NCBI GenBank assembly: GCA_001724265.1
Contig: MEDY01000071.1
Span: 1-64,000 of the forward strand
Reading direction: 5' to 3'
DNA: 64,000 nucleotides
Source: Rhizaria sp. SCN 62-66
Lineage: Eukaryota
The notes under the pieces were generated by a model. It made no database searches, was not told the DNA's origin, and saw only the letters and a program-made list of their open reading frames with translations. This document shows, piece after piece, positions 1 to 64,000 of this stretch. Both the position numbers and the translations under genes were made by a program. Within the stretch, counting starts at the first letter, position 1. Every line of letters begins with the position of its first letter.

Positions 1-419
1 ATAAACCACGTAGTTTGATAACTTCTACGAAAGTGCGCCAAAGTCGCAAAAAAAGCGCGAAATCGCGTTTTTTAGTTGACGCTACATAGGGGTTACACAG
101 TTGAATATGTATCCATGTGTATCCATGTAATTTTATATTGTTTGATTGGATGTAATAATGTGTATTTTCTTCGTGATATGTAGTACGCATTGCAGAGAAG
201 AGCGTCACCGCGCGTCTCGCCCCGCCTTGCTCGCCGCTCGCCGCACTGGTACTGTGGGATCTGACACAGTACACCAGCGCAGTAGCGCTTTCAGAGAGCA
301 GAGGCGACAAAGGCATTCAGCGCAGAAACGCGACGCCCGACATCTTACGAAGAGCGACATGTAGTCGACCACTCCGTTAGCCTGCTGCTGCCACACAAGC
401 GCGCCGCGAGCCGGCACGA

Positions 420-1292
420 TTAGAGGCCGCAGCCGGGGCCGCTGCAGCGCTTGTTGTTAAGCGCGGGAGTGGCGGGCGCGGCGGCGTCGCGGCGGAGGCC
501 GCAGCCGGGACCGTTGCAGACGATCGCGGGCGCGGCGGCGGGCTCGACGGGGCCCTTCCAGGTGCGCATGCCGCCGAAGAGGAAGCGGGTGCCGACGACG
601 CCAGCAGTGACGGCGACCTCGGCGGCCTTGGAACCCTCGTCGCAGTTGTTGCCGACGAACATGATCGGGGTGTTGAAGCGGAGGTGCGCGGGGGCGAGCG
701 CGGGGGCGGAGACGGCGCCGGCGATGTGGCTCGCGGCGTACTCGGCGGCGGGGCGGATGTCGATGATGCGGTACTGGCGGAAGACGGGGAGCACGTCCTC
801 GGCCTCGATGCCGGCGTAGAAGGGCGCCTCCTCCTTGGTCACGGGGCCGGTCCAGGCAAGGAAGCCGTCGTTGATGTTGATGACCTGCTTAAAGCCAAAG
901 TCGGCGAGGAGGCCGGCGGCCTTGGCGGAGCGCATGCCGGAGCGGCAGTGGACGTAGAGGGGGACGTCGTTAGGGATGTCGTAGAAGGCGGAGGTGATGT
1001 TGCCGAGGGGGATGTTGCGAGCGTTGACGATGTGGCTCTCAGCGAACTCGGACACGGCCTCACGGACGTCGATAATGAAGAGCTTGGTGGGGGCCTTAGT
1101 GTACTCAGCGAGGAGCTCGGCAGCGGTCATGTTGGTGTAGCCGGCCTTGACGGGAGCAGCGACAGCAGTCATGGGCGCGATGGCAGCGGCGACCGAGGCG
1201 GGCATGGACGAGAACAGGCGCTCGAAGGGGGAGGCCGCAACAAGCGCGACAAGCGCGAGCAGGGCGGCAACCACAAGCTGGGTGTAACGCAT
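420..1292 (-). CDS. Secreted tandem rhodanese-domain (sulfurtransferase) protein
   Basis: ATG at 1292 begins a signal-peptide-like MRYTQLVVAALLALVALVAA. Domain 1 has IIDVRE...HIVNARNIP and active-site loop CRSGMRS. Domain 2 has IIDIRP...HIAGA with a degenerate loop. Strong C/G third-position bias. Stop is TAA. Confidence 0.88.
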   Translation of the reverse strand: MRYTQLVVAALLALVALVAASPFERLFSSMPASVAAAIAPMTAVAAPVKAGYTNMTAAELLAEYTKAPTKLFIIDVREAVSEFAESHIVNARNIPLGNITSAFYDIPNDVPLYVHCRSGMRSAKAAGLLADFGFKQVININDGFLAWTGPVTKEEAPFYAGIEAEDVLPVFRQYRIIDIRPAAEYAASHIAGAVSAPALAPAHLRFNTPIMFVGNNCDEGSKAAEVAVTAGVVGTRFLFGGMRTWKGPVEPAAAPAIVCNGPGCGLRRDAAAPATPALNNKRCSGPGCGL

Positions 1293-1785
1293 GCTGTAAA
1301 AACGACGAACAGGAACAGAAACAGAGGGAGGGTGAGGTAAGGATAACAAGCTACGTAGCCGCAAATCCGAAGCGTGAAACGAACACCATTTCAGGACCAG
1401 TGGCGAGTTTTTAAAGAAAACTATATAGTCAACGTGCACACAAATTATATCAAACACACATGAGCTTGTGACAGCGGGTATACGTGTCTCAATAACGGAA
1501 CCGCAGATACTGGCGTGCCTTTTGCAATGTGCGACCACAGCCGACCGACTGAGTTGTGGCTGTGACCGTGAGCAGAGTGCAACCAGAGAGAGAGGTCCTT
1601 TGAGACTTGCCTCCTGTCATGAACAGATCGTCAGTGGTTGAGTTGACCTGATTTTCCGAGTTTATTTTGTATATGATATTTGTAATTTTAATTGTTTTCA
1701 CATATGACCTTATTTTTCAGCACAGCTCGACTCAAAGCATCCCACTGGTGTTCTAACGGCTCTCTCCCTACTTCGCCCTCCAGCA

Positions 1786-4700
1786 ATGAGCGCTCCCCCG
1801 TTGCCGTCACACGGGCCGCCACAGCCGCTCCTGCCACCGACGGGTTTAGGCTTAAACACTTCTGTGCTCGTCTCCTCCTCTGCTTCCAGCACATCTTCAG
1901 CACCGACAACCAGCAACAGCAACAGCGGCGGCTCCCTGCGCGCACGCGTGCAGTCAATTCTGTCATCACTGCAGCAGCTGGATAAGCGTTACCTTCAGCC
2001 CGACGGCTCGTACCCGGCGGACGTTGTGCCCGTGATTATTGCGCTGCAGTCGCAGCTTGTGGCACTGCAGAACGAGGCCAAGGCCCGCGAGGCGGCCGCG
2101 CGCGCCCGCGACGCGCTGCCCACTGCCAACCCCGCCGCCCCTGGCAACGGCGCAGCGGCCGCGGCCCCGCGGAGCAGCGCGGCGTCTGCAGCGGCGGCCG
2201 CAGCGGCGGTGGCGGCGATTCCGACGCTGTTTGCGACCAGCCGGCCACACAGCCGGTCGCCGCCGCTGCCCGGGTCCCCACCGCCGCGCTTCCCTCCGCC
2301 GCCGCTGGGCTCCGCCGCGCCCTTCTGCACCGCCCCCGTGCCTGGCAGAGGCGGCAGAGGCGGCAGCGGGGACGTTTGCACACAGGACAGCTACGTCAAG
2401 CCAGGGTTGCAGCAACCCCAGCCGTATCAGCCGTACCAGCTGCCGCCGCAGACGTACGGCGGCGCGCAGCTCCCCAGCTCATACCAGAACTACAACCCCA
2501 GCTACTCCAGCAAGAGCACCGCGAGCGCGGACCCGCACGGCCAGCGCCAGGGCCAGAGCCAGGACCGGGAGCCCGCGGCGCTGCGCCACCGGCACCGCCC
2601 CGTGGCCCCCGCGCCGCCGCTCCAGCCCTCCGCGCTCTCTCGCTCCCGCTCCCGCTCCCGCTCCCCGGGCTACGGCGGCGCGGCCGGCGGGGTGGCCGGC
2701 GACAGCGGCGGCGGCGGCGGCGGCGTGCGGCGGCTGGCTGCGACGTCGGCCGCGGTGCAGAAGGACATCGCGTCGACGCTGCACGCCATCACGTCGCAGC
2801 TCGCCTCGCTGCGCAACAACGACAACGCAAGTCACGGCTGCCGCAGCCCCGGCGCCGGCGAGAGGCCCCGGCCGCCGTGGGTGCCGCCGCTGGGCGCACT
2901 GTCGTCTCAGCACGCGGACACGGCGCGCCAGGGCGCCGCCAGCGCGCGCTGCCCCTACTCGCCCTCGAGCTCCAGCCGCGCGCTGGCCTCCCCGCGCAAC
3001 GCGCGCCCTGGCCTCGCTGGCTACACCGACGGCCACGGCCCCGCGGGCGCGTGCCCGCACGGCGCGGCGTGCGCGTACTGCGGCATCAACGCCGCCGCGG
3101 CCGCCGCGCTCGGCGGGGCCCCCGGCTTTGGCTACGTCCACGTCGCGCCCCCCGGCGCGCGCGGTGACGGCGCTGAGCTGGGCGGCACGGGCAGCCAGGC
3201 GGTTACACTGTGCCCCGTCGTGTCCCCGCGCCGGCCCGCCGCTCCGGGCACGGCGACCGTGGGGACGAGCCCGCGCCCCGGCGCCGGTGCCGGTATGTCG
3301 CCGCGGCGGCCAGGGTCGCCGCTGCCCGCGGGCTTCACCCCGCACTCGCACGGCGCGTCCCCCGTGCGCCGCGACGCGCACGCCAACTGCGCACACGGGA
3401 CGCACGGTCAGTCCGTGGCCGTGGGCACGTCGCCCTTTGCGACGCCGCGCCGGCCCGCCTCGGCCGCGGCCACCGCGCGGCCCGGCGCTGCGTCGCCTTT
3501 TGCGACCCCGCGCAAGCCCGTCGCACCCGCCGCGTCCGCTGCGCCCGGACAGTGCGCCGCGTGCGGGGCTGCGCGCGCTGACGGCGCCGACGGCGACGGT
3601 TATGACGGCGCCGCGGGTCACCCGGGCGCCGGGCACTGCAGCCAGTGCGGCTACTGCGCCGGCGTGCCGCGCGCGCGTCCCCCCGCGGCCGCGCTGGCGC
3701 CGGGGCAGGCGCTGCCGCCCGGCCGCGGCTGTCGCTGCGAGTGCGGATGCCACGCCGCCGCCTGCCGCGCCGCGGGCGGCTGCGTCTTCGCGACCGCGCC
3801 GCCCGTGTCGAACGGCGCTTCCGACGACGCGGCGCTGCTCGCGTCGCCCCTGGTCCAGTGGGCGGTCAAGGCCCCTGCGGCTGGCCCCGCGTGCGGCGCA
3901 TGCGCGGCGGACCCAGCGTGCGGCGCGACGGCGGGGGACGACGTGCCGTTGTCGGCGCCGCAGACGGCCGCGCTGCGGCGCGCGCTGCGGGCCGCGCTCG
4001 CGGGCAAGGCGACCGCCGAGCAGGCCGCGGCGCGCGCACAGGCGCAGCTGCAGAGCGGAGCAAACAGCGGCAACAACAACGGGCTTGGGTACGGCGGCGA
4101 CACGGCGATGAACGTGCTGCTGCAGCTGGCCGAGGGCGGCGGCGGCGGCGGGAGCCAAACGGCGCGCTCGCGGCCGATGCCGGTGACCGAGGCCGAGAAG
4201 GACGAGGAGATTGCGTACCTCCGCCTGCAGGTCGACGAGGGCATCGACGCTGTGACGGCGCTGCAGCGGCGGCTCTACACGGCGCAGGCCGACGCGAACC
4301 GCGCGCGCGCCAAGGCGGCCTCGGTTGAGGGCAACGTCGACAAGGACAAGTGGGCGCTGCTGGCGCGCATTGACGAGCTGGAGGAGGAGAAGCGGTTGCT
4401 CGAGGAGGGCATGCGGCTGCTGCGCTTCACGGCCGACACGGCGGCGACAGACGCGGAGAACGAGGCGGACCTGGGCCGTCTGCTGCGGACCGACCTGGCG
4501 GCCTCCAAGGCCAACGTGGGCGCGATGCACGAGCACATGGCGCGGTTGCAGAAGGAGCTGCGCGCAGACGTGGCGCGGAGCGGGCGCGAAAAACTCAAGA
4601 TGGCGTGCGCCAAGTACCTCTCGGTGTGGTACCGCGACCGCTACCGCACGGGGCTGGCCGCGCTGGCGGACGGCGCGGGCGTGCGCGACCGCGTGATGCG

Positions 4701-5892
4701 CGAGGGGCTCGACACCGTCTTCCGCGACGGCGACGCCAGCGGCTACCAGAGTGCGCGCGGAGACAAGGACAAGGACACGGGACGCGTGCCGGCTGACACG
4801 CTGCGCACGGCGCAGGCGGAAATCACGCGGCTTGAGGTACGTAACGTGGCAGTTTCATTTCTTACCTTTAGTCGATTTTATTTGTCTAACATTCATATAT
4901 TGATCTTGAATCTCATGCATATTTTGCTTTTTCATTCACTCTGCTATTGCGCATTCCCTCTTAGACCGCATTGCTCAACCGCGAGATCCTTTTGCGCGAG
5001 GCGAGCGATGAGGCGTCGAAGCTCTCGGCCGCGCTTGCCGCAGCGAAGAATGAGGCACTTAGGGCCAAGACCAACGCTCAGCTTTCTTGTACGTCCTTGA
5101 TATACATCACGATGAAACGACTCTGTTTGCACATTTGCTTTTCATGATCACAAACATCCACACTCATATTGCACACCATCCGATTCTCTCTTGCTCTTTC
5201 TTCAACAGTGGCCGAGATCGCGTCTGACGACGCGTCGCTGCGGTCTGCGCACCAGCAGCTGACGCGCGTGCTACTGGACTCGTTCCATGGCGACTACATC
5301 ACGGCGCGCACGAACCGCGGCGTGCTGCAGCACGTGTACTCGAAGCAGGAGAGCGTCATCGCCTTCGCCGACGTCGTCACCGTGATCAACAGCAAAAACA
5401 AGCACCAACAGCGCGTTCTCATTGTCACCGACAAGGGCGTGTACGTGCTGCGCGGCGCGGAGGTTGAGGCCTACGTGCTTATTGGCAACTTGACGCATCT
5501 CAGCATCTCGCGCTTTGCGGGCGACCTTCTCATTGTCCACCACCAAGCGCGTCACGACGTTGTGGTACGTTCATGCTTCAAAATTGCGTCACGCTGTTCT
5601 GATACTTTCGTTTGCGATTCGATTAATGCTATTTTGCTTGTTCACTAACATTGTATCTTTTTTTATTGGCTCTATTTGTTTTTCCTTGTAGCTGCTGTCG
5701 CCGAAGCGCAGCGAGATTCTCTTCTGCATCTCGCTGCAGTACCTGCGTCTGCGCGGGCGCACGATGCCGGTGCAGTGCTCGGAGCGCTTGCTGGCCTGCG
5801 ATGACGGCTCGCACCACCGCGAGATTACGGTCCCGGCCACGCAGACCGTGCGCGCCACGGACTCGATGCTCATCGCCACGCATCTGAGTTAA
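1786..5892 (+). CDS. Low-complexity/coiled-coil protein with C-terminal myosin TH1-like (PH-fold) domain; 4 exons (1786-4836, 4965-5088, 5209-5564, 5692-5892)
   Basis: Three AT-rich GTACGT...AG introns join in frame (phases 0, 1, 0). The C-terminal VIAFADVVTVINSKNKHQQRVLIVTDKGVYVL...LSISRFAGDLLIVH resembles Myosin_TH1. Coiled-coil-like sequence at about 4190-5090. Stop is TAA at 5890-5892. Confidence 0.75.
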
Positions 5893-6072
5893 GCCAAACA
5901 CGAGCGCTCACAAGTGACTTTCTGTGATCATAAATGTTTTATAGTTGTCTGTTTATATGATGAATATCGCAAATAAAGCATTGTTTGTTTGTTTATTCAC
6001 ATCACTGTCTAAACTCAATTCAAAGAACAACTTGCACGTCTCATGCACAGCGGGCATTCACGATCTTACACT

Positions 6073-6081
6073 TTACATGCC

Positions 6082-6114
<33 letters not shown>

Positions 6115-6593
6115 GCCGTAGAACCCCATCGGCGGCGGCGGGGGCGGCGGCGGAGGCACGCCGGCCCCAAAGCTCTCCGGGGGCGGCGGCGGCGGCGGAG
6201 GCGCGCCCCCGAACCCGCCCTGCATGGGGCCATAGCCGTGGCCGTATTGCTGCTGCTGCATCATCATGTGCGGCGGCGGCGGCGGTGGAGCGTAGCCGCC
6301 GGCGCCCGCGCCGGGCGGGAAGCCCGGGGGGCCGCCAAAGCCGCCGCCGGGAGGCCCGTAGTGACCGTGGGCCGCGGGGGCGTATTGGCCGGGGGGGCCG
6401 CCGTAGGGTGCCCGCGGCGGGTAGCCACCGGGCCCAGGGCCGTACTGCTGGGGCGGGTAACCGACGTTGTAGCCGCCGCCGCCGCCGCGGTTGTTGTAGT
6501 TGTTGTTGTAGCCAGGCGCGTTGCCGCCCCAGCCCTGCTGCATCTGCATCTGCATCTGCTGCTGCTGCATCTGCTGCTGCTGCTGCTGCTGCA

Positions 6594-6649
<56 letters not shown>

Positions 6650-8538
6650 TGCGGAAGGACGGCGCCGGCACCACCCGCGGCGCTGCCGCCGTTGGCGCTG
6701 CTGTTGGCGCCGGCGCCGGCCGAGGACGAGGCCGCGCGCGCGGAGTCGACATCTTGCATGAACTGCTGCAACTCGGCGTCGAACTGGTCCAGGTCGTCAC
6801 CGCCCGCGCCCGCGCCCGCACCTGATCCAGCGCCAGCCGCGCCAGCCGCGGTGGGAGCGAAGCCGCCGAAGCCGTCGCTGCTGGCCATGCCGGCGGCCAC
6901 ACCGTTGCCGTACCGGAACGCGGGGTCGTCCTTTCGCGGGCAGTCCATCGACAGGTGCGACGTGGCGCCGCAGTGCGCACACGTGTTGGTCGGCCCCTGC
7001 CAGTTAGTGATGGTGCGCTGCTGCGCCATCTTGGCCTTGGTCGAGTCGTCCTTGACAAAGCCCTGCAGCGAGGCCAGCTCGCGCAGTTGCCGCGCCTTGT
7101 GGTCGTTGAGCTCTTCGGGCACGATGCGGATCACGTGCCGCACCATCGCAGCCGCGCGGTTCACCTGCTCCATGGTGTCGCCCTCGATGTACACGTGTTC
7201 TTCCTCGTTCTCGCCGTGCACCACGCGCCGGCGCGCGCGCGCGTCGTTCGAGTACTTTGGTCCGCGGACGGAGATGGTGCAGCCCGTCTGCTCCTGCATG
7301 CGCCGGTGCGTGTTACCGCGCGGCCCAATGACGAGCCCCGAGAAGTTGACGTCGGGGTGCTCGGCCACAGGCAGCGGGATCCGCACAGACACGCGCTCCT
7401 TCTTGTAGCCCGCGACGGTAAAGCCGGCGTCGAACTCGCGCTGCACCTGCTCCACGAGCAGGTTGCGCTCGCGCGTCACCTTGTCGCGGAAGCGCTGCTC
7501 GCGCGTGTTGGTGCGCTTGCCGGCCGTGTCGTAAGTAGGGCCCGGCGACGGCGAGCGCTCGCGCGTGGGGATCAGCGCAACGTAGTCGGCCGGGTTGGCA
7601 ATCTTGGCGTTGAGGACCTCGATCTTGAGTTTGAGCATGTGCAGCGCCCTGTCGCGTTCGCTCATGCGGCTCGTGTCCACGGCCGCCAGCTGCTGCGCAG
7701 GGTTCAGCGCCGTCTTGACCGCCAGCTGCGCGGCCAGCGCCTGTGCGCGCTCCAGCGCCAGCGCCGCCGGGTCCAGCTCGGCGGGCGCGACGGCGATGGG
7801 CACGAAGCCGCTGCCGTCACCGACGCTCGCAGGCGGCGCGGGGGCCGCAGGCGCTGCTGCTGCCGCGGGCGTTGCTGCGGAGGCGGGGCCGGCCGACGTG
7901 GCGAGGAGCAAAGGGTCAGCCAGCACGGAGGCACCCCAGCGCGAGCGGCGCCGCGGAGCCTCTTGTCCCCCCGCAGACGCAGCCGCAGCCTCAGCAGCAC
8001 CGGTCGCAGCCGCTGAGGCAGAGGGCGTGCTCAGGCCGGCTGTTGCGGGCGCGGGGAGCTGGACGTCGGCACCCTCGCCCTGCGCGGCAACAGTGAGCGC
8101 GGTCTCCATGGGCGGGGCGGTGATGGGGGCGAAGCGTGCGCGCTTGGGGATGCGGTTTCTCGTGGCCGGGGCAGAGGACGTAGAGGGGGAGCCGACAGAG
8201 GCGGACGCGGAGTCGCTTGAGGGAGTCGCGGAGGAGTCCGTAGCGGTCGCTGGCGGGGCAGAAGAGGTGACCGCAGGCTTAAGCGGACCGAGAAAAGAAA
8301 GACCGTCGATGACGTGTCCGTTGTCGTCGGTACCGTCGTCATCTGCCATGTCCAGCTTCGCAGCTTCAGAGGCGGAGACAGCGACGACCTTGACCTCGTC
8401 CTCTGTCCGCATCGCGGAACCAGGACCAGTGTAGACCTCGCCGCCATCCAGAGCGCGGACGGGCTGATTCTCCGAGGCTGTCAGCTGCTCTTCGCTGTAC
8501 TGCGGCATCACGATGCCGGCAAAGTCGCGCCAAGACAT
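6073..8538 (-). CDS. SF1: Splicing factor 1 / branchpoint-bridging protein
   Basis: ULM motif RRRSRWG, RSPSP...YDTAGKRTNTREQR, KH domain (NFSGLVIGPRGNT), QUA2 (NDHKARQLRELA), zinc knuckle CAHCGATSHLSMDC and a Pro/Gln-rich tail. Confidence 0.95.
6536..6651 (-). repeat. CAG trinucleotide tract encoding polyQ (with interspersed Met) in SF1
   Basis: Long (CTG)n run on the + strand, in frame with SF1. Confidence 0.95.
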
Positions 8539-9035
8539 ACTGATCGGGTGTGCGCAGAGATGCGATCAGCGGATTCGGGTTCGGGGAGGCTACAAAGAAA
8601 AAAATAGGAGGAAATATACAAAGAGAAATATAGTTAATCATCATTTAAATGTGACATACTCTGTACAGTTTTGAGATCTGCTATTTCTGACTTAGACCAC
8701 CTTGTTTCAAAATGAGCGACGGCCAACGGCTTCGGGGTCGCACGAGGCAGACGAGTGGCGCGGAATTTTTAACTTGGATATCTTCACATATCGTCTGTCA
8801 ACAGGACTAACCACGCACAGGAAGAATTAAATTGATGAGGCACTACAAATGTTCTTTTAGCACTGTGATTTCAAAAAGTTTATTCCCATCTGCCATCATA
8901 GATCGCACCACTCGCTTGCCGTGTCGATCGTCTCATCACAGAAGCTCATGATACCTTGTTCTCAATAGCACAGATTTAACCTCGCGCCGTTCCGGCTTTG
9001 CCCCACCTTTTATTCCAAGTGTTGTGCGTGTTTTG

Positions 9036-12000
9036 ATGTTGGGTGCACGTCGTCGACTCACTGCAGTCGCACGCACGAGGTTGCCACAACAGCCGTCGAC
9101 GCGCCGTCATATCACCAGTGCCACTCCCACATCGGCGACCGCGACTTTATCGAGTGTTGTCCTGCCCCGCGTTCCTACTGAGGATGACCGCGCGGCCGTT
9201 CATGCGCTCCACCGCCTTGTGTGCGCCAGCTCCGCCGCTGCGGCCGCGCGCGAGGACTACATGGCGCAGCTCCGCACGCGGCCCCTCACCGTCTCCAGCC
9301 CTCACGGCGGCTGCTCACAGTCGTCGGAGGCCGCGCGAGCTGCTGCGGGGAGCGGGATGAGCTTTACGCGGCTAGGCTCGTGGCGAATGCAGTTTGCAGA
9401 CTTGCCCCTTGTGTTCACAACTTGCAGCAGCGTAAACATGCGAGGAGTTGGAGATGGCAGTGGCGGTGGCCGTGACACGACAGCCTTGGTGCCGGGCGGG
9501 ATAGATCCAGGACATGCAGCAACTGCTGTCGACGACTGTGGACAAGCAGACATGTTTACGGAGCGGGTCGTTCCTGCACTGCCATCTGGCCTAACGCTTC
9601 ACGTAGAGTCACAGTCGCCGTCGCAGCACCTGTCGGCGTCTTCGCTAACACCACAATCGTCGCATCCATCGGCATTGTCACCGCCAGTGGGGTCACCCTC
9701 AGCGCCAGCCCCGTCGCTGCTCTCGGGTTTCTCTCTCAGTGGGTTGTTTGAGGACCGCTACCGCATCCTCACTGTCCAGCGCGTCCGCTGCCACTCCAGT
9801 CACGATGCAAACGCTGCTCAGTCGCTGACGCCAGCCGGGTTTGCTGCTTTAGTTGCTGAGCGCGGCTACTTGCTACCCCCTGCGCGTCAAGACACCGAGG
9901 CCGTTGCTGCCTCTCTCTTCACCAACACCGGCCACGTCAGCAACTCGAATCACAACACGAGCAGCGAGAGCAGTCGTCGTGCGTATCTGGACGACTCACT
10001 GACTGTGCGCACGGGCACTGCTGGCGGGACACTCGAGGCGTGGACTGTGCTTCCGCCACAGAGTGTCGATGCGGGGGTGGAGCTGACGCTGCGGCTGTAT
10101 CGCCCCTCACGTGCGCAGCGGGCGCGGTGGCTCGCCCGCGCGCTCGTCGTCGTCCCCGCCGCCGCGCTGGCGCTGCCGCCGCTGCTGCCCGCGGTCATGT
10201 CCAAGGAGCTCGCAGCGCTGCAACGGTATGAAGCGCACACCGCGTCTCTTGCAGTCGCCTCTCTGCCCTTAGTTACCCCCGCGAAGCTCAGCATCCATGG
10301 CGCTACCGCCGATGCCGCCGCAGCCCATGGCACTGGCAGTGCGAGTGCACACGCGAGTGCGCATGCGAGCGCCAGTGTGCGCGCCCCGGTCCCCGCGCTG
10401 TCACCGCACTATCTGCATTACTCTGCGTGGACCTTTGCGTCGAACGTAGGAGGTGCAGCGGCAGGCGTGCTCTCGCTGCAGGCGTTGCTTTCCGCAGTGA
10501 CAAAGCTAACAACGGTCGCTTCCAACAACAGTGCTGCTCGCACTAGCGAGAACGGCGGTGACGCCTCGACAGTGACTACCGATGCAAGCTCTACCGCAGC
10601 GTCCAGCTCGCCACCCGCGGCGGATCTCACCGCCGCGGAGAACGTGTTGAGAGCCACCGCGGGCTCGCTTGATGCCGCAGCGATCGACGCGTCATCCGCG
10701 CTTGACTCGGCCAGCGCAGCCGACGCCGTCATTGCAGTCGCTGCCGACTTGGCCGCAGTGGCTCCCGTGTCAAGCGCGACTGCTGCCGCAAGCGCTGCCG
10801 CCGCTGCCGCCGCAGCTGCGACGCTCTCGTGGGTTGCCAAGGACTTGCTGGGCCAGCTCGGCGGCATCGCGCTCGTCGCGCGCACAGCCCGCGCCGACGC
10901 GCTCGACGCCGACGCCAAGCGGCACCGCGTGCGCGCTAACGCTGTGTACGCCGTGGCGTCGCTCTTCGAGGTTTTCACGCCACTGTTCCCAGCCCACTTT
11001 GTGGCGCTGGCAGCAGCGGGCAACGTCGGCAAGAACCTGAGCTGGCTCACCACCGCGGCGACCAAGGCGGCCGCGCACATGGCGTTTACGGCCGCCACGC
11101 GCGGCGCGAATCTCGGCGACGTTACGGCCAAGGCGTCCGCCCAGGCCACCGCGGCTGGCGTTGCGGGAACCGTGCTAGGCGCCTGCGTCGCGTACTTTGC
11201 GACGGTCAGCTCCGCGCTGCTCACGGTCGTCCCCGAAGTCGCGGGCGCCGGCGCGGTGCAGTGGCAGCCGCTGCTGCCCGCGCTGCTGTGCTTCACCGCG
11301 CTCTCCAGCGTTTCATTACTTGCGGCCGTCGAAGCGATGGCTGTGGTGGGACTACCTGCTCTGACCCGACAGCGCGCTGACTTGCTGGCTCGCGTCTTTG
11401 TGCGCAACGCAGACGCACCGCGGAGTGGAATGCGCTCTGCCGCGCGCGGCAGAGTGCATAGCGCGCTGGCTGTTGCTGATGTGGGCCGACTTGAAAATTT
11501 CATTTTGCCGTACTTGCCGCACAGTGCGCATGCAGTTGGTATAAGCTACGATGTTGTAGCTTCAGGGAGCGCGACGACTGCCAAACCGAGTAGCACGAGT
11601 AACGGAAGTGTTACTATGACTAAGAGTTTTTCCATGGGCACCGGCATTGCGCCTGTGCAGGTGACGCTTATCGTCACTCCAAGCAAACGTTTTCTCTCTG
11701 CTGTCACTGTCACTAACAACGCTGACGCCTCTGACGCGCCGTCGCAGTCCATGCAGGCGTTGGCCCGCGCGTTGCTGACCCCGGAGCGCACGCCTGCGCG
11801 GATGATGCGCTGTATGCTCACTGGCCAACGCGCGTCCACGGGCTCTGAACAAGCGCCTTCAGCGACCAACGCAAGCTCTCAGACTGCGTCGACGTCTGAT
11901 CGCCCCGCTGAAGGGCCAGGCACGGGCAGAGTATCTTCTGCCACTGAGGGCGGAACAAGAACTGATGCATCAGCGGGGACGCAGCCAGCATATGGCCCGG

Positions 12001-12689
12001 CAGCTCAGACTGTGCGGAAATTCTATGCTGGGCTCGTTGAAGTTCGTGAGAGTGCAACCGCACTCTCGGCCTTTGGCGCCCGCGTCCTTCAGCTGTGGAA
12101 GAGCGCAAACACCAACACCACGCAAGCGAGCTCGAGTCCCAGCGGTACCAGCATGCTTGCGCCCTTCTTGCCAATCGCAACCACAGGCGTCCACGCGGGT
12201 GTTGCTTCTCTGGAGACGGGCACAGGCGCCGCTGCCGCAGCTGCGGTTGCATCTGAGGGCACTCGTGCACTGTGGCGTGCTGTTGGCGCTCTCGCACGCA
12301 CCGGCGCCTACGGGACGCAACTTCTCGCCCAACGCATGTGCGTGACTGACCCGATTGTCGGCGCGCATGCTGTAGTCTCTACGCAAAGTGAGGCTCCGGT
12401 CGACGGAGCCGCAGGCGATACAACTGTCAGCGGGGCGATCGTGGGCCGTCTCGTGGGCGCGCTGACTGCGGCTGCAGTGCGCGAGTGTGTTGCTGCCGAT
12501 GCTGCCGCGATCCTGGCATACTCCAAGAGCTTGCCTCCGAGCGAGCGTGTGCGCGCGCTTATGAGTGGAGATGTGACAGGATATTTTGTACACACAGCGA
12601 CATCAGCGCTGGCATGGACTGATGACCATGCGGGCGAATTTGTGGGCGACGTAAAGAAGGAATGGCCTATCGCCCACGAAAACCAATGA
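9036..12689 (+). CDS. RUS1/DUF647 (root UVB sensitive) family protein with large low-complexity insertions
   Basis: Motifs YLHYSAWTFASNV...VLSLQALLSAV, LSWVAKDLLGQLGGI, LDADAKRHR and NLGDVTAKASAQ. The Arg/Ser/Thr-rich N-terminus looks like a mitochondrial presequence. Stop is TGA. Confidence 0.85.
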   Translation: MLGARRRLTAVARTRLPQQPSTRRHITSATPTSATATLSSVVLPRVPTEDDRAAVHALHRLVCASSAAAAAREDYMAQLRTRPLTVSSPHGGCSQSSEAARAAAGSGMSFTRLGSWRMQFADLPLVFTTCSSVNMRGVGDGSGGGRDTTALVPGGIDPGHAATAVDDCGQADMFTERVVPALPSGLTLHVESQSPSQHLSASSLTPQSSHPSALSPPVGSPSAPAPSLLSGFSLSGLFEDRYRILTVQRVRCHSSHDANAAQSLTPAGFAALVAERGYLLPPARQDTEAVAASLFTNTGHVSNSNHNTSSESSRRAYLDDSLTVRTGTAGGTLEAWTVLPPQSVDAGVELTLRLYRPSRAQRARWLARALVVVPAAALALPPLLPAVMSKELAALQRYEAHTASLAVASLPLVTPAKLSIHGATADAAAAHGTGSASAHASAHASASVRAPVPALSPHYLHYSAWTFASNVGGAAAGVLSLQALLSAVTKLTTVASNNSAARTSENGGDASTVTTDASSTAASSSPPAADLTAAENVLRATAGSLDAAAIDASSALDSASAADAVIAVAADLAAVAPVSSATAAASAAAAAAAAATLSWVAKDLLGQLGGIALVARTARADALDADAKRHRVRANAVYAVASLFEVFTPLFPAHFVALAAAGNVGKNLSWLTTAATKAAAHMAFTAATRGANLGDVTAKASAQATAAGVAGTVLGACVAYFATVSSALLTVVPEVAGAGAVQWQPLLPALLCFTALSSVSLLAAVEAMAVVGLPALTRQRADLLARVFVRNADAPRSGMRSAARGRVHSALAVADVGRLENFILPYLPHSAHAVGISYDVVASGSATTAKPSSTSNGSVTMTKSFSMGTGIAPVQVTLIVTPSKRFLSAVTVTNNADASDAPSQSMQALARALLTPERTPARMMRCMLTGQRASTGSEQAPSATNASSQTASTSDRPAEGPGTGRVSSATEGGTRTDASAGTQPAYGPAAQTVRKFYAGLVEVRESATALSAFGARVLQLWKSANTNTTQASSSPSGTSMLAPFLPIATTGVHAGVASLETGTGAAAAAAVASEGTRALWRAVGALARTGAYGTQLLAQRMCVTDPIVGAHAVVSTQSEAPVDGAAGDTTVSGAIVGRLVGALTAAAVRECVAADAAAILAYSKSLPPSERVRALMSGDVTGYFVHTATSALAWTDDHAGEFVGDVKKEWPIAHENQ

Positions 12690-13616
12690 GATTTCTCACA
12701 CATTTAGGTTTGCACCTGCTACATATTATTGTTAAATTAGTTGTGTATATCCATTTACGTACCATAAATCAGTGGCATATTTAAAATCCACGCTATATTC
12801 CTGTCGAATTCTTCTCTAGAGGTTGTAGTCAACGCACACAATGCTACGCCCTGCGTTTCAAGAGACTTATCAAACAGCTCTCGCAACATGATGGTTCATA
12901 TCGCAGAGACAATTACGTATGGCGGTACTAGAATACGTATCCGCGAACACAGCTATTTGAGTATTTTCCAACCAATTTTTGTCTCAGATGGCGCAGGGAT
13001 GACACTGAACAATCACACCGTAGCGAAGACTTACGAGGCTCCTGATTTGCAGGATATAAAATCAAGGTTAGAAATCAATTCAACAATGATGGCACAGATC
13101 AAGCAGAGTCGGTAAAAAGAAATGTCACAAAATGCACATAAGATGGTGTTTTCAATGTGATATGCATGTTTTTGTAATCCAACCACGAGCGCTGGCGGAC
13201 TTTGAACACCTGTGTTCCCGAACCATGGAAAGGCGCGAGGCTCCACGTCAGGGCGGCAACGCTTTAGGTGAGATGTGATTTGACCATATTCCCGCGTTGA
13301 TGCAAATGTGTATTTGAGTGTTTCCGTTTTAAGAGCCAGGTGTCAGTATTGTGTCAATTTGATGCCGGTGGTTGACCCTGTCAAACGCGCAATATCGGCC
13401 TGGATTTTGCATGCGATGTCCGGCCCACTCATCACTTGCATCTTGGATGGATCCTTGACTTTACTCATTGACACCTGGGTTTCTCTACCTTGCTCTGTGC
13501 TTTTCCGGGGGTATGCTTGCGTGCGAATGTTGGTTTATCAATAGGCAGCACGGGCAGACTCACGGAACAAGCTTCGTGTGTTTGTTTTGGATTGCTTGTG
13601 TGTCAACCAACCTTAA

Positions 13617-15239
13617 ATGCTTGCACTTGGCAGGACTCTCAGTTCTAAGCTCTTCCGTACCCCTGCGCGCTTCGCTGCGGCTGCTTCTTTGACTTCCGCT
13701 TCTTCCTTAATTGGCTATAGGCACATGTCTACTCTTCCCGAGTACGACCTGGCCGTGATCGGTGGTGGCTCTGGCGGCATGGCAGCCGCCAAGGAGGCCG
13801 CCGCTCTCGGCGCCAAGGTCGTTCTCTTCGACTATGTCAAGCCCTCGAACCAGGGTACCACCTGGGGTCTTGGCGGTACATGCGTTAACGTCGGCTGCGT
13901 TCCCAAGAAGCTTATGCACTACGCTGCCGGCATCGGCCACCAGCTGCACCACGATGCAGAGAAGTATGGCTTCGAGTTCGGCGACAAGCCCCCCACGTTC
14001 AAGTGGGACAAGCTGGTTGAGACTGTCCAGAACCACATCCGTAAGCTCAACTTCGGCTACAAGAACGGTCTCCGTTCCGCCAAGGTTCAGTACATCAACT
14101 CCCTCGCTGCGTTTGAGGATGCTAACACCCTGTCCTACACCCTCAAGGGCAAGGAGGAGCGTCTCTCGGCCAAGAAGGTCCTCATCGCCACCGGCGGCCG
14201 CCCCGTGATCCCCGCCGACGTGCAGGGCGCCACTGAGCTCGCCATCACCTCCGACGACCTCTTCTCGCTCGAGCGCGCCCCCGGCAAGACCCTCGTCGTC
14301 GGTGCCTCGTACATCGCCCTCGAATGCGCCGGCCTGCTCACCTCGCTGGGCTTCGACACCCACGTCGCCGTGCGCTCTATCTTGCTCCGCGGCTTCGACC
14401 GCCAGTGCGCGGACAAGATCGGCGAGATGATGCGTCTTACGGGCACGCGCTTCCACCAGAAGCTTCCCACGAAGATGGACAAGACCGCGGATGGCCGCAT
14501 CGGCGTCGTCTTTTCCGACGGCTCCACCGACGCCTTCGACACCGTGCTCTACGCCACGGGCCGCTACGCCGACACGCAGAAGATCGGCCTCGACAAGGCC
14601 GGTGTGACTGCGCAGGCCGATGGCAAGTTCATTGTCAACGACCAGGAGCAGACCAACGTCCCCTCTGTCTACGCCATCGGCGACATCCTCAAGGGCCGCC
14701 CCGAGCTCACCCCGGTCGCGATCAAGACCGGCGAGCTGCTCGCGCGCCGTCTCTTTGGCGGCGCCTCGGCCAAGATGGACTGGAACCTGATCCCCACGAC
14801 GGTCTTCACGCCCGTCGAGTACGGCGCTATCGGCCTCTCCGAGGAGGACGCGATCCAGACTCACGGCGCGGAGAACGTCGAGACGTACCTCTGGGAGTTC
14901 ACCACTCTCGAGCACGCCGCGGCGCACCGCGAGAAGGTTAAGTGGGAGTGCGCGGACGAGTTCGACGTCGACATGCCCGCGTCGTGCCTCTGCAAGCTCG
15001 TCACGCTCAAGAACGAGGGCGAGCGCGTCATCGGCTTCCACTTCGTCGGCCCGAACGCCGGCGAGGTGACGCAGGGTTTCGCGGTTGCCATGCGCGCTGG
15101 CGCCACTAAGAAGCACTTCGACGATACCGTGGGCATCCACCCCACGGACGCCGAGGCGTTTGTCACGATGGCCGTCACCCGGTCGTCCGGTCTCGACTTC
15201 GTCGCGGCCGGCGGCTGTGGTGGCGGCAAGTGCGGGTAA
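13617..15239 (+). CDS. TrxR: High-molecular-weight thioredoxin reductase with C-terminal CGGGKCG (Cys, not Sec)
   Basis: GGGSGG FAD motif, CVNVGC redox centre, GASYIALEC, IHPT and terminal GCGGGKCG. Presequence-like first 36 aa, with a second Met at 13725. Confidence 0.97.
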   Translation: MLALGRTLSSKLFRTPARFAAAASLTSASSLIGYRHMSTLPEYDLAVIGGGSGGMAAAKEAAALGAKVVLFDYVKPSNQGTTWGLGGTCVNVGCVPKKLMHYAAGIGHQLHHDAEKYGFEFGDKPPTFKWDKLVETVQNHIRKLNFGYKNGLRSAKVQYINSLAAFEDANTLSYTLKGKEERLSAKKVLIATGGRPVIPADVQGATELAITSDDLFSLERAPGKTLVVGASYIALECAGLLTSLGFDTHVAVRSILLRGFDRQCADKIGEMMRLTGTRFHQKLPTKMDKTADGRIGVVFSDGSTDAFDTVLYATGRYADTQKIGLDKAGVTAQADGKFIVNDQEQTNVPSVYAIGDILKGRPELTPVAIKTGELLARRLFGGASAKMDWNLIPTTVFTPVEYGAIGLSEEDAIQTHGAENVETYLWEFTTLEHAAAHREKVKWECADEFDVDMPASCLCKLVTLKNEGERVIGFHFVGPNAGEVTQGFAVAMRAGATKKHFDDTVGIHPTDAEAFVTMAVTRSSGLDFVAAGGCGGGKCG

Positions 15240-15657
15240 CCCCGCAAGCCCCCCTGAGTGTGAAACTATTGCAACTGCGATTGCTGAGGCAGATGATGAA
15301 GATCTCGCTAAGGTTAAGTCGCTTGTTGCCAACTTATGAGTGAGGACTGCGTTCGCTATGCAAAATGAAACACAGTTGGTTTTATTCAATGTTGCTTATA
15401 TGCATTGCGTCTGTCAAGCTATAATAATACAGAACTTAATTACAGAGCCCAAGAATCAATATCAGTTCGTTCAATATCATTTCGTTATCATTTCGTAGGT
15501 TCAATTTGACTTATTTTGAAGATCTAGCATTTTGTATTAACCTAAGTTGAACACTTCTTGTGAAGCTTGACTAATGTATCTGATTCTTGAATACGTAACA
15601 AATTTAGCGCAAATAAATGCATAACTATTGTTGTGATCACATAAGCCCAATCCTGCG

Positions 15658-18600
15658 TTACTTGGGCTGGCGACTGACGAACTGCGCGTAGTTCCACACA
15701 GTGGGTTGTACGTTGTCATCATTCGCAACACCGCCGACACCAGCTGCTCCAGCTGGCCGTGCGTTCGCGCTTGCCTCGAGCCTGCTACGAAGCCATCCTT
15801 TCGGATCGGCCGCCGCCACTGCGGCCGCCGCAGCCGCATCCCTGGCTCTACCACCACCAGGTGAGAATGAAGCCAGCTTGCTGCTGCCTCCGCTCGCACC
15901 AGCACTACGGGCCGTCTGAGCCCCGCTTGCTGAGCTCGTGGTGACTGCGAGTGCGGCCAGCGATGCCGGCGGATGCGAGGGCGGGCCGCGCGCGGAGGTC
16001 GACAGTGGCACAGTGCGCGTGTGTGGTTGCGTGCGGGGACCGCGGGCGGAGCTGTTGTGCTGTGACGTCGCAGGGGCGTCTGAAAATGGGCTAAAGGAGC
16101 TTGGTGCAACACGCTCGCAAAAAGGTGCCACAACTGCGCCACTTTGCTGTTGTTGCTGTTGCTGTTGCTGAAACTGGGGTTGTTGCTGCTGTTGTCGCAC
16201 TGCTGCGCTGCGGCTGATGTTCGGTAACGTTACAGAGCTGCTGTCACCGCTCAGGGGCGCCGTCTGCGCCCATGGATGCGCAATAACTTGAGCAGCTGCT
16301 GCACGTGGATTCGCGCTTCCGCCGAGTGCTCGCGCCATGGCTCCAAAGACATGCCTGCGCCTGCGCGCCTCCCGATCATAAATGTCGCAGTTCTCAGCTA
16401 AAGTCACGACAAGCGCGTCTACGGGCACTGCTGCACTGACTGCACCTGTGAAGGAGAAACGGTCCAACGAGCCCGCAGCGGCAATGCCCGGCGCGTCCTC
16501 GTCCGCAGCCTCGGCGGCACGCGCAGCGGCAGTCTCAGGATCATCACCTGCAGCAAGAGCAACGGCCAGCGCACGCCGACGCGCTGCGGCGCGCAGGAAC
16601 GGATCTGCACGAACCGGCTCGTGCACACCACAGTCAATGCGGGCGCTGGTCGTGTACCGCGCCGTGTTATGACCGCTAGCGGTGTTCACACCCGGGTTTA
16701 TCGTCGATGCTTCGGCCACTGCAGAGGCATCGTGGGGAGATTGGAGCGCGTGGTCAATGTCGCCGTCACGGACGCGCTGAAGGCGTTGCTGTTCTTGAGC
16801 TTGTTGTTCACGTTGCTCCTGTTCGCGCTCGCGGCGAAGTCGCTCCTCGCGCTGCTGCTGTTGCTGACGCTCAAGCTCTGCGCCTTTCCGCGACGCCGCA
16901 AGCCCGCGTGGCTGAGTTGGGGTTGGAGTGCCTCGCGGGGAGCCCGGAACAGCAGGTGCCTGGCCAGAAGCAGTGCTGCCGGGAGCATATGCAAGCGCAA
17001 GCGGGCCACGTGCGTCACCGCCAGTCTGGAAGGAAAGAATACGCGCGCGCGTCGGCGTGTTGCCGCTGCCAGCGGTACCAGTGCCGTTGGCCTTTGATTC
17101 TTCTGCCGCTTGCACGACAGCGGCTGCCATCGCTGCAGCGGTCTCCATCATCGCCGGCGGTGTTGCCACGCGATCAGGCACGGGAGGTGTCGCGCCACGT
17201 CGTGCTGCACCAGCAGCTGCTGCAGCCGCCGCAACAGCAGCCTTTTGCGTGACTGTGATCACCGCGTTTGACGCAATACTGCTGCGGCGCGAACCAGCAC
17301 GGCCACCCACACCGTGGCTCATCAACGGCGCGCCGGAGGACAACAGGTCAATCACGGTGCCAGCACCAACGGCGCCGCGCAACATGGCGCCTGCACCGCC
17401 ACCAACGCCCATCAAGCTGCCCGACGCACGGCCCGACGAGGCTGATGCCGCAGGATCACGCCCGTGGTCCGAGTGCAGAGCACGTTCAAGCAGACTCGTG
17501 TAACGCGTCATACCAGAGCCTTCAGCTGCAGTGGGCGAGGCCGCAGCGGCCGCGTGACTGTGTAGAGCGACGAGGCCAGCGTCTTGTCCGTGGACTGCGT
17601 TGCTCAGAGCAGTTGACGCAGCCACAGTCTCAATGGACGCACTCAGGGTCAGGCCTAACCCAATACTGCCACGCCGCGCACCAGTGCCAGGACCCGCACC
17701 GGCTGAAAAGGCTTCACCACCAGTTACGCTGCCGCGGCGTCCGCTGAGCGGCGGCGCGGGGCCCGAACTCAGTCCGATCCCAGGACCAGGAAGAACAAGA
17801 TCAGTGACGCTGCCGCGGCGCACCGCAGGCGCACCGTGAGGCGCGCCGTCTGCGACTGACCCACGGCGGCCGCCCAGGGTGGGCGACGTCCCACCCGCAC
17901 CGCCAGGCCGGGCATGGCCGGCTGCTGGGGGAACATGTCCGTGTCCGTGGCCCAGTGCTGGACGGCTGCCAAAGCCCGGCGTACCGGGGCGGCCTCCGAG
18001 AGGCGTGTCTGGCCGCGCACGTGTCGCGAGCAAATGGCCAGAAGCAATAAGGGCCTTGTGTGCGGCAGCAGCGATGGCCTGGGCGTCAGCGTGGGGAGAC
18101 GCACCACTCGAACTCGCACCTGCAACAGCGGCGGCAGCACCTGCGGAACCTGGCGCGTCGCGGTTCAGGAGCCTGTTGACGGCGTGCGCGGCGAGAGCTT
18201 CCTCAACTTGCCCGCGCTCAGCGTGCAATAATGCCTCCTGCAGCACAAGCCGCTGCTGACGCGGGTTGAGCAGCGACAGCTTGCGAGCCGTTTCCTCGGC
18301 CAGCTCAGCCGCGGCGCGGACTGCAGTGCGCGTGGCGTCTGAAGCAGGGATACCAGCAACGGCAAGCACGCGGTCGTGCAGGTGCGACAGGTGCGCGTAC
18401 GACAGTGCTTGTAGCAGCATACGGCGAGAGCCCTTAAAGACGCGCAGGAACACTGGCATTGGCAACGCGTACACTCGCACTTGTGGTGTTGCAGCCAACA
18501 CTGTGCACGAGCGCCGCGGCAGCCACGACGGCGGCGGGACACCACGCAGACCTGCAGGTGCAACGTCGGGATCGCGCGGCCGTCCACTACTGCCACCAGG

Positions 18601-21600
18601 TCCTGAGGCGGCACCAGCTGCGGCAGAGGCTGTGTGAAACGTCGAGTGATCGTTAAGGTAAAGCGCATCATGATCATCAACGTCGTCCGCATCGCTATCA
18701 GAACCAACCTGAGCATCCTGATCACTGCTGACGTCGGCACCACTACTTGCGTCGTCACTCTTGTCACCTCCCTTATCGTCATCACCTGAACTGTCAAGTG
18801 GACCTTTTGGAAGTACATCTTTACCTCCAGCTTTGGCACCACGGACGCGGGGCTTTTTTGAGCGGCGTTGACCTTGTTGTTTGCGCGCACGCGCGAGCCT
18901 CTGTCCAGCGCGCGGCCCGTTGGTTTTGTTTGCTAGCTGGGGCGTAAAAAGATGTCCGTAACTAATCGTGGGCACGCCCTTGAGTGCAGAGGCCAGGCGT
19001 TCGCGCTCGCGTTCACGCTCCCGGTCACGGCGCCTCTGTCCGCCAACCGAATCTGACCCTGCAGCAGCCGCGGCTGCTGCTGCCGCGCCTTGTGCAGCGG
19101 CAAGAGTAATATCAGCGGCAGCCTGCCTGGCCAATGCAGCTCCCAGCGAGCCCCCCGGAGCACCCGATCCAGCCTTAGCAGTAGGTGTGATGTCGCCGGC
19201 CAAGGCCTGCAACTCGCGCGAGCCGAACACCGGGGCTAGCTCCTCTGCACTGAACCCGCCCATAGCACCACCGAGACGAGCACTGGCACGCGAGCCGGCC
19301 GTGGCACCCAAGCGGGCGACGCTACCTTGGCGCCTGTGCCCGCGCGGAGCTTGTCCAGGAGAATTATCTAAGCCAGGAGTGCCGAATGCGGTAGACAAGC
19401 GCCGAAGAAGCATTGCAGTCGAGGTGGCCGCCTTACCGCCACCCGTTGCTGCTGCGACTGCAGCTGCGTTGACAAGCTTGCGTTCCTGTCGCTCCTGCCG
19501 GCGGCGCGTGCGGCGTTCAGCATCCACGACATCCAACAAGTACGCGTCGGTCCACACAGAGCCAGGAGCTGGGCCCTGGTGCTGCGCGTATTGGCGCAGC
19601 TGCTGCCGGCCGGCGCGGCGGCGCACACGAGCGCCATAGTCGCTGTCATCGTTACTCACGCTGTTGCTGCTGTCATCAGAACTCCGGCCGTCGTTGTCGT
19701 CGTCGTTGTCAGATCGGTCCGCGGCGGCGATTGCACGTCGAGTAGTGCGGCGGCGGGTTTCGGAATCTGAGTTATCGCTCAGATCACTTTCGCCAGTCAG
19801 TAACACACCGGTGCGCCGCCCACCGCGACCCGTCATTGCGCCGCGGCCAGCACCAGTTAGACCACGGCCGAGTCCAGCCCGTACAGTCGATGCGATTAGC
19901 TTGCGAAAAAGCTCAGCACTTGTGCCACCGCCGCCGCCTCCACTCGCTACGGCTGCCAACGCCGCCGCTGCGCCGCGGCATGCGCGTTTGGGCAGACCAG
20001 CCCCCTGAGACGCGCTTGTGAGCATTCGGAACGGACCGGGGCGCAGCGAAGAGGGCATGGGCTGGCCAAATGTGCGGTGGTACTGGCCTGTGTACACGCC
20101 GTGTGCACTACCAGCAGGCTCCTCCTCCTCATCATCGTCACAATTGACTCTAGCACTGTCTGTAGAACCAATTTTCCCGTGCTTGCCACTTTTGCCACGC
20201 GCGTTTATCTTTTTCTTCCCACCCACACCGGCACCGCGCGCTTTAGAGCCAGCGACAGTGGAATGCAACGGGGGCTCAAACGCACTAGGCGGCAGCAAGC
20301 CCTCTTCGTGGCCGAAAAAAGCTCCCGCCTCCAGCCGCAACACAGGGATCTCATACTCAAGTCCGCGCGCCAGCGCCGCAGCTGCAGGGTTTCCAGCTAA
20401 GGCAACAAGCCCTGCGGCGGAGGCGACGCCCATCTCAGACGGTGGAAGCACTTGCGGGGCGTACTTGTTTGCGGAGACGACGTAGCTCAACGAGGCGTGC
20501 TTCGGCATCAAGTCGGCCGTGGCAGCACCAGCGCGAGGAAGCACGCAGGTTCGCACAACAGTGCATGCACCAGAGACGATAAAGTACACCGAGTCTGCCA
20601 CAGCGCCAGGAGCAGAGATAACTTCAGACTGCTTAAACACGAGTTCTTGCAGCGAGTAACGCAGCGAAGCCTGGATGTGAGGATCTAAGATTGTGAAAGG
20701 GTAGTGTTTGCGGATGAACTCGCCGCGCGCCTGCAGAATTGCTGGCGTGGCAGTCCCAGTGCCTCCCAATGCGCCAGCAGCGGCCGTAAAGCCGTCACCA
20801 GCAGCAGTGCGGCCAAGCTCTGCAGCCACAGTCGCGCCGAGCGGCATACTTACCGCAGCTGCCAGCGCAGCACGCGAGGCCAGGTTTGCAGCAGCGCGAA
20901 CGGCGTCTGCGTAGTGCTCGCGGGTGAGCGTGAGGAAAAGACAGTCGTCGAGACAGCGGATCGACGCCGAGCGAATCGCAGTGGCGCCAAGCGATAAGTC
21001 GCCAAACTGCTGGCCCGGCTTGAGCACCGCCATCATATCGCCGAGGTCCGAGTCAATGCCGGCGCTAGGGTGCGATAGCCGCAGCACGACGGGCGCGAGC
21101 ATGGGGTCGAACGCGTCGAGCTGCGAAAGAATCTTCAGCGCGTCGACAGCCGCGGGTGTCGCCAACGAGAGACCGGGGATGACTGCGCCAGCCGCGGCAG
21201 CGTTTGCACTGGCGGCAACGCCAGTGAGACTCGGCATAGGCGTCGCGGTTGATCGCTCCGGCGCAAAGCCAAGCGCGGGAGTCGGATGCAGCGACACGAG
21301 CGCGGGCGTATGAGAGCCTCCGTGGCGACCGCCACCAGGCGTCGGCGCAAACAAGTGGTGCTGGCTGCTGCCGGAGGCGTTGAGCGAACGCCCCGGTCCA
21401 GGGGTGGCAGGCCCCGGGGTCTGTCCGAGCGCGGCCGTGGGGATGGCAGGCGTCGCAAGACGCGAGATAGCGCCTCCGGCGAGCGCGGGCGCAGGTCCGA
21501 ATCCGGATGATGACGTTCCCGTGGAGACGATAAACGAGGGGCGTTTGTTGGGTGTCGCACCGATGACGCCGGAGGCCGGCGCGGAAGGAATCGGTGAGTG

Positions 21601-24600
21601 GATTCTGGGTGAGCCGGCGCTGGGAGGCGAAATAGTCACTAATGTGCCTGTCACGGTACGGCTGCGCGCAGCTGGCTCGATCGTTGCGGCAGCCGCAGCG
21701 AGCAGCGCAGAGGCTGACACTGCGCCATTCAAGGCATCTGCGCTGTTTCCAGCACTAGCGCCGCCGGCGCCAACAACGTTAACCATCAGTGCGTCGCCTG
21801 AGAGCGCAGCGGCAGCTGCGACTGCCGTCGCCGCGACAGCCGCGCCTTGCCCCCCGCGGCGCGCGGACTTCGCAAGCGACTTGGCAGCGTCGTAAACCTC
21901 TGCGCTAAGTGAGGCACCGAGCCCAGCCTGTTTAACGTACACGCCCACACGACCTTTGAGGATGAGGTAGTACAGATCGCCGACGTCGCCCTCACGGAAC
22001 ACGATGTCACCGCGCGGATGCGCCGCAAGCCGCAGCTGCGCAAGCACGGTTGGAAGGTACGTGGGCGCTGTTGCAGGCGCGTGCAATGCAGCAAGCGGCG
22101 CCTCAAGTGCGAGTGACAAGGAGTCAAGACCGGGGCTTGATCGACCGTCACCGTCGCCATCAGCTGCTGCAGCGGCTGCCGCGGCGGCGTGGGCAATCGA
22201 TGCGTTCGTTGTTGCAGGAGAGTGTCCCGCAGCAGCAGATGCGGCGGCCGCAGCATCAGCTGCAGCGGCTGCAGCCTCTTTGCGTCTTTGCTGCAACTCT
22301 CTGCGCCGTTTAAGCTCCAGTGTAACAGCCTTGACCGCGGCGCCATGGGCATGTGCGAGCTGTGCAAGGACAGGTGGCAGCGTAATCGCGTCTTGCAGCC
22401 ACTGTGCCAGGTAAGCAAGCTCCCTGCTGCTGCGTTCGCGCGCCGGCAGTGCCAGCACAGAGTGCCAGCGGTGCCGCGCAGCACGAGCCAACATAGCATC
22501 AAATGACGTCTGCAGATGCCCTGCCAAAGTCAGAGATGGCGAAAGTGTCGCGAGCGCACCCACACCGACGCGGGCACCGACAGCGTTTCCGGTACCTCCA
22601 TTATTGGGGCCACCTGGTGAAGACAGGCCGGGGGGAGACGACGGAGTGCCAGCATTGAGCGACGGGCGCGGGCGAGTGGGCGTGCGCAGCAGAGCAGAAT
22701 TGCTATTGTTGCCGGTGCTGCTATTCGGTGCTGGTGTCGGGGAAAGAAGGCCGGATTGCGGCGCAGCCCCTAACGCGCCGGCACCAGCACCAGGAGAGGG
22801 TGCAGGGCTTGTGAGTACCAGAAGCGACGAGCCCGAAGCAGACTGCGGGAGTGCGGCCGCTGTTCCTGCGCGCGCCCTCTGCGGAGTTGTCACAGAAGCT
22901 GCCGCACCAGAGCTGGGACCAAGCACAGGCGTAGTAGCCGAGAGCGATGAGGCGCTTGTACGTGCGCGGCCGCGCGACGCAGCCATTGCTGCAAAAAAGC
23001 TGTCTTCGTCTTCACCAGGACCAAGGGTCATCACGGTGGGCGCGCCGGCCTGGACAGAGCCCAGACCGGGACCGGGCGCTGCAGCGGCGCCGCGGTCATG
23101 AGAGCTGGAAGCGTTGCGTGGAGGCGTCAGGGCATCGCTTGTGTTGGACCGAACCCTCCCAAGCAAAAGCTGTTGCTGACCTTGTTGCGGCGTCTGCTGT
23201 TGGAGCTGTTGTGCGGTGTATGAACCGCGATGGACAGTCTGGTTGAAGCCAGAAAGCGTTTGAGGTCCAGTGCCGGATGGTGCCGCGGAGTGCTTGGCGA
23301 CAGGCGCAGTAGGACTAGACAGGCTTGGACTCACAAAGCCAGGACTGCCTAGACTTGAGCTAGGGCCGGCCGAGAGTGGCGATGCGCCATCAACCTCTGG
23401 ACTCGCGTCAGGGTTCGTAGTGAGGAGAACCATGTTCAGGTGACTGGGCAGTCCCGGCGTTGGCCCCGTCGCGCCCGCCGCCGCAGCATCTGCAAGAAAT
23501 GCGGCCACACGGGCTGCCGTTGCAGTATCGTCCTCGTCGTCGAGCGCAGCCGTCGCCGGCACTGCGCCACCGCGGTGCCCAGCAGCAGAGTTCGCAGAGC
23601 CCGCAGGCCGGTGGTCCTCGGAGACGCCGCGCGCCCGCGTGCGCGGCTGGGACGTCCCGGGGCCCGACATAGCGCTAACAGTCACGCCGTTCAGGCTCAC
23701 CCCGGCGCCGACGCCGTCACCGTGGCTGCCGCCGTGGCCGGAGCGAGAGCTGGAGGCCGGCGCGGGGCCGGGTCCGGGCGTTGTGGTGGGTGTGGCCAAC
23801 AGCAGCGGCGACGGCGACGCTAAGAGCAAACCGGTCTGGCGCTGCTGGCTACCTTGGGCGTTGAGATCCAGGAATGACCCGGCATCAAAGCTTGACTGTG
23901 CACCAAAGCCGGGGGGCTTCTGCGCCGAAGCGCCAGCTGTCGGCGACGGAGGGTGCATCGACGTCGTGGGCGCGCTGTACACGGCGTCGAGCGCAGCAGC
24001 AGACGCTGCGGCGGCGGCAGCAATCGCCGCAGCGCCTGTTAAAGGCACAGCAGGAGTGACGGCAGCCGCCGTCGCAGCCGGGGTTGGTGTTGTAGTTGCA
24101 GAAGACGTCGCAGCGGGAGTCGGGAATTTGGGGGTTGTGGGTGCGGCAGCGGGCGTCGTGTTCCCGGTCGCAGTCGCCGACACGGGGGGCGAAGAAGCGG
24201 GCGTGACAGCGGAGAACGCGGGCGACACAGTCGCTGACGACGACGCCGACGACACCGAGTGCGAACTCAGCGCGGAGCCAGGCAGCGATTGTGAGTGGGA
24301 GTTCGCGTGCGGTTGTGACTGTGCAAGTCCGCTGCGCTGAGCAGTGGGAACAAACGCAGCTCCATCAATGCCGCCAAGTCCGGGACTGCTAAACCCTAAG
24401 CCAGGCGCGGCCGAGCTGCTCGCAGCTGTGAGGCGGGTGGACGTGCGCTCGGCCACGCGCATGCGTCCTCCAGCGTCCGCGTCAGCGTCGAGGCCGGCGA
24501 GGAACAGTGCACGGTCACCGAGACCGCCCGCGTGCGTGCGGAAGACGGGGAACGAGTCGACGCTCTCGTCGTGTTCGGCGTCAACCACACGCATCGACCC

Positions 24601-26775
24601 GCGAGTGGAGCGCGCGGCTCCATGCAGTGGCGCGGGGAGGCCGGAGCCGCCACCCAGCGCGCCCGGCGCAGAGGCCAGCGCGCCCGCAGCCGCAGGGGCG
24701 GCGGCGGGGTTCACCAGCGCGCTGCGGGGATGCAGCCCGAGGGCCGGCGAGCCGCGCACGGAGCGCGTGCGCGCAGACTGCAGCGGCGATGCGGCGCCGG
24801 AGCCGGCAATGGGCGACACGCCCCCGCGCGGGGACGGGCTGCGCAGCGCTGGGGACACAGAGTCCGAGGTCGAGATGGGAATGGTGGGGGTTAGCGCTGG
24901 CACAGGTGTGTTGCCATGAGGCGAAAATGCCCCTGCTGCGGCGGCCGCAGCAGCGTCATCGCCGAAACTGCCCTTCAGCTGGCGCGACACGGGCCGCGGC
25001 GACCCCGCGACGACTGCACCTGCGGCGGCGGCGGCGTCGCCCTGGCTGTGACGTGGCGAGGCGCCCGCGTCGTCGGAACAGGAGGAGCGCGCGCCACCCC
25101 TGCTGTTGCTGGTGCTCCGAGTAGTGCCTGCGGACACAGCATCGGCGGCGTTGTTGATTGCGTCATCTACTGTGTGCGGAGCTGCGCGGCGCGGCAGCGA
25201 GCCGCGGTGTAGCTGCATTTGCGCAAGACCCGTGGTTGGCGAATTAGGACTGTTAGGATTGTTGTCGTTGTTGTAAATAATGTTGAAGTTCGGGTTGCTG
25301 CGATTGTTCGATTGGCTAATACTGCGACTGCTGCTGCCGCTGCTTCCCGCGCCTCCAATACCGCTCTGCGTTGGGCTACGCAGCGGGCTGCGTGGCCCAC
25401 TGCCTTGATGATACACGAGCCCTTGCTCGCCGGCTCTGGCGTTGACGTTGTGCGAAGTGCTGGTCGCGTTGTCGTCGCCCAGAGGGCCGAGCCCGACGCC
25501 CAGGTCGAGGTCGGGCCCCACGCCCGCGTGCATGAGCTGCAGTTCGCCCTGGATGTCGCCGAAGCTGTGCACGGGCACTCCGTTGTACACGAAACTCCCG
25601 CGCGTGCTGCCGCCACGACTGCTGCTTGCACTGCCGCCGCCGCCGCCCGCGCTTCCACCGTGACCCTCAGTCGCGAGCCTGCGGTGCCGCTGCGCAGTCG
25701 AGCTCGACGCCGACGCGGAGCCCGAGCCGGAGCCGGATCCGCTGCCCGAGCCCGTCGGCGAGGCCGGCCCACCGCCCGGCGTGCCGGTCGCGTGGGCCGA
25801 CGCGTAGCTCAGCAGTCCCGGCAGCGGCGCCGCGGGGCCCGCCGCGGGCGCGGGCGGGTACGACGGTGCCGGCCGCGCGGCCGCCGACGTGTGGGAGAGC
25901 GCGCGGGGGGCGCGGCCGGGCGACCCGGGGTAGTGCTGGCTCGGACTGCTCACGCGCGCGCTCGCCGCTGCTTGCGCCGCCGCGGCTGAGGTGGGCGAGG
26001 TGAGGGCCGGGGTCGGAGAGGACGGCAGCGCAGGGGAACGGGTGGACGCGGGTCGTGAGTGCGACCGCGCGGGACTGTATGCACCGGAGTTGCCGCCTCT
26101 GCCAAAGTGGTCTGGGTTCCCGGTCGAGCCAGGGAGCGGCAAGTTGGACGCCGCGGGCGGGGACGGGAGCGGGGGCGAAAGAGCGAGCGGGTCTGCGCTT
26201 GCGTACGGGGGCGCCGACAGCGGGTTCGAAGCGGCAGAGCCCGAGGCGGGCACCGGATATGAGCCGCGGGGAAATCGTGCAAAGCCGGACTGTTGGGCGG
26301 GAGAGCCAGGGGTCGCGATGACCAGCGTCCCAGACGAGATGGACGGAGACACGGAGGAGGACGACGAGGTGGAGTTGCGGAGGCCGGCATTGGTCGCGAG
26401 CTGGGTGACGGCAATGTTGCCGCCTCGCGGGAGCACAGGGCCAAACGACATCATGGGCGAAGCGTCTGGTGAAGATGAAGGAGGAAACGCGGCGCCTGTG
26501 GGGACGCTGGGGACAGTGTTGTAGATGGTATGGAGCGGATTGCTGGTGCCAGTCGCTGTTGGGTAACTGCCCGTCGGCGAGGCCGGGGCTGCGGTCGCTG
26601 CGAGGCTTGCGAAGGGCAGGTCGTCGCTGAATGTTACGCGGCGCGGGGGAAAGGACGCCGATGAGGGCGGAGATGGGGCGACACTGATAGGGCGGCTCGA
26701 GATGGGGCTTGTGGGCAGGGGTAGCGGAGGGTCCCGCGGAGGCGGGGCGCCAGCACTACCGGGCAGCACACTCAT
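15658..26775 (-). CDS. Giant (~3700 aa) protein with two cyclic-nucleotide-binding domains in low-complexity sequence
   Basis: Single stop-free ORF. cNMP1 is GDIVFREGDVGDLYYLILKGRV ... LKPGQQFGDLSL...RSASIRC. cNMP2 is VISAPGAVADSVYFIVSG...LEAGAFFGHEE ... RRSCTVLA. First ATG at 26775. Confidence 0.85.
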   Translation of the reverse strand: MSVLPGSAGAPPPRDPPLPLPTSPISSRPISVAPSPPSSASFPPRRVTFSDDLPFASLAATAAPASPTGSYPTATGTSNPLHTIYNTVPSVPTGAAFPPSSSPDASPMMSFGPVLPRGGNIAVTQLATNAGLRNSTSSSSSVSPSISSGTLVIATPGSPAQQSGFARFPRGSYPVPASGSAASNPLSAPPYASADPLALSPPLPSPPAASNLPLPGSTGNPDHFGRGGNSGAYSPARSHSRPASTRSPALPSSPTPALTSPTSAAAAQAAASARVSSPSQHYPGSPGRAPRALSHTSAAARPAPSYPPAPAAGPAAPLPGLLSYASAHATGTPGGGPASPTGSGSGSGSGSGSASASSSTAQRHRRLATEGHGGSAGGGGGSASSSRGGSTRGSFVYNGVPVHSFGDIQGELQLMHAGVGPDLDLGVGLGPLGDDNATSTSHNVNARAGEQGLVYHQGSGPRSPLRSPTQSGIGGAGSSGSSSRSISQSNNRSNPNFNIIYNNDNNPNSPNSPTTGLAQMQLHRGSLPRRAAPHTVDDAINNAADAVSAGTTRSTSNSRGGARSSCSDDAGASPRHSQGDAAAAAGAVVAGSPRPVSRQLKGSFGDDAAAAAAAGAFSPHGNTPVPALTPTIPISTSDSVSPALRSPSPRGGVSPIAGSGAASPLQSARTRSVRGSPALGLHPRSALVNPAAAPAAAGALASAPGALGGGSGLPAPLHGAARSTRGSMRVVDAEHDESVDSFPVFRTHAGGLGDRALFLAGLDADADAGGRMRVAERTSTRLTAASSSAAPGLGFSSPGLGGIDGAAFVPTAQRSGLAQSQPHANSHSQSLPGSALSSHSVSSASSSATVSPAFSAVTPASSPPVSATATGNTTPAAAPTTPKFPTPAATSSATTTPTPAATAAAVTPAVPLTGAAAIAAAAAASAAALDAVYSAPTTSMHPPSPTAGASAQKPPGFGAQSSFDAGSFLDLNAQGSQQRQTGLLLASPSPLLLATPTTTPGPGPAPASSSRSGHGGSHGDGVGAGVSLNGVTVSAMSGPGTSQPRTRARGVSEDHRPAGSANSAAGHRGGAVPATAALDDEDDTATAARVAAFLADAAAAGATGPTPGLPSHLNMVLLTTNPDASPEVDGASPLSAGPSSSLGSPGFVSPSLSSPTAPVAKHSAAPSGTGPQTLSGFNQTVHRGSYTAQQLQQQTPQQGQQQLLLGRVRSNTSDALTPPRNASSSHDRGAAAAPGPGLGSVQAGAPTVMTLGPGEDEDSFFAAMAASRGRARTSASSLSATTPVLGPSSGAAASVTTPQRARAGTAAALPQSASGSSLLVLTSPAPSPGAGAGALGAAPQSGLLSPTPAPNSSTGNNSNSALLRTPTRPRPSLNAGTPSSPPGLSSPGGPNNGGTGNAVGARVGVGALATLSPSLTLAGHLQTSFDAMLARAARHRWHSVLALPARERSSRELAYLAQWLQDAITLPPVLAQLAHAHGAAVKAVTLELKRRRELQQRRKEAAAAAADAAAAASAAAGHSPATTNASIAHAAAAAAAAADGDGDGRSSPGLDSLSLALEAPLAALHAPATAPTYLPTVLAQLRLAAHPRGDIVFREGDVGDLYYLILKGRVGVYVKQAGLGASLSAEVYDAAKSLAKSARRGGQGAAVAATAVAAAAALSGDALMVNVVGAGGASAGNSADALNGAVSASALLAAAAATIEPAARSRTVTGTLVTISPPSAGSPRIHSPIPSAPASGVIGATPNKRPSFIVSTGTSSSGFGPAPALAGGAISRLATPAIPTAALGQTPGPATPGPGRSLNASGSSQHHLFAPTPGGGRHGGSHTPALVSLHPTPALGFAPERSTATPMPSLTGVAASANAAAAGAVIPGLSLATPAAVDALKILSQLDAFDPMLAPVVLRLSHPSAGIDSDLGDMMAVLKPGQQFGDLSLGATAIRSASIRCLDDCLFLTLTREHYADAVRAAANLASRAALAAAVSMPLGATVAAELGRTAAGDGFTAAAGALGGTGTATPAILQARGEFIRKHYPFTILDPHIQASLRYSLQELVFKQSEVISAPGAVADSVYFIVSGACTVVRTCVLPRAGAATADLMPKHASLSYVVSANKYAPQVLPPSEMGVASAAGLVALAGNPAAAALARGLEYEIPVLRLEAGAFFGHEEGLLPPSAFEPPLHSTVAGSKARGAGVGGKKKINARGKSGKHGKIGSTDSARVNCDDDEEEEPAGSAHGVYTGQYHRTFGQPMPSSLRPGPFRMLTSASQGAGLPKRACRGAAAALAAVASGGGGGGTSAELFRKLIASTVRAGLGRGLTGAGRGAMTGRGGRRTGVLLTGESDLSDNSDSETRRRTTRRAIAAADRSDNDDDNDGRSSDDSSNSVSNDDSDYGARVRRRAGRQQLRQYAQHQGPAPGSVWTDAYLLDVVDAERRTRRRQERQERKLVNAAAVAAATGGGKAATSTAMLLRRLSTAFGTPGLDNSPGQAPRGHRRQGSVARLGATAGSRASARLGGAMGGFSAEELAPVFGSRELQALAGDITPTAKAGSGAPGGSLGAALARQAAADITLAAAQGAAAAAAAAAGSDSVGGQRRRDRERERERERLASALKGVPTISYGHLFTPQLANKTNGPRAGQRLARARKQQGQRRSKKPRVRGAKAGGKDVLPKGPLDSSGDDDKGGDKSDDASSGADVSSDQDAQVGSDSDADDVDDHDALYLNDHSTFHTASAAAGAASGPGGSSGRPRDPDVAPAGLRGVPPPSWLPRRSCTVLAATPQVRVYALPMPVFLRVFKGSRRMLLQALSYAHLSHLHDRVLAVAGIPASDATRTAVRAAAELAEETARKLSLLNPRQQRLVLQEALLHAERGQVEEALAAHAVNRLLNRDAPGSAGAAAAVAGASSSGASPHADAQAIAAAAHKALIASGHLLATRARPDTPLGGRPGTPGFGSRPALGHGHGHVPPAAGHARPGGAGGTSPTLGGRRGSVADGAPHGAPAVRRGSVTDLVLPGPGIGLSSGPAPPLSGRRGSVTGGEAFSAGAGPGTGARRGSIGLGLTLSASIETVAASTALSNAVHGQDAGLVALHSHAAAAASPTAAEGSGMTRYTSLLERALHSDHGRDPAASASSGRASGSLMGVGGGAGAMLRGAVGAGTVIDLLSSGAPLMSHGVGGRAGSRRSSIASNAVITVTQKAAVAAAAAAAGAARRGATPPVPDRVATPPAMMETAAAMAAAVVQAAEESKANGTGTAGSGNTPTRARILSFQTGGDARGPLALAYAPGSTASGQAPAVPGSPRGTPTPTQPRGLAASRKGAELERQQQQQREERLRREREQEQREQQAQEQQRLQRVRDGDIDHALQSPHDASAVAEASTINPGVNTASGHNTARYTTSARIDCGVHEPVRADPFLRAAARRRALAVALAAGDDPETAAARAAEAADEDAPGIAAAGSLDRFSFTGAVSAAVPVDALVVTLAENCDIYDREARRRRHVFGAMARALGGSANPRAAAAQVIAHPWAQTAPLSGDSSSVTLPNISRSAAVRQQQQQPQFQQQQQQQQQSGAVVAPFCERVAPSSFSPFSDAPATSQHNSSARGPRTQPHTRTVPLSTSARGPPSHPPASLAALAVTTSSASGAQTARSAGASGGSSKLASFSPGGGRARDAAAAAAVAAADPKGWLRSRLEASANARPAGAAGVGGVANDDNVQPTVWNYAQFVSRQPK

Positions 26776-27299
26776 TGAGTGTGGATTCTTCCTCGGTCGC
26801 AACTGCAAGTGTGAAGTGGTGGTGATGCAACTTCTAGCAGCAAAATAATTCCAGAGAGTCGAGTCGAACAGCTGCTAGGTTCTGAAGAGTGGGGATGAGC
26901 GGCAAGTAACTGGCGTTCAACCTCTCCGCTAGAAGATCGTACATAAATAGGGAATATGACAAAGAATGGAGGAATAAGAAAATGAATGAATGATTCATGT
27001 GGGGATACTTTTAGATGTTGTCCAGGCAACACCTGCGACGTTTCATTTAGCGAGTTCTGATCTCCTGAATTAGCCTGCCAGTCGGCGACCCTGTGTCACC
27101 ACAAGATACGGTTGCGACCTGAAGAAAACATGTTGCGATGCACTTGTAGTAGTGCAATGAGTGAAATACTTTAACAGAAAGTGTATTAGAAATGTTATTT
27201 GGATAAGTCATATTTAACAGATAATTTGATAAAACAAAGTAGATGTTCCTCGCATATCTTGCTTCCGCAGTAATCTCAGCAAGCACGATCATGTCATGC

Positions 27300-30200
27300 T
27301 TAGCGGCGCCTATTCCTGTTCGCTCCCGCGGGGCCGCCTGTCGGCGCGGGCGGCGAGAAAGGCACCGGAATCCCGTCAACAGTGTGAAAGTTCATCGTCG
27401 CCGCCGCGCCGACCGAGGGCAGCCCGCGCAGCCGCGGCACTCCGCTCGTCGGCGCGCCGCCCGCGCCCCAGCCGCCCATCGTGGCGCCGTGCTGCTGCTG
27501 CTGCTGCTGCTGCTGGCGCGAGGACTGGCCGACCTGCAACGTGAGTCCCAGCCCGCCGCCCATGTTGGTCATCCCGAAGCCCTGATCGCGCGGGTGCGGG
27601 TGCGCGCCGCCGGCCCCGGAGCCGCGCCGCCCGTTGCGCGGCGGCGTCGCCGAGCCGTAGCTGCCGTAGCCGCCACCAGCCGTGCCGCCGCCGAACCCGT
27701 CGCCGCCGCCACCGCCGCCGCCGCCGCTGCCACTTGAGCCGCTGTTGTACTCGCCGTAGCCGGTCAGCACGGAGTACGCTTGCTTCATGTTGCCGCCGCT
27801 GAGGCCGCCGTCACTATCCTTGCGTACGCTGAGCTGCTGGCCGCCGTAAGCGGCGGCGGCGGCGCCGCCGCCGCCGCCGCCGCCACTGGGCTGCGCGCGC
27901 CAAGCGTCCCTGCGCAGGCGGTTAACGCGCGCAACGTCGCCGATGTAGACGGCAAGCACGCTGACGTTGTCGGCAGAGCCGGCCCGCAGCGCGCGCTGTG
28001 CCAGCTCGGTGGCGACGGCGTCCATCACGCCGGAGGTCGAGGTGCAGCCAGTCCAGCCCGCGCCGCCACCACTGCCGGCGCCGCCACCGCCCAGGTTAGT
28101 GGGGGACAACGCGCGCGAGCCCATGGCGCCGCTGCCGGCGCCGCCGGGCGACGCGGCGCCCAGCAGCGGGGTCAGGTATTGCAGCGGTGTCAACGGGTCG
28201 ATCAGCGTCGCCGCGAGCGCAGGCGGCGCGCCCAGCCCCACGCCCAGCGGGGCCCGCGGCACGAAGCCGCCCGCCGCTCCCCCAGGGCCCAGCGGCGAAG
28301 CCTGCCCGCCGGCGCCGGCGGCCTTGGAGCCGGGCCCGCCGCTGGCGAGCGCGGCGGCGTCGGCTGCCGAGGCCAGTGCGGGATCGGCCAGGTCGTGCGC
28401 CACGCACTGGGCCGCGAGCTCGACCACGGCGCCCGCAGCAGCGTTGGTGTTGATGACGTCCCAGAGCCCGTCGCAGGCGAGGACGAGGAACATGTCGTCG
28501 GTGGTGAGCGTGGTGACCGTGATCTCGGGGTCCGCGCACACCGCCGTCAGCGACGTGTAGCCCGACTCGAACACCACGGGGCCCAGCATCGCGTTCACGG
28601 GCGGGATCGAGCCGTACAGCGGCACGCACTCGCCCGGGTTGCTGCCGTTCGCCAGCGCGGACGACGACGCCGAGTGGTACATGCCGCCGTAGCCGCTGCC
28701 GCTGCCGCCGCCGCTGCTGCCGTTGCTCCCGCGCAGCGCCGCGGCTGCCGCGGCGGCGCCCGAGGCGTGGTTCTTGAGCGCCGCGGCGACGGCGGCGCGG
28801 TAGGGCGCCGCCGCTGTGGTCTTGAACTCGCAGTCGCCGACGGCGCGCGTGACGGCGAGCTGGCCGTTGACGCGGCCCATGACCACGGAGCCGCCCAGCG
28901 CGGCCACGCGGCGCGCCTCGTCGGCTGCGGAGCACTTGTGGTCGCGCGACAGCGGCAGCCCCTCGCTGCAGCCCACGCCCAACACTTCGGCCGCAGACAC
29001 GGGCGCCGCGGGGTCGTCGTCGCCTGCCCCGCCGCCGCCGCGCGCGCCGCCGCCGGCCTTGCTGCCTGCGTTCTGGCTGCGGCGGCCGGCGCCGGCGGGC
29101 GGCAGGCGCGCGAACGCGGCCGGGTGGGGCTCGTGGCGGCGCGCGATGACGGCGCGCGAGTCGCCCACGTTGAGCGTCCACAGCAGACCCGAGGCGGGGT
29201 GCAGCACGGTCACGCACAGTGTGCAACCCGCCGACTCGGACTGTGACAGCGGCAGCGCCACGCTCCCGCCGTTGCCGCCGCCGCCGCCGCCGCCGCGCGA
29301 GGCCAGCGCGCGCCCGAAGGCCCCCGTGGCGGCCAGCGCGCTGCTGCTCGCGCCGTTGCTGTTGCTGTTGGCGGGCGAGCGCGGGTCCACCGCGCCGGCG
29401 TCGATGGGGAAGGCCGGGCGCGTCGGGCACGGCATGCTCGGCAGCGCAGTCATCGCCTCACCTGACCCGCCGCTGCCGCTGCCGCCGCCGCCGGTGCCGG
29501 AGTCCGAGGCGGAGTTGCCGCCCGCGCCCGCGTCGACGGCCGCGGCCCAGGCGGCGAGCTGTGGCATGGTGACCGCGGCGCCGCCCCCCGTGGCGCCAGT
29601 GCTGGCGCCGACAGCCGTAGCGCCCGCGGTGGCCGGCGCGAAGGCGTTGACGCCCTGCATGAGCAGCTGCGCCTCAAGCCGCGCCGCGTGCGCGCGCGCC
29701 GCGCCGCCCAGCCCGGCGCCGAAGCCTGCGTTGAAGGCCAGCGAGGACAGCAGACCGCGCGGGGCCGCGGCCGAGGGGCGCGCGCCGGCGCCGCCGGCCT
29801 GCGCGGCGCTATTGCCGCCGACGGCGGAGGAGAGGAACGAGGTGCGCGCAAACCCGCTCGTGGTGTTGGCACCCCAGTTGCTGTTGCTGTTGGTGTTGCC
29901 GCCCGCTGCGGCTGCGGCGGCCGCGGCGGCGTTGGCGGCGGCCGAGGGCGGGTGCGAGACCGAGGCGCGGTAGAGCATGAAGCGCTCGTCGAGGCGCAGC
30001 ACGGCGTGGCGCAGCGCGGACTCGACCGTGGCGTGTGGCGCGAAGGGGTTCGAGGTCGGCGGCACGACGCCGCCTGCGCAGTCGCCGCCGCTGCCGTTGT
30101 TGAAGAGGTGGTAGTGGTACGACCCCGCGTCCCAGTCGCCCGTCGCGCCGCCCCCACCGCCGCCGCCGCTGCCGCTGGGCTGGGGCGGCTGCTGCAAGAA

Positions 30201-31553
30201 GGGCGCGAGCGCGGGCGCGTTGGCGAGCGTGGTGAGGGCCCTGGTGCCGCGCTCCAGCTCTGCGACGATCGAGGCCACGAGGTTGGCTCTGACGAAGCGC
30301 GCCGCCTCGCGCCCGCCGTGGCCATCGGCGACCGCGAACACGCACAGCCGGTGCGCCGACACGGGCGGGAACGCGGACGACGACGAGGACGAGGACGACG
30401 AGCTGGAGCTCGAGTTGGAGCCGGAGCCGCTGCTCGCAGACGGTGGCACTGGCCCCATCGTTGGGAAGCCGCCGCCGTGGTTGCTGCCCGAGGCCAGCAC
30501 AATCGTGGGCGTGGTTACCGCAGCGCCGGCGCCGCCGCTGCCGCCGCCGCTGCCGCTGCCGCCGCCGCCGTAGTGAGCGAGAACTTGCGGTGCGAAGAGA
30601 TGCGAGTAGACGATGACGTCCTGCGCGGCGACGACCTCGTCCTCCATCGACGGACGCGGGCCCTGCAGCGAGCAGTGGCCCGCGGGCAGCGTCGAGAGCA
30701 CGCCCATGGACGAGGCCGAGACGGGTCGCGCGGGGCGGCGCGTGTACGCAGAGCCGCTCGCGGCGTTGCTGTTGTTATTGTATGAGACAGTGGGGCCGGC
30801 GGCGGCAGCGGAAGACGACGAGGACGACGACGAGGCGTTGCTATAGCCCGACTGGTGCGAGCGCGCGTGGTTCAGCGCGGGCTGTTGTGGCGCGGGGTAC
30901 GACGGGCCGTTCCTCATGCTGCTCATGCCGCTCAAGCCGCTGCCACTGCCGCTGCTGTTGCTGTGGGCGCCCATAACCATAGTCATAGAGTGCCAGCCGA
31001 TGGTCGCAGGAAGGCCATCACTGCCGTTGTTGCTGTAGGCGCCGGGCGCCAGCCTCGGGTGCGCAGGAGGGAACCCGCTGTTGCCACCCGCCGCGGTATT
31101 GCTCGATGACGACGAGGCATTGCCTGCGTTGCCCTCGCCACCAGGGCCGTAGCCGACCGGCGGCCGGCCTGTGGTCGCGGCCAGGCCGACGCCGGGGTAG
31201 CGCGGGCCCACCGCGGGGCCGGCGGACGCGGCGGCGCGCGCGGCAGCGGACGCGCCGGGCGCGGAGGCAGATCCCGGGATCGAGGGCGCCTGGCGGGCGG
31301 GGCCTGCGCTCTGGCCGCGGATGGTTACCGAAGACAGCCCTGCGGAGCCGAGGCCAGAGCCGGGTGCGCGCGGGGCGCCGGTGCGCATAGACTGCGGCGG
31401 AGGAGTGAACATAGAGCGGCCGACATTGGGCAAAAGGCGTGCGCCGAGGCCACCACCGCCGCCAGCGCCACCACCTGCAGCGGTAGGGCGGGAGCCGATG
31501 ACGCCGCCGCTGCCGCTCACCCCGCTGCCGCGAGACGCAGGCGGGTAAGGCAT
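27300..31553 (-). CDS. PP2C/PPM family Ser/Thr protein phosphatase with long insertions
   Basis: Motifs in order: GPRPSMEDE, FAVADGHGG, AGCT, NVGDSRAV, LSRDHK, RVNGQLAVTRAVGD, FLVLACDGLWDV, GSADNVSV. The metal-binding Asp residues are present. Confidence 0.93.
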   Translation of the reverse strand: MPYPPASRGSGVSGSGGVIGSRPTAAGGGAGGGGGLGARLLPNVGRSMFTPPPQSMRTGAPRAPGSGLGSAGLSSVTIRGQSAGPARQAPSIPGSASAPGASAAARAAASAGPAVGPRYPGVGLAATTGRPPVGYGPGGEGNAGNASSSSSNTAAGGNSGFPPAHPRLAPGAYSNNGSDGLPATIGWHSMTMVMGAHSNSSGSGSGLSGMSSMRNGPSYPAPQQPALNHARSHQSGYSNASSSSSSSSAAAAGPTVSYNNNSNAASGSAYTRRPARPVSASSMGVLSTLPAGHCSLQGPRPSMEDEVVAAQDVIVYSHLFAPQVLAHYGGGGSGSGGGSGGAGAAVTTPTIVLASGSNHGGGFPTMGPVPPSASSGSGSNSSSSSSSSSSSSSAFPPVSAHRLCVFAVADGHGGREAARFVRANLVASIVAELERGTRALTTLANAPALAPFLQQPPQPSGSGGGGGGGATGDWDAGSYHYHLFNNGSGGDCAGGVVPPTSNPFAPHATVESALRHAVLRLDERFMLYRASVSHPPSAAANAAAAAAAAAGGNTNSNSNWGANTTSGFARTSFLSSAVGGNSAAQAGGAGARPSAAAPRGLLSSLAFNAGFGAGLGGAARAHAARLEAQLLMQGVNAFAPATAGATAVGASTGATGGGAAVTMPQLAAWAAAVDAGAGGNSASDSGTGGGGSGSGGSGEAMTALPSMPCPTRPAFPIDAGAVDPRSPANSNSNGASSSALAATGAFGRALASRGGGGGGGNGGSVALPLSQSESAGCTLCVTVLHPASGLLWTLNVGDSRAVIARRHEPHPAAFARLPPAGAGRRSQNAGSKAGGGARGGGGAGDDDPAAPVSAAEVLGVGCSEGLPLSRDHKCSAADEARRVAALGGSVVMGRVNGQLAVTRAVGDCEFKTTAAAPYRAAVAAALKNHASGAAAAAAALRGSNGSSGGGSGSGYGGMYHSASSSALANGSNPGECVPLYGSIPPVNAMLGPVVFESGYTSLTAVCADPEITVTTLTTDDMFLVLACDGLWDVINTNAAAGAVVELAAQCVAHDLADPALASAADAAALASGGPGSKAAGAGGQASPLGPGGAAGGFVPRAPLGVGLGAPPALAATLIDPLTPLQYLTPLLGAASPGGAGSGAMGSRALSPTNLGGGGAGSGGGAGWTGCTSTSGVMDAVATELAQRALRAGSADNVSVLAVYIGDVARVNRLRRDAWRAQPSGGGGGGGAAAAAYGGQQLSVRKDSDGGLSGGNMKQAYSVLTGYGEYNSGSSGSGGGGGGGGDGFGGGTAGGGYGSYGSATPPRNGRRGSGAGGAHPHPRDQGFGMTNMGGGLGLTLQVGQSSRQQQQQQQQHGATMGGWGAGGAPTSGVPRLRGLPSVGAAATMNFHTVDGIPVPFSPPAPTGGPAGANRNRRR

Positions 31554-32112
31554 AACGTGTGCTGGAGTAGTTTTATACAAGACTGGGTGTGTGGAATACC
31601 TGTTGTAGTCGTTTAACAAGACAATGATCAAAGGACTGGGTGGTGAGAATCGGTAGAGGCAACGCACGAGCTATTGGTGAAGAAGGAGATCTCTAAGGAA
31701 GCAAATGTAGACAATAAAGCCGACCCCGTTAAATATCATTAAACATGCATATTAACGCGCACTATATAAATCACATGGTACTCCTCAAAATGGCATAATC
31801 TTGTTTTACATATGAAAAACCTGTCGTATTAGTCGGACGGTTTCTCATCGATCCTGAGTGTTGTTGGAGGATCGGAAATGTCAAGAGAGTGACTCGTCGA
31901 AACGCCGGATTCACTCGGATTAATGGATCGCATGATATCAATATAATTGCAGTTCAAGTCGTGAAATCCATAGACTAGTGTATTATTCACGTTTTTTTAG
32001 CGTCATTTATCTCATCATAAACAATGATCGTGATATATCTGATGTTTTGTGATTTACCGCTCGCACCTTTCACTTTGGCGACTCATGCATTCTGAGTCAT
32101 TGCTGTACAATT

Positions 32113-34849
32113 TCACTGCCAGTTGTCGCCGGCGCGCCTCCTCGCCGCAAGCGCACTCGCCCCGCCGGCAAGGTCGTCCATCGCGGCGGCGACCGCAGAC
32201 TCCCTCGCGGCGTCCTGCCTGCGCTGCGCCTCCCTCTCGACCTCGGCGGCGGCAATCTGCAGCCGCAGCGCGTCGCGCTCCGCCGCCACGCCCTGTAACC
32301 GCTCCAACTCGCGCGCCATCGCCTCCGCGCGCGCCGCCGCCACTGCGCGCGCCGCGGTCCCGCCCGGAGTGCCAGCCGCGGCTGCGGCCTCCGTCTCGGC
32401 CTCGGCAGCCTCCGCGCGCGCACGGAGCGCGGCGGTCTCGCGCGCCGCGGCCTCAGCGGCTGCTTCGGCGACATGCTGCGCCTTGCGAGCGCGCGCAGCC
32501 TCGGTCTCGGCCCGGTTGACGCGGTCGGCCAGCGCCGCGGACTCGGCCGCCGCGCGGGCCGCCGCGGCGGCGGCAGAGGCCGCCGCAGCGTCGTTCGCCT
32601 GCTCTGCAGCGCCAGCAGCGGGGAGCAGCGACACGCCTCGGTGCGGCGAGAACGCGCTCGCGGGGTCGCCCCGCGCGCTGTTCAGCCCGGCGCCGCTGAC
32701 ACCACCGCGCGCGGAGACAGGCGAGGACAAGGGCGCAACCACTGCGGCGGGCGCGGGCCGCGAGAGGAGCAGGTCAAGCTCGAGCTGCAGCTTCCGCGCG
32801 CGGTCGTTCTCGGCGAGCGTCGCCGCGTCGGCCGTGCGCAGCGCCGCCATCAGCGCGTCGATGTCGCGGTTCGCCTGCGCCAAGTCGCTGCCAACGTAAA
32901 AACGCGTGCAATTATGAAGAATGAGAAAAACAAACGAATGTGAGATCAAAGAGTTGATTTTGAGAGATACAATAGGAATAATGAGTACACAATGATTCAA
33001 GGAGTCTCACGTACAGTTTGGCCCTCGCGGCATCCTTGTTGGCGTCGACCCCGCCGTCCCGCGCCTCCAACGCCTCGCGCCGCGCGTCGACCTCGCTGGC
33101 CAGCGTCGCCAGCTCGCCCAGTGCGATCTCCAGCTCGCACCACCCGTCGAACGGCGCCGGGCTCCCCGTGGCAGCACCGCGCGCACTGACATCGCCGCTT
33201 GTGGTCTTGTTCTTGGCGTTGGCGTTTCTACTGAGGGCGTTCGTCGCGGCCTCGGCCTGCGCGGCGGCATGCTCGTCCCAGGCCAGCTGCTCACGGTCGC
33301 TGAGCGCCGCCCACTGCGCGCCGTCGCCGCCGACGGGCACCACGGCGCCGCGCTTGCTCTCGGCGACCGCGGTGCAGCCAGCCGTGGCGGCCGCGGCCGT
33401 GGCGACGACGACCGCGGCCAGCGCCAGCGCGGTCGCGACGGCGGGGCCCGTGGCCGTGCGGTCGGGCAGCAGTAGCCGCGGTGCGGCGAGCCCCGCCGCG
33501 AGCGCCCAGGCCGCGACAGCGACGACGGCGGCGGCGAGGAGCCCGCGGCGGGGCACGCGCGCGCAGGCGAGCAGGCCGCAGATGACCGCGAGCGCGCAGA
33601 CGAAGCCGACAGCGAAGAGGCCCAGCTCGATGGCAACCCACGGCCGCAGCTCGTGCGTGGTGACCGTGAGCGGCGTCGCCGCGGCAAGGTTCCAGTAGTC
33701 GTCGAAGTCGAGACACGCGACGGCGACCGAGGCCGCGATCAGAAGCAGCGCGACGAGCAGGCACACGAGCAGGCAGTCGCGGCTGCGCGCGAGTCCGCCG
33801 CCGCCGCGGGCGCGCGCGCGGTCCGCATCCGTGGCGCCGCGGCAGCAGCAGCAGAGGCACGTGCAGCACCCGCCGCCGCTGCTGTTGCTGCCACTGCCGT
33901 CGTCCTCGTAGTCGTACTCAGCAGCACTCATCTTCCCGCCTACGCCTGCGGTGCCGCCGCCGCCGCCGCCGCGCGCACGCGCGCGCGCGCGCACCAGCGG
34001 CACCGGCAGCGCGCCAGTAGCGACGCGCCGCGCGAGGTATTGATCCGGCGGCACGGCGTCGATGACGGCCAGCAGCCGTGGGTCTGCGCGCTGCAGCCCG
34101 CCCACCGCGGCGGCGGACACGCGGCGCGGCGGCAGCGTCGCCAGCAGCGCCCCCAGCGCCGTCGCCTCGGCCGGGGTCAGCCGCGCGCGCACGGCCCCGG
34201 AGCCGCCGCCGGCGTCCGCGTCGGCCGCGAGCGGGAGCGGGTGCGCGTGCGCGGGCGCGTCGGGTGGCAGCAGCGTAGAGCCCGCGGGCAGGTCGGTCGG
34301 CAGCGGGAACCGCGGGTAGGCGGGCGCGAGCTCCTCGGGCCACAGCACGCCCGGTGCGCGGTAGTAGCCGTCGTAGTCGTCGTAGCGCACTGTGGCCGCG
34401 CCGTCCACAGCGCCCGGCGCGGTAGCGAGACCACGGGCTGAGGCTGCACCATTGCTATTGCTATAGTTTCGTGAAGAAGACGACTCGGTCGGGTATGCTC
34501 CAGCAGCAGCACTGTTCGCGCCGGGAGGTGCAGGGCCATAGGGCGCAGTAAGCACTGTCGCAGCAGGCGCGGCTCCCGCTGTAGATGGAGGTCCTGTGGT
34601 AACTGCGCCTCCAGGCAGACGAAGCGGGGGCAGCCGCGCGAGAGGCTGCGCGGGTACGGTTGCCGCGGGGAACTACGGGGTGTAGATGCGCTCCAGAGCA
34701 GGATTCGCGGTATATTGAGTCTGCATCTCAACGTTTGACGTTGATGGGCCACCAGGGGTGATGCCGGAGGATGTTGTCCGCGGCGCAGCCCATGTGACGC
34801 CGCTGCTTGGCTGCGCTGGCATACCCTGTTCTAACGCAGCATCGTACAT
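32113..34849 (-). CDS. Four-TM membrane protein with Cys cluster and C-terminal coiled coil; 2 exons (34849-33015, 32887-32113); in-frame TAG at 34673-34675
   Basis: ORFs 34673-34924 and 32912-34555 share one frame and are separated only by one TAG. The GTACGT...CAG intron at 33014-32888 (phase 2) joins RAKL to DLAQANRD. CCTCLCCCC precedes four hydrophobic segments. Stop is TGA. Confidence 0.7.
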
Positions 34850-35538
34850 AGGGTATAATATTAGATGATGATGTATAATTTGAAAAATAAACAGTGAGTT
34901 CGTTGAGATTCCAGAAAAATGCACTTAAAATCGTACTGACGATCAAATCATGGAAATATGGGCTATTCAAGCAAGTGCCAGTTCAAATGTTTGCGAGCCG
35001 TTCTTGCCCCCCCCCTTTCAGTCACCACAGGAACGTAGCAGGCCAAAAGGTTGGGAAGAGACCACATACATATATCTGCGGAGAGTAAACACATTCTGAA
35101 TATACGCCAGGATATTGGACTCGTCAATATGTGTAATTTCATCATACATAAAGACACCTTGATATTTCAAGAATATATCCATCTGGATTGAGCATTAAAT
35201 AAAGAGCAGTAAGATAGCGAGAGTAAGAAATCACTGAAAAGGATTTATGCCACAGAGAAAGCAAAGTTAGTTCGCGAGCCACAAGCGAAAAAATAACAAC
35301 ATGTATGACCCGTATCTAAATTTTATGCATACGAAGATCTGGTGGTTGAAGGAGGCAATCAAGCATCTTGATTGACATTCCTTCCCTTGTGTGTGTAGCG
35401 AGCAGTCCATAACTGCGCACACCCACGCTCCTCAAAGACGTTAGCCATCTACGATAGATACACCCGCCGCCTCTACGCGACATCTCCGCGCGCTCACGCC
35501 TCGACCGCGAGCGACGCCTCGGATGCAACGCCCTCTGT

Positions 35539-37069
35539 CTATGGCGCGCTGGGCAGCGGCGAGGCTTCAGCCAGCGGGGACAACGGCGCCGCTGCCGGCG
35601 CGGCAGCCGCGGAGGGCTCAGCCACAGCCACCGCCACGGCCGCTGCGGCGTCAGCCGCGGGCTCGGGCTCCTCCTGGCCCTTCTTGGCGTCCATCTCGGC
35701 GACCTGGGCGTAGGTCGGCGGCTCCTGCTCTTTGCCCTCGACCGCGTCGGTCACAGTCGCCGTTGCAGTCGACGCAGACTCTGTGGAAGCAGCAGCGTCG
35801 GCTTCGGCGTCGCCCGTGGCAGGGTTGAAGAGCTTGTCCTCGAGCGCAGTCATGCGTGCCCAGAACTCTTGGTGGTCGTACCCGGGGGCCGTCTGCTTAT
35901 CAACCTGCGGCTGGCCGATGCCGATCAGCTCGGCCCAGTTGTCGCCAACCAGGTCCTTGAGCTGCGCGTCCGCGTCCGTGCCCGGCTCGAGCTTGCCCTT
36001 GATGAACTTGATCTTGCTCTTGGTGCGCGCGTCAACGAAGGGCGACACGATGGTGTAGAACATGCTGAAGTAGAAAGGCGCGTTGAGCAGGATGGCGGTG
36101 CCGAGACGCTCAGGGAAGCGCGAGGAGAGGCACTTGGCCGACTCCATAGACACGCGCTTGGCGGGCGAGTTGAAGAGCGAGAAGCCCTCGAGATTGATGA
36201 CGACGGTGTACTTAGCGACGGGATCCGTCATCATGCGCGTCGCCATCTCGAGCGTCCACACCAGGTGCTGAATCTGTTGGTCCTCGAACTTGCGCATCGC
36301 CTTGGTGTCGTACGTGCCGTGCATCAGGATCACGGGGCGCCCAAACCGATCCAGGTTGCGCGCAATGCGCAGCTTGCCTGTGAGAGACGGAAACAGAATG
36401 AACAAGAGCAAACGCATGGTGAGACGAGACAGAATACCTCAAGCAAAGCGTGAACTGAATCGCATGGAACAAGCTTTCGGCAAGCTGACAAAGTGAGCGT
36501 GAAAAACGTACCGGTGGTGGCTTGGAACTCGACGTCTTTGGCGCGCAGGTCCTGGGGGCGGTAGGTGGCGCGCCAGGCGACGTCCTCGAGCACGAGCTCG
36601 GTGGCCTTGTGCAGGTCGCAGCCGCGAGCGCGCAGGAAGCGCATCAGGTAGTCGTCCTCGGCGTAGATCGCCTGGATCGCGGGGTCCGCGTAGTACGGAC
36701 TTGCTATAATCGACTGGGGCAAACGGTGGAGGTAAAGGAGTGGACGTCAATAAGGAATACAGCAGGAAGATGGTGAGATTAGGGCAGATCGCGACGATCA
36801 CGATGACAGTGCGGAGCGGGCGTTTTCGTAGCTCTAATGATACAAGCAGTGTCTATACCACCATAGATGCTGTTAAAACAAGAAATACAATGTTTGTCTT
36901 GACGCGCTGTGACCTAGCAGGATTGATGAAGGCTGGTATCGAGAGGACATGGGTTGGAACGTACTTCACGCATCGAATGGATTAGAGCAAGGTTGTCCTC
37001 GGTGATAGTTTCCTTGATGACGTGCATCTCGGGGATGATTTCGGTCGCCGTACTAAATTCTTCAGCCAT
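35539..37069 (-). CDS. CRAL-TRIO (Sec14/PDR16-like) lipid-binding protein; 3 exons (37069-36965, 36713-36512, 36377-35539; extends to 35494 if TAG is read through)
   Basis: DDYLMRFLRAR...WR (CRAL-TRIO N), DRFGRPV, FPERLG...NAPFYF...PFVDARTKSKI. Two GTACGT introns join in frame. Confidence 0.92.
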
Positions 37070-37959
37070 TAGGACTGCATGAACGGGGTTACGATATGTG
37101 CGAGCATGATTAAATGATAGGAGGTGACGAAGTGTAAAGGAAGGGGGGAGGTGGTGAGTGTGTGAGCAAAGGGTTGTGACTCGGACACGAATTGGACAGA
37201 TTAACAAAAGTAACCAGACTCAGGAATAAGACATTGTTGAAAATATTAAGCCCGATAGCAGAAAGCACCACGGCATTAGAGTTTTACGCTCGCAAATGTC
37301 TGAACACCAACAAAAAATTCAGGCTTTTTTTCACTGTCCGTCGTCAGTCTGTCGTCCGACCTCGGCCGACCGTCGACCCGCACCGCCCGTCGCGCGAGAG
37401 GCAATTCGGCGAGATCTATAGCTGCATCATAAACTCGTTGTTTTGTCCTGTTTTTGTTATTTTGAGCCTGTTTAAAGGCGGCACGGGCTATACTTGAATT
37501 AGTGCTGTGAAAGAGCTCAGGTAAACTGCTGTACAAGCACGTTATCATCTGTCCGTTGCCAATTGTCGGGTACCACCATCTTCCTCTCTTCCAGTCGACA
37601 CCAAGCAATATGACAGCTATGTAGCATCTGCATATGATGTATGGACACGGCATTACTCGGAAGCTACGTGGTAAATGTCCATGCCTTGAACTCGTTGTTC
37701 TAGTCTGTCAACGGCCAGGCAAGCCAACCAGGTTAGGTGGAAGTTTCAAGAGTCCGCCGGTCATGCTTTATTTTAGCGTTTTAGACTCGCAAAATAGTCT
37801 CATCGATTGCTATGATCGTTGTCTAGCGCATTTAGACGCCAACCTTATCTGTGTGCTTTGATATTTTTTCACTCAACCTTACACATTCTCCTCATAGACA
37901 CCCCCGGTTAACTCCACCGCGCACTTGCCGAGTTGCATCTGTTCCGTCGTACCTTCACA

Positions 37960-38649
37960 ATGCACGTGATGGTATTTTGCGCGCTGGTGATGGGCATTCC
38001 CATCGCCGCGCTCTGCATCGCCCACTACCAGAAGTTCCAGACCTTCAACGTGCTGGCGCAGTCTCTCATCGGCTTCCTCGTCGTCAACGTCGTCATCTGC
38101 GTCTGGGAGCTCGCGCTCTTCTACCGCTTCGATGCCATCACTAAGGTCCACTCTCGCCGCCTTAAGGACGGTTTCTACAAGGGCACGCCCGAGGGCGCTG
38201 CGCTGCGCGACAAGGAGCCGCTGATCGTGTTCCGTTCGTACCCGTTCGCCAAGATGTTCTCGCTCAGCACGTGGTCCGAGGTGTGGTCTGACTATGCGCG
38301 CTACGATGTCTCCTACACCGATAAATCCACCTTCGGCTACAACATCGACGTCGGCAACGGCCACTCGACGCTCATCACGTCGGTGCTGCTGCTTGTGTGC
38401 ATGGTCAACCCGCTCTGGTCCCCCCGCGTCGTCGGCATTGTCGGCATCGTGCTCTTCTACCAGAAGGCCTACGGCACCTTCGTCTACCTCTTCGCCTACA
38501 TTAACAACAAGCGCTACACCATCTCGACGTGGAATGAGATTATCTTTTGCGTGCTGTGCACCAACTTCCTCTGGATCCTGTTCCCCGTGCTTGGCTTCTC
38601 CGCATCTGTGGACATGATCATGAGCGACTCCTTCGCCATGATCCAGTAA
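37960..38649 (+). CDS. Multipass membrane protein, EXPERA/EBP (sterol isomerase)-like
   Basis: 229 aa with about 5 hydrophobic helices. WSDYARYDVSY resembles the EBP/EXPERA WxxYxxxDxRY motif. Strong codon bias. The family call is tentative. Confidence 0.65.
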   Translation: MHVMVFCALVMGIPIAALCIAHYQKFQTFNVLAQSLIGFLVVNVVICVWELALFYRFDAITKVHSRRLKDGFYKGTPEGAALRDKEPLIVFRSYPFAKMFSLSTWSEVWSDYARYDVSYTDKSTFGYNIDVGNGHSTLITSVLLLVCMVNPLWSPRVVGIVGIVLFYQKAYGTFVYLFAYINNKRYTISTWNEIIFCVLCTNFLWILFPVLGFSASVDMIMSDSFAMIQ

Positions 38650-38737
38650 GCGAACTGTTAACGACTAGCAGTGAAGCGCGACGCCGCAGTGAGTTTAACT
38701 TAAACTGACTTGCGGCGGAGCTGCACAGTATGTATAC

Positions 38738-38774
38738 TAGTGACTGTGAGCATGCAGTAGTGACTGTGAGCATG
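38738..38774. repeat. Short direct repeat TAGTGACTGTGAGCATG x2 downstream of the EXPERA-like gene
   Basis: Two exact 17-nt copies separated by 3 nt. Confidence 0.8.
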
Positions 38775-39567
38775 ACTCACACGTTCACTATAGATAGCGT
38801 GTGCTGTTGGTTTTGTGCCATATTTTGCAGAGGGCAAGCGGAAGACTGACTGTGTGTCAGTAAAGCTTTGTCCTATATGTTGTGCTGCCCAAAACTCAAC
38901 AGCTCATATGTCTTGCTATGTTTTGAAATGTATAATGCTGGGTCGACTAGGACTTGTTTATCACAGACAAGCTCACAGACTTGCGCAAGCATGACATCAT
39001 CTCGTTTGCTTGTTTAGATGACGTATCGTTGGACTACACGCGATATGCGTGCAAGTGCCTCGGTTTTCATCACAGGTTTTCTAGCGTATAACCATGCATG
39101 TGTGGTGGCAGTGAGGGCGAGTCTTATCTTATTATTTCCTTGTTAGTTACTCCCATTTGTTGCATTTGTGAGTTTGCTGTTGGATGTGCTTAGTGTTCGA
39201 GATTTTTCCTCGACTATGTTTGCCCTTTTTCTTTTTCTTTTTTGTTTCTTCTCTCTTTCATCTCTGGTGGCGTGTTGCAACGCTAAGTTTTGCGTCACGT
39301 CCCCCCTGCTTTATTAAATGAGGCCGTCGCTCCTCTAACAGCGAAACTAATACATTAAAACGATTCATCAAAGCATTAAGTCGATACAAATGTGCATGGA
39401 TGATAAAAAGTGTATTTTTATGAAAAGTCTTAATCAGTGCCCATCGTGAATAACGACTGCATCACACTGGAGTACGCCATTGGTCGAAAGCGACGCGACG
39501 GCCGGTGTGGCCTGTGAAAGCCACTCGTATGATTGAGGCTGGGCAAAGAAAAATCAAGTGTGTGGGA

Positions 39568-40345
39568 TCACCGTCTATACAGGAAAGCAAACACCAACAA
39601 AAAAGTACAAAGGAATATAAGTCACCCGATGCGACTAGTCAAGTAAACCAATTAATGTTGAAGGAGATTCTGACAGCGCTACTTCAAGGATGACGCATGA
39701 GTGCAGAGAGAACGTACTTTCCCTTGGTGATGTTCACGGGCATGTGCGTCTGGATTGCGCGCGACACGTCGCTGGGCGGCTCGGTAGCCGTGATGGCGAG
39801 ACGGCCCGCGTCCAGGGGCACGCCGCCCTCGGGCCGCACGTAGGTCACCTGCGCCGAGTCAAGCTCGAATACCCACGTGTGCCCGTCGAAGCGGTACATG
39901 TCGAGTTTGCCCTGGGGAGAATGAGAGAACACAGAGCAGCAGAGAGAAAGAAGATGTTAGCGCTAGGCGTTCATTCAATGGCGAGCAAATGATAGCCTGG
40001 AGCGGGCATTGGGCGAGACCCAAGGGAAAGTTGTAAGCAAGACCTTGCTAGCGTATAGACATGTGATACGTGTATAATATCTACGGGCGATTTGATGTCA
40101 GCATTAAGTGCATGTTTGCGTACCTCGAGCTTCAGGTCGATCTTGTGTTGCTTAGCAGCAAAGGTCAGCAACTCTTCATGGAGCGTCTTGTTGAACATGG
40201 TCATCACGCTGCGAGCCTCCTCATCGGTAATGCTACCGGATTCGTACATCGTGGTCAGCGTCTTGGTGAGCGCCTGACCGATCGTGGAGCCCTCGTAGTT
40301 ACGGTGAGTCCGCGCCAGAGCTTCAGCATTGAGCAGACTAGACAT
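39568..40345 (-). CDS. TOA2: Transcription initiation factor IIA gamma (small) subunit; exons 40345-40124, 39911-39718 and probably 39574-39568
   Basis: YEGSTIGQAL...FNKTLHEEL helical part and GKLDMYRFDGHTWVFEL beta part. Introns start GTACGC and GTACGT. If the last intron is retained, the stop is TGA at 39684. Confidence 0.85.
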
Positions 40346-40981
40346 AGAGACCCGTGTGTGTAGACTACAATAAGGCCTGTTGGTGATCTAAAATAAAATA
40401 TATAAGAATGAAGGGCGCTAGTGTCCTGTGCTTTTGATTTTAGCTCAAACAACGGATGTGTATGACGATATAGAATCATCAATTAACGCTTGCAACGGTC
40501 CCAACCAGGCAGCGACCGGGACCGTGCCCAGTGGTGCGTCGTGGGTGCTCGCTGTGCGATGTGACGGATATCTTGAGTATACAGTCGTCACGATTAAATA
40601 CGATGTTGTATCTCTTATAGCAGCTGTTTGTTTATGTTAGATTCTAAATTGCAACCTTCACACTAGCGCTTCTACCGGTGACCTGAAGCATACTAAATTT
40701 GCCACAGGTGCCTACTTTACAATTCGGGAAAGGCGTTGTTCTTTCGTCGATTTCTTCTTATATTAAAGTCCCAAGAGAGTGTGACTCTCAATTCCTACTG
40801 GCTTGTGTGTGTTCTATGATATTTACTTGTTTGACGACGACTTTAACATGCGAAAGTAACTCACTTGCCTCTGTTTTGTTTCTCTTGACGCCTCAAACAG
40901 AACTTGACCTTCTCACGAAGCTGGTTCGGCTCACTCACCCTACCATCATCCACCAACGGCCCCGCGTGCTCTCTGGTCGCC

Positions 40982-43900
40982 ATGTATCGTGCGTCCGCCC
41001 AAAAGTCCCCGCGCGCGGCCGCGTTCTCTCCCAGCAGCCCCAATGACGCTACCACACTTGGCCGCAGCCCAATTCCTCCGGCAGCGAACACCCTCGCGAA
41101 TTCCGGCGGCGCCGCCGCGCCGCCCCCGCGAGCGCTGCCGTTCTTTCGCTCATCCACATCCTCACGCCTTGTTGCTGGTGCTTCCGGCTCCGCGCAGTCG
41201 CCCCAGTCCGGTACCTCGTCCCCCGTGCCGCTCCCAGGCAACGCCAACAATAGCACCCTCTTGAACAATACTGCCAATTCCAGTGCCGGCGACTCCCTGC
41301 CTCCGCCTGACCCCCGCTTCCCGCCCGACGGCGCACTGACTTTCTCCGCCGTCGAGTACCCGCCCTCTTTCCACCGCCTCGCGACGGCGGTTGCCGCAGT
41401 GCTGCGCGCGCAGCAACAGCAGCAGCAGCTCGTCGCCGTCGCGCCCGCGCTGGCCTCGCCGCCCGGCACTCCCGCCCAGGCCCAGTCCCCGCTCGGGCTC
41501 GCCGCCGCCGCGGCGCAACAGCAGCAGCAGTCTGCGCAGCAGAGGACGCGGTCCGGAGGGCTTAGCGGCCGCAGCAGCTTCGACAACACGGGCGGAGACG
41601 CAGGCAGTTTCGGCCAAGGCAGTGGTAACGGCAATCACGGGAGCTTTGATGCGATCGTCGAGCTCGAGGTCGAGACAGAGCCCGCGCCAGATGCGTCTCT
41701 TGCGGCAGACACGGCGACGGCGACCGCGGCGGTGCTCATGAGCCAGCCCAACGCGCTCCGCAGCGCGCCCACCAGCACCGGCAACGGCGGCGGTGAAGGC
41801 GACTACGACGGCGACGCGGCCGGCCGCTCTGCGACCGCGCGCCCCGCTCTGACCCCGCGGCCGGCCACCGGTGCCCCAATGCCGGGATCCTACACCGGCG
41901 CCTCGCTGCCCGGCTCGCTGTCCGGGGCCTCCACGCTCCCCGCCTTCTCCTACGCCGCGTCCTCGATGCCCGGCCCCGCGTCCCTGCTCGCCGGACACCA
42001 CGGCCCCGGCGCGGGCGCTGGCGCTGGTGCCGGCGCCGCGCCGCAGCCCCTGACGGGCCAGTTACTTGCCGCGGCCCGCGCGCGCGTGTTTTCGCTGCTG
42101 CGGACGCTGCGGCCTTACCTCGCCCCCGCGCGCTTCCGCCCGTCCTCGGCCGCCGACGCCGAGGCCGTCCGCGACGTGCTGCTGTCGCTCTGGGACGCGC
42201 TGCTGCGCGACCGCGCGTGGGGCGTGTGCTTCCCGCTCGCGGCCGAAGACGTCACCGAGGGCGCCGTGGCCGACGCCGCCGCGGTGCGCAGGGCGGCCGT
42301 GGCCGCGCGGCTGCTCGCGCAGGCTCAGGCGCAGTCCGGTGTGAAGGCCGGTGCGAAGACGAACAGGGACAATGGCGAGAGCGAGAATCTGTTCGTTCTG
42401 TCGCCCGCCGGCGCCGCCAGTGTTGTCGGCGGCGCCCGCAGCGGGGCGAGCGCAAGCGCGCTCGCGGATACGGCTGCGGTGTCCGCTCCTGTGTCGCATC
42501 TGCTGACGGGCCTCTGTGCCTGCTGCACTGGCCCGCTGCGCGACCGCGATGACCGCTTCGCCGCTCGTCTCGCGCGCGCACGTGCCCACAACGCCCGCAG
42601 CAACGCTTGCGACAGCCGCGCCAACCGCGGTCAGGATGAGTACGACGACTGCGAGGACGAGGATAAAGACATCGCTGTCGCTGAGGCCGAAGCTGCTGCT
42701 GCCGCCGCGGTCGCAGGCAAGGGTGCTCGTGCCCCGCCTCCTGGCGAGTGTCGTATCGCACATCTGCTCCTTGAGTCGTTGTTTTACCTGCTGTCCCGCC
42801 ATGAGCTGCATCTGCACCTCCTGATCGCCCCGGCTGCCGCGCCCTTCATGCCGCTGCCGCCAGGCACCGTTCCCACGCCCGTGCCCGGCCAGAGCCACGC
42901 GGCCGCCGCCCAGGCCGCCGCTGCAGGGGGCGCGACCCCCGGCCCGCTGCCGCCGCTGCCGTCGCCGTACCAGCCCTTCGCGACGCCGCCCGTGGGCATG
43001 CTCTCGATCTTCGCGGCGCCCGAGCACGCGGACATCTTGCTCGCCACGCCCACAACCACGGCGACCGCACCTGCTGCGCTGCCCGTCCCGTTCGTCACGG
43101 CCGAGACGGCGGCCGCGGCGGCAGCGGCGTCGGCGGCCGCGGACGTCGCGGCGGCGTGGGGCGCTCGCGCCACCATAGCGATGGGACTTGACAGCGACCT
43201 GTCTGCATTGATCCCCACGCCTGTCGGGACTTCGACCTCGTCCTCGTCGTCGTCTGCCGTCGTTGTCGCGAGCTCAAGCTCGGGCTCCAGTGCGGGCGCA
43301 AACGTGGCCGACGCCGCCGCGGGCGCGGCTGCGGCGGGCGCAGCGACCCTCAAGTCGGCCGCGGCGTCGCTGCCCGTCCCACTGCGGCTCTCTCTGGCCG
43401 CGCACCCCGCCGCGCTGAGCGCCCACAGCCTCGACTCGATTGGGCTCGGCATCTGGGCCCGGACCAGGCTCGTGCTGAGACACGCGCAGTCGGCCGCCGC
43501 CGCCTCGGCCGCGGCCGCTGCAGCCACCGCCGTCTCGGGTGCGCTCTCGACACCCACGCAGAGCGCTGCAGACTGCGCTACTACGGCTTCAGACAGCAGC
43601 GCCTTCGCTGCCAACGCTGCCGCCGCGAGCGCGAGTACCGCGACGCCCACTCCGGTCCCGTCCGCGCCCCCGTCGTCGTCGGCGTGGGCGCGCGTGGCCG
43701 GCGAGCAGTCGTCGCTGCTGCGCCGCGTCGCGTCGCTCGCGGCCCGCACCGCACGCCTCGCGCAGCGCTTGCTCGCGTTCTACTCGCCGTCCGTTGACGT
43801 CGCCACCGAAGCCACCGCTCTGCGCGCCGCGCGCAGGGCTGCTGACGCTAGCCGCCGCGCTAAGCTGGTCCGCACGGTTGCTCGCTCCGACGGCAAATCA

Positions 43901-46900
43901 GTGCGTCGATGGGAGTGCCGTGTCGCGGGCGGCGGTCGCGTGTGCGGCGATTGCCGTCTCGCTGCTGCGGAGGCTGTTGCGCCTTTCACGGACAACGACG
44001 ACAATGCAGACTGTGAGCGCAAGTCCGCAGGCGCGGATCCTGAGGACAAGAGCAATGAGTCGGATGATGTCTGGATCGACTTTGTTACCGACGCAGACGC
44101 CGCACTCTGCCTAAGTATCTCCTCAGAGCCTGCCGCTGTTCGCGAGCGTGACCGCGATGTTTCTGTATTCGACCCTCTTGTCGTTCCTGTCATCAACGAT
44201 GCTAACCACAGTAACGCTGCATCACTCACGATGACGACGAGCAGCAGCAGTAGCAGCTACGGGGACAAGTCGAGCCTTCGTGGCCGCCGGACGGGGCCGC
44301 CTCTGGTTGCCCCGCCGCGCGGTCCCGTCGCCGCGTGCGCCCCCGGGGCCCCCGAGCCGACACCTCCTGGCTCCGCGCCGTGCCGCGGCGGTCGCCTGGC
44401 CGCGTGGCACGCCGCCGTGTGGCCCATCGTCTCGGACTTCGCGCTGCAGACGCTCACGGTTGCGGCAACAGTGTGCCCGGAGTCGCAGCTGCCGCGCGAG
44501 CTGGAGCTCGCGCTGGATGCGCATCGGAGGCACGAGTACGCCGCGCCCGCTCAGGCGCTGCGCCGCCGCGCCGCGGCAGCTGCTGCCACAACCAATGATC
44601 AGGTCAAGGCTGCTGCAACAGACGGCGTGCCCGCTGCGCCGACCGCGGTGCTGCGCGCGAGTGAGTCGTTCTTGCCTCGTCTGCTTGCCGCCATCTCGCC
44701 CGCGGCTGGGGACATGCTCGACCTCGCGATCGCTGTCCCTACGCCGCCAGGCGTGCCGGCCGCAATCGCCAGCGCCGCGGCGCACGAACACGAAGACAAG
44801 AGTGCTGCCACAGACGTGCAATCTGAGGCGAAGACCGATGCTGAGGCTGGGGCGGCGGAGCATGACGCTGTGCTGACGCACACGGCGCCACCCGCAGTCA
44901 CCCCAGACGCCTTTCAGGGCCTGCCTGTGGCGCCGCACGCGCGCTTGCTTGCGCTGCCGCACACGGTGCCCGCGCCAGGGGCCCGTCTCCGTCGCCGCAG
45001 TCAGGCTGTCGATGGCACTGTTCCTTCATCCGGCGCTGCTGCTGCGAATAACGCCGGTGCCGGTGTGATTGCACGCGCTGCAGCGACACTGCCGACCGCG
45101 CTACCGACGGCTGCAGCCGCGCACCTGCTCGGGCTGCCGCAGCCGCGTGCACGGCCCGGCGCCCCGCCCGCTGGCGCCGCCGGCATGGCGACGCTGGCGC
45201 AGCTGCGAGCGCCGGCTCGCTACTCAGCCGACGGTCTCATCGCTGCATTTGAGCGCGAAACGCTTGCCTCAGCAGCGAACGGTGACGAGGCGGCCCTCCC
45301 TAGCGCCGTTGCGCTCGCCCTCGTGCCGGCACTCAGTGCGCGCGGTGGCAAGCCGGTGCCGGGACCTGCGTACCTGGCCGACGACAGTGACACTTCACCT
45401 GCGACTGTGGCTGCTGCTATGGCTGCAGCTGCGCGCGATGACCCGTCGGCCGCAGCAGCAGCCGCTGAGACTGCGCTTGCTGCTGCCGATGGTGCGTTCT
45501 GTGACTGGGACGAGGGTGACAGCACGATCAGTGCGGGCGCGAATACCTATCACCGCAGCGCAATGACACCTGGTACATTTGCATCAGCGGTATCGCGTGA
45601 CGCTCACTCGTTCCTGCTCTCCGCTGCGGTGCCGCTGCTGCGCCGCGCAGCTTTTGCGCCGCCTCCCGCCTTCGTCGATGCCCTTACGCCGCTCATTTCG
45701 CCCACGTTTTCCGCTAACATCTCAATCGCTTTTGGTGGTGATGGTGCAAAGCCTGAAAACGATGATGAGTGTGAGCAGACTTGCAGTGACTGTGAGCGGC
45801 TGCTGTCGCCCCTGCCAGTGTGGAGCTCCTTCACTCCCTCGCTGGCCGATGACAGCTACCCCCGACTGTGCGTGCACACGCGTGGCGACGTGTATGCGCG
45901 CGGTGACACTGCCGCAGCTACACTTGCATTCAACAGAGGCCGCAAAACCTATCAACAGCCACGCGCAAAGCCCCTCTCTGGCAACGACTCCGCATCGAGC
46001 TCGTTCAGTGGATCCAGAATCTCTGCGATGACGGCTGCGGCGGCGGTGACTGCAGGCGATGCTTGGTGGTTACGTGGCCTGGCGTCTCCGGTGGCGCTCA
46101 CTGGCGCGGCACCCTCTGCCGCCGTTGCCTGGGGTCCGTATGTAGCCGCACTCAACTCTATTTTGTATCCGGCGGATTTCTCTCCGTCGTCTTCGTCTCC
46201 GTCGTCTTCGTTCTCGAGCCCGAGGCAGAGTGTGACGGCATCGCTTGCACCAGGATCCAATTCGCGCTCGAACGCGTCTGTGGCATCCGCTGCAGTGGCA
46301 GCCCGTTTGTCGCAGCTGCCATTGGGCGCGTTGGGGGCACCATCGGCTGCCGTCGCTGATGTTGACCAAAAGCCGCTGCATCCGTTGCAAGCCTCGATGG
46401 TCACTGCTGCAGGCTCTATCACCGGACTGTTCTCAGCCGGACCGATGTACGGAAGTGGCGCTCTTGTCGACGCGCAGGCTGGACCTACCCTGCCACTGCC
46501 CACGGTGACTGTGCGCGCGCGCAGTGAAGTCGTGGACGCCAGCACCGGGGCGCTGCGCACTGCCTCCGCTGCTTCTCACTCTGGCGCGCGGCTCCACGCG
46601 TCTGTGTCTGGCGAGAGTGATGCTGTGAACGCAGTTCCTGCTGCCGCTGCAGCTACTCTCCTGCTGCCTCAAGGCGTGCCCGCGCTGTTATCGCGCGTTG
46701 CTCTTCTGTGGCACTTTCGTTCCGGTCCTTTCCTGTTTGGCTTTGCAGCCAAGTGGTTGTCGTACGTCGTCGCTGCACAGGGCTCACTGACTGACCTGCT
46801 GACGAGCTTTGCTGAGGCCGTTGCTGTTGACGAACTGCGCCGCCGCGCCGCTGCAGTGCGTGCGCTGGCGGGGCCTGGTGCCCTACCACCACTGGCGGTT

Positions 46901-49900
46901 GCGTTGGCCGAGCGTGCGCGCACGCTGCAGCAACAGCAACAGCAACAACAGCAACAGCAGCTCATCATGCTTCAAATGAAGCGGTTGCTTCAAACAAGCC
47001 GCCAGGCCGACGCTGCCGCTGCCGCTTCCGCTGCAGCTGCTGCTGCCGCGGTTGCTGCATCGGTGGCCGTCTCACCGACTGCAACCGACGCTGCGAGTCC
47101 AACTGTGAGTTTTGGCCTCTTTGACGAGTATGCAACCGCCTCGCCTGGCGCCACCGCCGCTGCGAAGCCCGCACGCGACCCCAAGCAGTTCACGGCGACT
47201 GCGATGGCCGCGCAAGGGCTTGGCACTGCGTTCTCTGGCGCCAAGAATCGTTCGAGCAGCAGCGGTCGTAATGGCAACAATGCAGCAACCACGGCGGTGA
47301 GTCCCAAGCCGTTAAGCAAGGCTGCTGCTGCCGCTGCAGCTGCTGAGGCGGCTGCGAACGCGCTTGCCCTGCAACTGCGCCCTCCGCCCGCCATCCCACC
47401 GCACCTGTCGTCGTTGTCTCTCCTCTCGCTGTGCTTCCCCGCGCTGCGGCTATACTGGCCTCTCGCGGCGCGCCTGCTGCAGAGCGCGCTGTCCGCCCCC
47501 GCGGCCGCTCGGCCGTCGACGCTGCCGGTACTAGAATGCCTGCTGCTGCACCAGCCGCTGGCGCCGTACATGCTGCACTTCCTGCTGCGCCCGCTGCTGC
47601 TGACGTCGCGCGTACTGGCTCGTGGCGAAGTCGACGCAGCATTCTCGACCGCTGCGACTTGGCTGGCTGAGCTCGGTGGCTCGCCCGCCGCCGCGGCACA
47701 GGGCCTGCTGACTGACGCCGCCGCCGCTGGCACGGCGCGCGTGACTGCGCTGCTGCAGAGCGAGTTCGGCGACATCACGCTCGATCCCATTGCGCACGCG
47801 CGCATTGTGGCCGATATGACGACGCCGGCCTTCACGGTGCGCGTCGCCGGCGCTGCGCTGACCCCGACGACTGCGGCGTCTATTGCTGGCGCATTCGCGC
47901 TTGCGGCCGCGGCGTCCGTGCTCGCGCCGCCTCCACCCGCGCCCGTGCTGCCTGTGCCGCGCTCGTCGCCGCTGTTCCCGTCGTACTCGCTCACTTTCCC
48001 GCTGCCCCAGGACCCTCGGCTCGTGTGTGTGCACGCGCTCGCATCGGCGCTGCGGCTGTGCGTAGCGACTGGCCACTTCCAGTCCATTCTCAAGGCATTG
48101 ACGTTCCTCTACGCGCTTCTGGGCCACTTGTACGGACCCGCTCGATTGGTCGTGCTCGACACAGTGGTGTTTCACGCCCCACTGTTCCGCGCTCTCTTCC
48201 TGCACTGGTGCCCCGAAGTGCGCAAGGTGTTCCACCTGCTCCTGCTTTACCGTGTCGCGCGCGCGAGTGATCCGTTGTGCTACGACGCGCAGTACCAAGC
48301 CGCGCTGGCCCGTGCCGAGCGTGCGCAGCGCCGCGCTCAACTCGCCACTGCGGCCGCTCTCGCGAACGCGAACTCTCTCAAGACTGGAGACGATGGTATG
48401 CTTGCTGCAGTGCTTTTGGCGGACGGTGCGAACGCGGACCGCGAACGCGGTGGCCACGGACGCGGGCGCGAACGGGGTCGTGACATGGGCGGTAACAGTG
48501 ATAATGATAACTCGTCGCGCTCGCGATCGCGCTCTCACTCGCGTTCCCGGTCACGCTCGCGCAGCCAGAGTCGCACGGGCCGCGATAAAAGCCCGCGCTC
48601 TGCGGCCGCTGCGACGGCGGCTGCGCTGTTGGAGTCGTCGTTGCCGCCCTCACTCGTCGCCGTCGACCACTCTGTGCCCCTGAACGGACCGCTGTCGCCG
48701 CTGCAAGGCGCTGCCGTCGTCGCCGCGGCGGCCGCGCGCTCGGAGCAGTACCGCCGCTTCCACGCTGACCGCGCTGAAGGCACGGCGCGCGAGGTGCGTC
48801 GCGAAGGCTTCGCGGATGCGCTTGGACAGGCGCTCAGTGACCCCACCCGGTCCGACTGGTACGGCGAAGGCGCGAGTAGCAGTGGCGGCAACGTTGGCGC
48901 AAATGCTCCTGATAGCAGCGCTGCCAGGTCATCGGCATCGCCGTCGTCGCCTGTCTCTCCGCCTGTGGAGCAACAGCCGCGACAGTTGCGCGTGACCCAC
49001 AAGACGCCCAACCTTAACGCCAGCAATACCAACCTTGCCGCAGCCTCGAACACCGGGTCCTCGACACCGCGCCGTGGCCGCTCGCGCGGCAGTCCTTCTC
49101 CCGCGCCGGCGCCTACTGGCAACACGATCGCGGGCGGCGGCCAGCCCCGCGGCGCGCGGCCCCGTGCCGCGACCCCCGCGCCCCTGGTCGGCGGCGCACT
49201 GCGCGGCGCCGGGGGAGACTCCTCCCGCCGCTCCGCGTCGGCCTCGGCCGCTGGAACCGCTGCGGTGGCCATCGCGGACGGCGTGACTGCGGCGTCCCCC
49301 AACGAGTCGCGTCCGTCGTTCCTGTCGCGCGTGCTGGGAGTCTTCGGCATGGGCAACAACAACGGCAACAACGCCGGCAAGAAGGGCAGCGGCACTGCAG
49401 GGCTTGTCGCGGCGCGGACCACAATGGTCAGTCGTGAGCGCGCGCGGCTTAGCATCGGCGCAGAGTCGTGCGCCGTAGCTCACACGCTGCTGACTGTGAG
49501 CGAGCTGGCGATGGACGTGCTGTACGTCGACTTGCTGCACCGGTACGTCGATGATCTGCGAACGCAACACGACAACGGCTGGCATATCCCGCCGGTTTCT
49601 GCGCCTACAGTCGCGCTACAGCAACAGCAAGTTAATGCAGTAGCTGTGACATCCCCAAGCTCGCTTGCCAGTTCATCTCAGGTTGCGACACCTGCGACTA
49701 CGACTGGAACTGTGGGCAAGCCGGTGTCGACAAAGCCCAGTTTACCGCGCGCGCTGCGTCCATCTACCACGGGGGACCCTCTTCACCCCGGAAACTACCG
49801 CTTCGACCCTGCTCCAAACTTTGCCGCATCCGCTGCTGGGCCGCTCGCTGCTGCCCCGAGCGGCGGCGCGGGCGCCGGCGCAATGCTCGTTGTTCCAGCG

Positions 49901-50284
49901 TCGCTGCGGCCTTACTTGCGATCCGCGCTGGGCGAGTTCGCGCACCACGAGCGCAATTACCGCGCTGTGCAGGACGCTGCGCCCTTCCCGGCACCGCCGC
50001 ACAGCGACGCTATTGCGCGCGGCCCCGGTGCAGCGATGGCAGCGACGGCTGCGGAGGCGTGGGGCGCTGCGCGGGCCATGGCCGCAGCGGCTGCGTCGGC
50101 GGCGGAGGCATCCGCTGTTGGTGGCGTCGGGACGCGCAACGTAGCGGAAGCGCTCTGGGGCTGTGTTGCTGATGGACGTGTGCGTGGTGATGGACTTGGC
50201 GTTACAGGAGAGCTCATTGTACATGGCTTTGTACGTCTGCCCGAGTTGCAATTCTCGATTGACGCATCTAAGGTCCCCGGCTAA
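40982..50284 (+). CDS. Giant (~3100 aa) DUF1765-like protein
   Basis: Stop-free ORF. LKALTFLY...FRALFLHWCPEVRKVFHLLLLYRV matches the conserved DUF1765 C-terminal block as I recall it. The rest is Ala/Ser/Pro low-complexity sequence. Confidence 0.72.
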   Translation: MYRASAQKSPRAAAFSPSSPNDATTLGRSPIPPAANTLANSGGAAAPPPRALPFFRSSTSSRLVAGASGSAQSPQSGTSSPVPLPGNANNSTLLNNTANSSAGDSLPPPDPRFPPDGALTFSAVEYPPSFHRLATAVAAVLRAQQQQQQLVAVAPALASPPGTPAQAQSPLGLAAAAAQQQQQSAQQRTRSGGLSGRSSFDNTGGDAGSFGQGSGNGNHGSFDAIVELEVETEPAPDASLAADTATATAAVLMSQPNALRSAPTSTGNGGGEGDYDGDAAGRSATARPALTPRPATGAPMPGSYTGASLPGSLSGASTLPAFSYAASSMPGPASLLAGHHGPGAGAGAGAGAAPQPLTGQLLAAARARVFSLLRTLRPYLAPARFRPSSAADAEAVRDVLLSLWDALLRDRAWGVCFPLAAEDVTEGAVADAAAVRRAAVAARLLAQAQAQSGVKAGAKTNRDNGESENLFVLSPAGAASVVGGARSGASASALADTAAVSAPVSHLLTGLCACCTGPLRDRDDRFAARLARARAHNARSNACDSRANRGQDEYDDCEDEDKDIAVAEAEAAAAAAVAGKGARAPPPGECRIAHLLLESLFYLLSRHELHLHLLIAPAAAPFMPLPPGTVPTPVPGQSHAAAAQAAAAGGATPGPLPPLPSPYQPFATPPVGMLSIFAAPEHADILLATPTTTATAPAALPVPFVTAETAAAAAAASAAADVAAAWGARATIAMGLDSDLSALIPTPVGTSTSSSSSSAVVVASSSSGSSAGANVADAAAGAAAAGAATLKSAAASLPVPLRLSLAAHPAALSAHSLDSIGLGIWARTRLVLRHAQSAAAASAAAAAATAVSGALSTPTQSAADCATTASDSSAFAANAAAASASTATPTPVPSAPPSSSAWARVAGEQSSLLRRVASLAARTARLAQRLLAFYSPSVDVATEATALRAARRAADASRRAKLVRTVARSDGKSVRRWECRVAGGGRVCGDCRLAAAEAVAPFTDNDDNADCERKSAGADPEDKSNESDDVWIDFVTDADAALCLSISSEPAAVRERDRDVSVFDPLVVPVINDANHSNAASLTMTTSSSSSSYGDKSSLRGRRTGPPLVAPPRGPVAACAPGAPEPTPPGSAPCRGGRLAAWHAAVWPIVSDFALQTLTVAATVCPESQLPRELELALDAHRRHEYAAPAQALRRRAAAAAATTNDQVKAAATDGVPAAPTAVLRASESFLPRLLAAISPAAGDMLDLAIAVPTPPGVPAAIASAAAHEHEDKSAATDVQSEAKTDAEAGAAEHDAVLTHTAPPAVTPDAFQGLPVAPHARLLALPHTVPAPGARLRRRSQAVDGTVPSSGAAAANNAGAGVIARAAATLPTALPTAAAAHLLGLPQPRARPGAPPAGAAGMATLAQLRAPARYSADGLIAAFERETLASAANGDEAALPSAVALALVPALSARGGKPVPGPAYLADDSDTSPATVAAAMAAAARDDPSAAAAAAETALAAADGAFCDWDEGDSTISAGANTYHRSAMTPGTFASAVSRDAHSFLLSAAVPLLRRAAFAPPPAFVDALTPLISPTFSANISIAFGGDGAKPENDDECEQTCSDCERLLSPLPVWSSFTPSLADDSYPRLCVHTRGDVYARGDTAAATLAFNRGRKTYQQPRAKPLSGNDSASSSFSGSRISAMTAAAAVTAGDAWWLRGLASPVALTGAAPSAAVAWGPYVAALNSILYPADFSPSSSSPSSSFSSPRQSVTASLAPGSNSRSNASVASAAVAARLSQLPLGALGAPSAAVADVDQKPLHPLQASMVTAAGSITGLFSAGPMYGSGALVDAQAGPTLPLPTVTVRARSEVVDASTGALRTASAASHSGARLHASVSGESDAVNAVPAAAAATLLLPQGVPALLSRVALLWHFRSGPFLFGFAAKWLSYVVAAQGSLTDLLTSFAEAVAVDELRRRAAAVRALAGPGALPPLAVALAERARTLQQQQQQQQQQQLIMLQMKRLLQTSRQADAAAAASAAAAAAAVAASVAVSPTATDAASPTVSFGLFDEYATASPGATAAAKPARDPKQFTATAMAAQGLGTAFSGAKNRSSSSGRNGNNAATTAVSPKPLSKAAAAAAAAEAAANALALQLRPPPAIPPHLSSLSLLSLCFPALRLYWPLAARLLQSALSAPAAARPSTLPVLECLLLHQPLAPYMLHFLLRPLLLTSRVLARGEVDAAFSTAATWLAELGGSPAAAAQGLLTDAAAAGTARVTALLQSEFGDITLDPIAHARIVADMTTPAFTVRVAGAALTPTTAASIAGAFALAAAASVLAPPPPAPVLPVPRSSPLFPSYSLTFPLPQDPRLVCVHALASALRLCVATGHFQSILKALTFLYALLGHLYGPARLVVLDTVVFHAPLFRALFLHWCPEVRKVFHLLLLYRVARASDPLCYDAQYQAALARAERAQRRAQLATAAALANANSLKTGDDGMLAAVLLADGANADRERGGHGRGRERGRDMGGNSDNDNSSRSRSRSHSRSRSRSRSQSRTGRDKSPRSAAAATAAALLESSLPPSLVAVDHSVPLNGPLSPLQGAAVVAAAAARSEQYRRFHADRAEGTAREVRREGFADALGQALSDPTRSDWYGEGASSSGGNVGANAPDSSAARSSASPSSPVSPPVEQQPRQLRVTHKTPNLNASNTNLAAASNTGSSTPRRGRSRGSPSPAPAPTGNTIAGGGQPRGARPRAATPAPLVGGALRGAGGDSSRRSASASAAGTAAVAIADGVTAASPNESRPSFLSRVLGVFGMGNNNGNNAGKKGSGTAGLVAARTTMVSRERARLSIGAESCAVAHTLLTVSELAMDVLYVDLLHRYVDDLRTQHDNGWHIPPVSAPTVALQQQQVNAVAVTSPSSLASSSQVATPATTTGTVGKPVSTKPSLPRALRPSTTGDPLHPGNYRFDPAPNFAASAAGPLAAAPSGGAGAGAMLVVPASLRPYLRSALGEFAHHERNYRAVQDAAPFPAPPHSDAIARGPGAAMAATAAEAWGAARAMAAAAASAAEASAVGGVGTRNVAEALWGCVADGRVRGDGLGVTGELIVHGFVRLPELQFSIDASKVPG

Positions 50285-50656
50285 GCGCGTAGCAAGTTAA
50301 ATACCGAACTAAATGTGAACTTTTAAAATACATAGCTCGTTTTCTTGTTAAATGCAATGTTACTTGTTTGTTTTCCTCCCACATTAAGTCGCAGAGACAT
50401 AAAATATGAAGCGTGACTAATTTGTGGTCTGAGTCGCACGGCCGGCACGCACCTTAAGATTCCAGAAACTCCTACCCAGACCTCGTCACAGCTCCGTGCT
50501 TGTGATATATTATATCGGTTGGGGTATTCAGCATGGGCTTTTACTTTTGTTCGTAAAATAATTCAATCTGAAACCCAAAATTTCTTCTTATATTCTTCTT
50601 TTCAATCACCTCTAGGTTTTAGCCGTTGACTGTTCACGAGTCTCGCTCCAAACATC

Positions 50657-53600
50657 ATGTCCTGGTCCGAGCTCAAGCAGAAGGGCAACACAGCCTTCAC
50701 CAACAAGGATTTCCCAACTGCTATCATACTGTACACAAGCGCGCTTGACGCTGCAAATGCATCCTCAAGCGGTGCACAAGCTCCCGACCGCGCCACCCTC
50801 ATGTCAAACCGTGCCGCTGCACACCTCGGTGCCGCCTCCCTCGATGCCACTTCGTGCCCCGCACTAACGCCGTCTTCATCGGCAGCATTTGCTCTTGCGG
50901 ATGCCCGTGCTGCGCTTGCCAGCTCAGCGCCGGCCAGCGCGGGCTTCTCGGCCGCTAAAGCGCGCTTCCGCGAGGCTTCGGCCACATCGCTCACCGCCGG
51001 GGCTTGGGCGCGCGCCGCTGCCGCGCACGCCGCACTACTCGCCTCGCACTCTACTGACGCTGCGCCTGCCGAGGCTTCTGCCGCCGCGCTGGTGGTACTT
51101 AGCGGCGGTGCGTGGGCCTCGACCGTTGCTTCGCTCAACACAGCGCACAGCGCGTTGACGGCGAATGCAACTACCCCCAGTAGCTCTGCCACTGCATCTG
51201 CGCAGGACGGCGACACGACGGCGTTAGCTGCGCGGCTCCGCGCCACCGCAACAGCACTGGCTGCCGCAGCCCCCAGCCTTGCCCAGTCTGCGCCTAGCAG
51301 TGCCAGTACCAGTCCCAGTGCCGCTGCGCCGCCGCTGCCGCTCGCACTCGCCCACCTGGCCGCCTGCCCGCGCGTGGCCGCCGCCGCCGACGCCGCTCTC
51401 GCCGACGCCGAGTCCGCCACGCAGCTGTCTGCCGTGGCCGCCGCACTGGCGCGCGCCCGCACTGCCGCCGGCCTCGCCGCGGCCGCGGACTCCGCCCGCG
51501 CCGTCGTCGCCGCCGCGCTGTCGCCCGCCCCGCCAGCGCCCGCGGCTGCGGCGTTCTCCGTCGGGAGCCCCGCCGTCCCCGTGCTGTTCGCGCAAGGCGC
51601 GTCCGCGCTTTGCCACCGGGCGCTGGCGACCGAGAAGGGTCGCGGCGCGCTGGCTGCGGCGCTCACCGCGCTCGTCACGCGCGCGCTCGCGCTGCTGCGC
51701 CGCGCAGTCGCGCTCGCGCCGCGCTTTGTGGCCGGCAATGGCGGGAGCAACGCGGGCGCTGGGATCGCCGCAGTGCACGCCCTGGCAGCTGCGGCGCTCG
51801 CTGCGGCGCAGGCCGGTGTGCGCGGACTGGCGCGCCTCGCCACCGCGGCCGCCGCCGCTGCCGCCAAGTCTGCGGACACCGAGGGCGACTCACCTGCTGA
51901 GAAGGAGGCGGCGGCGCTTGCGGCAGGGCTCGTCGCTGCTCTGGGCACGCCCCTTGCGGCGACCGCCGCGCTTGCCGCAGTCGCCGCCTCGGTCGACTCG
52001 CTGCACGCCTCGTGCGCTTTCGCGAGCTCTGCCGCGGAGCAGCAACAGCAGCAGGGACACGTGCTGCCGCCGCTGCCGCCCGCGCCCCCCGCGGTCGCGT
52101 GCGCGCCCTACAGCATCGCCGACATCGCTGTCGCGAGCGGGGCTGTGCCAGCGGCGATTGCGGCAGACTCGCTGCTGGCGCTGCTCAACATCGCGCCCAC
52201 GCCTGCGCCCACGGTCACTGTCAGCTCTTTTGTCACGGCCGCCAGCGGTGAAGTCACTGCGAGCGGACTTGATGCCGTGCGGATGGTTTTGCTGCCCGCT
52301 GACGCACTACGCCCTCTCCTTGTTGACGCCTTTGCGCTTGCATCCACCTCTGCCTCTTCGTCTAGCAACGGCGTGAACAGTACTGCAACAGCCTTGCCCG
52401 CACCTCTGCTCGGGCTTGTGATGCGCCTCACGGCCGCTGCATTCCCCGCGGCGCCAAGCACTTCTATAGCAGCTACGGCCGAGCCTGCTGCGATTACCGC
52501 TGCCCGCGCACTCCTCGCCGCCGTCGCCGAGGCCGAGGCCGTCGCTACCGCCACCGCCGCGGCCGCGGCTGGCGCGAACTCGACCACGACTGCGACGCGG
52601 CCTCCTGTGGTGGCCCGCGCCGTCGCCACGGCCCTCCTGACGCTCGACGCCGCCGATGGCGGTGATGCAGATACCACGGACGATGGCGCGGCGCCGGCGC
52701 CTGTGCCGCTGCCGCTGGGGCGCTTTTTTGCCGCAGTCGCCGCCGCGTCGGCCGCGGGCGCGCCGTCGCTGCCGCCGCTCTTGCTGCTGCTGCGCACGCT
52801 TCTCGACGCGGAGGCCTCGCTCTCCGCCGTAAGCGCCGCTGACGGCGCTGGGGCGCAGAGCCGGGGCGGCAGCCGCTCGCTGCTGCCCACGGCCGTGCTG
52901 GCCGGCGCGGGCGGCGATGCGCCTACAGTCGGCGCGCTGTTGGCTTCGCACGTGCACCACGACCTGCACACGCTGTTGTTCTCTCTCCCCGTGCCCACGA
53001 CCCCCGAGGACCACGCGAACCCCGCTGCATCCGCGCCCGCAGTCGACGTGATGACCGCGCGCACGCTGCCGCCGCTGCCGCTGCCCGTGGCCAGCGCCGC
53101 TGCGCTGACCGCCGCGCCCGCGCGCGCCGCCGCCGCCGCCGCGCGCGGGCTGTCGCTGCTGGCCGCGACCGCCGCCGCGCACCCGGCCGCGGCGCTGGCG
53201 CTGGCGCAGGGCGACTCGGCCGTGTTCCGCCGCGCCCTCGCGCAGCGCCTGTCCCCGCCGCCCACGGCGACGGAGCCTACTGGTGCGCGCGGGGACGCCA
53301 AGCCGCGCGCCGCCAGCGAGTGCAAGGACGATCAAGGTGCGGCCACGACAGCTGCGACCGCCGCGGCCGCCGCTGCCGCGGCAGATGCGGCTGTCGAAGA
53401 GGAAGAGACCCCAGATACCGCTGCGGCTGCTGCAGCGCCAGAGACCGAGGCCGATGCTGAGGCGGCAATGCCTTCCCTTGCAGGGCCAAACGGCCTCGCT
53501 GACGCCGTCGCCTTCCTGCTTGGCTGTTTCCCTGCGCCTTCGGTATCTTACACCGACTCTGACAATAACAGCGCCGAGAGCGCCGAGACTGTGCCCGCAA

Positions 53601-56599
53601 CGCACGCGCCCGCGCTCGCCGCCGCCGCGGCCGTGGCTGCCGCGCTGCCCGCCGGGTGGCACGCGTCGGCACTCCCGCCGCGGGCGCCCGCCGGCGACGC
53701 CGCAGGGCTCCTCGAAGCCCCCGCCGCCTCGGCCCTGCTCGCGCCGGCTGCTCCCTCCACCGCGCCGGCAGGGACCGCGGCGGCGCTGGCCGAGCTCGCC
53801 GCGAGGCCGCTGGTGGCGTTCCCTGGCGCGTCCCCCGCGACCGAGCGCGCGCCGCTGGAGCTACTCGCGGCCGCGGCGCGCGCGGGCGGGCCGGCGTACC
53901 TGTTCAGCTACTCGACGCTGCATGCGGCCGACGTCTTTGCGCTCCTCGCGCGCACGCTCGCCAGCGCGCGCGCACTCTCGGCCGCCGCGGTTGCCGCCAC
54001 GGGCGCCGCTAAGGCCCTTCGCACGCAGGCGCAGTCGCGCGGGCTGTCGGCCGTGCGCTCGTGTCTTGAAATCGCCGTCTACCTCAGCACTACCTCCGCG
54101 CGCGGCCGTCTCGCTGCGGTGGCCGACGCCAAGACGTACGGCCGCGCCGACCCGGCCGCGACGCCCTCGGTCGCCGCGCGCGCCGCGCTGGAGATCCGCG
54201 AGCTTCCGATCCCCTCGGCCTTCCTGACCGAGCTCTCGGCGCTGCTTGCGCTGCCCTCGAGCGCGACCGCGACGGGGCCGTGGCGCGTCGCGGCCGGCGC
54301 CGAGCGGTCTCCGCTGGGCCCCGGGTCTCCGCACTGCCAGCTCTCGGCGCTCTCCGCCCCGGGCTCAGCGACGCTGGCGACTCTGCTGGCCGCGGACCCG
54401 CCGTGCCGCTTCGCCGTGGGCCGGCTGCTCACCGCGCTGTGCGCCGGCCGGCTGGACCTGCTGCCACCCGCCGACGAGGACGACGAGGGCGTCGCAGGAC
54501 TCAAGACCGCTGCGCGCCGCGGGCTGGGACAGCAGCGCCGTCGCGCAGCCGCCGCCAGCGGCGCCGCCGACCCGGGTACCGAGGACGAGGACGACGACGG
54601 CGCGGCGTCGGTCGACTTGGCGCTTGTGGCCGGCAATCAGGCCGAGGCGGCTGCTGTGAAGACCGCCCTGATCGGCGCCGGTGCCGCCGCTGGGCTTCTT
54701 CGGGCAGCGCGCAACATGGCCCTCCACGCGGCCTGGGAGGCGCTGCCCGCGCCTGTTGCCGTCGCGGCCGCCGCCGAAGTCACCATCAGTAGCAGTGCGG
54801 AGGACAATGACGGCGACGGCGAGGTAAAGGCAACTATTGAAGACTATGAATCCGCTGGTACATCTGCCACTGCAGTTGTGGTGGCGAACAGCGAAGGCAA
54901 GAAGACTCCCTCGGTGCTCGGCGCTATCACCGCGGACACTCTCACTCTATCGCTGCTATCCAGTAGCAGCAGTAGCAGCAGCATCAGTGGCAGTGCGGCT
55001 GCCAACAACGGCGTGCATCCTGCTCTGCGCCAGCATCCGCTGTCGGCGCCTGCGTGCGAAGGCCTGCTGCTGCCGCTCGAGGCGCTGCAGGGCTTGTCGC
55101 GCGCCGCGCTCGCGCTGTGCACGCTGCCGCAGGCCGCGCGTACGGCCCCCGCGGCGCCCGACGCGGCCACCGCGGCCGCGGCGCTGGGCCCTCTGGCGCG
55201 CGCGCTGGCCGCGGCGCCCGAGAAGGCCGCTGTGGACTCGAGCTTCGCGGTCCCACCCGTGGCGCCCGTCGCCGCGCGCGGCCGCTGGGTGGCCCAGGGT
55301 GGCGTCTCTGCGCTGCTGCAGCTCATCAGCGATGCCAACAAGGTCAAGACGCACTTCAAGCTGCGCCGCGCGCTGCAGGAGCAACGCGACAAGGCGGCTT
55401 CCGGCGATACCGCCACAGCGGACGGCACCAACAGCGGAAGTGGGAGCAACGAGAACCCTTTGTCTGCGCCGCCGCCCCCGTCGCCGGCCGCCGCAGCCGC
55501 CGCCGCCGCAAGCGAGCGCGAGGTGGCTCTGCTCTCGCGCTCTGTCGCGGCGCGGCGCCGTCGCGCGCCCAAGGGCGCTGTGGCCGAGGATTTCTACCCC
55601 ACGCGCCCGCCCTCGAAGCACCCGCTAGCGCTTTCAACGACTGCGCTTGCGCCCGCGGCGTCGGCGGCGGAAGCAGCGACGGCGGCTGCGGGCGCTGCGG
55701 CGGCCCGCCCCGGCGCTGCCGCCGCGGCCGCCGCGGCCTCTGGCGCCGCGCCCGGCCGCGAAGGGGCCAACATCGGCGCCGACGGCAACCTGACCGATTT
55801 GGGCGTCGAGGCCGCGGCGGGCGAGGCCTGCGCGCGGCTCTCGGTTGCCCTCGCGCGCACGCTTATCTTCACGAACCCGGCGGTGCTGGCCGCCGGTGAG
55901 GCCGCGGCGAGCGTGCGCGCGCTCTGCGCGCTGGCGGCCGACGCCCCCCACGAGCGTGACCAGTTCGAGGCGCTCATGGCGCTCACCAACCTCGCCTCAC
56001 TCGCGGCCGCCGAGGCACGCGCCGGCGTTGCCGCCGGCGCGGCAGTGGGCGGTGTGGCGGCCGCGCTCGAGGCGGGCTGCGCCTGGGAGTGCGCGCGCGC
56101 AGGCGTGACCGTGAGCAACAGCCAGGTCCAGGCCGCCGGGCTGGAGCTGATGCTCAACCTCCTAGGCGGCTGCGAGTGGGCCGTGGGCAAGGTGCTGACG
56201 ACCACGCGCGGCCGCGGCGACGTCGACCTGTGGCTGCTGTTTGTGCAGAGCAACGAGAACGAGCGCGCGCAGACGGCGGCCTCGGCGGCGCTCGCCGTGC
56301 TGGCGGGGATGTGCCCGCAGGCCGCGCGCATCGTCGCCGAGAGCACCATGCAGAGCGTCTCGCTTTCTGATAGCAACGGCCACGGCGGCGACGCCAGCTC
56401 TGGCGCGGACAAGCGCAAGACGAAGCAGGAAGTGAAGCCGCCCGGCGAGGTCGTGCTGCGCGCGCTGGCCGCGCATCCGCAGTGCAGCGAGCCCGTGCGC
56501 GTGCGCTGCCGGGCCGCCGTCGATGCCATCGCAGCCGCACGTAAGAAGACTGCGCTTTGGGAGCAGCACGTGCCGATTCGCAGCGAGGACAATATCTGA
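50657..56599 (+). CDS. UNC45: UNC-45-like myosin chaperone (TPR + UCS/ARM)
   Basis: N-terminal TPR (ELKQKGNTAF...AIILYTSAL...LMSNRAAA) and UCS signatures RGRWVAQGG..ALL and QFEALMALTNLAS. Confidence 0.82.
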   Translation: MSWSELKQKGNTAFTNKDFPTAIILYTSALDAANASSSGAQAPDRATLMSNRAAAHLGAASLDATSCPALTPSSSAAFALADARAALASSAPASAGFSAAKARFREASATSLTAGAWARAAAAHAALLASHSTDAAPAEASAAALVVLSGGAWASTVASLNTAHSALTANATTPSSSATASAQDGDTTALAARLRATATALAAAAPSLAQSAPSSASTSPSAAAPPLPLALAHLAACPRVAAAADAALADAESATQLSAVAAALARARTAAGLAAAADSARAVVAAALSPAPPAPAAAAFSVGSPAVPVLFAQGASALCHRALATEKGRGALAAALTALVTRALALLRRAVALAPRFVAGNGGSNAGAGIAAVHALAAAALAAAQAGVRGLARLATAAAAAAAKSADTEGDSPAEKEAAALAAGLVAALGTPLAATAALAAVAASVDSLHASCAFASSAAEQQQQQGHVLPPLPPAPPAVACAPYSIADIAVASGAVPAAIAADSLLALLNIAPTPAPTVTVSSFVTAASGEVTASGLDAVRMVLLPADALRPLLVDAFALASTSASSSSNGVNSTATALPAPLLGLVMRLTAAAFPAAPSTSIAATAEPAAITAARALLAAVAEAEAVATATAAAAAGANSTTTATRPPVVARAVATALLTLDAADGGDADTTDDGAAPAPVPLPLGRFFAAVAAASAAGAPSLPPLLLLLRTLLDAEASLSAVSAADGAGAQSRGGSRSLLPTAVLAGAGGDAPTVGALLASHVHHDLHTLLFSLPVPTTPEDHANPAASAPAVDVMTARTLPPLPLPVASAAALTAAPARAAAAAARGLSLLAATAAAHPAAALALAQGDSAVFRRALAQRLSPPPTATEPTGARGDAKPRAASECKDDQGAATTAATAAAAAAAADAAVEEEETPDTAAAAAAPETEADAEAAMPSLAGPNGLADAVAFLLGCFPAPSVSYTDSDNNSAESAETVPATHAPALAAAAAVAAALPAGWHASALPPRAPAGDAAGLLEAPAASALLAPAAPSTAPAGTAAALAELAARPLVAFPGASPATERAPLELLAAAARAGGPAYLFSYSTLHAADVFALLARTLASARALSAAAVAATGAAKALRTQAQSRGLSAVRSCLEIAVYLSTTSARGRLAAVADAKTYGRADPAATPSVAARAALEIRELPIPSAFLTELSALLALPSSATATGPWRVAAGAERSPLGPGSPHCQLSALSAPGSATLATLLAADPPCRFAVGRLLTALCAGRLDLLPPADEDDEGVAGLKTAARRGLGQQRRRAAAASGAADPGTEDEDDDGAASVDLALVAGNQAEAAAVKTALIGAGAAAGLLRAARNMALHAAWEALPAPVAVAAAAEVTISSSAEDNDGDGEVKATIEDYESAGTSATAVVVANSEGKKTPSVLGAITADTLTLSLLSSSSSSSSISGSAAANNGVHPALRQHPLSAPACEGLLLPLEALQGLSRAALALCTLPQAARTAPAAPDAATAAAALGPLARALAAAPEKAAVDSSFAVPPVAPVAARGRWVAQGGVSALLQLISDANKVKTHFKLRRALQEQRDKAASGDTATADGTNSGSGSNENPLSAPPPPSPAAAAAAAASEREVALLSRSVAARRRRAPKGAVAEDFYPTRPPSKHPLALSTTALAPAASAAEAATAAAGAAAARPGAAAAAAAASGAAPGREGANIGADGNLTDLGVEAAAGEACARLSVALARTLIFTNPAVLAAGEAAASVRALCALAADAPHERDQFEALMALTNLASLAAAEARAGVAAGAAVGGVAAALEAGCAWECARAGVTVSNSQVQAAGLELMLNLLGGCEWAVGKVLTTTRGRGDVDLWLLFVQSNENERAQTAASAALAVLAGMCPQAARIVAESTMQSVSLSDSNGHGGDASSGADKRKTKQEVKPPGEVVLRALAAHPQCSEPVRVRCRAAVDAIAAARKKTALWEQHVPIRSEDNI

Positions 56600-57260
56600 G
56601 TCAAGCGTGAATCTGCCTTAAATTTAGTCTTGTATCAATGGGGTATTCTTCCTGACGGTCGTGTGATGATTAACATATTAACGGTCCGCAACGTGATTGA
56701 GTAAAATAAATATAATTGCGGCAATGAAACATTGAGTTTGCAAGGTATTGATTTGTATTTTGTAACTTATAGCATGTGACGACGCTTAAAACCACGTCCT
56801 TTAATACCACATGTCACGTGTACGATAAAGAAAAGAAAACAAGAAACGAATCAGCACGCACACCCGAGGAGGTGTGACGGCGCCCTGTCCCCACCCCCGC
56901 CAGTTGATTTCAGTGTGACTGGTGACTGGAAGAAGAGAGGAAGAGCGTCCAAGAGCGGGACGTCCCAAACGGGGACGCGCCCGCACCGTGCTTGCTGGGG
57001 GGGAGTAGCCTGAGCCGTTGTTAGATAAAACCGCAGATTGCGGCGCAAGGCGCATGTAAAAACGGAGGAGCACTTAATCGGAGTGAACTGTGAGAGCGCG
57101 CAAGCCGCTGAGTGTATCAGCGTTTCACACGACTCTACGTTGCGCTCGCACACAGTGGTCACACTTGTCAAGCATGCGCAAGCATCGCGGTCTGCGTTAG
57201 CGTGTGGGAGTGGGTGGAGACGTTGGAATTGGTGTTGTTGTTCGTGCGACGTAAACGGAT

Positions 57261-58215
57261 TTACGCGGAAACGGCCTTCTCGAGAGTGGCATCGATGTTG
57301 GTGAGGGCGGTGAGGAGGGAGAGGTCCTGGTGCATGCCCTCAGCCTCGATGACGAGGCCGCCCATGATCGCGGGGTTCACCTTCTCGACGACGTTGAGCT
57401 TGTAGCCCTTCTTGACGATGCTGGCGAGGTTCTTCTGGACGGTGGCAAGCTCGTCCTTAGAGAGGGCGTCGGCGGAGGTGACCGTGACGATCATGTCCTT
57501 GTTGGCCTCGGCAGCCATGCGGTGGTAGACGCGGGCGATCTCGGGGAGCTGGGTCCACTTGTTGTCGGTGGCGACCTTCTGGAGGAGCTCGGTGGTGGCC
57601 TTGTCGGCGCCGATGTGGGAGGCGAAGTCGTTGAGGAAGGCGGTCTTGCGGGCCTCAGCGGTCATGGGGTGGTCGAAGACAGACTGGAACGAGGGGATGT
57701 TGGTCTGAGCAGAATGCCACTTGGCGAGGACAGAATGGGGGGCGTAGATGTCGCCGCCCTGCTTCTTGGCACCAGCGAGGAGCTGCTCGGCGGCAGCAAT
57801 GGCGTAGGGCTTCTTGGCCACCACCTAAAAAAAGTTCAAGATCGCGAAATGATGGAAGCAGGGTCGGTGAGCAAGCAGGAAGAGAGTTCAGAACACCGAG
57901 AGATGGACACAGAGGACGACGAAGAAGACTGGCACCCTGATCAAGGCCCAGGGGACACCTAGATGCATAGCTCTTGTAATCAATGTTTAGTAAATGATAC
58001 TAGGGGTGTGGAAGAATAGAACGGGACTACTACGCACTTCTAGCAAAAAGCCTGTAGCGTGTATAAAGACGCCTAAGTTAAGCTACGAAGAGCCCAATTG
58101 GCACCGTAAGCCAATCGTGTCGACACGGATTTGAGGGGGATAGAAGGGCGGGGAAGAAACGACGTACCTCGGTGGAGAACATGCGAACCGTGCGAGCAAT
58201 AACCTTGCGATTCAT
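57261..58215 (-). CDS. ATP5O: Mitochondrial ATP synthase OSCP/delta subunit; exons 58215-58168 and 57824-57261
   Basis: Presequence exon MNRKVIARTVRMFSTE, a GTACGT...TAG intron, and C-terminal VTVTSADAL...KVNPAIMGGLVI...DLS. Confidence 0.9.
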
Positions 58216-58515
58216 TTCGTTATTCAAAACGTCTCTGAACGTAAAGACAAGTTTTTCTCATCCGCCCTCGCCCCATCTCTGGTCGGTCGGTTCGGTTGGT
58301 CGGTTCAAAGTCTAGCCGCGTACGGACCGAAAAACTCACCTGTCTAACTTCATTCGAAAATCACCAAAACAATTGAATTGTTTACAGCGGTATAGTTTTA
58401 TTAAGAAAATTAAAATTGGTGTGTATTAAAACGCATGTCAACGATGCGCAGTTTCTTCATGTCATTCATTGTCCATATCAATGAACGTCTCTTCTTGTAT
58501 CCTCTTCCCAACACT

Positions 58516-61500
58516 TTACATGGCAGCAGCAGCGGCCGGAGCAGCGGCAGCGACGGGGGCAGCGGCAGCAGCAGGAGCAGCGGTGGCAGCAGCAGGAGCA
58601 GCGGTGGCAGCAGCAGGAGCAGCAGCGGCAGCAACAGGAGCGGCGGCACCAACAGGAGCGGCGGCAGCAGGGGCGGCGGCAGGAGCGGCGGCAGCAGGGG
58701 CGGCGGCAGGGGCGGCGGCAGGAGCGGCGGCAGGAGCGGCGGGGAGTGAAGCCACAGTGGCGTTAGCCGACGCGGTGACGGTGCCGTTCATGGCCATAGC
58801 GGCGATGGTCGCCGTGACGGTGGTGGAGCGCTTGGTGTACTGCACAACGCTGGCCTCGTCGATCGAGGGCTTGACGACGACCGAGGACGGCGCCGACGCG
58901 GCGATGGACAGCGCGGGCGGGGCAGGGACGCCGCGGAGCATGGGCGAGCGGTAGAGCGCCTTCTTAAGCTGCGGGAGCTGGCCCACGGTGACGTTGCCGC
59001 GCGCCTGCTTATTGTCGGCGGCGAAGACGACGTCGAGCTTGACGGCAACGTCGGAGTCGCGGCCGTCGTAGCTGAAGGCCACGTGCGGCGGGTCCGCGCG
59101 CACCGTGTACGTCGTCGGCGCGGTCACCGCGGCGGGGGCAGCGGCGGGGGCAGCGGCGGGGGCAGCGGCGGGGGTGGCGGTCTTGTTGCCGGTGTTGCCG
59201 GTCTTGTCGCTGATATCGAAGAACTCCTCGAGCTGCGAGTCGTTGGTCTTGGTGGGCTGCTGCTGCTTGCGGCGCATCTCCTCCAGCTGCGCACGGTCGA
59301 TCGGGCTGCCGTCGGGCAGCACGTACGACCGCTGGCGGGGCTCGTACGCCACGGGGATGCGCTTGACCATGATGGGGCGGTACAAGCGGCGCTGCTCGAA
59401 CGGCGAAGGCGCGATCAGGACCGAGTCGTCGTAGAAGTACTGGCTCTCGCTCGCGATCTCGGCGGCCAGGGACGCGTCCATGGCGGCTTCGACGTCAACC
59501 TCGGTCTCGGCCTCGGCGTCCAGCTCGGACTCGAGCTCGAACTCGGCCTCAGCCTCGGACTCAGCCTCAAGCTCGGAGTCGGCCTCGGCCTCGGTCTCGG
59601 CCTCAAGGTCGAGGTCGAGGTCGAGCTCAGTGTCAGCCTCGGTCTCGAGGAACGAGATGCTCTGGGCCTCGAGCGACTGCTCGATCACGGGCAGCTCCAC
59701 GAACGACGACGTCGACGCGCAGTCGGTCGCGGCGTCAGTGGCGGCCGAGCCCGCGGTGGCGAGGCGCGCCTCCATGGCGGCCTGCGCGCGGTCCTCGGCG
59801 ACGATGGCGTTCATCACCTCGGTCTCGAGCATCATCGCGCGCACGGCGGCGGCGCGGCGCTGGGACGCCTGCGCGGCGGCCTGGGCGGCGGCGGACACGC
59901 CCGTGGCGGCCTCGAGCAGCGTCGCGGGGGCCATCTCGGCGGCCACGGCGTCGGCGGCCTCGGACGCAATGCGCGCGCGGCGCGGGGCGCGGGCGGCCGT
60001 GGGCTTGGGCACAGAGCCGGCAAAGGCGCGGATCTCGGGCATGTGGCCCAGCGCGTAGGCCGCCGAGGCGACGGCGAGCACGTCCCACTGGTCCGACACG
60101 ATCGCGTTCGTCGTCGTCGCCAGCTGGGCCGCGGAGGCCGCCGTGGAGATCACGGTCTCGAGCTCAAGGAACGCGCCGGTCTTGGCGACGGTCGCGTTGG
60201 CGGCAACGGTCGCGTTGGCGACAACAGCGGTGGCGTTGACGGACGCGTTGGAAGCAGCAGCGACGGCGACGGGGGCGACGGCGACGGGAGCGACGGGGGC
60301 GACAGCACTGGCGTTGGCCGTGGCGTTGGTGCTGGCGGCGGTCGCGTTCACGGAGGCGATGGCCGCAGCAGCAGTGCTGGCGGCCGCAGCGGTGGCGGCG
60401 GCGATCTTGACGTCGGCGACAGCGATGGTGTTGCTGGCGTTGGCGATCTTGGCGTTGGATTCGGCCGTGGCGTTGGCGACGTAGGCGGCCGTGAGGCGCG
60501 CAGTCTCCTCCGCCAGGCGCTTATCGGCGTCGGTCTTGGTGGCGTTGGCGTCGGCGGCAGCGAGCGCCTTGTTGCCCTTCTTGGCGAGCTGGAGGTGCTC
60601 GAACACACTGCGCGAGCGCTCAGCGATCTGCACCGCGGTCCAGTTGGCTGACAGCGCGGGCGCGGCGCGCAGCGCGGCCACGGGGCCGTCGGGCTGCGTC
60701 GCGGGCGCCCAGGGCGCGCCAGCGGGCACGGGCAGCGGAGTGTGCACCGGGAAGCGCGCGGGCGCGGCGGCGATGGTGCCGTTCATCTTGGACAGGTGCG
60801 CGTGGGACGCGATCTGGATCGAGAGCGACTTGCCGGAGTAGGCGCCAAAGCCAAAGACGCGGTCGTAGAAGTCGAGCAGACCTGCGACGTTGATCTTCTT
60901 GAGCAGAAGTTGGGAGTCAACGAAGCGCTGCATGTAGTTGTACTTCTGGTTCTCAATCGCGCCCCAGTTCTCGCGTGCATGCTCCATCAGCGTGGTAGCG
61001 TTGGTGAGCTTGGTGTCGTAGAGCGTCATGACCGTCTTGGCGAAAGCCGCAGGCGTGAGCGTGGCGTCGAGCTCCTTGCGGTACGTCGACAGGAACGTCT
61101 GCACGCGCATGTCGACGTAGTCGGGCGGAAACGTTGCCGACTGGACCTGGAGCGTGAACTCGCTCACGTCGGAGGTCGCGGAGCCGTAGGCCCAGACGAT
61201 GTAGCCCATCTGCTCCTGCGTGCGGAGCGCGTTGTACGCGGCCTTGCGCATGAAGTGGTCGAGCACGTCCATGTAGAGCTTGTCCAGCGTCGAGTTAGCA
61301 CGACCGAGCTGGTAGACGTTGTACACCATCGAGTTGGGCTCGTGGGGGTCCAGCGCGGTCGTGGCCACGGTGTAGCGGCCGTCGAGCACGGGGCGGCGCA
61401 GCGCCGCGCGCTCCTCGGCCACGCGCGAGGGCAGGAAGGTGGAGCGGACCGACTTGTAGGGCAGCGTCGCCATGGCCTCGTCGACAAACTCGCGCGCCTG

Positions 61501-63999
61501 CCAAGCGTACACGTTGCCCTGCACGAGGGCCTCGAGGCGCGTGTCGGCGAGCAGCTGGCGCGGCCAGGCCGCGATGTCGCCCAGTGTCAGCGCCTGCATC
61601 GCGGGCGCCAGCTCGGACATCGGGAAGGCGTCGGCCAGGGTCAGTCCGGCGATGGCGTTAGCGTACTTGTACGGCACGCGGAAGCGCGAGTTGGCGAGCT
61701 GCTCGAGCGCGGCCTCGCGGAGCACGTCGAAACGCGCCTGCTGGGGCGTGAAGTCGGCACCAGCGATGCGCGAAGCCACGCCCTTGAAGAAGGACAGCAG
61801 GCCCTCAGTGTAGCCAGTCAGCGTGAGCGTCGCGCCCTGCTTCGACATCGTGAAGGAGGCCTTGTAGCCGCACTGCGCGGGGTGGAACGAGAAATCCTGG
61901 ATGAGGTCGTCGAACATCTTGCCGTAGATGAGCGAGGTCGCGGCGTGCTTGGCCGTGCTGCCCGCAAGCGTGGTCCACCAGCGCAGCTTGAGCACCACCG
62001 TGGGGCGGTCATACGTCGCGTCCTGCTTGTACCACACGCGCACCGCGGGCGCCGTCGCCGTCTCCGGGATCGCGGCCAGCGCGGCCGCGGCGGCGGCGTC
62101 GGGAGAGGCGTCGCCCGTGGAGGCCGCGGTGGCCGCCGCGAGGGCCGGAGCGGCGATGGTGTCGACCTCGTGGATGATGACGGGGGGAGCGATGTGCACG
62201 ACGGAGTCCTCGGGCACGGTGTCGACGAAGGCGCCACCGTTAAGGTCGTAGAAGGGCTTGAGCTTGAGTGTCTCCTTGGTGGGGAGCCACTTGTTCTTCT
62301 CGGGCAGCGCGAAAACATCGCTGGCCTGCGCCAGGAGACTCTTCTGGCCGGGGGCAGCGAAGCGGGCCCAGAGGTCCTTCTGCTCCTCGTTGAAGGAGCG
62401 GATGCCGAACTTGATGTTGTAGTGGTGCTCCGTCTGGTCCAGGGTGACGCCGAAGAGCGTGTCAACCTTAGGAGCAGAGATAAAGAGGGTCATCTTGCTG
62501 GGAGTGAAGGCGTCAAGCATAGCCGTGACGTCCTTCGCGGACCACTGGTGGAAGAGCACATCGCCCGACACGACATGCTCGCGACGCTGCCAGCGCATCG
62601 ACGCGGAGAGACGCGAGACAACCTTGCGCGGGTCGGCCTTGGGCTGCCAGTTGAAGCCGAGCTCGGCGATCTTGGCCATCTCGTCGTAGCGCCACTGCTC
62701 CACGCCCTGGGCGCGGACCACCGAGAGGTACTGGTACACGGCGGCGATGATCTCGTCCGCGTGCGGCACGCCGCGCGCAGTCATCGTCACGTCCACAGTG
62801 AACAGTCCAAAGGTGTGCGCGTTGACCTGGAGCCCGGCGTTGAGGGCGGTGATCCAGCCCTTAGCGCGCAGCAGCGAGACGAGCGAGCCCGCGCCGTCGG
62901 CCTCGATGAGGTGCGCGATGTAGGACGCCGCGTTAGTCTCGTAGCTCGCGATCTGCGACGGGACGGGCCACTGCAGAGACAGCGTCTGCTCGCGGCGCAC
63001 GGGTGCGTAGTAGACGGTGGAGCCGACCAGGGACGCGTTGTACACAGTGGCGTGCGTGTCGTTGTACTTGACGGAGCGCGAGTGCGCAGGGCGCTCACCG
63101 CTGGGGCGGACCTCGGAGAAGGTCTGGTCGACCCACATGGCGAGGGTCTTGAGCTCGTGGCCGCCTAGCACGACGACGCGCATGTTGCCCGCGGTGTAGA
63201 ACTCCTCCCAGAGCTTGACGAGCTCGGCGCGGAGGCGTTCCTTGGGGTGCGCGCCCAGCGTCTCGACGGAGCCGGTGCCGAACTTGGAATAGGGCGACGA
63301 GGGCGACGCGACGTGGCGACGGATCTGCTGCGAGCGCCAGCCGTCAGACTCAATGTTCTTGCGGTGCTCGGCGTTGACGGCGTTCATCTCGCGGTCCGTG
63401 TTATCGACAGAGAGCGAGGGCGCGATGAAGAACTGGGCGAAGTGGTCGAGGCCATCCTTGAGGTACGAGGGGAACACGTCGAAGTAGTAGTTGGTGTTCT
63501 CCATCGAGGTGTATGCGTTATTACCGCCGCCGTGCTTCTGGATGTAGGACTCGAAGGCGTTCTCGGAAGGGTACTTCTTGGTGCCGAGGAAGAGCATGTG
63601 CTCGAGGAAGTGGGCGAGGCCAGCAACGTCAGACGGGTCGTTGAAGTAGCCGACGCCGACATCGACGGAGCAGGCAGCCTTGCCGGTGTCGGGGTCTGAG
63701 ATGAGGAGAACCTCGAGACCGTTCGCGAGACGGATCTGCGCGTACTTGTTCGTGTCCATCTCACCGGATTCGATGGTGGCGTCGCCAGAGTTGTTGAGAC
63801 CCGGGTAGTTGGGGATCTTGGACTCGTCCAGGGTGCCCGCGCCAACACTGTCAAGCATGGTCTTGGCCTTGTTGGTGGGCTTAGCCTGCGCAGCGTCCAA
63901 GCGCATGTAGTTGCGGAGGCCATCACCACGGCGAAGCGGGATGTTCTCGTAGCCCTCAAGCTCCACCACGTTCTCCGAGAAGAGGCCATGGTTAAGCCC
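58516..63999 (-). CDS. Insulysin/pitrilysin (peptidase M16A) with long C-terminal extension; 5' end lies beyond the window
   Basis: LANGLEVLLISDP, GLAHFLEHMLFLGT (HxxEH zinc motif), NAYT and LRTQEQMGYIV. The frame stays open to the window edge. Confidence 0.95.
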   Translation of the reverse strand, partial: GLNHGLFSENVVELEGYENIPLRRGDGLRNYMRLDAAQAKPTNKAKTMLDSVGAGTLDESKIPNYPGLNNSGDATIESGEMDTNKYAQIRLANGLEVLLISDPDTGKAACSVDVGVGYFNDPSDVAGLAHFLEHMLFLGTKKYPSENAFESYIQKHGGGNNAYTSMENTNYYFDVFPSYLKDGLDHFAQFFIAPSLSVDNTDREMNAVNAEHRKNIESDGWRSQQIRRHVASPSSPYSKFGTGSVETLGAHPKERLRAELVKLWEEFYTAGNMRVVVLGGHELKTLAMWVDQTFSEVRPSGERPAHSRSVKYNDTHATVYNASLVGSTVYYAPVRREQTLSLQWPVPSQIASYETNAASYIAHLIEADGAGSLVSLLRAKGWITALNAGLQVNAHTFGLFTVDVTMTARGVPHADEIIAAVYQYLSVVRAQGVEQWRYDEMAKIAELGFNWQPKADPRKVVSRLSASMRWQRREHVVSGDVLFHQWSAKDVTAMLDAFTPSKMTLFISAPKVDTLFGVTLDQTEHHYNIKFGIRSFNEEQKDLWARFAAPGQKSLLAQASDVFALPEKNKWLPTKETLKLKPFYDLNGGAFVDTVPEDSVVHIAPPVIIHEVDTIAAPALAAATAASTGDASPDAAAAAALAAIPETATAPAVRVWYKQDATYDRPTVVLKLRWWTTLAGSTAKHAATSLIYGKMFDDLIQDFSFHPAQCGYKASFTMSKQGATLTLTGYTEGLLSFFKGVASRIAGADFTPQQARFDVLREAALEQLANSRFRVPYKYANAIAGLTLADAFPMSELAPAMQALTLGDIAAWPRQLLADTRLEALVQGNVYAWQAREFVDEAMATLPYKSVRSTFLPSRVAEERAALRRPVLDGRYTVATTALDPHEPNSMVYNVYQLGRANSTLDKLYMDVLDHFMRKAAYNALRTQEQMGYIVWAYGSATSDVSEFTLQVQSATFPPDYVDMRVQTFLSTYRKELDATLTPAAFAKTVMTLYDTKLTNATTLMEHARENWGAIENQKYNYMQRFVDSQLLLKKINVAGLLDFYDRVFGFGAYSGKSLSIQIASHAHLSKMNGTIAAAPARFPVHTPLPVPAGAPWAPATQPDGPVAALRAAPALSANWTAVQIAERSRSVFEHLQLAKKGNKALAAADANATKTDADKRLAEETARLTAAYVANATAESNAKIANASNTIAVADVKIAAATAAAASTAAAAIASVNATAASTNATANASAVAPVAPVAVAPVAVAAASNASVNATAVVANATVAANATVAKTGAFLELETVISTAASAAQLATTTNAIVSDQWDVLAVASAAYALGHMPEIRAFAGSVPKPTAARAPRRARIASEAADAVAAEMAPATLLEAATGVSAAAQAAAQASQRRAAAVRAMMLETEVMNAIVAEDRAQAAMEARLATAGSAATDAATDCASTSSFVELPVIEQSLEAQSISFLETEADTELDLDLDLEAETEAEADSELEAESEAEAEFELESELDAEAETEVDVEAAMDASLAAEIASESQYFYDDSVLIAPSPFEQRRLYRPIMVKRIPVAYEPRQRSYVLPDGSPIDRAQLEEMRRKQQQPTKTNDSQLEEFFDISDKTGNTGNKTATPAAAPAAAPAAAPAAVTAPTTYTVRADPPHVAFSYDGRDSDVAVKLDVVFAADNKQARGNVTVGQLPQLKKALYRSPMLRGVPAPPALSIAASAPSSVVVKPSIDEASVVQYTKRSTTVTATIAAMAMNGTVTASANATVASLPAAPAAAPAAAPAAAPAAAAPAAAPAAAAPVGAAAPVAAAAAPAAATAAPAAATAAPAAAAAPVAAAAPAAAAAM
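58519..58742 (-). repeat. Coding tandem repeat (PAAA/PAAAA) at the insulysin C-terminus
   Basis: Repeated 12-21 nt units such as GGAGCGGCGGCA on the + strand. Confidence 0.9.
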
Positions 64000-64000
64000 C

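Follow-up and report, generated by a model that had tools for sequence, protein, structure and literature searches.

An in-frame TAG (34673..34675, minus strand) interrupts a gene of 869 codons at codon 59 and is explained here, with a probability of about one half, as a fixed premature-termination (nonsense) variant that is read as an ordinary stop. The gene lies within a window of 64,000 nucleotides, a term that denotes throughout the whole stretch of DNA that was analyzed; this stretch belongs to a contig of 192.6 kb. An ordinary premature stop is the most likely reading because no second case like this TAG occurs in the window; neither a canonical intron nor a known readthrough signal is present at the site. 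The choice that remains is between a plain nonsense variant, which is favored, and readthrough at this single site.

The gene is encoded on the minus strand and begins at a putative start codon (34847..34849) that is the earliest ATG of its frame. The first 58 codons (MYDAALEQ...ALERIYTP, with codons 2–58 at 34676..34846) lead into the TAG, which stands in the context ACC CCG TAG TTC CCC, and the peptide flanks of codon 59 read ...IYTP-x-FPAATVPAQPLAR. Behind the TAG the frame continues (FPAATVPAQPLARL...) and is free of stops as far as the donor CT/GTACGT at 33014. This remainder of exon 1 (33015..34672) encodes an N-terminal region rich in Pro and Ala, followed by a patch rich in Cys, several hydrophobic helices, and the beginning of a coiled-coil tail. 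It is followed by an AT-rich intron of 127 nt (32888..33014, GTACGT...CAG) that keeps the frame across the join (CT + C = CTC), by exon 2 (32116..32887) with an Ala/Glu/Arg-rich coiled-coil-like tail, and by a terminal TGA (32113..32115) beyond which lie approximately 400 nt of AT-rich DNA. No second defect was found across the 810 codons behind the TAG. A second possible start is Met-10 at 34822, 49 residues before the TAG. The main coordinates given in the preliminary description (the ATG at 34849, the 58 codons, the TAG, and the frame open to 33014) all hold when the sequence is read again, and the next in-frame ATG, placed there about 250 codons downstream, is found at codon 306, 247 codons past the TAG.

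Base composition and codon usage fit a coding role of the first 58 codons. The GC content rises exactly at the ATG, from 0.30 (34850-34949) to 0.63 (34750-34849), with values of 0.30-0.41 directly upstream of the ATG and 0.58-0.70 near the TAG, and a similar rise at or near the first ATG is seen in other genes of the window. GC3 in the first 58 codons is 0.60, compared with 0.57-0.74 in the first 58 codons of eight other genes. The codon-usage score supports the frame of the gene at 34775-34685 (6.4 to 9.5, with the other frames below zero), gives no clear answer from 34685 to 34580, and is positive from around 34580 downward. Two alternative ways of connecting the parts of the gene were rejected. 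A +1 frameshift at the TAG would use a frame that is open at 34830-34177 but has a strongly negative codon-usage score from 34580, and reinitiation behind the 58-codon ORF would meet, as the next AUG of any frame, the start of an off-frame ORF.

The TAG is genuine DNA in independent wastewater and bioreactor samples. The comparison was made with contigs and not with raw reads, and minority alleles are hidden in contigs. Two contigs bridge the TAG, extending more than 31 letters to either side of it: one from X4 (34626-35008), which has no differences from the window, and one from X10 (record 6, 34586-34801), which has a single difference at 34613. A further contig, from X3 (34342-34700), covers the TAG with no differences and reaches just 25 letters to one side. 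At 34673-34675, where the preliminary description had proposed the mapping of reads, all three contigs carry TAG and no sense codon. The contigs come from runs of different studies and years (2017 to 2025), and they are not copies of the data behind the window because nearby SNPs differ from it. Overall, the TAG is present on three near-identical haplotypes: that of the window and X3, that of the X6 and X10 sample (34613 G), and that of X4 (34613 G and 34451 G). X6 and X10 have no cover at the intergenic stretch 34826-35133 and at the intron of the neighboring Sec14-like gene, gaps that carry no weight in the argument, and two poly-A metatranscriptome runs from one study (X14 and X15) contain next to none of the words of the window.

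The uniqueness of the TAG was assessed with all pairs of neighboring same-frame ORFs of at least 40 codons each in the whole 64-kb window. An earlier codon-score scan for in-frame stops had been swamped by antisense shadows of real genes, and the ORF-pair test was used instead. A total of 335 pairs were identified, 19 of which are split by a stop that is not covered by a longer ORF. The majority of these stops (16 out of 19) lie in AT-rich DNA (GC 0.52 or less), and the remaining three are the TAG at 34675-34673 and the antisense shadows of two Pfam-supported genes, encoding a rhodanese and a thioredoxin reductase. The TAG is therefore the sole GC-rich stop among the 335 pairs that is left once real genes in other frames or on the opposite strand are accounted for, and a TAG with such an open frame behind it is more than chance would give. 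As the preliminary description had pointed out, the giant ORFs of the window (3738, 3131, 1989, 1827, and 1456 codons) contain no in-frame TAG, and no other case was found among the 16,380 long-ORF codons or the 335 ORF pairs of the window. These 16,380 codons include 100 CAA, 430 CAG, 104 TTG, 34 CTA, and 25 TTA; from the CAA, TTG, CTA, and TTA counts, a synonymous TAG would therefore be expected tens of times. The ten terminal-looking gene ends in the window consist of six TAA, three TGA, and one TAG. The single TAG (35541-35539) appears to end the Sec14-like neighbor gene, whose tail is not conserved, and it is not provably a stop because a TGA comes 15 codons later. A tRNA with a CUA anticodon, which the preliminary description had suggested looking for, is not encoded in the 64-kb window; this small sample of the genome contains no tRNA gene of any kind.

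Removal of the TAG by splicing is unlikely. All five clear introns of the window begin with GTACGT, are 106-134 nt long and AT-rich (GC 0.30-0.47), and end with a YAG acceptor, which bears out the earlier remark that the GC-rich region around the TAG (0.58-0.70) is unlike the introns of this organism. No GTACGT-like intron was found across the TAG, the in-frame candidates matching at most 4 of 6 positions with a GC content of 0.53 or more. Of the eight GT sites that lie from the ATG to the TAG, all but one agree with GTACGT at 2-4 of 6 positions; the exception, at 34847, overlaps the ATG and is unable to restore the frame with a start codon. Splicing from the GTATGC donor at 34824 to the AG of the TAG was correctly described before as out of frame, because the donor is in phase 1 and the acceptor in phase 0. 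Furthermore, X10 record 6 is collinear with the genome and unspliced over 34801-34586, across every candidate acceptor. The X10 run, which is tagged "RNA? (probably DNA)" and whose library is labeled cDNA, probably holds cDNA, as suggested by record 8, which halts at the acceptor of the Sec14 intron as a spliced transcript would.

The stop context (ACC CCG UAG UUC CCC GCG) was compared with three types of readthrough signals, as given in a published account: UAG-CAR-YYA (type I), UGA-CGG/CUA plus a stem-loop (type II), and UAG-G/purine plus a 3' structure (type III) (PMC3542737). Neither UAG-CAR-YYA nor UAG-G/purine plus structure, among the contexts in that account, is present at the TAG, which is followed by UUC CCC instead. 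No significant local fold indicative of a downstream stem-loop or pseudoknot was found in the 131 nt tested around and after the TAG (MFE −49.1 kcal/mol against a shuffle mean of −45.2, z −1.05, with 32 out of 200 shuffles as good), and there was no Rfam match at the site up to E = 1.

Variation among strains offers a different view of the gene. A total of three coding SNPs (32131 in exon 2, 34451, and 34613) separate the strains, and all three are synonymous in the frame of the gene and non-synonymous in both other frames. Under neutrality this outcome has a probability of 0.028 over 862 covered coding bases, with very low power at n = 3. Two of the three SNPs fall on the stretch that separates the TAG from the next ATG, 34613 just 20 codons past the TAG. 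Relaxed constraint behind the TAG, in the form of non-synonymous changes, stops, or frameshifts, was looked for and not seen, again with very low power. These data hint that the gene is still under selection; purifying selection is suspected behind the TAG because all three SNPs of this tiny sample are synonymous.

The product of the gene is best explained, from its predicted sequence, as a lineage-specific membrane and coiled-coil protein. No Pfam match was obtained for the gene, and an Atlas search with it returned nothing above 0.77. One relative (P0122) aligns from around residue 207 past the TAG with 41% identity. It lacks a Met around codon 306 and is conserved in the block directly preceding that codon, and a product restarted at Met-306 would for these reasons not be the normal protein. 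P0122 is encoded on a contig of 7,889 nt; a closer relative is represented by a TrxR (P0002, 85% identical) and an insulinase (P0126, 69% identical). A search with the 306 N-terminal residues (TAG as X) against 1.84 billion representatives identified only the locus itself (P0123) and a spurious repeat protein (P0124). The absence of detectable N-terminal relatives in this search fits a poorly constrained region in which a nonsense change can persist. P0123 is a 58-aa protein from an 890-nt ENA contig that is identical for 52 residues and ends in DRKSVV, a tail encoded nowhere in the window, which we take to be translated read-through of the standard Illumina TruSeq adapter with its TAG; P0123 was thus rejected as a variant or splice form and classified as a contig-end artifact. 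No orthologous DNA was found in metagenome contigs, where the one match (L001) covers 21 residues of low complexity only, or in genome contigs, searched both by alignment query and by synteny with the Sec14-like neighbor.

Several explanations other than a plain nonsense variant were weighed against these results. An error in the sequencing of the source contig, which the preliminary description had retained as plausible, or in its assembly is virtually negligible and can be discarded: nothing was found in its support, and the X3, X4, and X10 contigs, which stem from other studies and samples, have the same three letters. A variant nuclear code that used UAG generally as sense, with UAA and UGA as the stops, would agree with TAG standing at just one of ten terminal-looking gene ends, the Sec14-like one with a TGA 15 codons on. 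However, the coding DNA of the window contains no other in-frame TAG where tens of synonymous ones are expected among 16,380 codons, and the window has no tRNA gene; general reassignment of UAG is rejected for the window and is most improbable as an explanation. A narrow literature search found no report of a variant nuclear code in chrompodellids, which does not imply that none exists. A-to-I editing is known from the sexual development of fungi, where it converts UAG into UGG, and editing of the mRNA to UGG in this way, or to CAG by U-to-C conversion, would make the codon sense. Editing has general precedent alone on its side and is very unlikely here, the sole probable cDNA contig that bridges the site (X10 record 6) reading TAG; this is weak evidence against editing because minority variants are lost from contigs and it is uncertain whether X10 is RNA. 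It is quite improbable that the 5' gene model is wrong, either because an atypical GC-rich intron removes the TAG or because the 58 codons are an in-frame uORF with a non-AUG main start behind the TAG. In-frame intron candidates are GTCACA 34798 or GTTGAG 34732 to AG 34673, GTAGTT 34676 to AG near 34521, and GTATGC 34824 to AG 34603. The acceptor-like CCCCGTAG/TT, the usual size of the 34798-34673 candidate (126 nt), and the ambiguous coding score from 34685 to 34580 argue for a different 5' end, whereas the GTACGT starts and AT-rich composition of all five clear introns (against a GC content of approximately 0.58-0.63 in the segment), the unspliced X10 record 6 over the candidate acceptors, the absence of an in-frame AUG for 247 codons past the TAG, and the off-frame position of the earliest AUG of any frame argue against it. 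The spliced-out site that had been considered before is unlikely in view of the unspliced record, which is probably cDNA, and the absence of a GTACGT-like intron.

Readthrough at this TAG alone, selected or leaky and kept by selection, with a stop that may gate a low protein level, is the main alternative, though a less likely one. It draws on the presence of the TAG on three haplotypes, whose samples span 2015 to 2025, on the three synonymous SNPs (P = 0.028) with 34613 so close behind the stop, and on the GC-rich stretch that begins at ATG 34849 with the same codon-usage frame on either side of the TAG. Furthermore, a pyrimidine 3' of the stop and a proline codon in the P-site, both present here, would make for a weaker termination context. 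Against it stand the absence of a type I, II, or III motif and of a downstream structure, the lack of a second case in 64 kb, and the limitation of the SNP support to three sites; moreover, we know of no cellular precedent for an 810-codon extension behind a stop. The specific claim that the single UAG at codon 59 is decoded well enough, with the known signals absent, for purifying selection to act on a membrane and coiled-coil protein of 868 residues is doubtful. The proposal of the preliminary description that UAG is decoded or edited therefore survives in part: the synonymous SNPs fit a translated gene, but reassignment is rejected for the window and editing is unsupported by the X10 contig. 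The nonsense allele, which it had named as an alternative, moves to the favored position because the TAG is unique, although the downstream changes are all synonymous. These SNPs, the three haplotypes, and the lack of a second defect look unexpected of a dead gene and count against the nonsense reading, as does the comparison with P0122, by which a restart at Met-306 would not yield the normal protein.

As a plain nonsense variant, the TAG would have arisen by a substitution in a disordered, fast-evolving N-terminal part of the protein and would have reached fixation or a high frequency in the population from which several wastewater and bioreactor metagenomes were drawn. The organism would read TAG as a stop, like most eukaryotes, a reading that is favored by the apparent TAG end of the Sec14-like gene and by the lack of tRNA genes in the window, and ribosomes starting from ATG 34849 (or from Met-10 at 34822) would mostly end after 58 (or 49) residues, with full-length protein produced only by basal near-cognate readthrough. 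We infer that translation ends at the TAG and that the gene represents an allele that is young and either loss-of-function or hypomorphic. If so, the finding is an ordinary one, of use mainly as a warning that a variant code does not follow from a single in-frame stop in a eukaryotic contig of metagenomic origin. Were the TAG read through instead, as the purely synonymous differences between strains hint, it would represent a cellular case of a long protein behind a leaky stop without a recognizable signal, and the context rules of eukaryotic termination would become testable in a protist lineage with only metagenomic relatives so far. Genuine decoding of the UAG would amount to a novel form of site-specific stop suppression in cells or, alternatively, to an early "ambiguous" step toward UAG capture in a lineage that rarely ends genes with TAG.

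The host is a deep-branching protist of wastewater that is uncultured. In the codes of Rhizaria sp. exLh and Iotanema, UAG serves generally as sense. A published account describes nuclear codes that keep UAA as a stop and read UAG as sense in Rhizaria sp. exLh (Leu) and Iotanema spirale (Gln) (PMC5304391). The present gene shares with them an in-frame UAG in a protist coding region, but the 64 kb examined here have a single occurrence and the giant ORFs are without any. A genomic UAG in an apparently intact gene is also common to this locus and to fungal A-to-I editing, but the nearest named relatives of the host place it outside the fungi and the probable cDNA contig keeps the TAG. A further example of UAG-to-UGG editing, that of the delta antigen, is given in the account consulted for readthrough (PMC3542737). 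As in readthrough of types I-III, a UAG is followed by a long frame in the same phase and the two parts look like one gene; known readthrough mostly concerns viral replicases or short C-terminal extensions, whereas here the context is UAG-UUC-CCC, the fold has a z of −1.05, and there is no Rfam element. Contrary to what a decaying gene would predict, three haplotypes carry the TAG and each of the three later coding differences is synonymous (small numbers). With nonsense variants and young pseudogenes the locus shares a single early in-frame stop in an otherwise intact ORF, a code that is standard elsewhere, and the absence of a recoding signal.

The window is eukaryotic DNA in which exons are very GC-rich (0.70–0.87) and introns and spacers are AT-rich. 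On the minus strand the GC content rises from 0.30 to 0.63 precisely at ATG 34849–34847, the earliest ATG in its own frame, from which 58 codons (MYDAALEQ...ALERIYTP) lead to an in-frame TAG at codon 59 (34675–34673 (-)). Past the TAG, exon 1 continues in the unchanged frame for 552 open codons to the donor CT/GTACGT at 33014, and the frame is retained after a 127-nt intron (33014–32888 (-), GTACGT donor) through exon 2 to TGA 32115–32113 (-). The resulting gene model comprises 869 codons, its only defect being the TAG, after which an in-frame ATG first recurs at codon 306 (Met-306). The preliminary description of the gene (the ATG, the 58 codons, the open frame to 33014 and the distant next ATG) proved correct in every respect, and its in-frame TAG inside an otherwise open gene was found again in contigs of the metagenome runs X3, X4, and X10.

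The start at ATG 34849 looks genuine. The GC content at third codon positions (GC3) of the initial 58 codons is 0.60, compared with 0.57–0.74 in the same stretch of eight other genes, and reaches 0.8–0.9 in gene bodies. This 5′-to-3′ gradient (0.57–0.74 to 0.8–0.9) is shared by nine genes (e.g., 13617 (+), 31553 (-), 26775 (-), and 34849 (-)), in which the rise in GC begins at or near the start codon. A possible 5′ intron of 106 nt is present at 34936–34831 (-) (GTACGA...TTAG, AT-rich, with a CTAAT branch-like motif); if used, ATG 34849 would be lost and the start would be Met-10 in the same frame (34822–34820), leaving the TAG problem unaffected.

The locus was recovered from bioreactor and wastewater metagenome runs of several studies (2015–2025), and Logan contigs from four runs (X3, X4, X6, and X10) were aligned to 31900–36500. 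Two contigs span the TAG with >31 letters on either side, one from X4 (record 22, 34626–35008, no differences) and one from X10 (record 6, 34586–34801, one difference at 34613), and a third from X3 includes it but reaches 25 letters beyond it on one side (record 12, 34342–34700, no differences). Positions 34673–34675 have no entry in the difference, indel or joint tables for the contigs of the four runs. The runs do not simply duplicate the source, since position 34613 differs from the window in both X4 and X10, and X4 has further differences at 34451, 32131, 32024, 35264, and 35342; X6, from the same sample as X10, carries the window's letter at 34451. The TAG is thus present on at least three haplotypes, which excludes the sequencing error considered in the preliminary description and leaves an error of sequencing or assembly with next to no probability.

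Removal of the TAG by splicing was considered against the introns of the window. All five clear introns (4837–4962 (+), 5089–5208 (+), 5565–5690 (+), 33014–32888 (-), and 36511–36378 (-), the last within the neighboring Sec14-like gene) start with GTACGT, measure ~106–134 nt, have a GC content of 0.30–0.47 and end in a pyrimidine-rich YAG. They sit in exons with a GC content >0.7, and their donor and size class are unusually rigid. Among the eight GT dinucleotides from the ATG to the TAG, only 34847 matches GTACGT at five of six positions, and this donor was rejected because it overlaps the ATG and has no in-frame start codon upstream. Four candidate introns across the TAG would keep the frame (GTCACA 34798 to AG 34673, GTTGAG 34732 to AG 34673, GTAGTT 34676 to AG near 34521, and GTATGC 34824 to AG 34603, all (-)), with donors matching GTACGT at two to four of six positions, but these would be GC-rich introns unlike all others in the window. 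As noted earlier, GTATGC 34824 (phase 1) joined with the AG inside the TAG (phase 0) cannot be in frame. The codon-usage score inside the would-be intron favors the ATG frame (6.4 to 9.5, windows 34775–34670). A canonical intron that removes the TAG is therefore unlikely on sequence grounds, and a mis-modelled 5′ end of the gene is likewise improbable.

The library of X10 is labelled METAGENOMIC RNA-Seq cDNA, and the run was marked "RNA? (probably DNA)". One of its contigs (record 8, 625 nt) aligns to 35984–36382 with one mismatch and then departs from the genome at the intron acceptor 36378 of the Sec14-like gene, whose exon 2 starts at 36377; the end of exon 1 predicts a 5-base extension with exactly this mismatch, the remainder of exon 1 lying outside the aligned stretch 31900–36500. 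This departure suggests that X10 holds spliced cDNA from real mRNA of the organism. If so, record 6, collinear with the genome over 34801–34586, would indicate, as far as contigs can, that the RNA keeps the segment with the TAG and that the codon is unedited. Editing of the UAG, the other repair proposed earlier, appears very improbable.

The organism is an uncultured protist whose position is uncertain; it may be an alveolate. For its thioredoxin reductase (13617–15239 (+)), the nearest relatives are metagenome proteins (85% and 77% identity), and the best named matches come from Chromera and Vitrella (64%). Its insulinase (58516–63999 (-)) shows 69% identity to a metagenome protein and only ~30–40% to named proteins from oomycetes, animals, and plants. 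The named matches conflict between the two genes, pointing to chrompodellids in the first case and to oomycetes, animals, and plants in the second. Between two giant ORFs (40889–50284 (+), 3131 codons; 50630–56599 (+), 1989 codons) lie just a GC-rich piece of ~75 nt and two AT-rich islands, one of 127 nt and one of 132 nt, and the two ORFs may form a single gene of >5000 codons. A third (15658–26874 (-)) runs uninterrupted for 3738 codons of mostly low complexity, its sole Pfam match being a cyclic-nucleotide-binding domain.

With the window used as a sample, a total of 335 stops dividing two same-frame ORFs of at least 40 codons were listed. The majority (316 out of 335) lie inside a longer ORF of a different frame or strand, and 16 of the remaining 19 lie in AT-rich DNA (GC content 0.52 or less), in introns or spacers. 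Besides the TAG, the GC-rich uncovered stops are 378–380 (+) and 13707–13709 (-), both rejected as antisense shadows of Pfam-supported genes on the opposite strand (rhodanese and thioredoxin reductase). The ORFs of 3738, 3131, 1989, 1827, and 1456 codons contain no stop; the preliminary description had already observed that the giant ORFs lack an in-frame TAG despite many CAG and CAA codons. The 16,380 GC-rich codons in the long ORFs include 100 CAA, 430 CAG, 104 TTG, 34 CTA, and 25 TTA, so that a TAG coding for Gln or Leu would be expected tens of times. General reassignment of UAG in a variant nuclear code, one form of the earlier proposal that UAG is decoded, is consequently rejected for this organism within the limits of a 64-kb sample and seems extremely improbable. 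No tRNA genes were found within the window. Apparently terminal gene ends comprise six TAA, three TGA, and one TAG (n = 10), the latter in the Sec14-like gene (35541–35539 (-)); the tail of this gene lacks conservation and there is a TGA 15 codons further on, so this end is no proof that TAG terminates. The 3′ flank of that gene is moderately GC-rich for ~150 nt; coverage of the flank by an X10 contig extends to 35260 (region 35260–35549).

By eye, the predicted protein combines a Pro/Ala-rich N-terminus of 300 residues with a patch rich in Cys, roughly four hydrophobic helices and a coiled-coil tail rich in Ala, Glu, and Arg. Pfam contains no family for it and the Atlas no look-alike (best score 0.77). 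A search of the N-terminal 306 residues against 1.84 billion representatives returned nothing except P0123, a 58-amino-acid call on an 890-nt ENA contig that is identical over the first 52 codons (34849–34692) and then reads DRKSVV. The window nowhere encodes this tail, which is presumably translated Illumina TruSeq adapter read-through; it is an artefact, an adapter-contaminated contig end deposited as protein. The alignment with the only relative found, the JGI metagenome protein P0122 (41% identity), begins 43 codons upstream of Met-306, and P0122 lacks a Met at the Met-306 position. This indicates a more upstream start for the normal protein, which a restart at Met-306 would not yield.

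The TAG is best read as an ordinary premature stop, fixed or common in the sampled population, with a probability of about one half; this reading is favored by the isolation of the site, the lack of any signal at it and its position in a region under little constraint. A sequencing or assembly error, a general change of the code and a canonical intron have been excluded or are unlikely. Evidence against a dead gene comes chiefly from contig differences at three sites, 32131 (GCC>GCG), 34451 (AAT>AAC), and 34613 (CCT>CCC), all at third codon positions. All three leave the amino acid unchanged in the gene frame and would change it in either of the other frames (neutral probability 0.028, 862 coding bases in the listed X4 pieces), and two of the three fall between the TAG and Met-306. 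That the three haplotypes carrying the TAG differ only by synonymous changes supports a gene kept in use by readthrough at this single TAG, a possible but doubtful explanation. The fold of the 131 nt at 34690–34560 (-49.1 kcal/mol) is close to that of shuffled sequences (-45.2 ± 3.7, z = -1.05), and Rfam gave nothing in the whole window at gathering score and nothing in 34300–35000 at E values up to 1. A +1 shift at the TAG was rejected (the target frame is open to 34177 with a strongly negative codon score), as was reinitiation after the 58-codon ORF (the first AUG met is off-frame).

Three readthrough classes are described in PMC3542737: UAG-CAR-YYA, UGA-CGG/CUA with a stem-loop, and UAG followed by G or purines with a 3′ structure. 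The context of the TAG (ACC CCG UAG UUC CCC GCG) fits none of these three. General reassignment of UAG is what the UAG-only variant codes show (PMC5304391). The TAG finding as it stands is ordinary.
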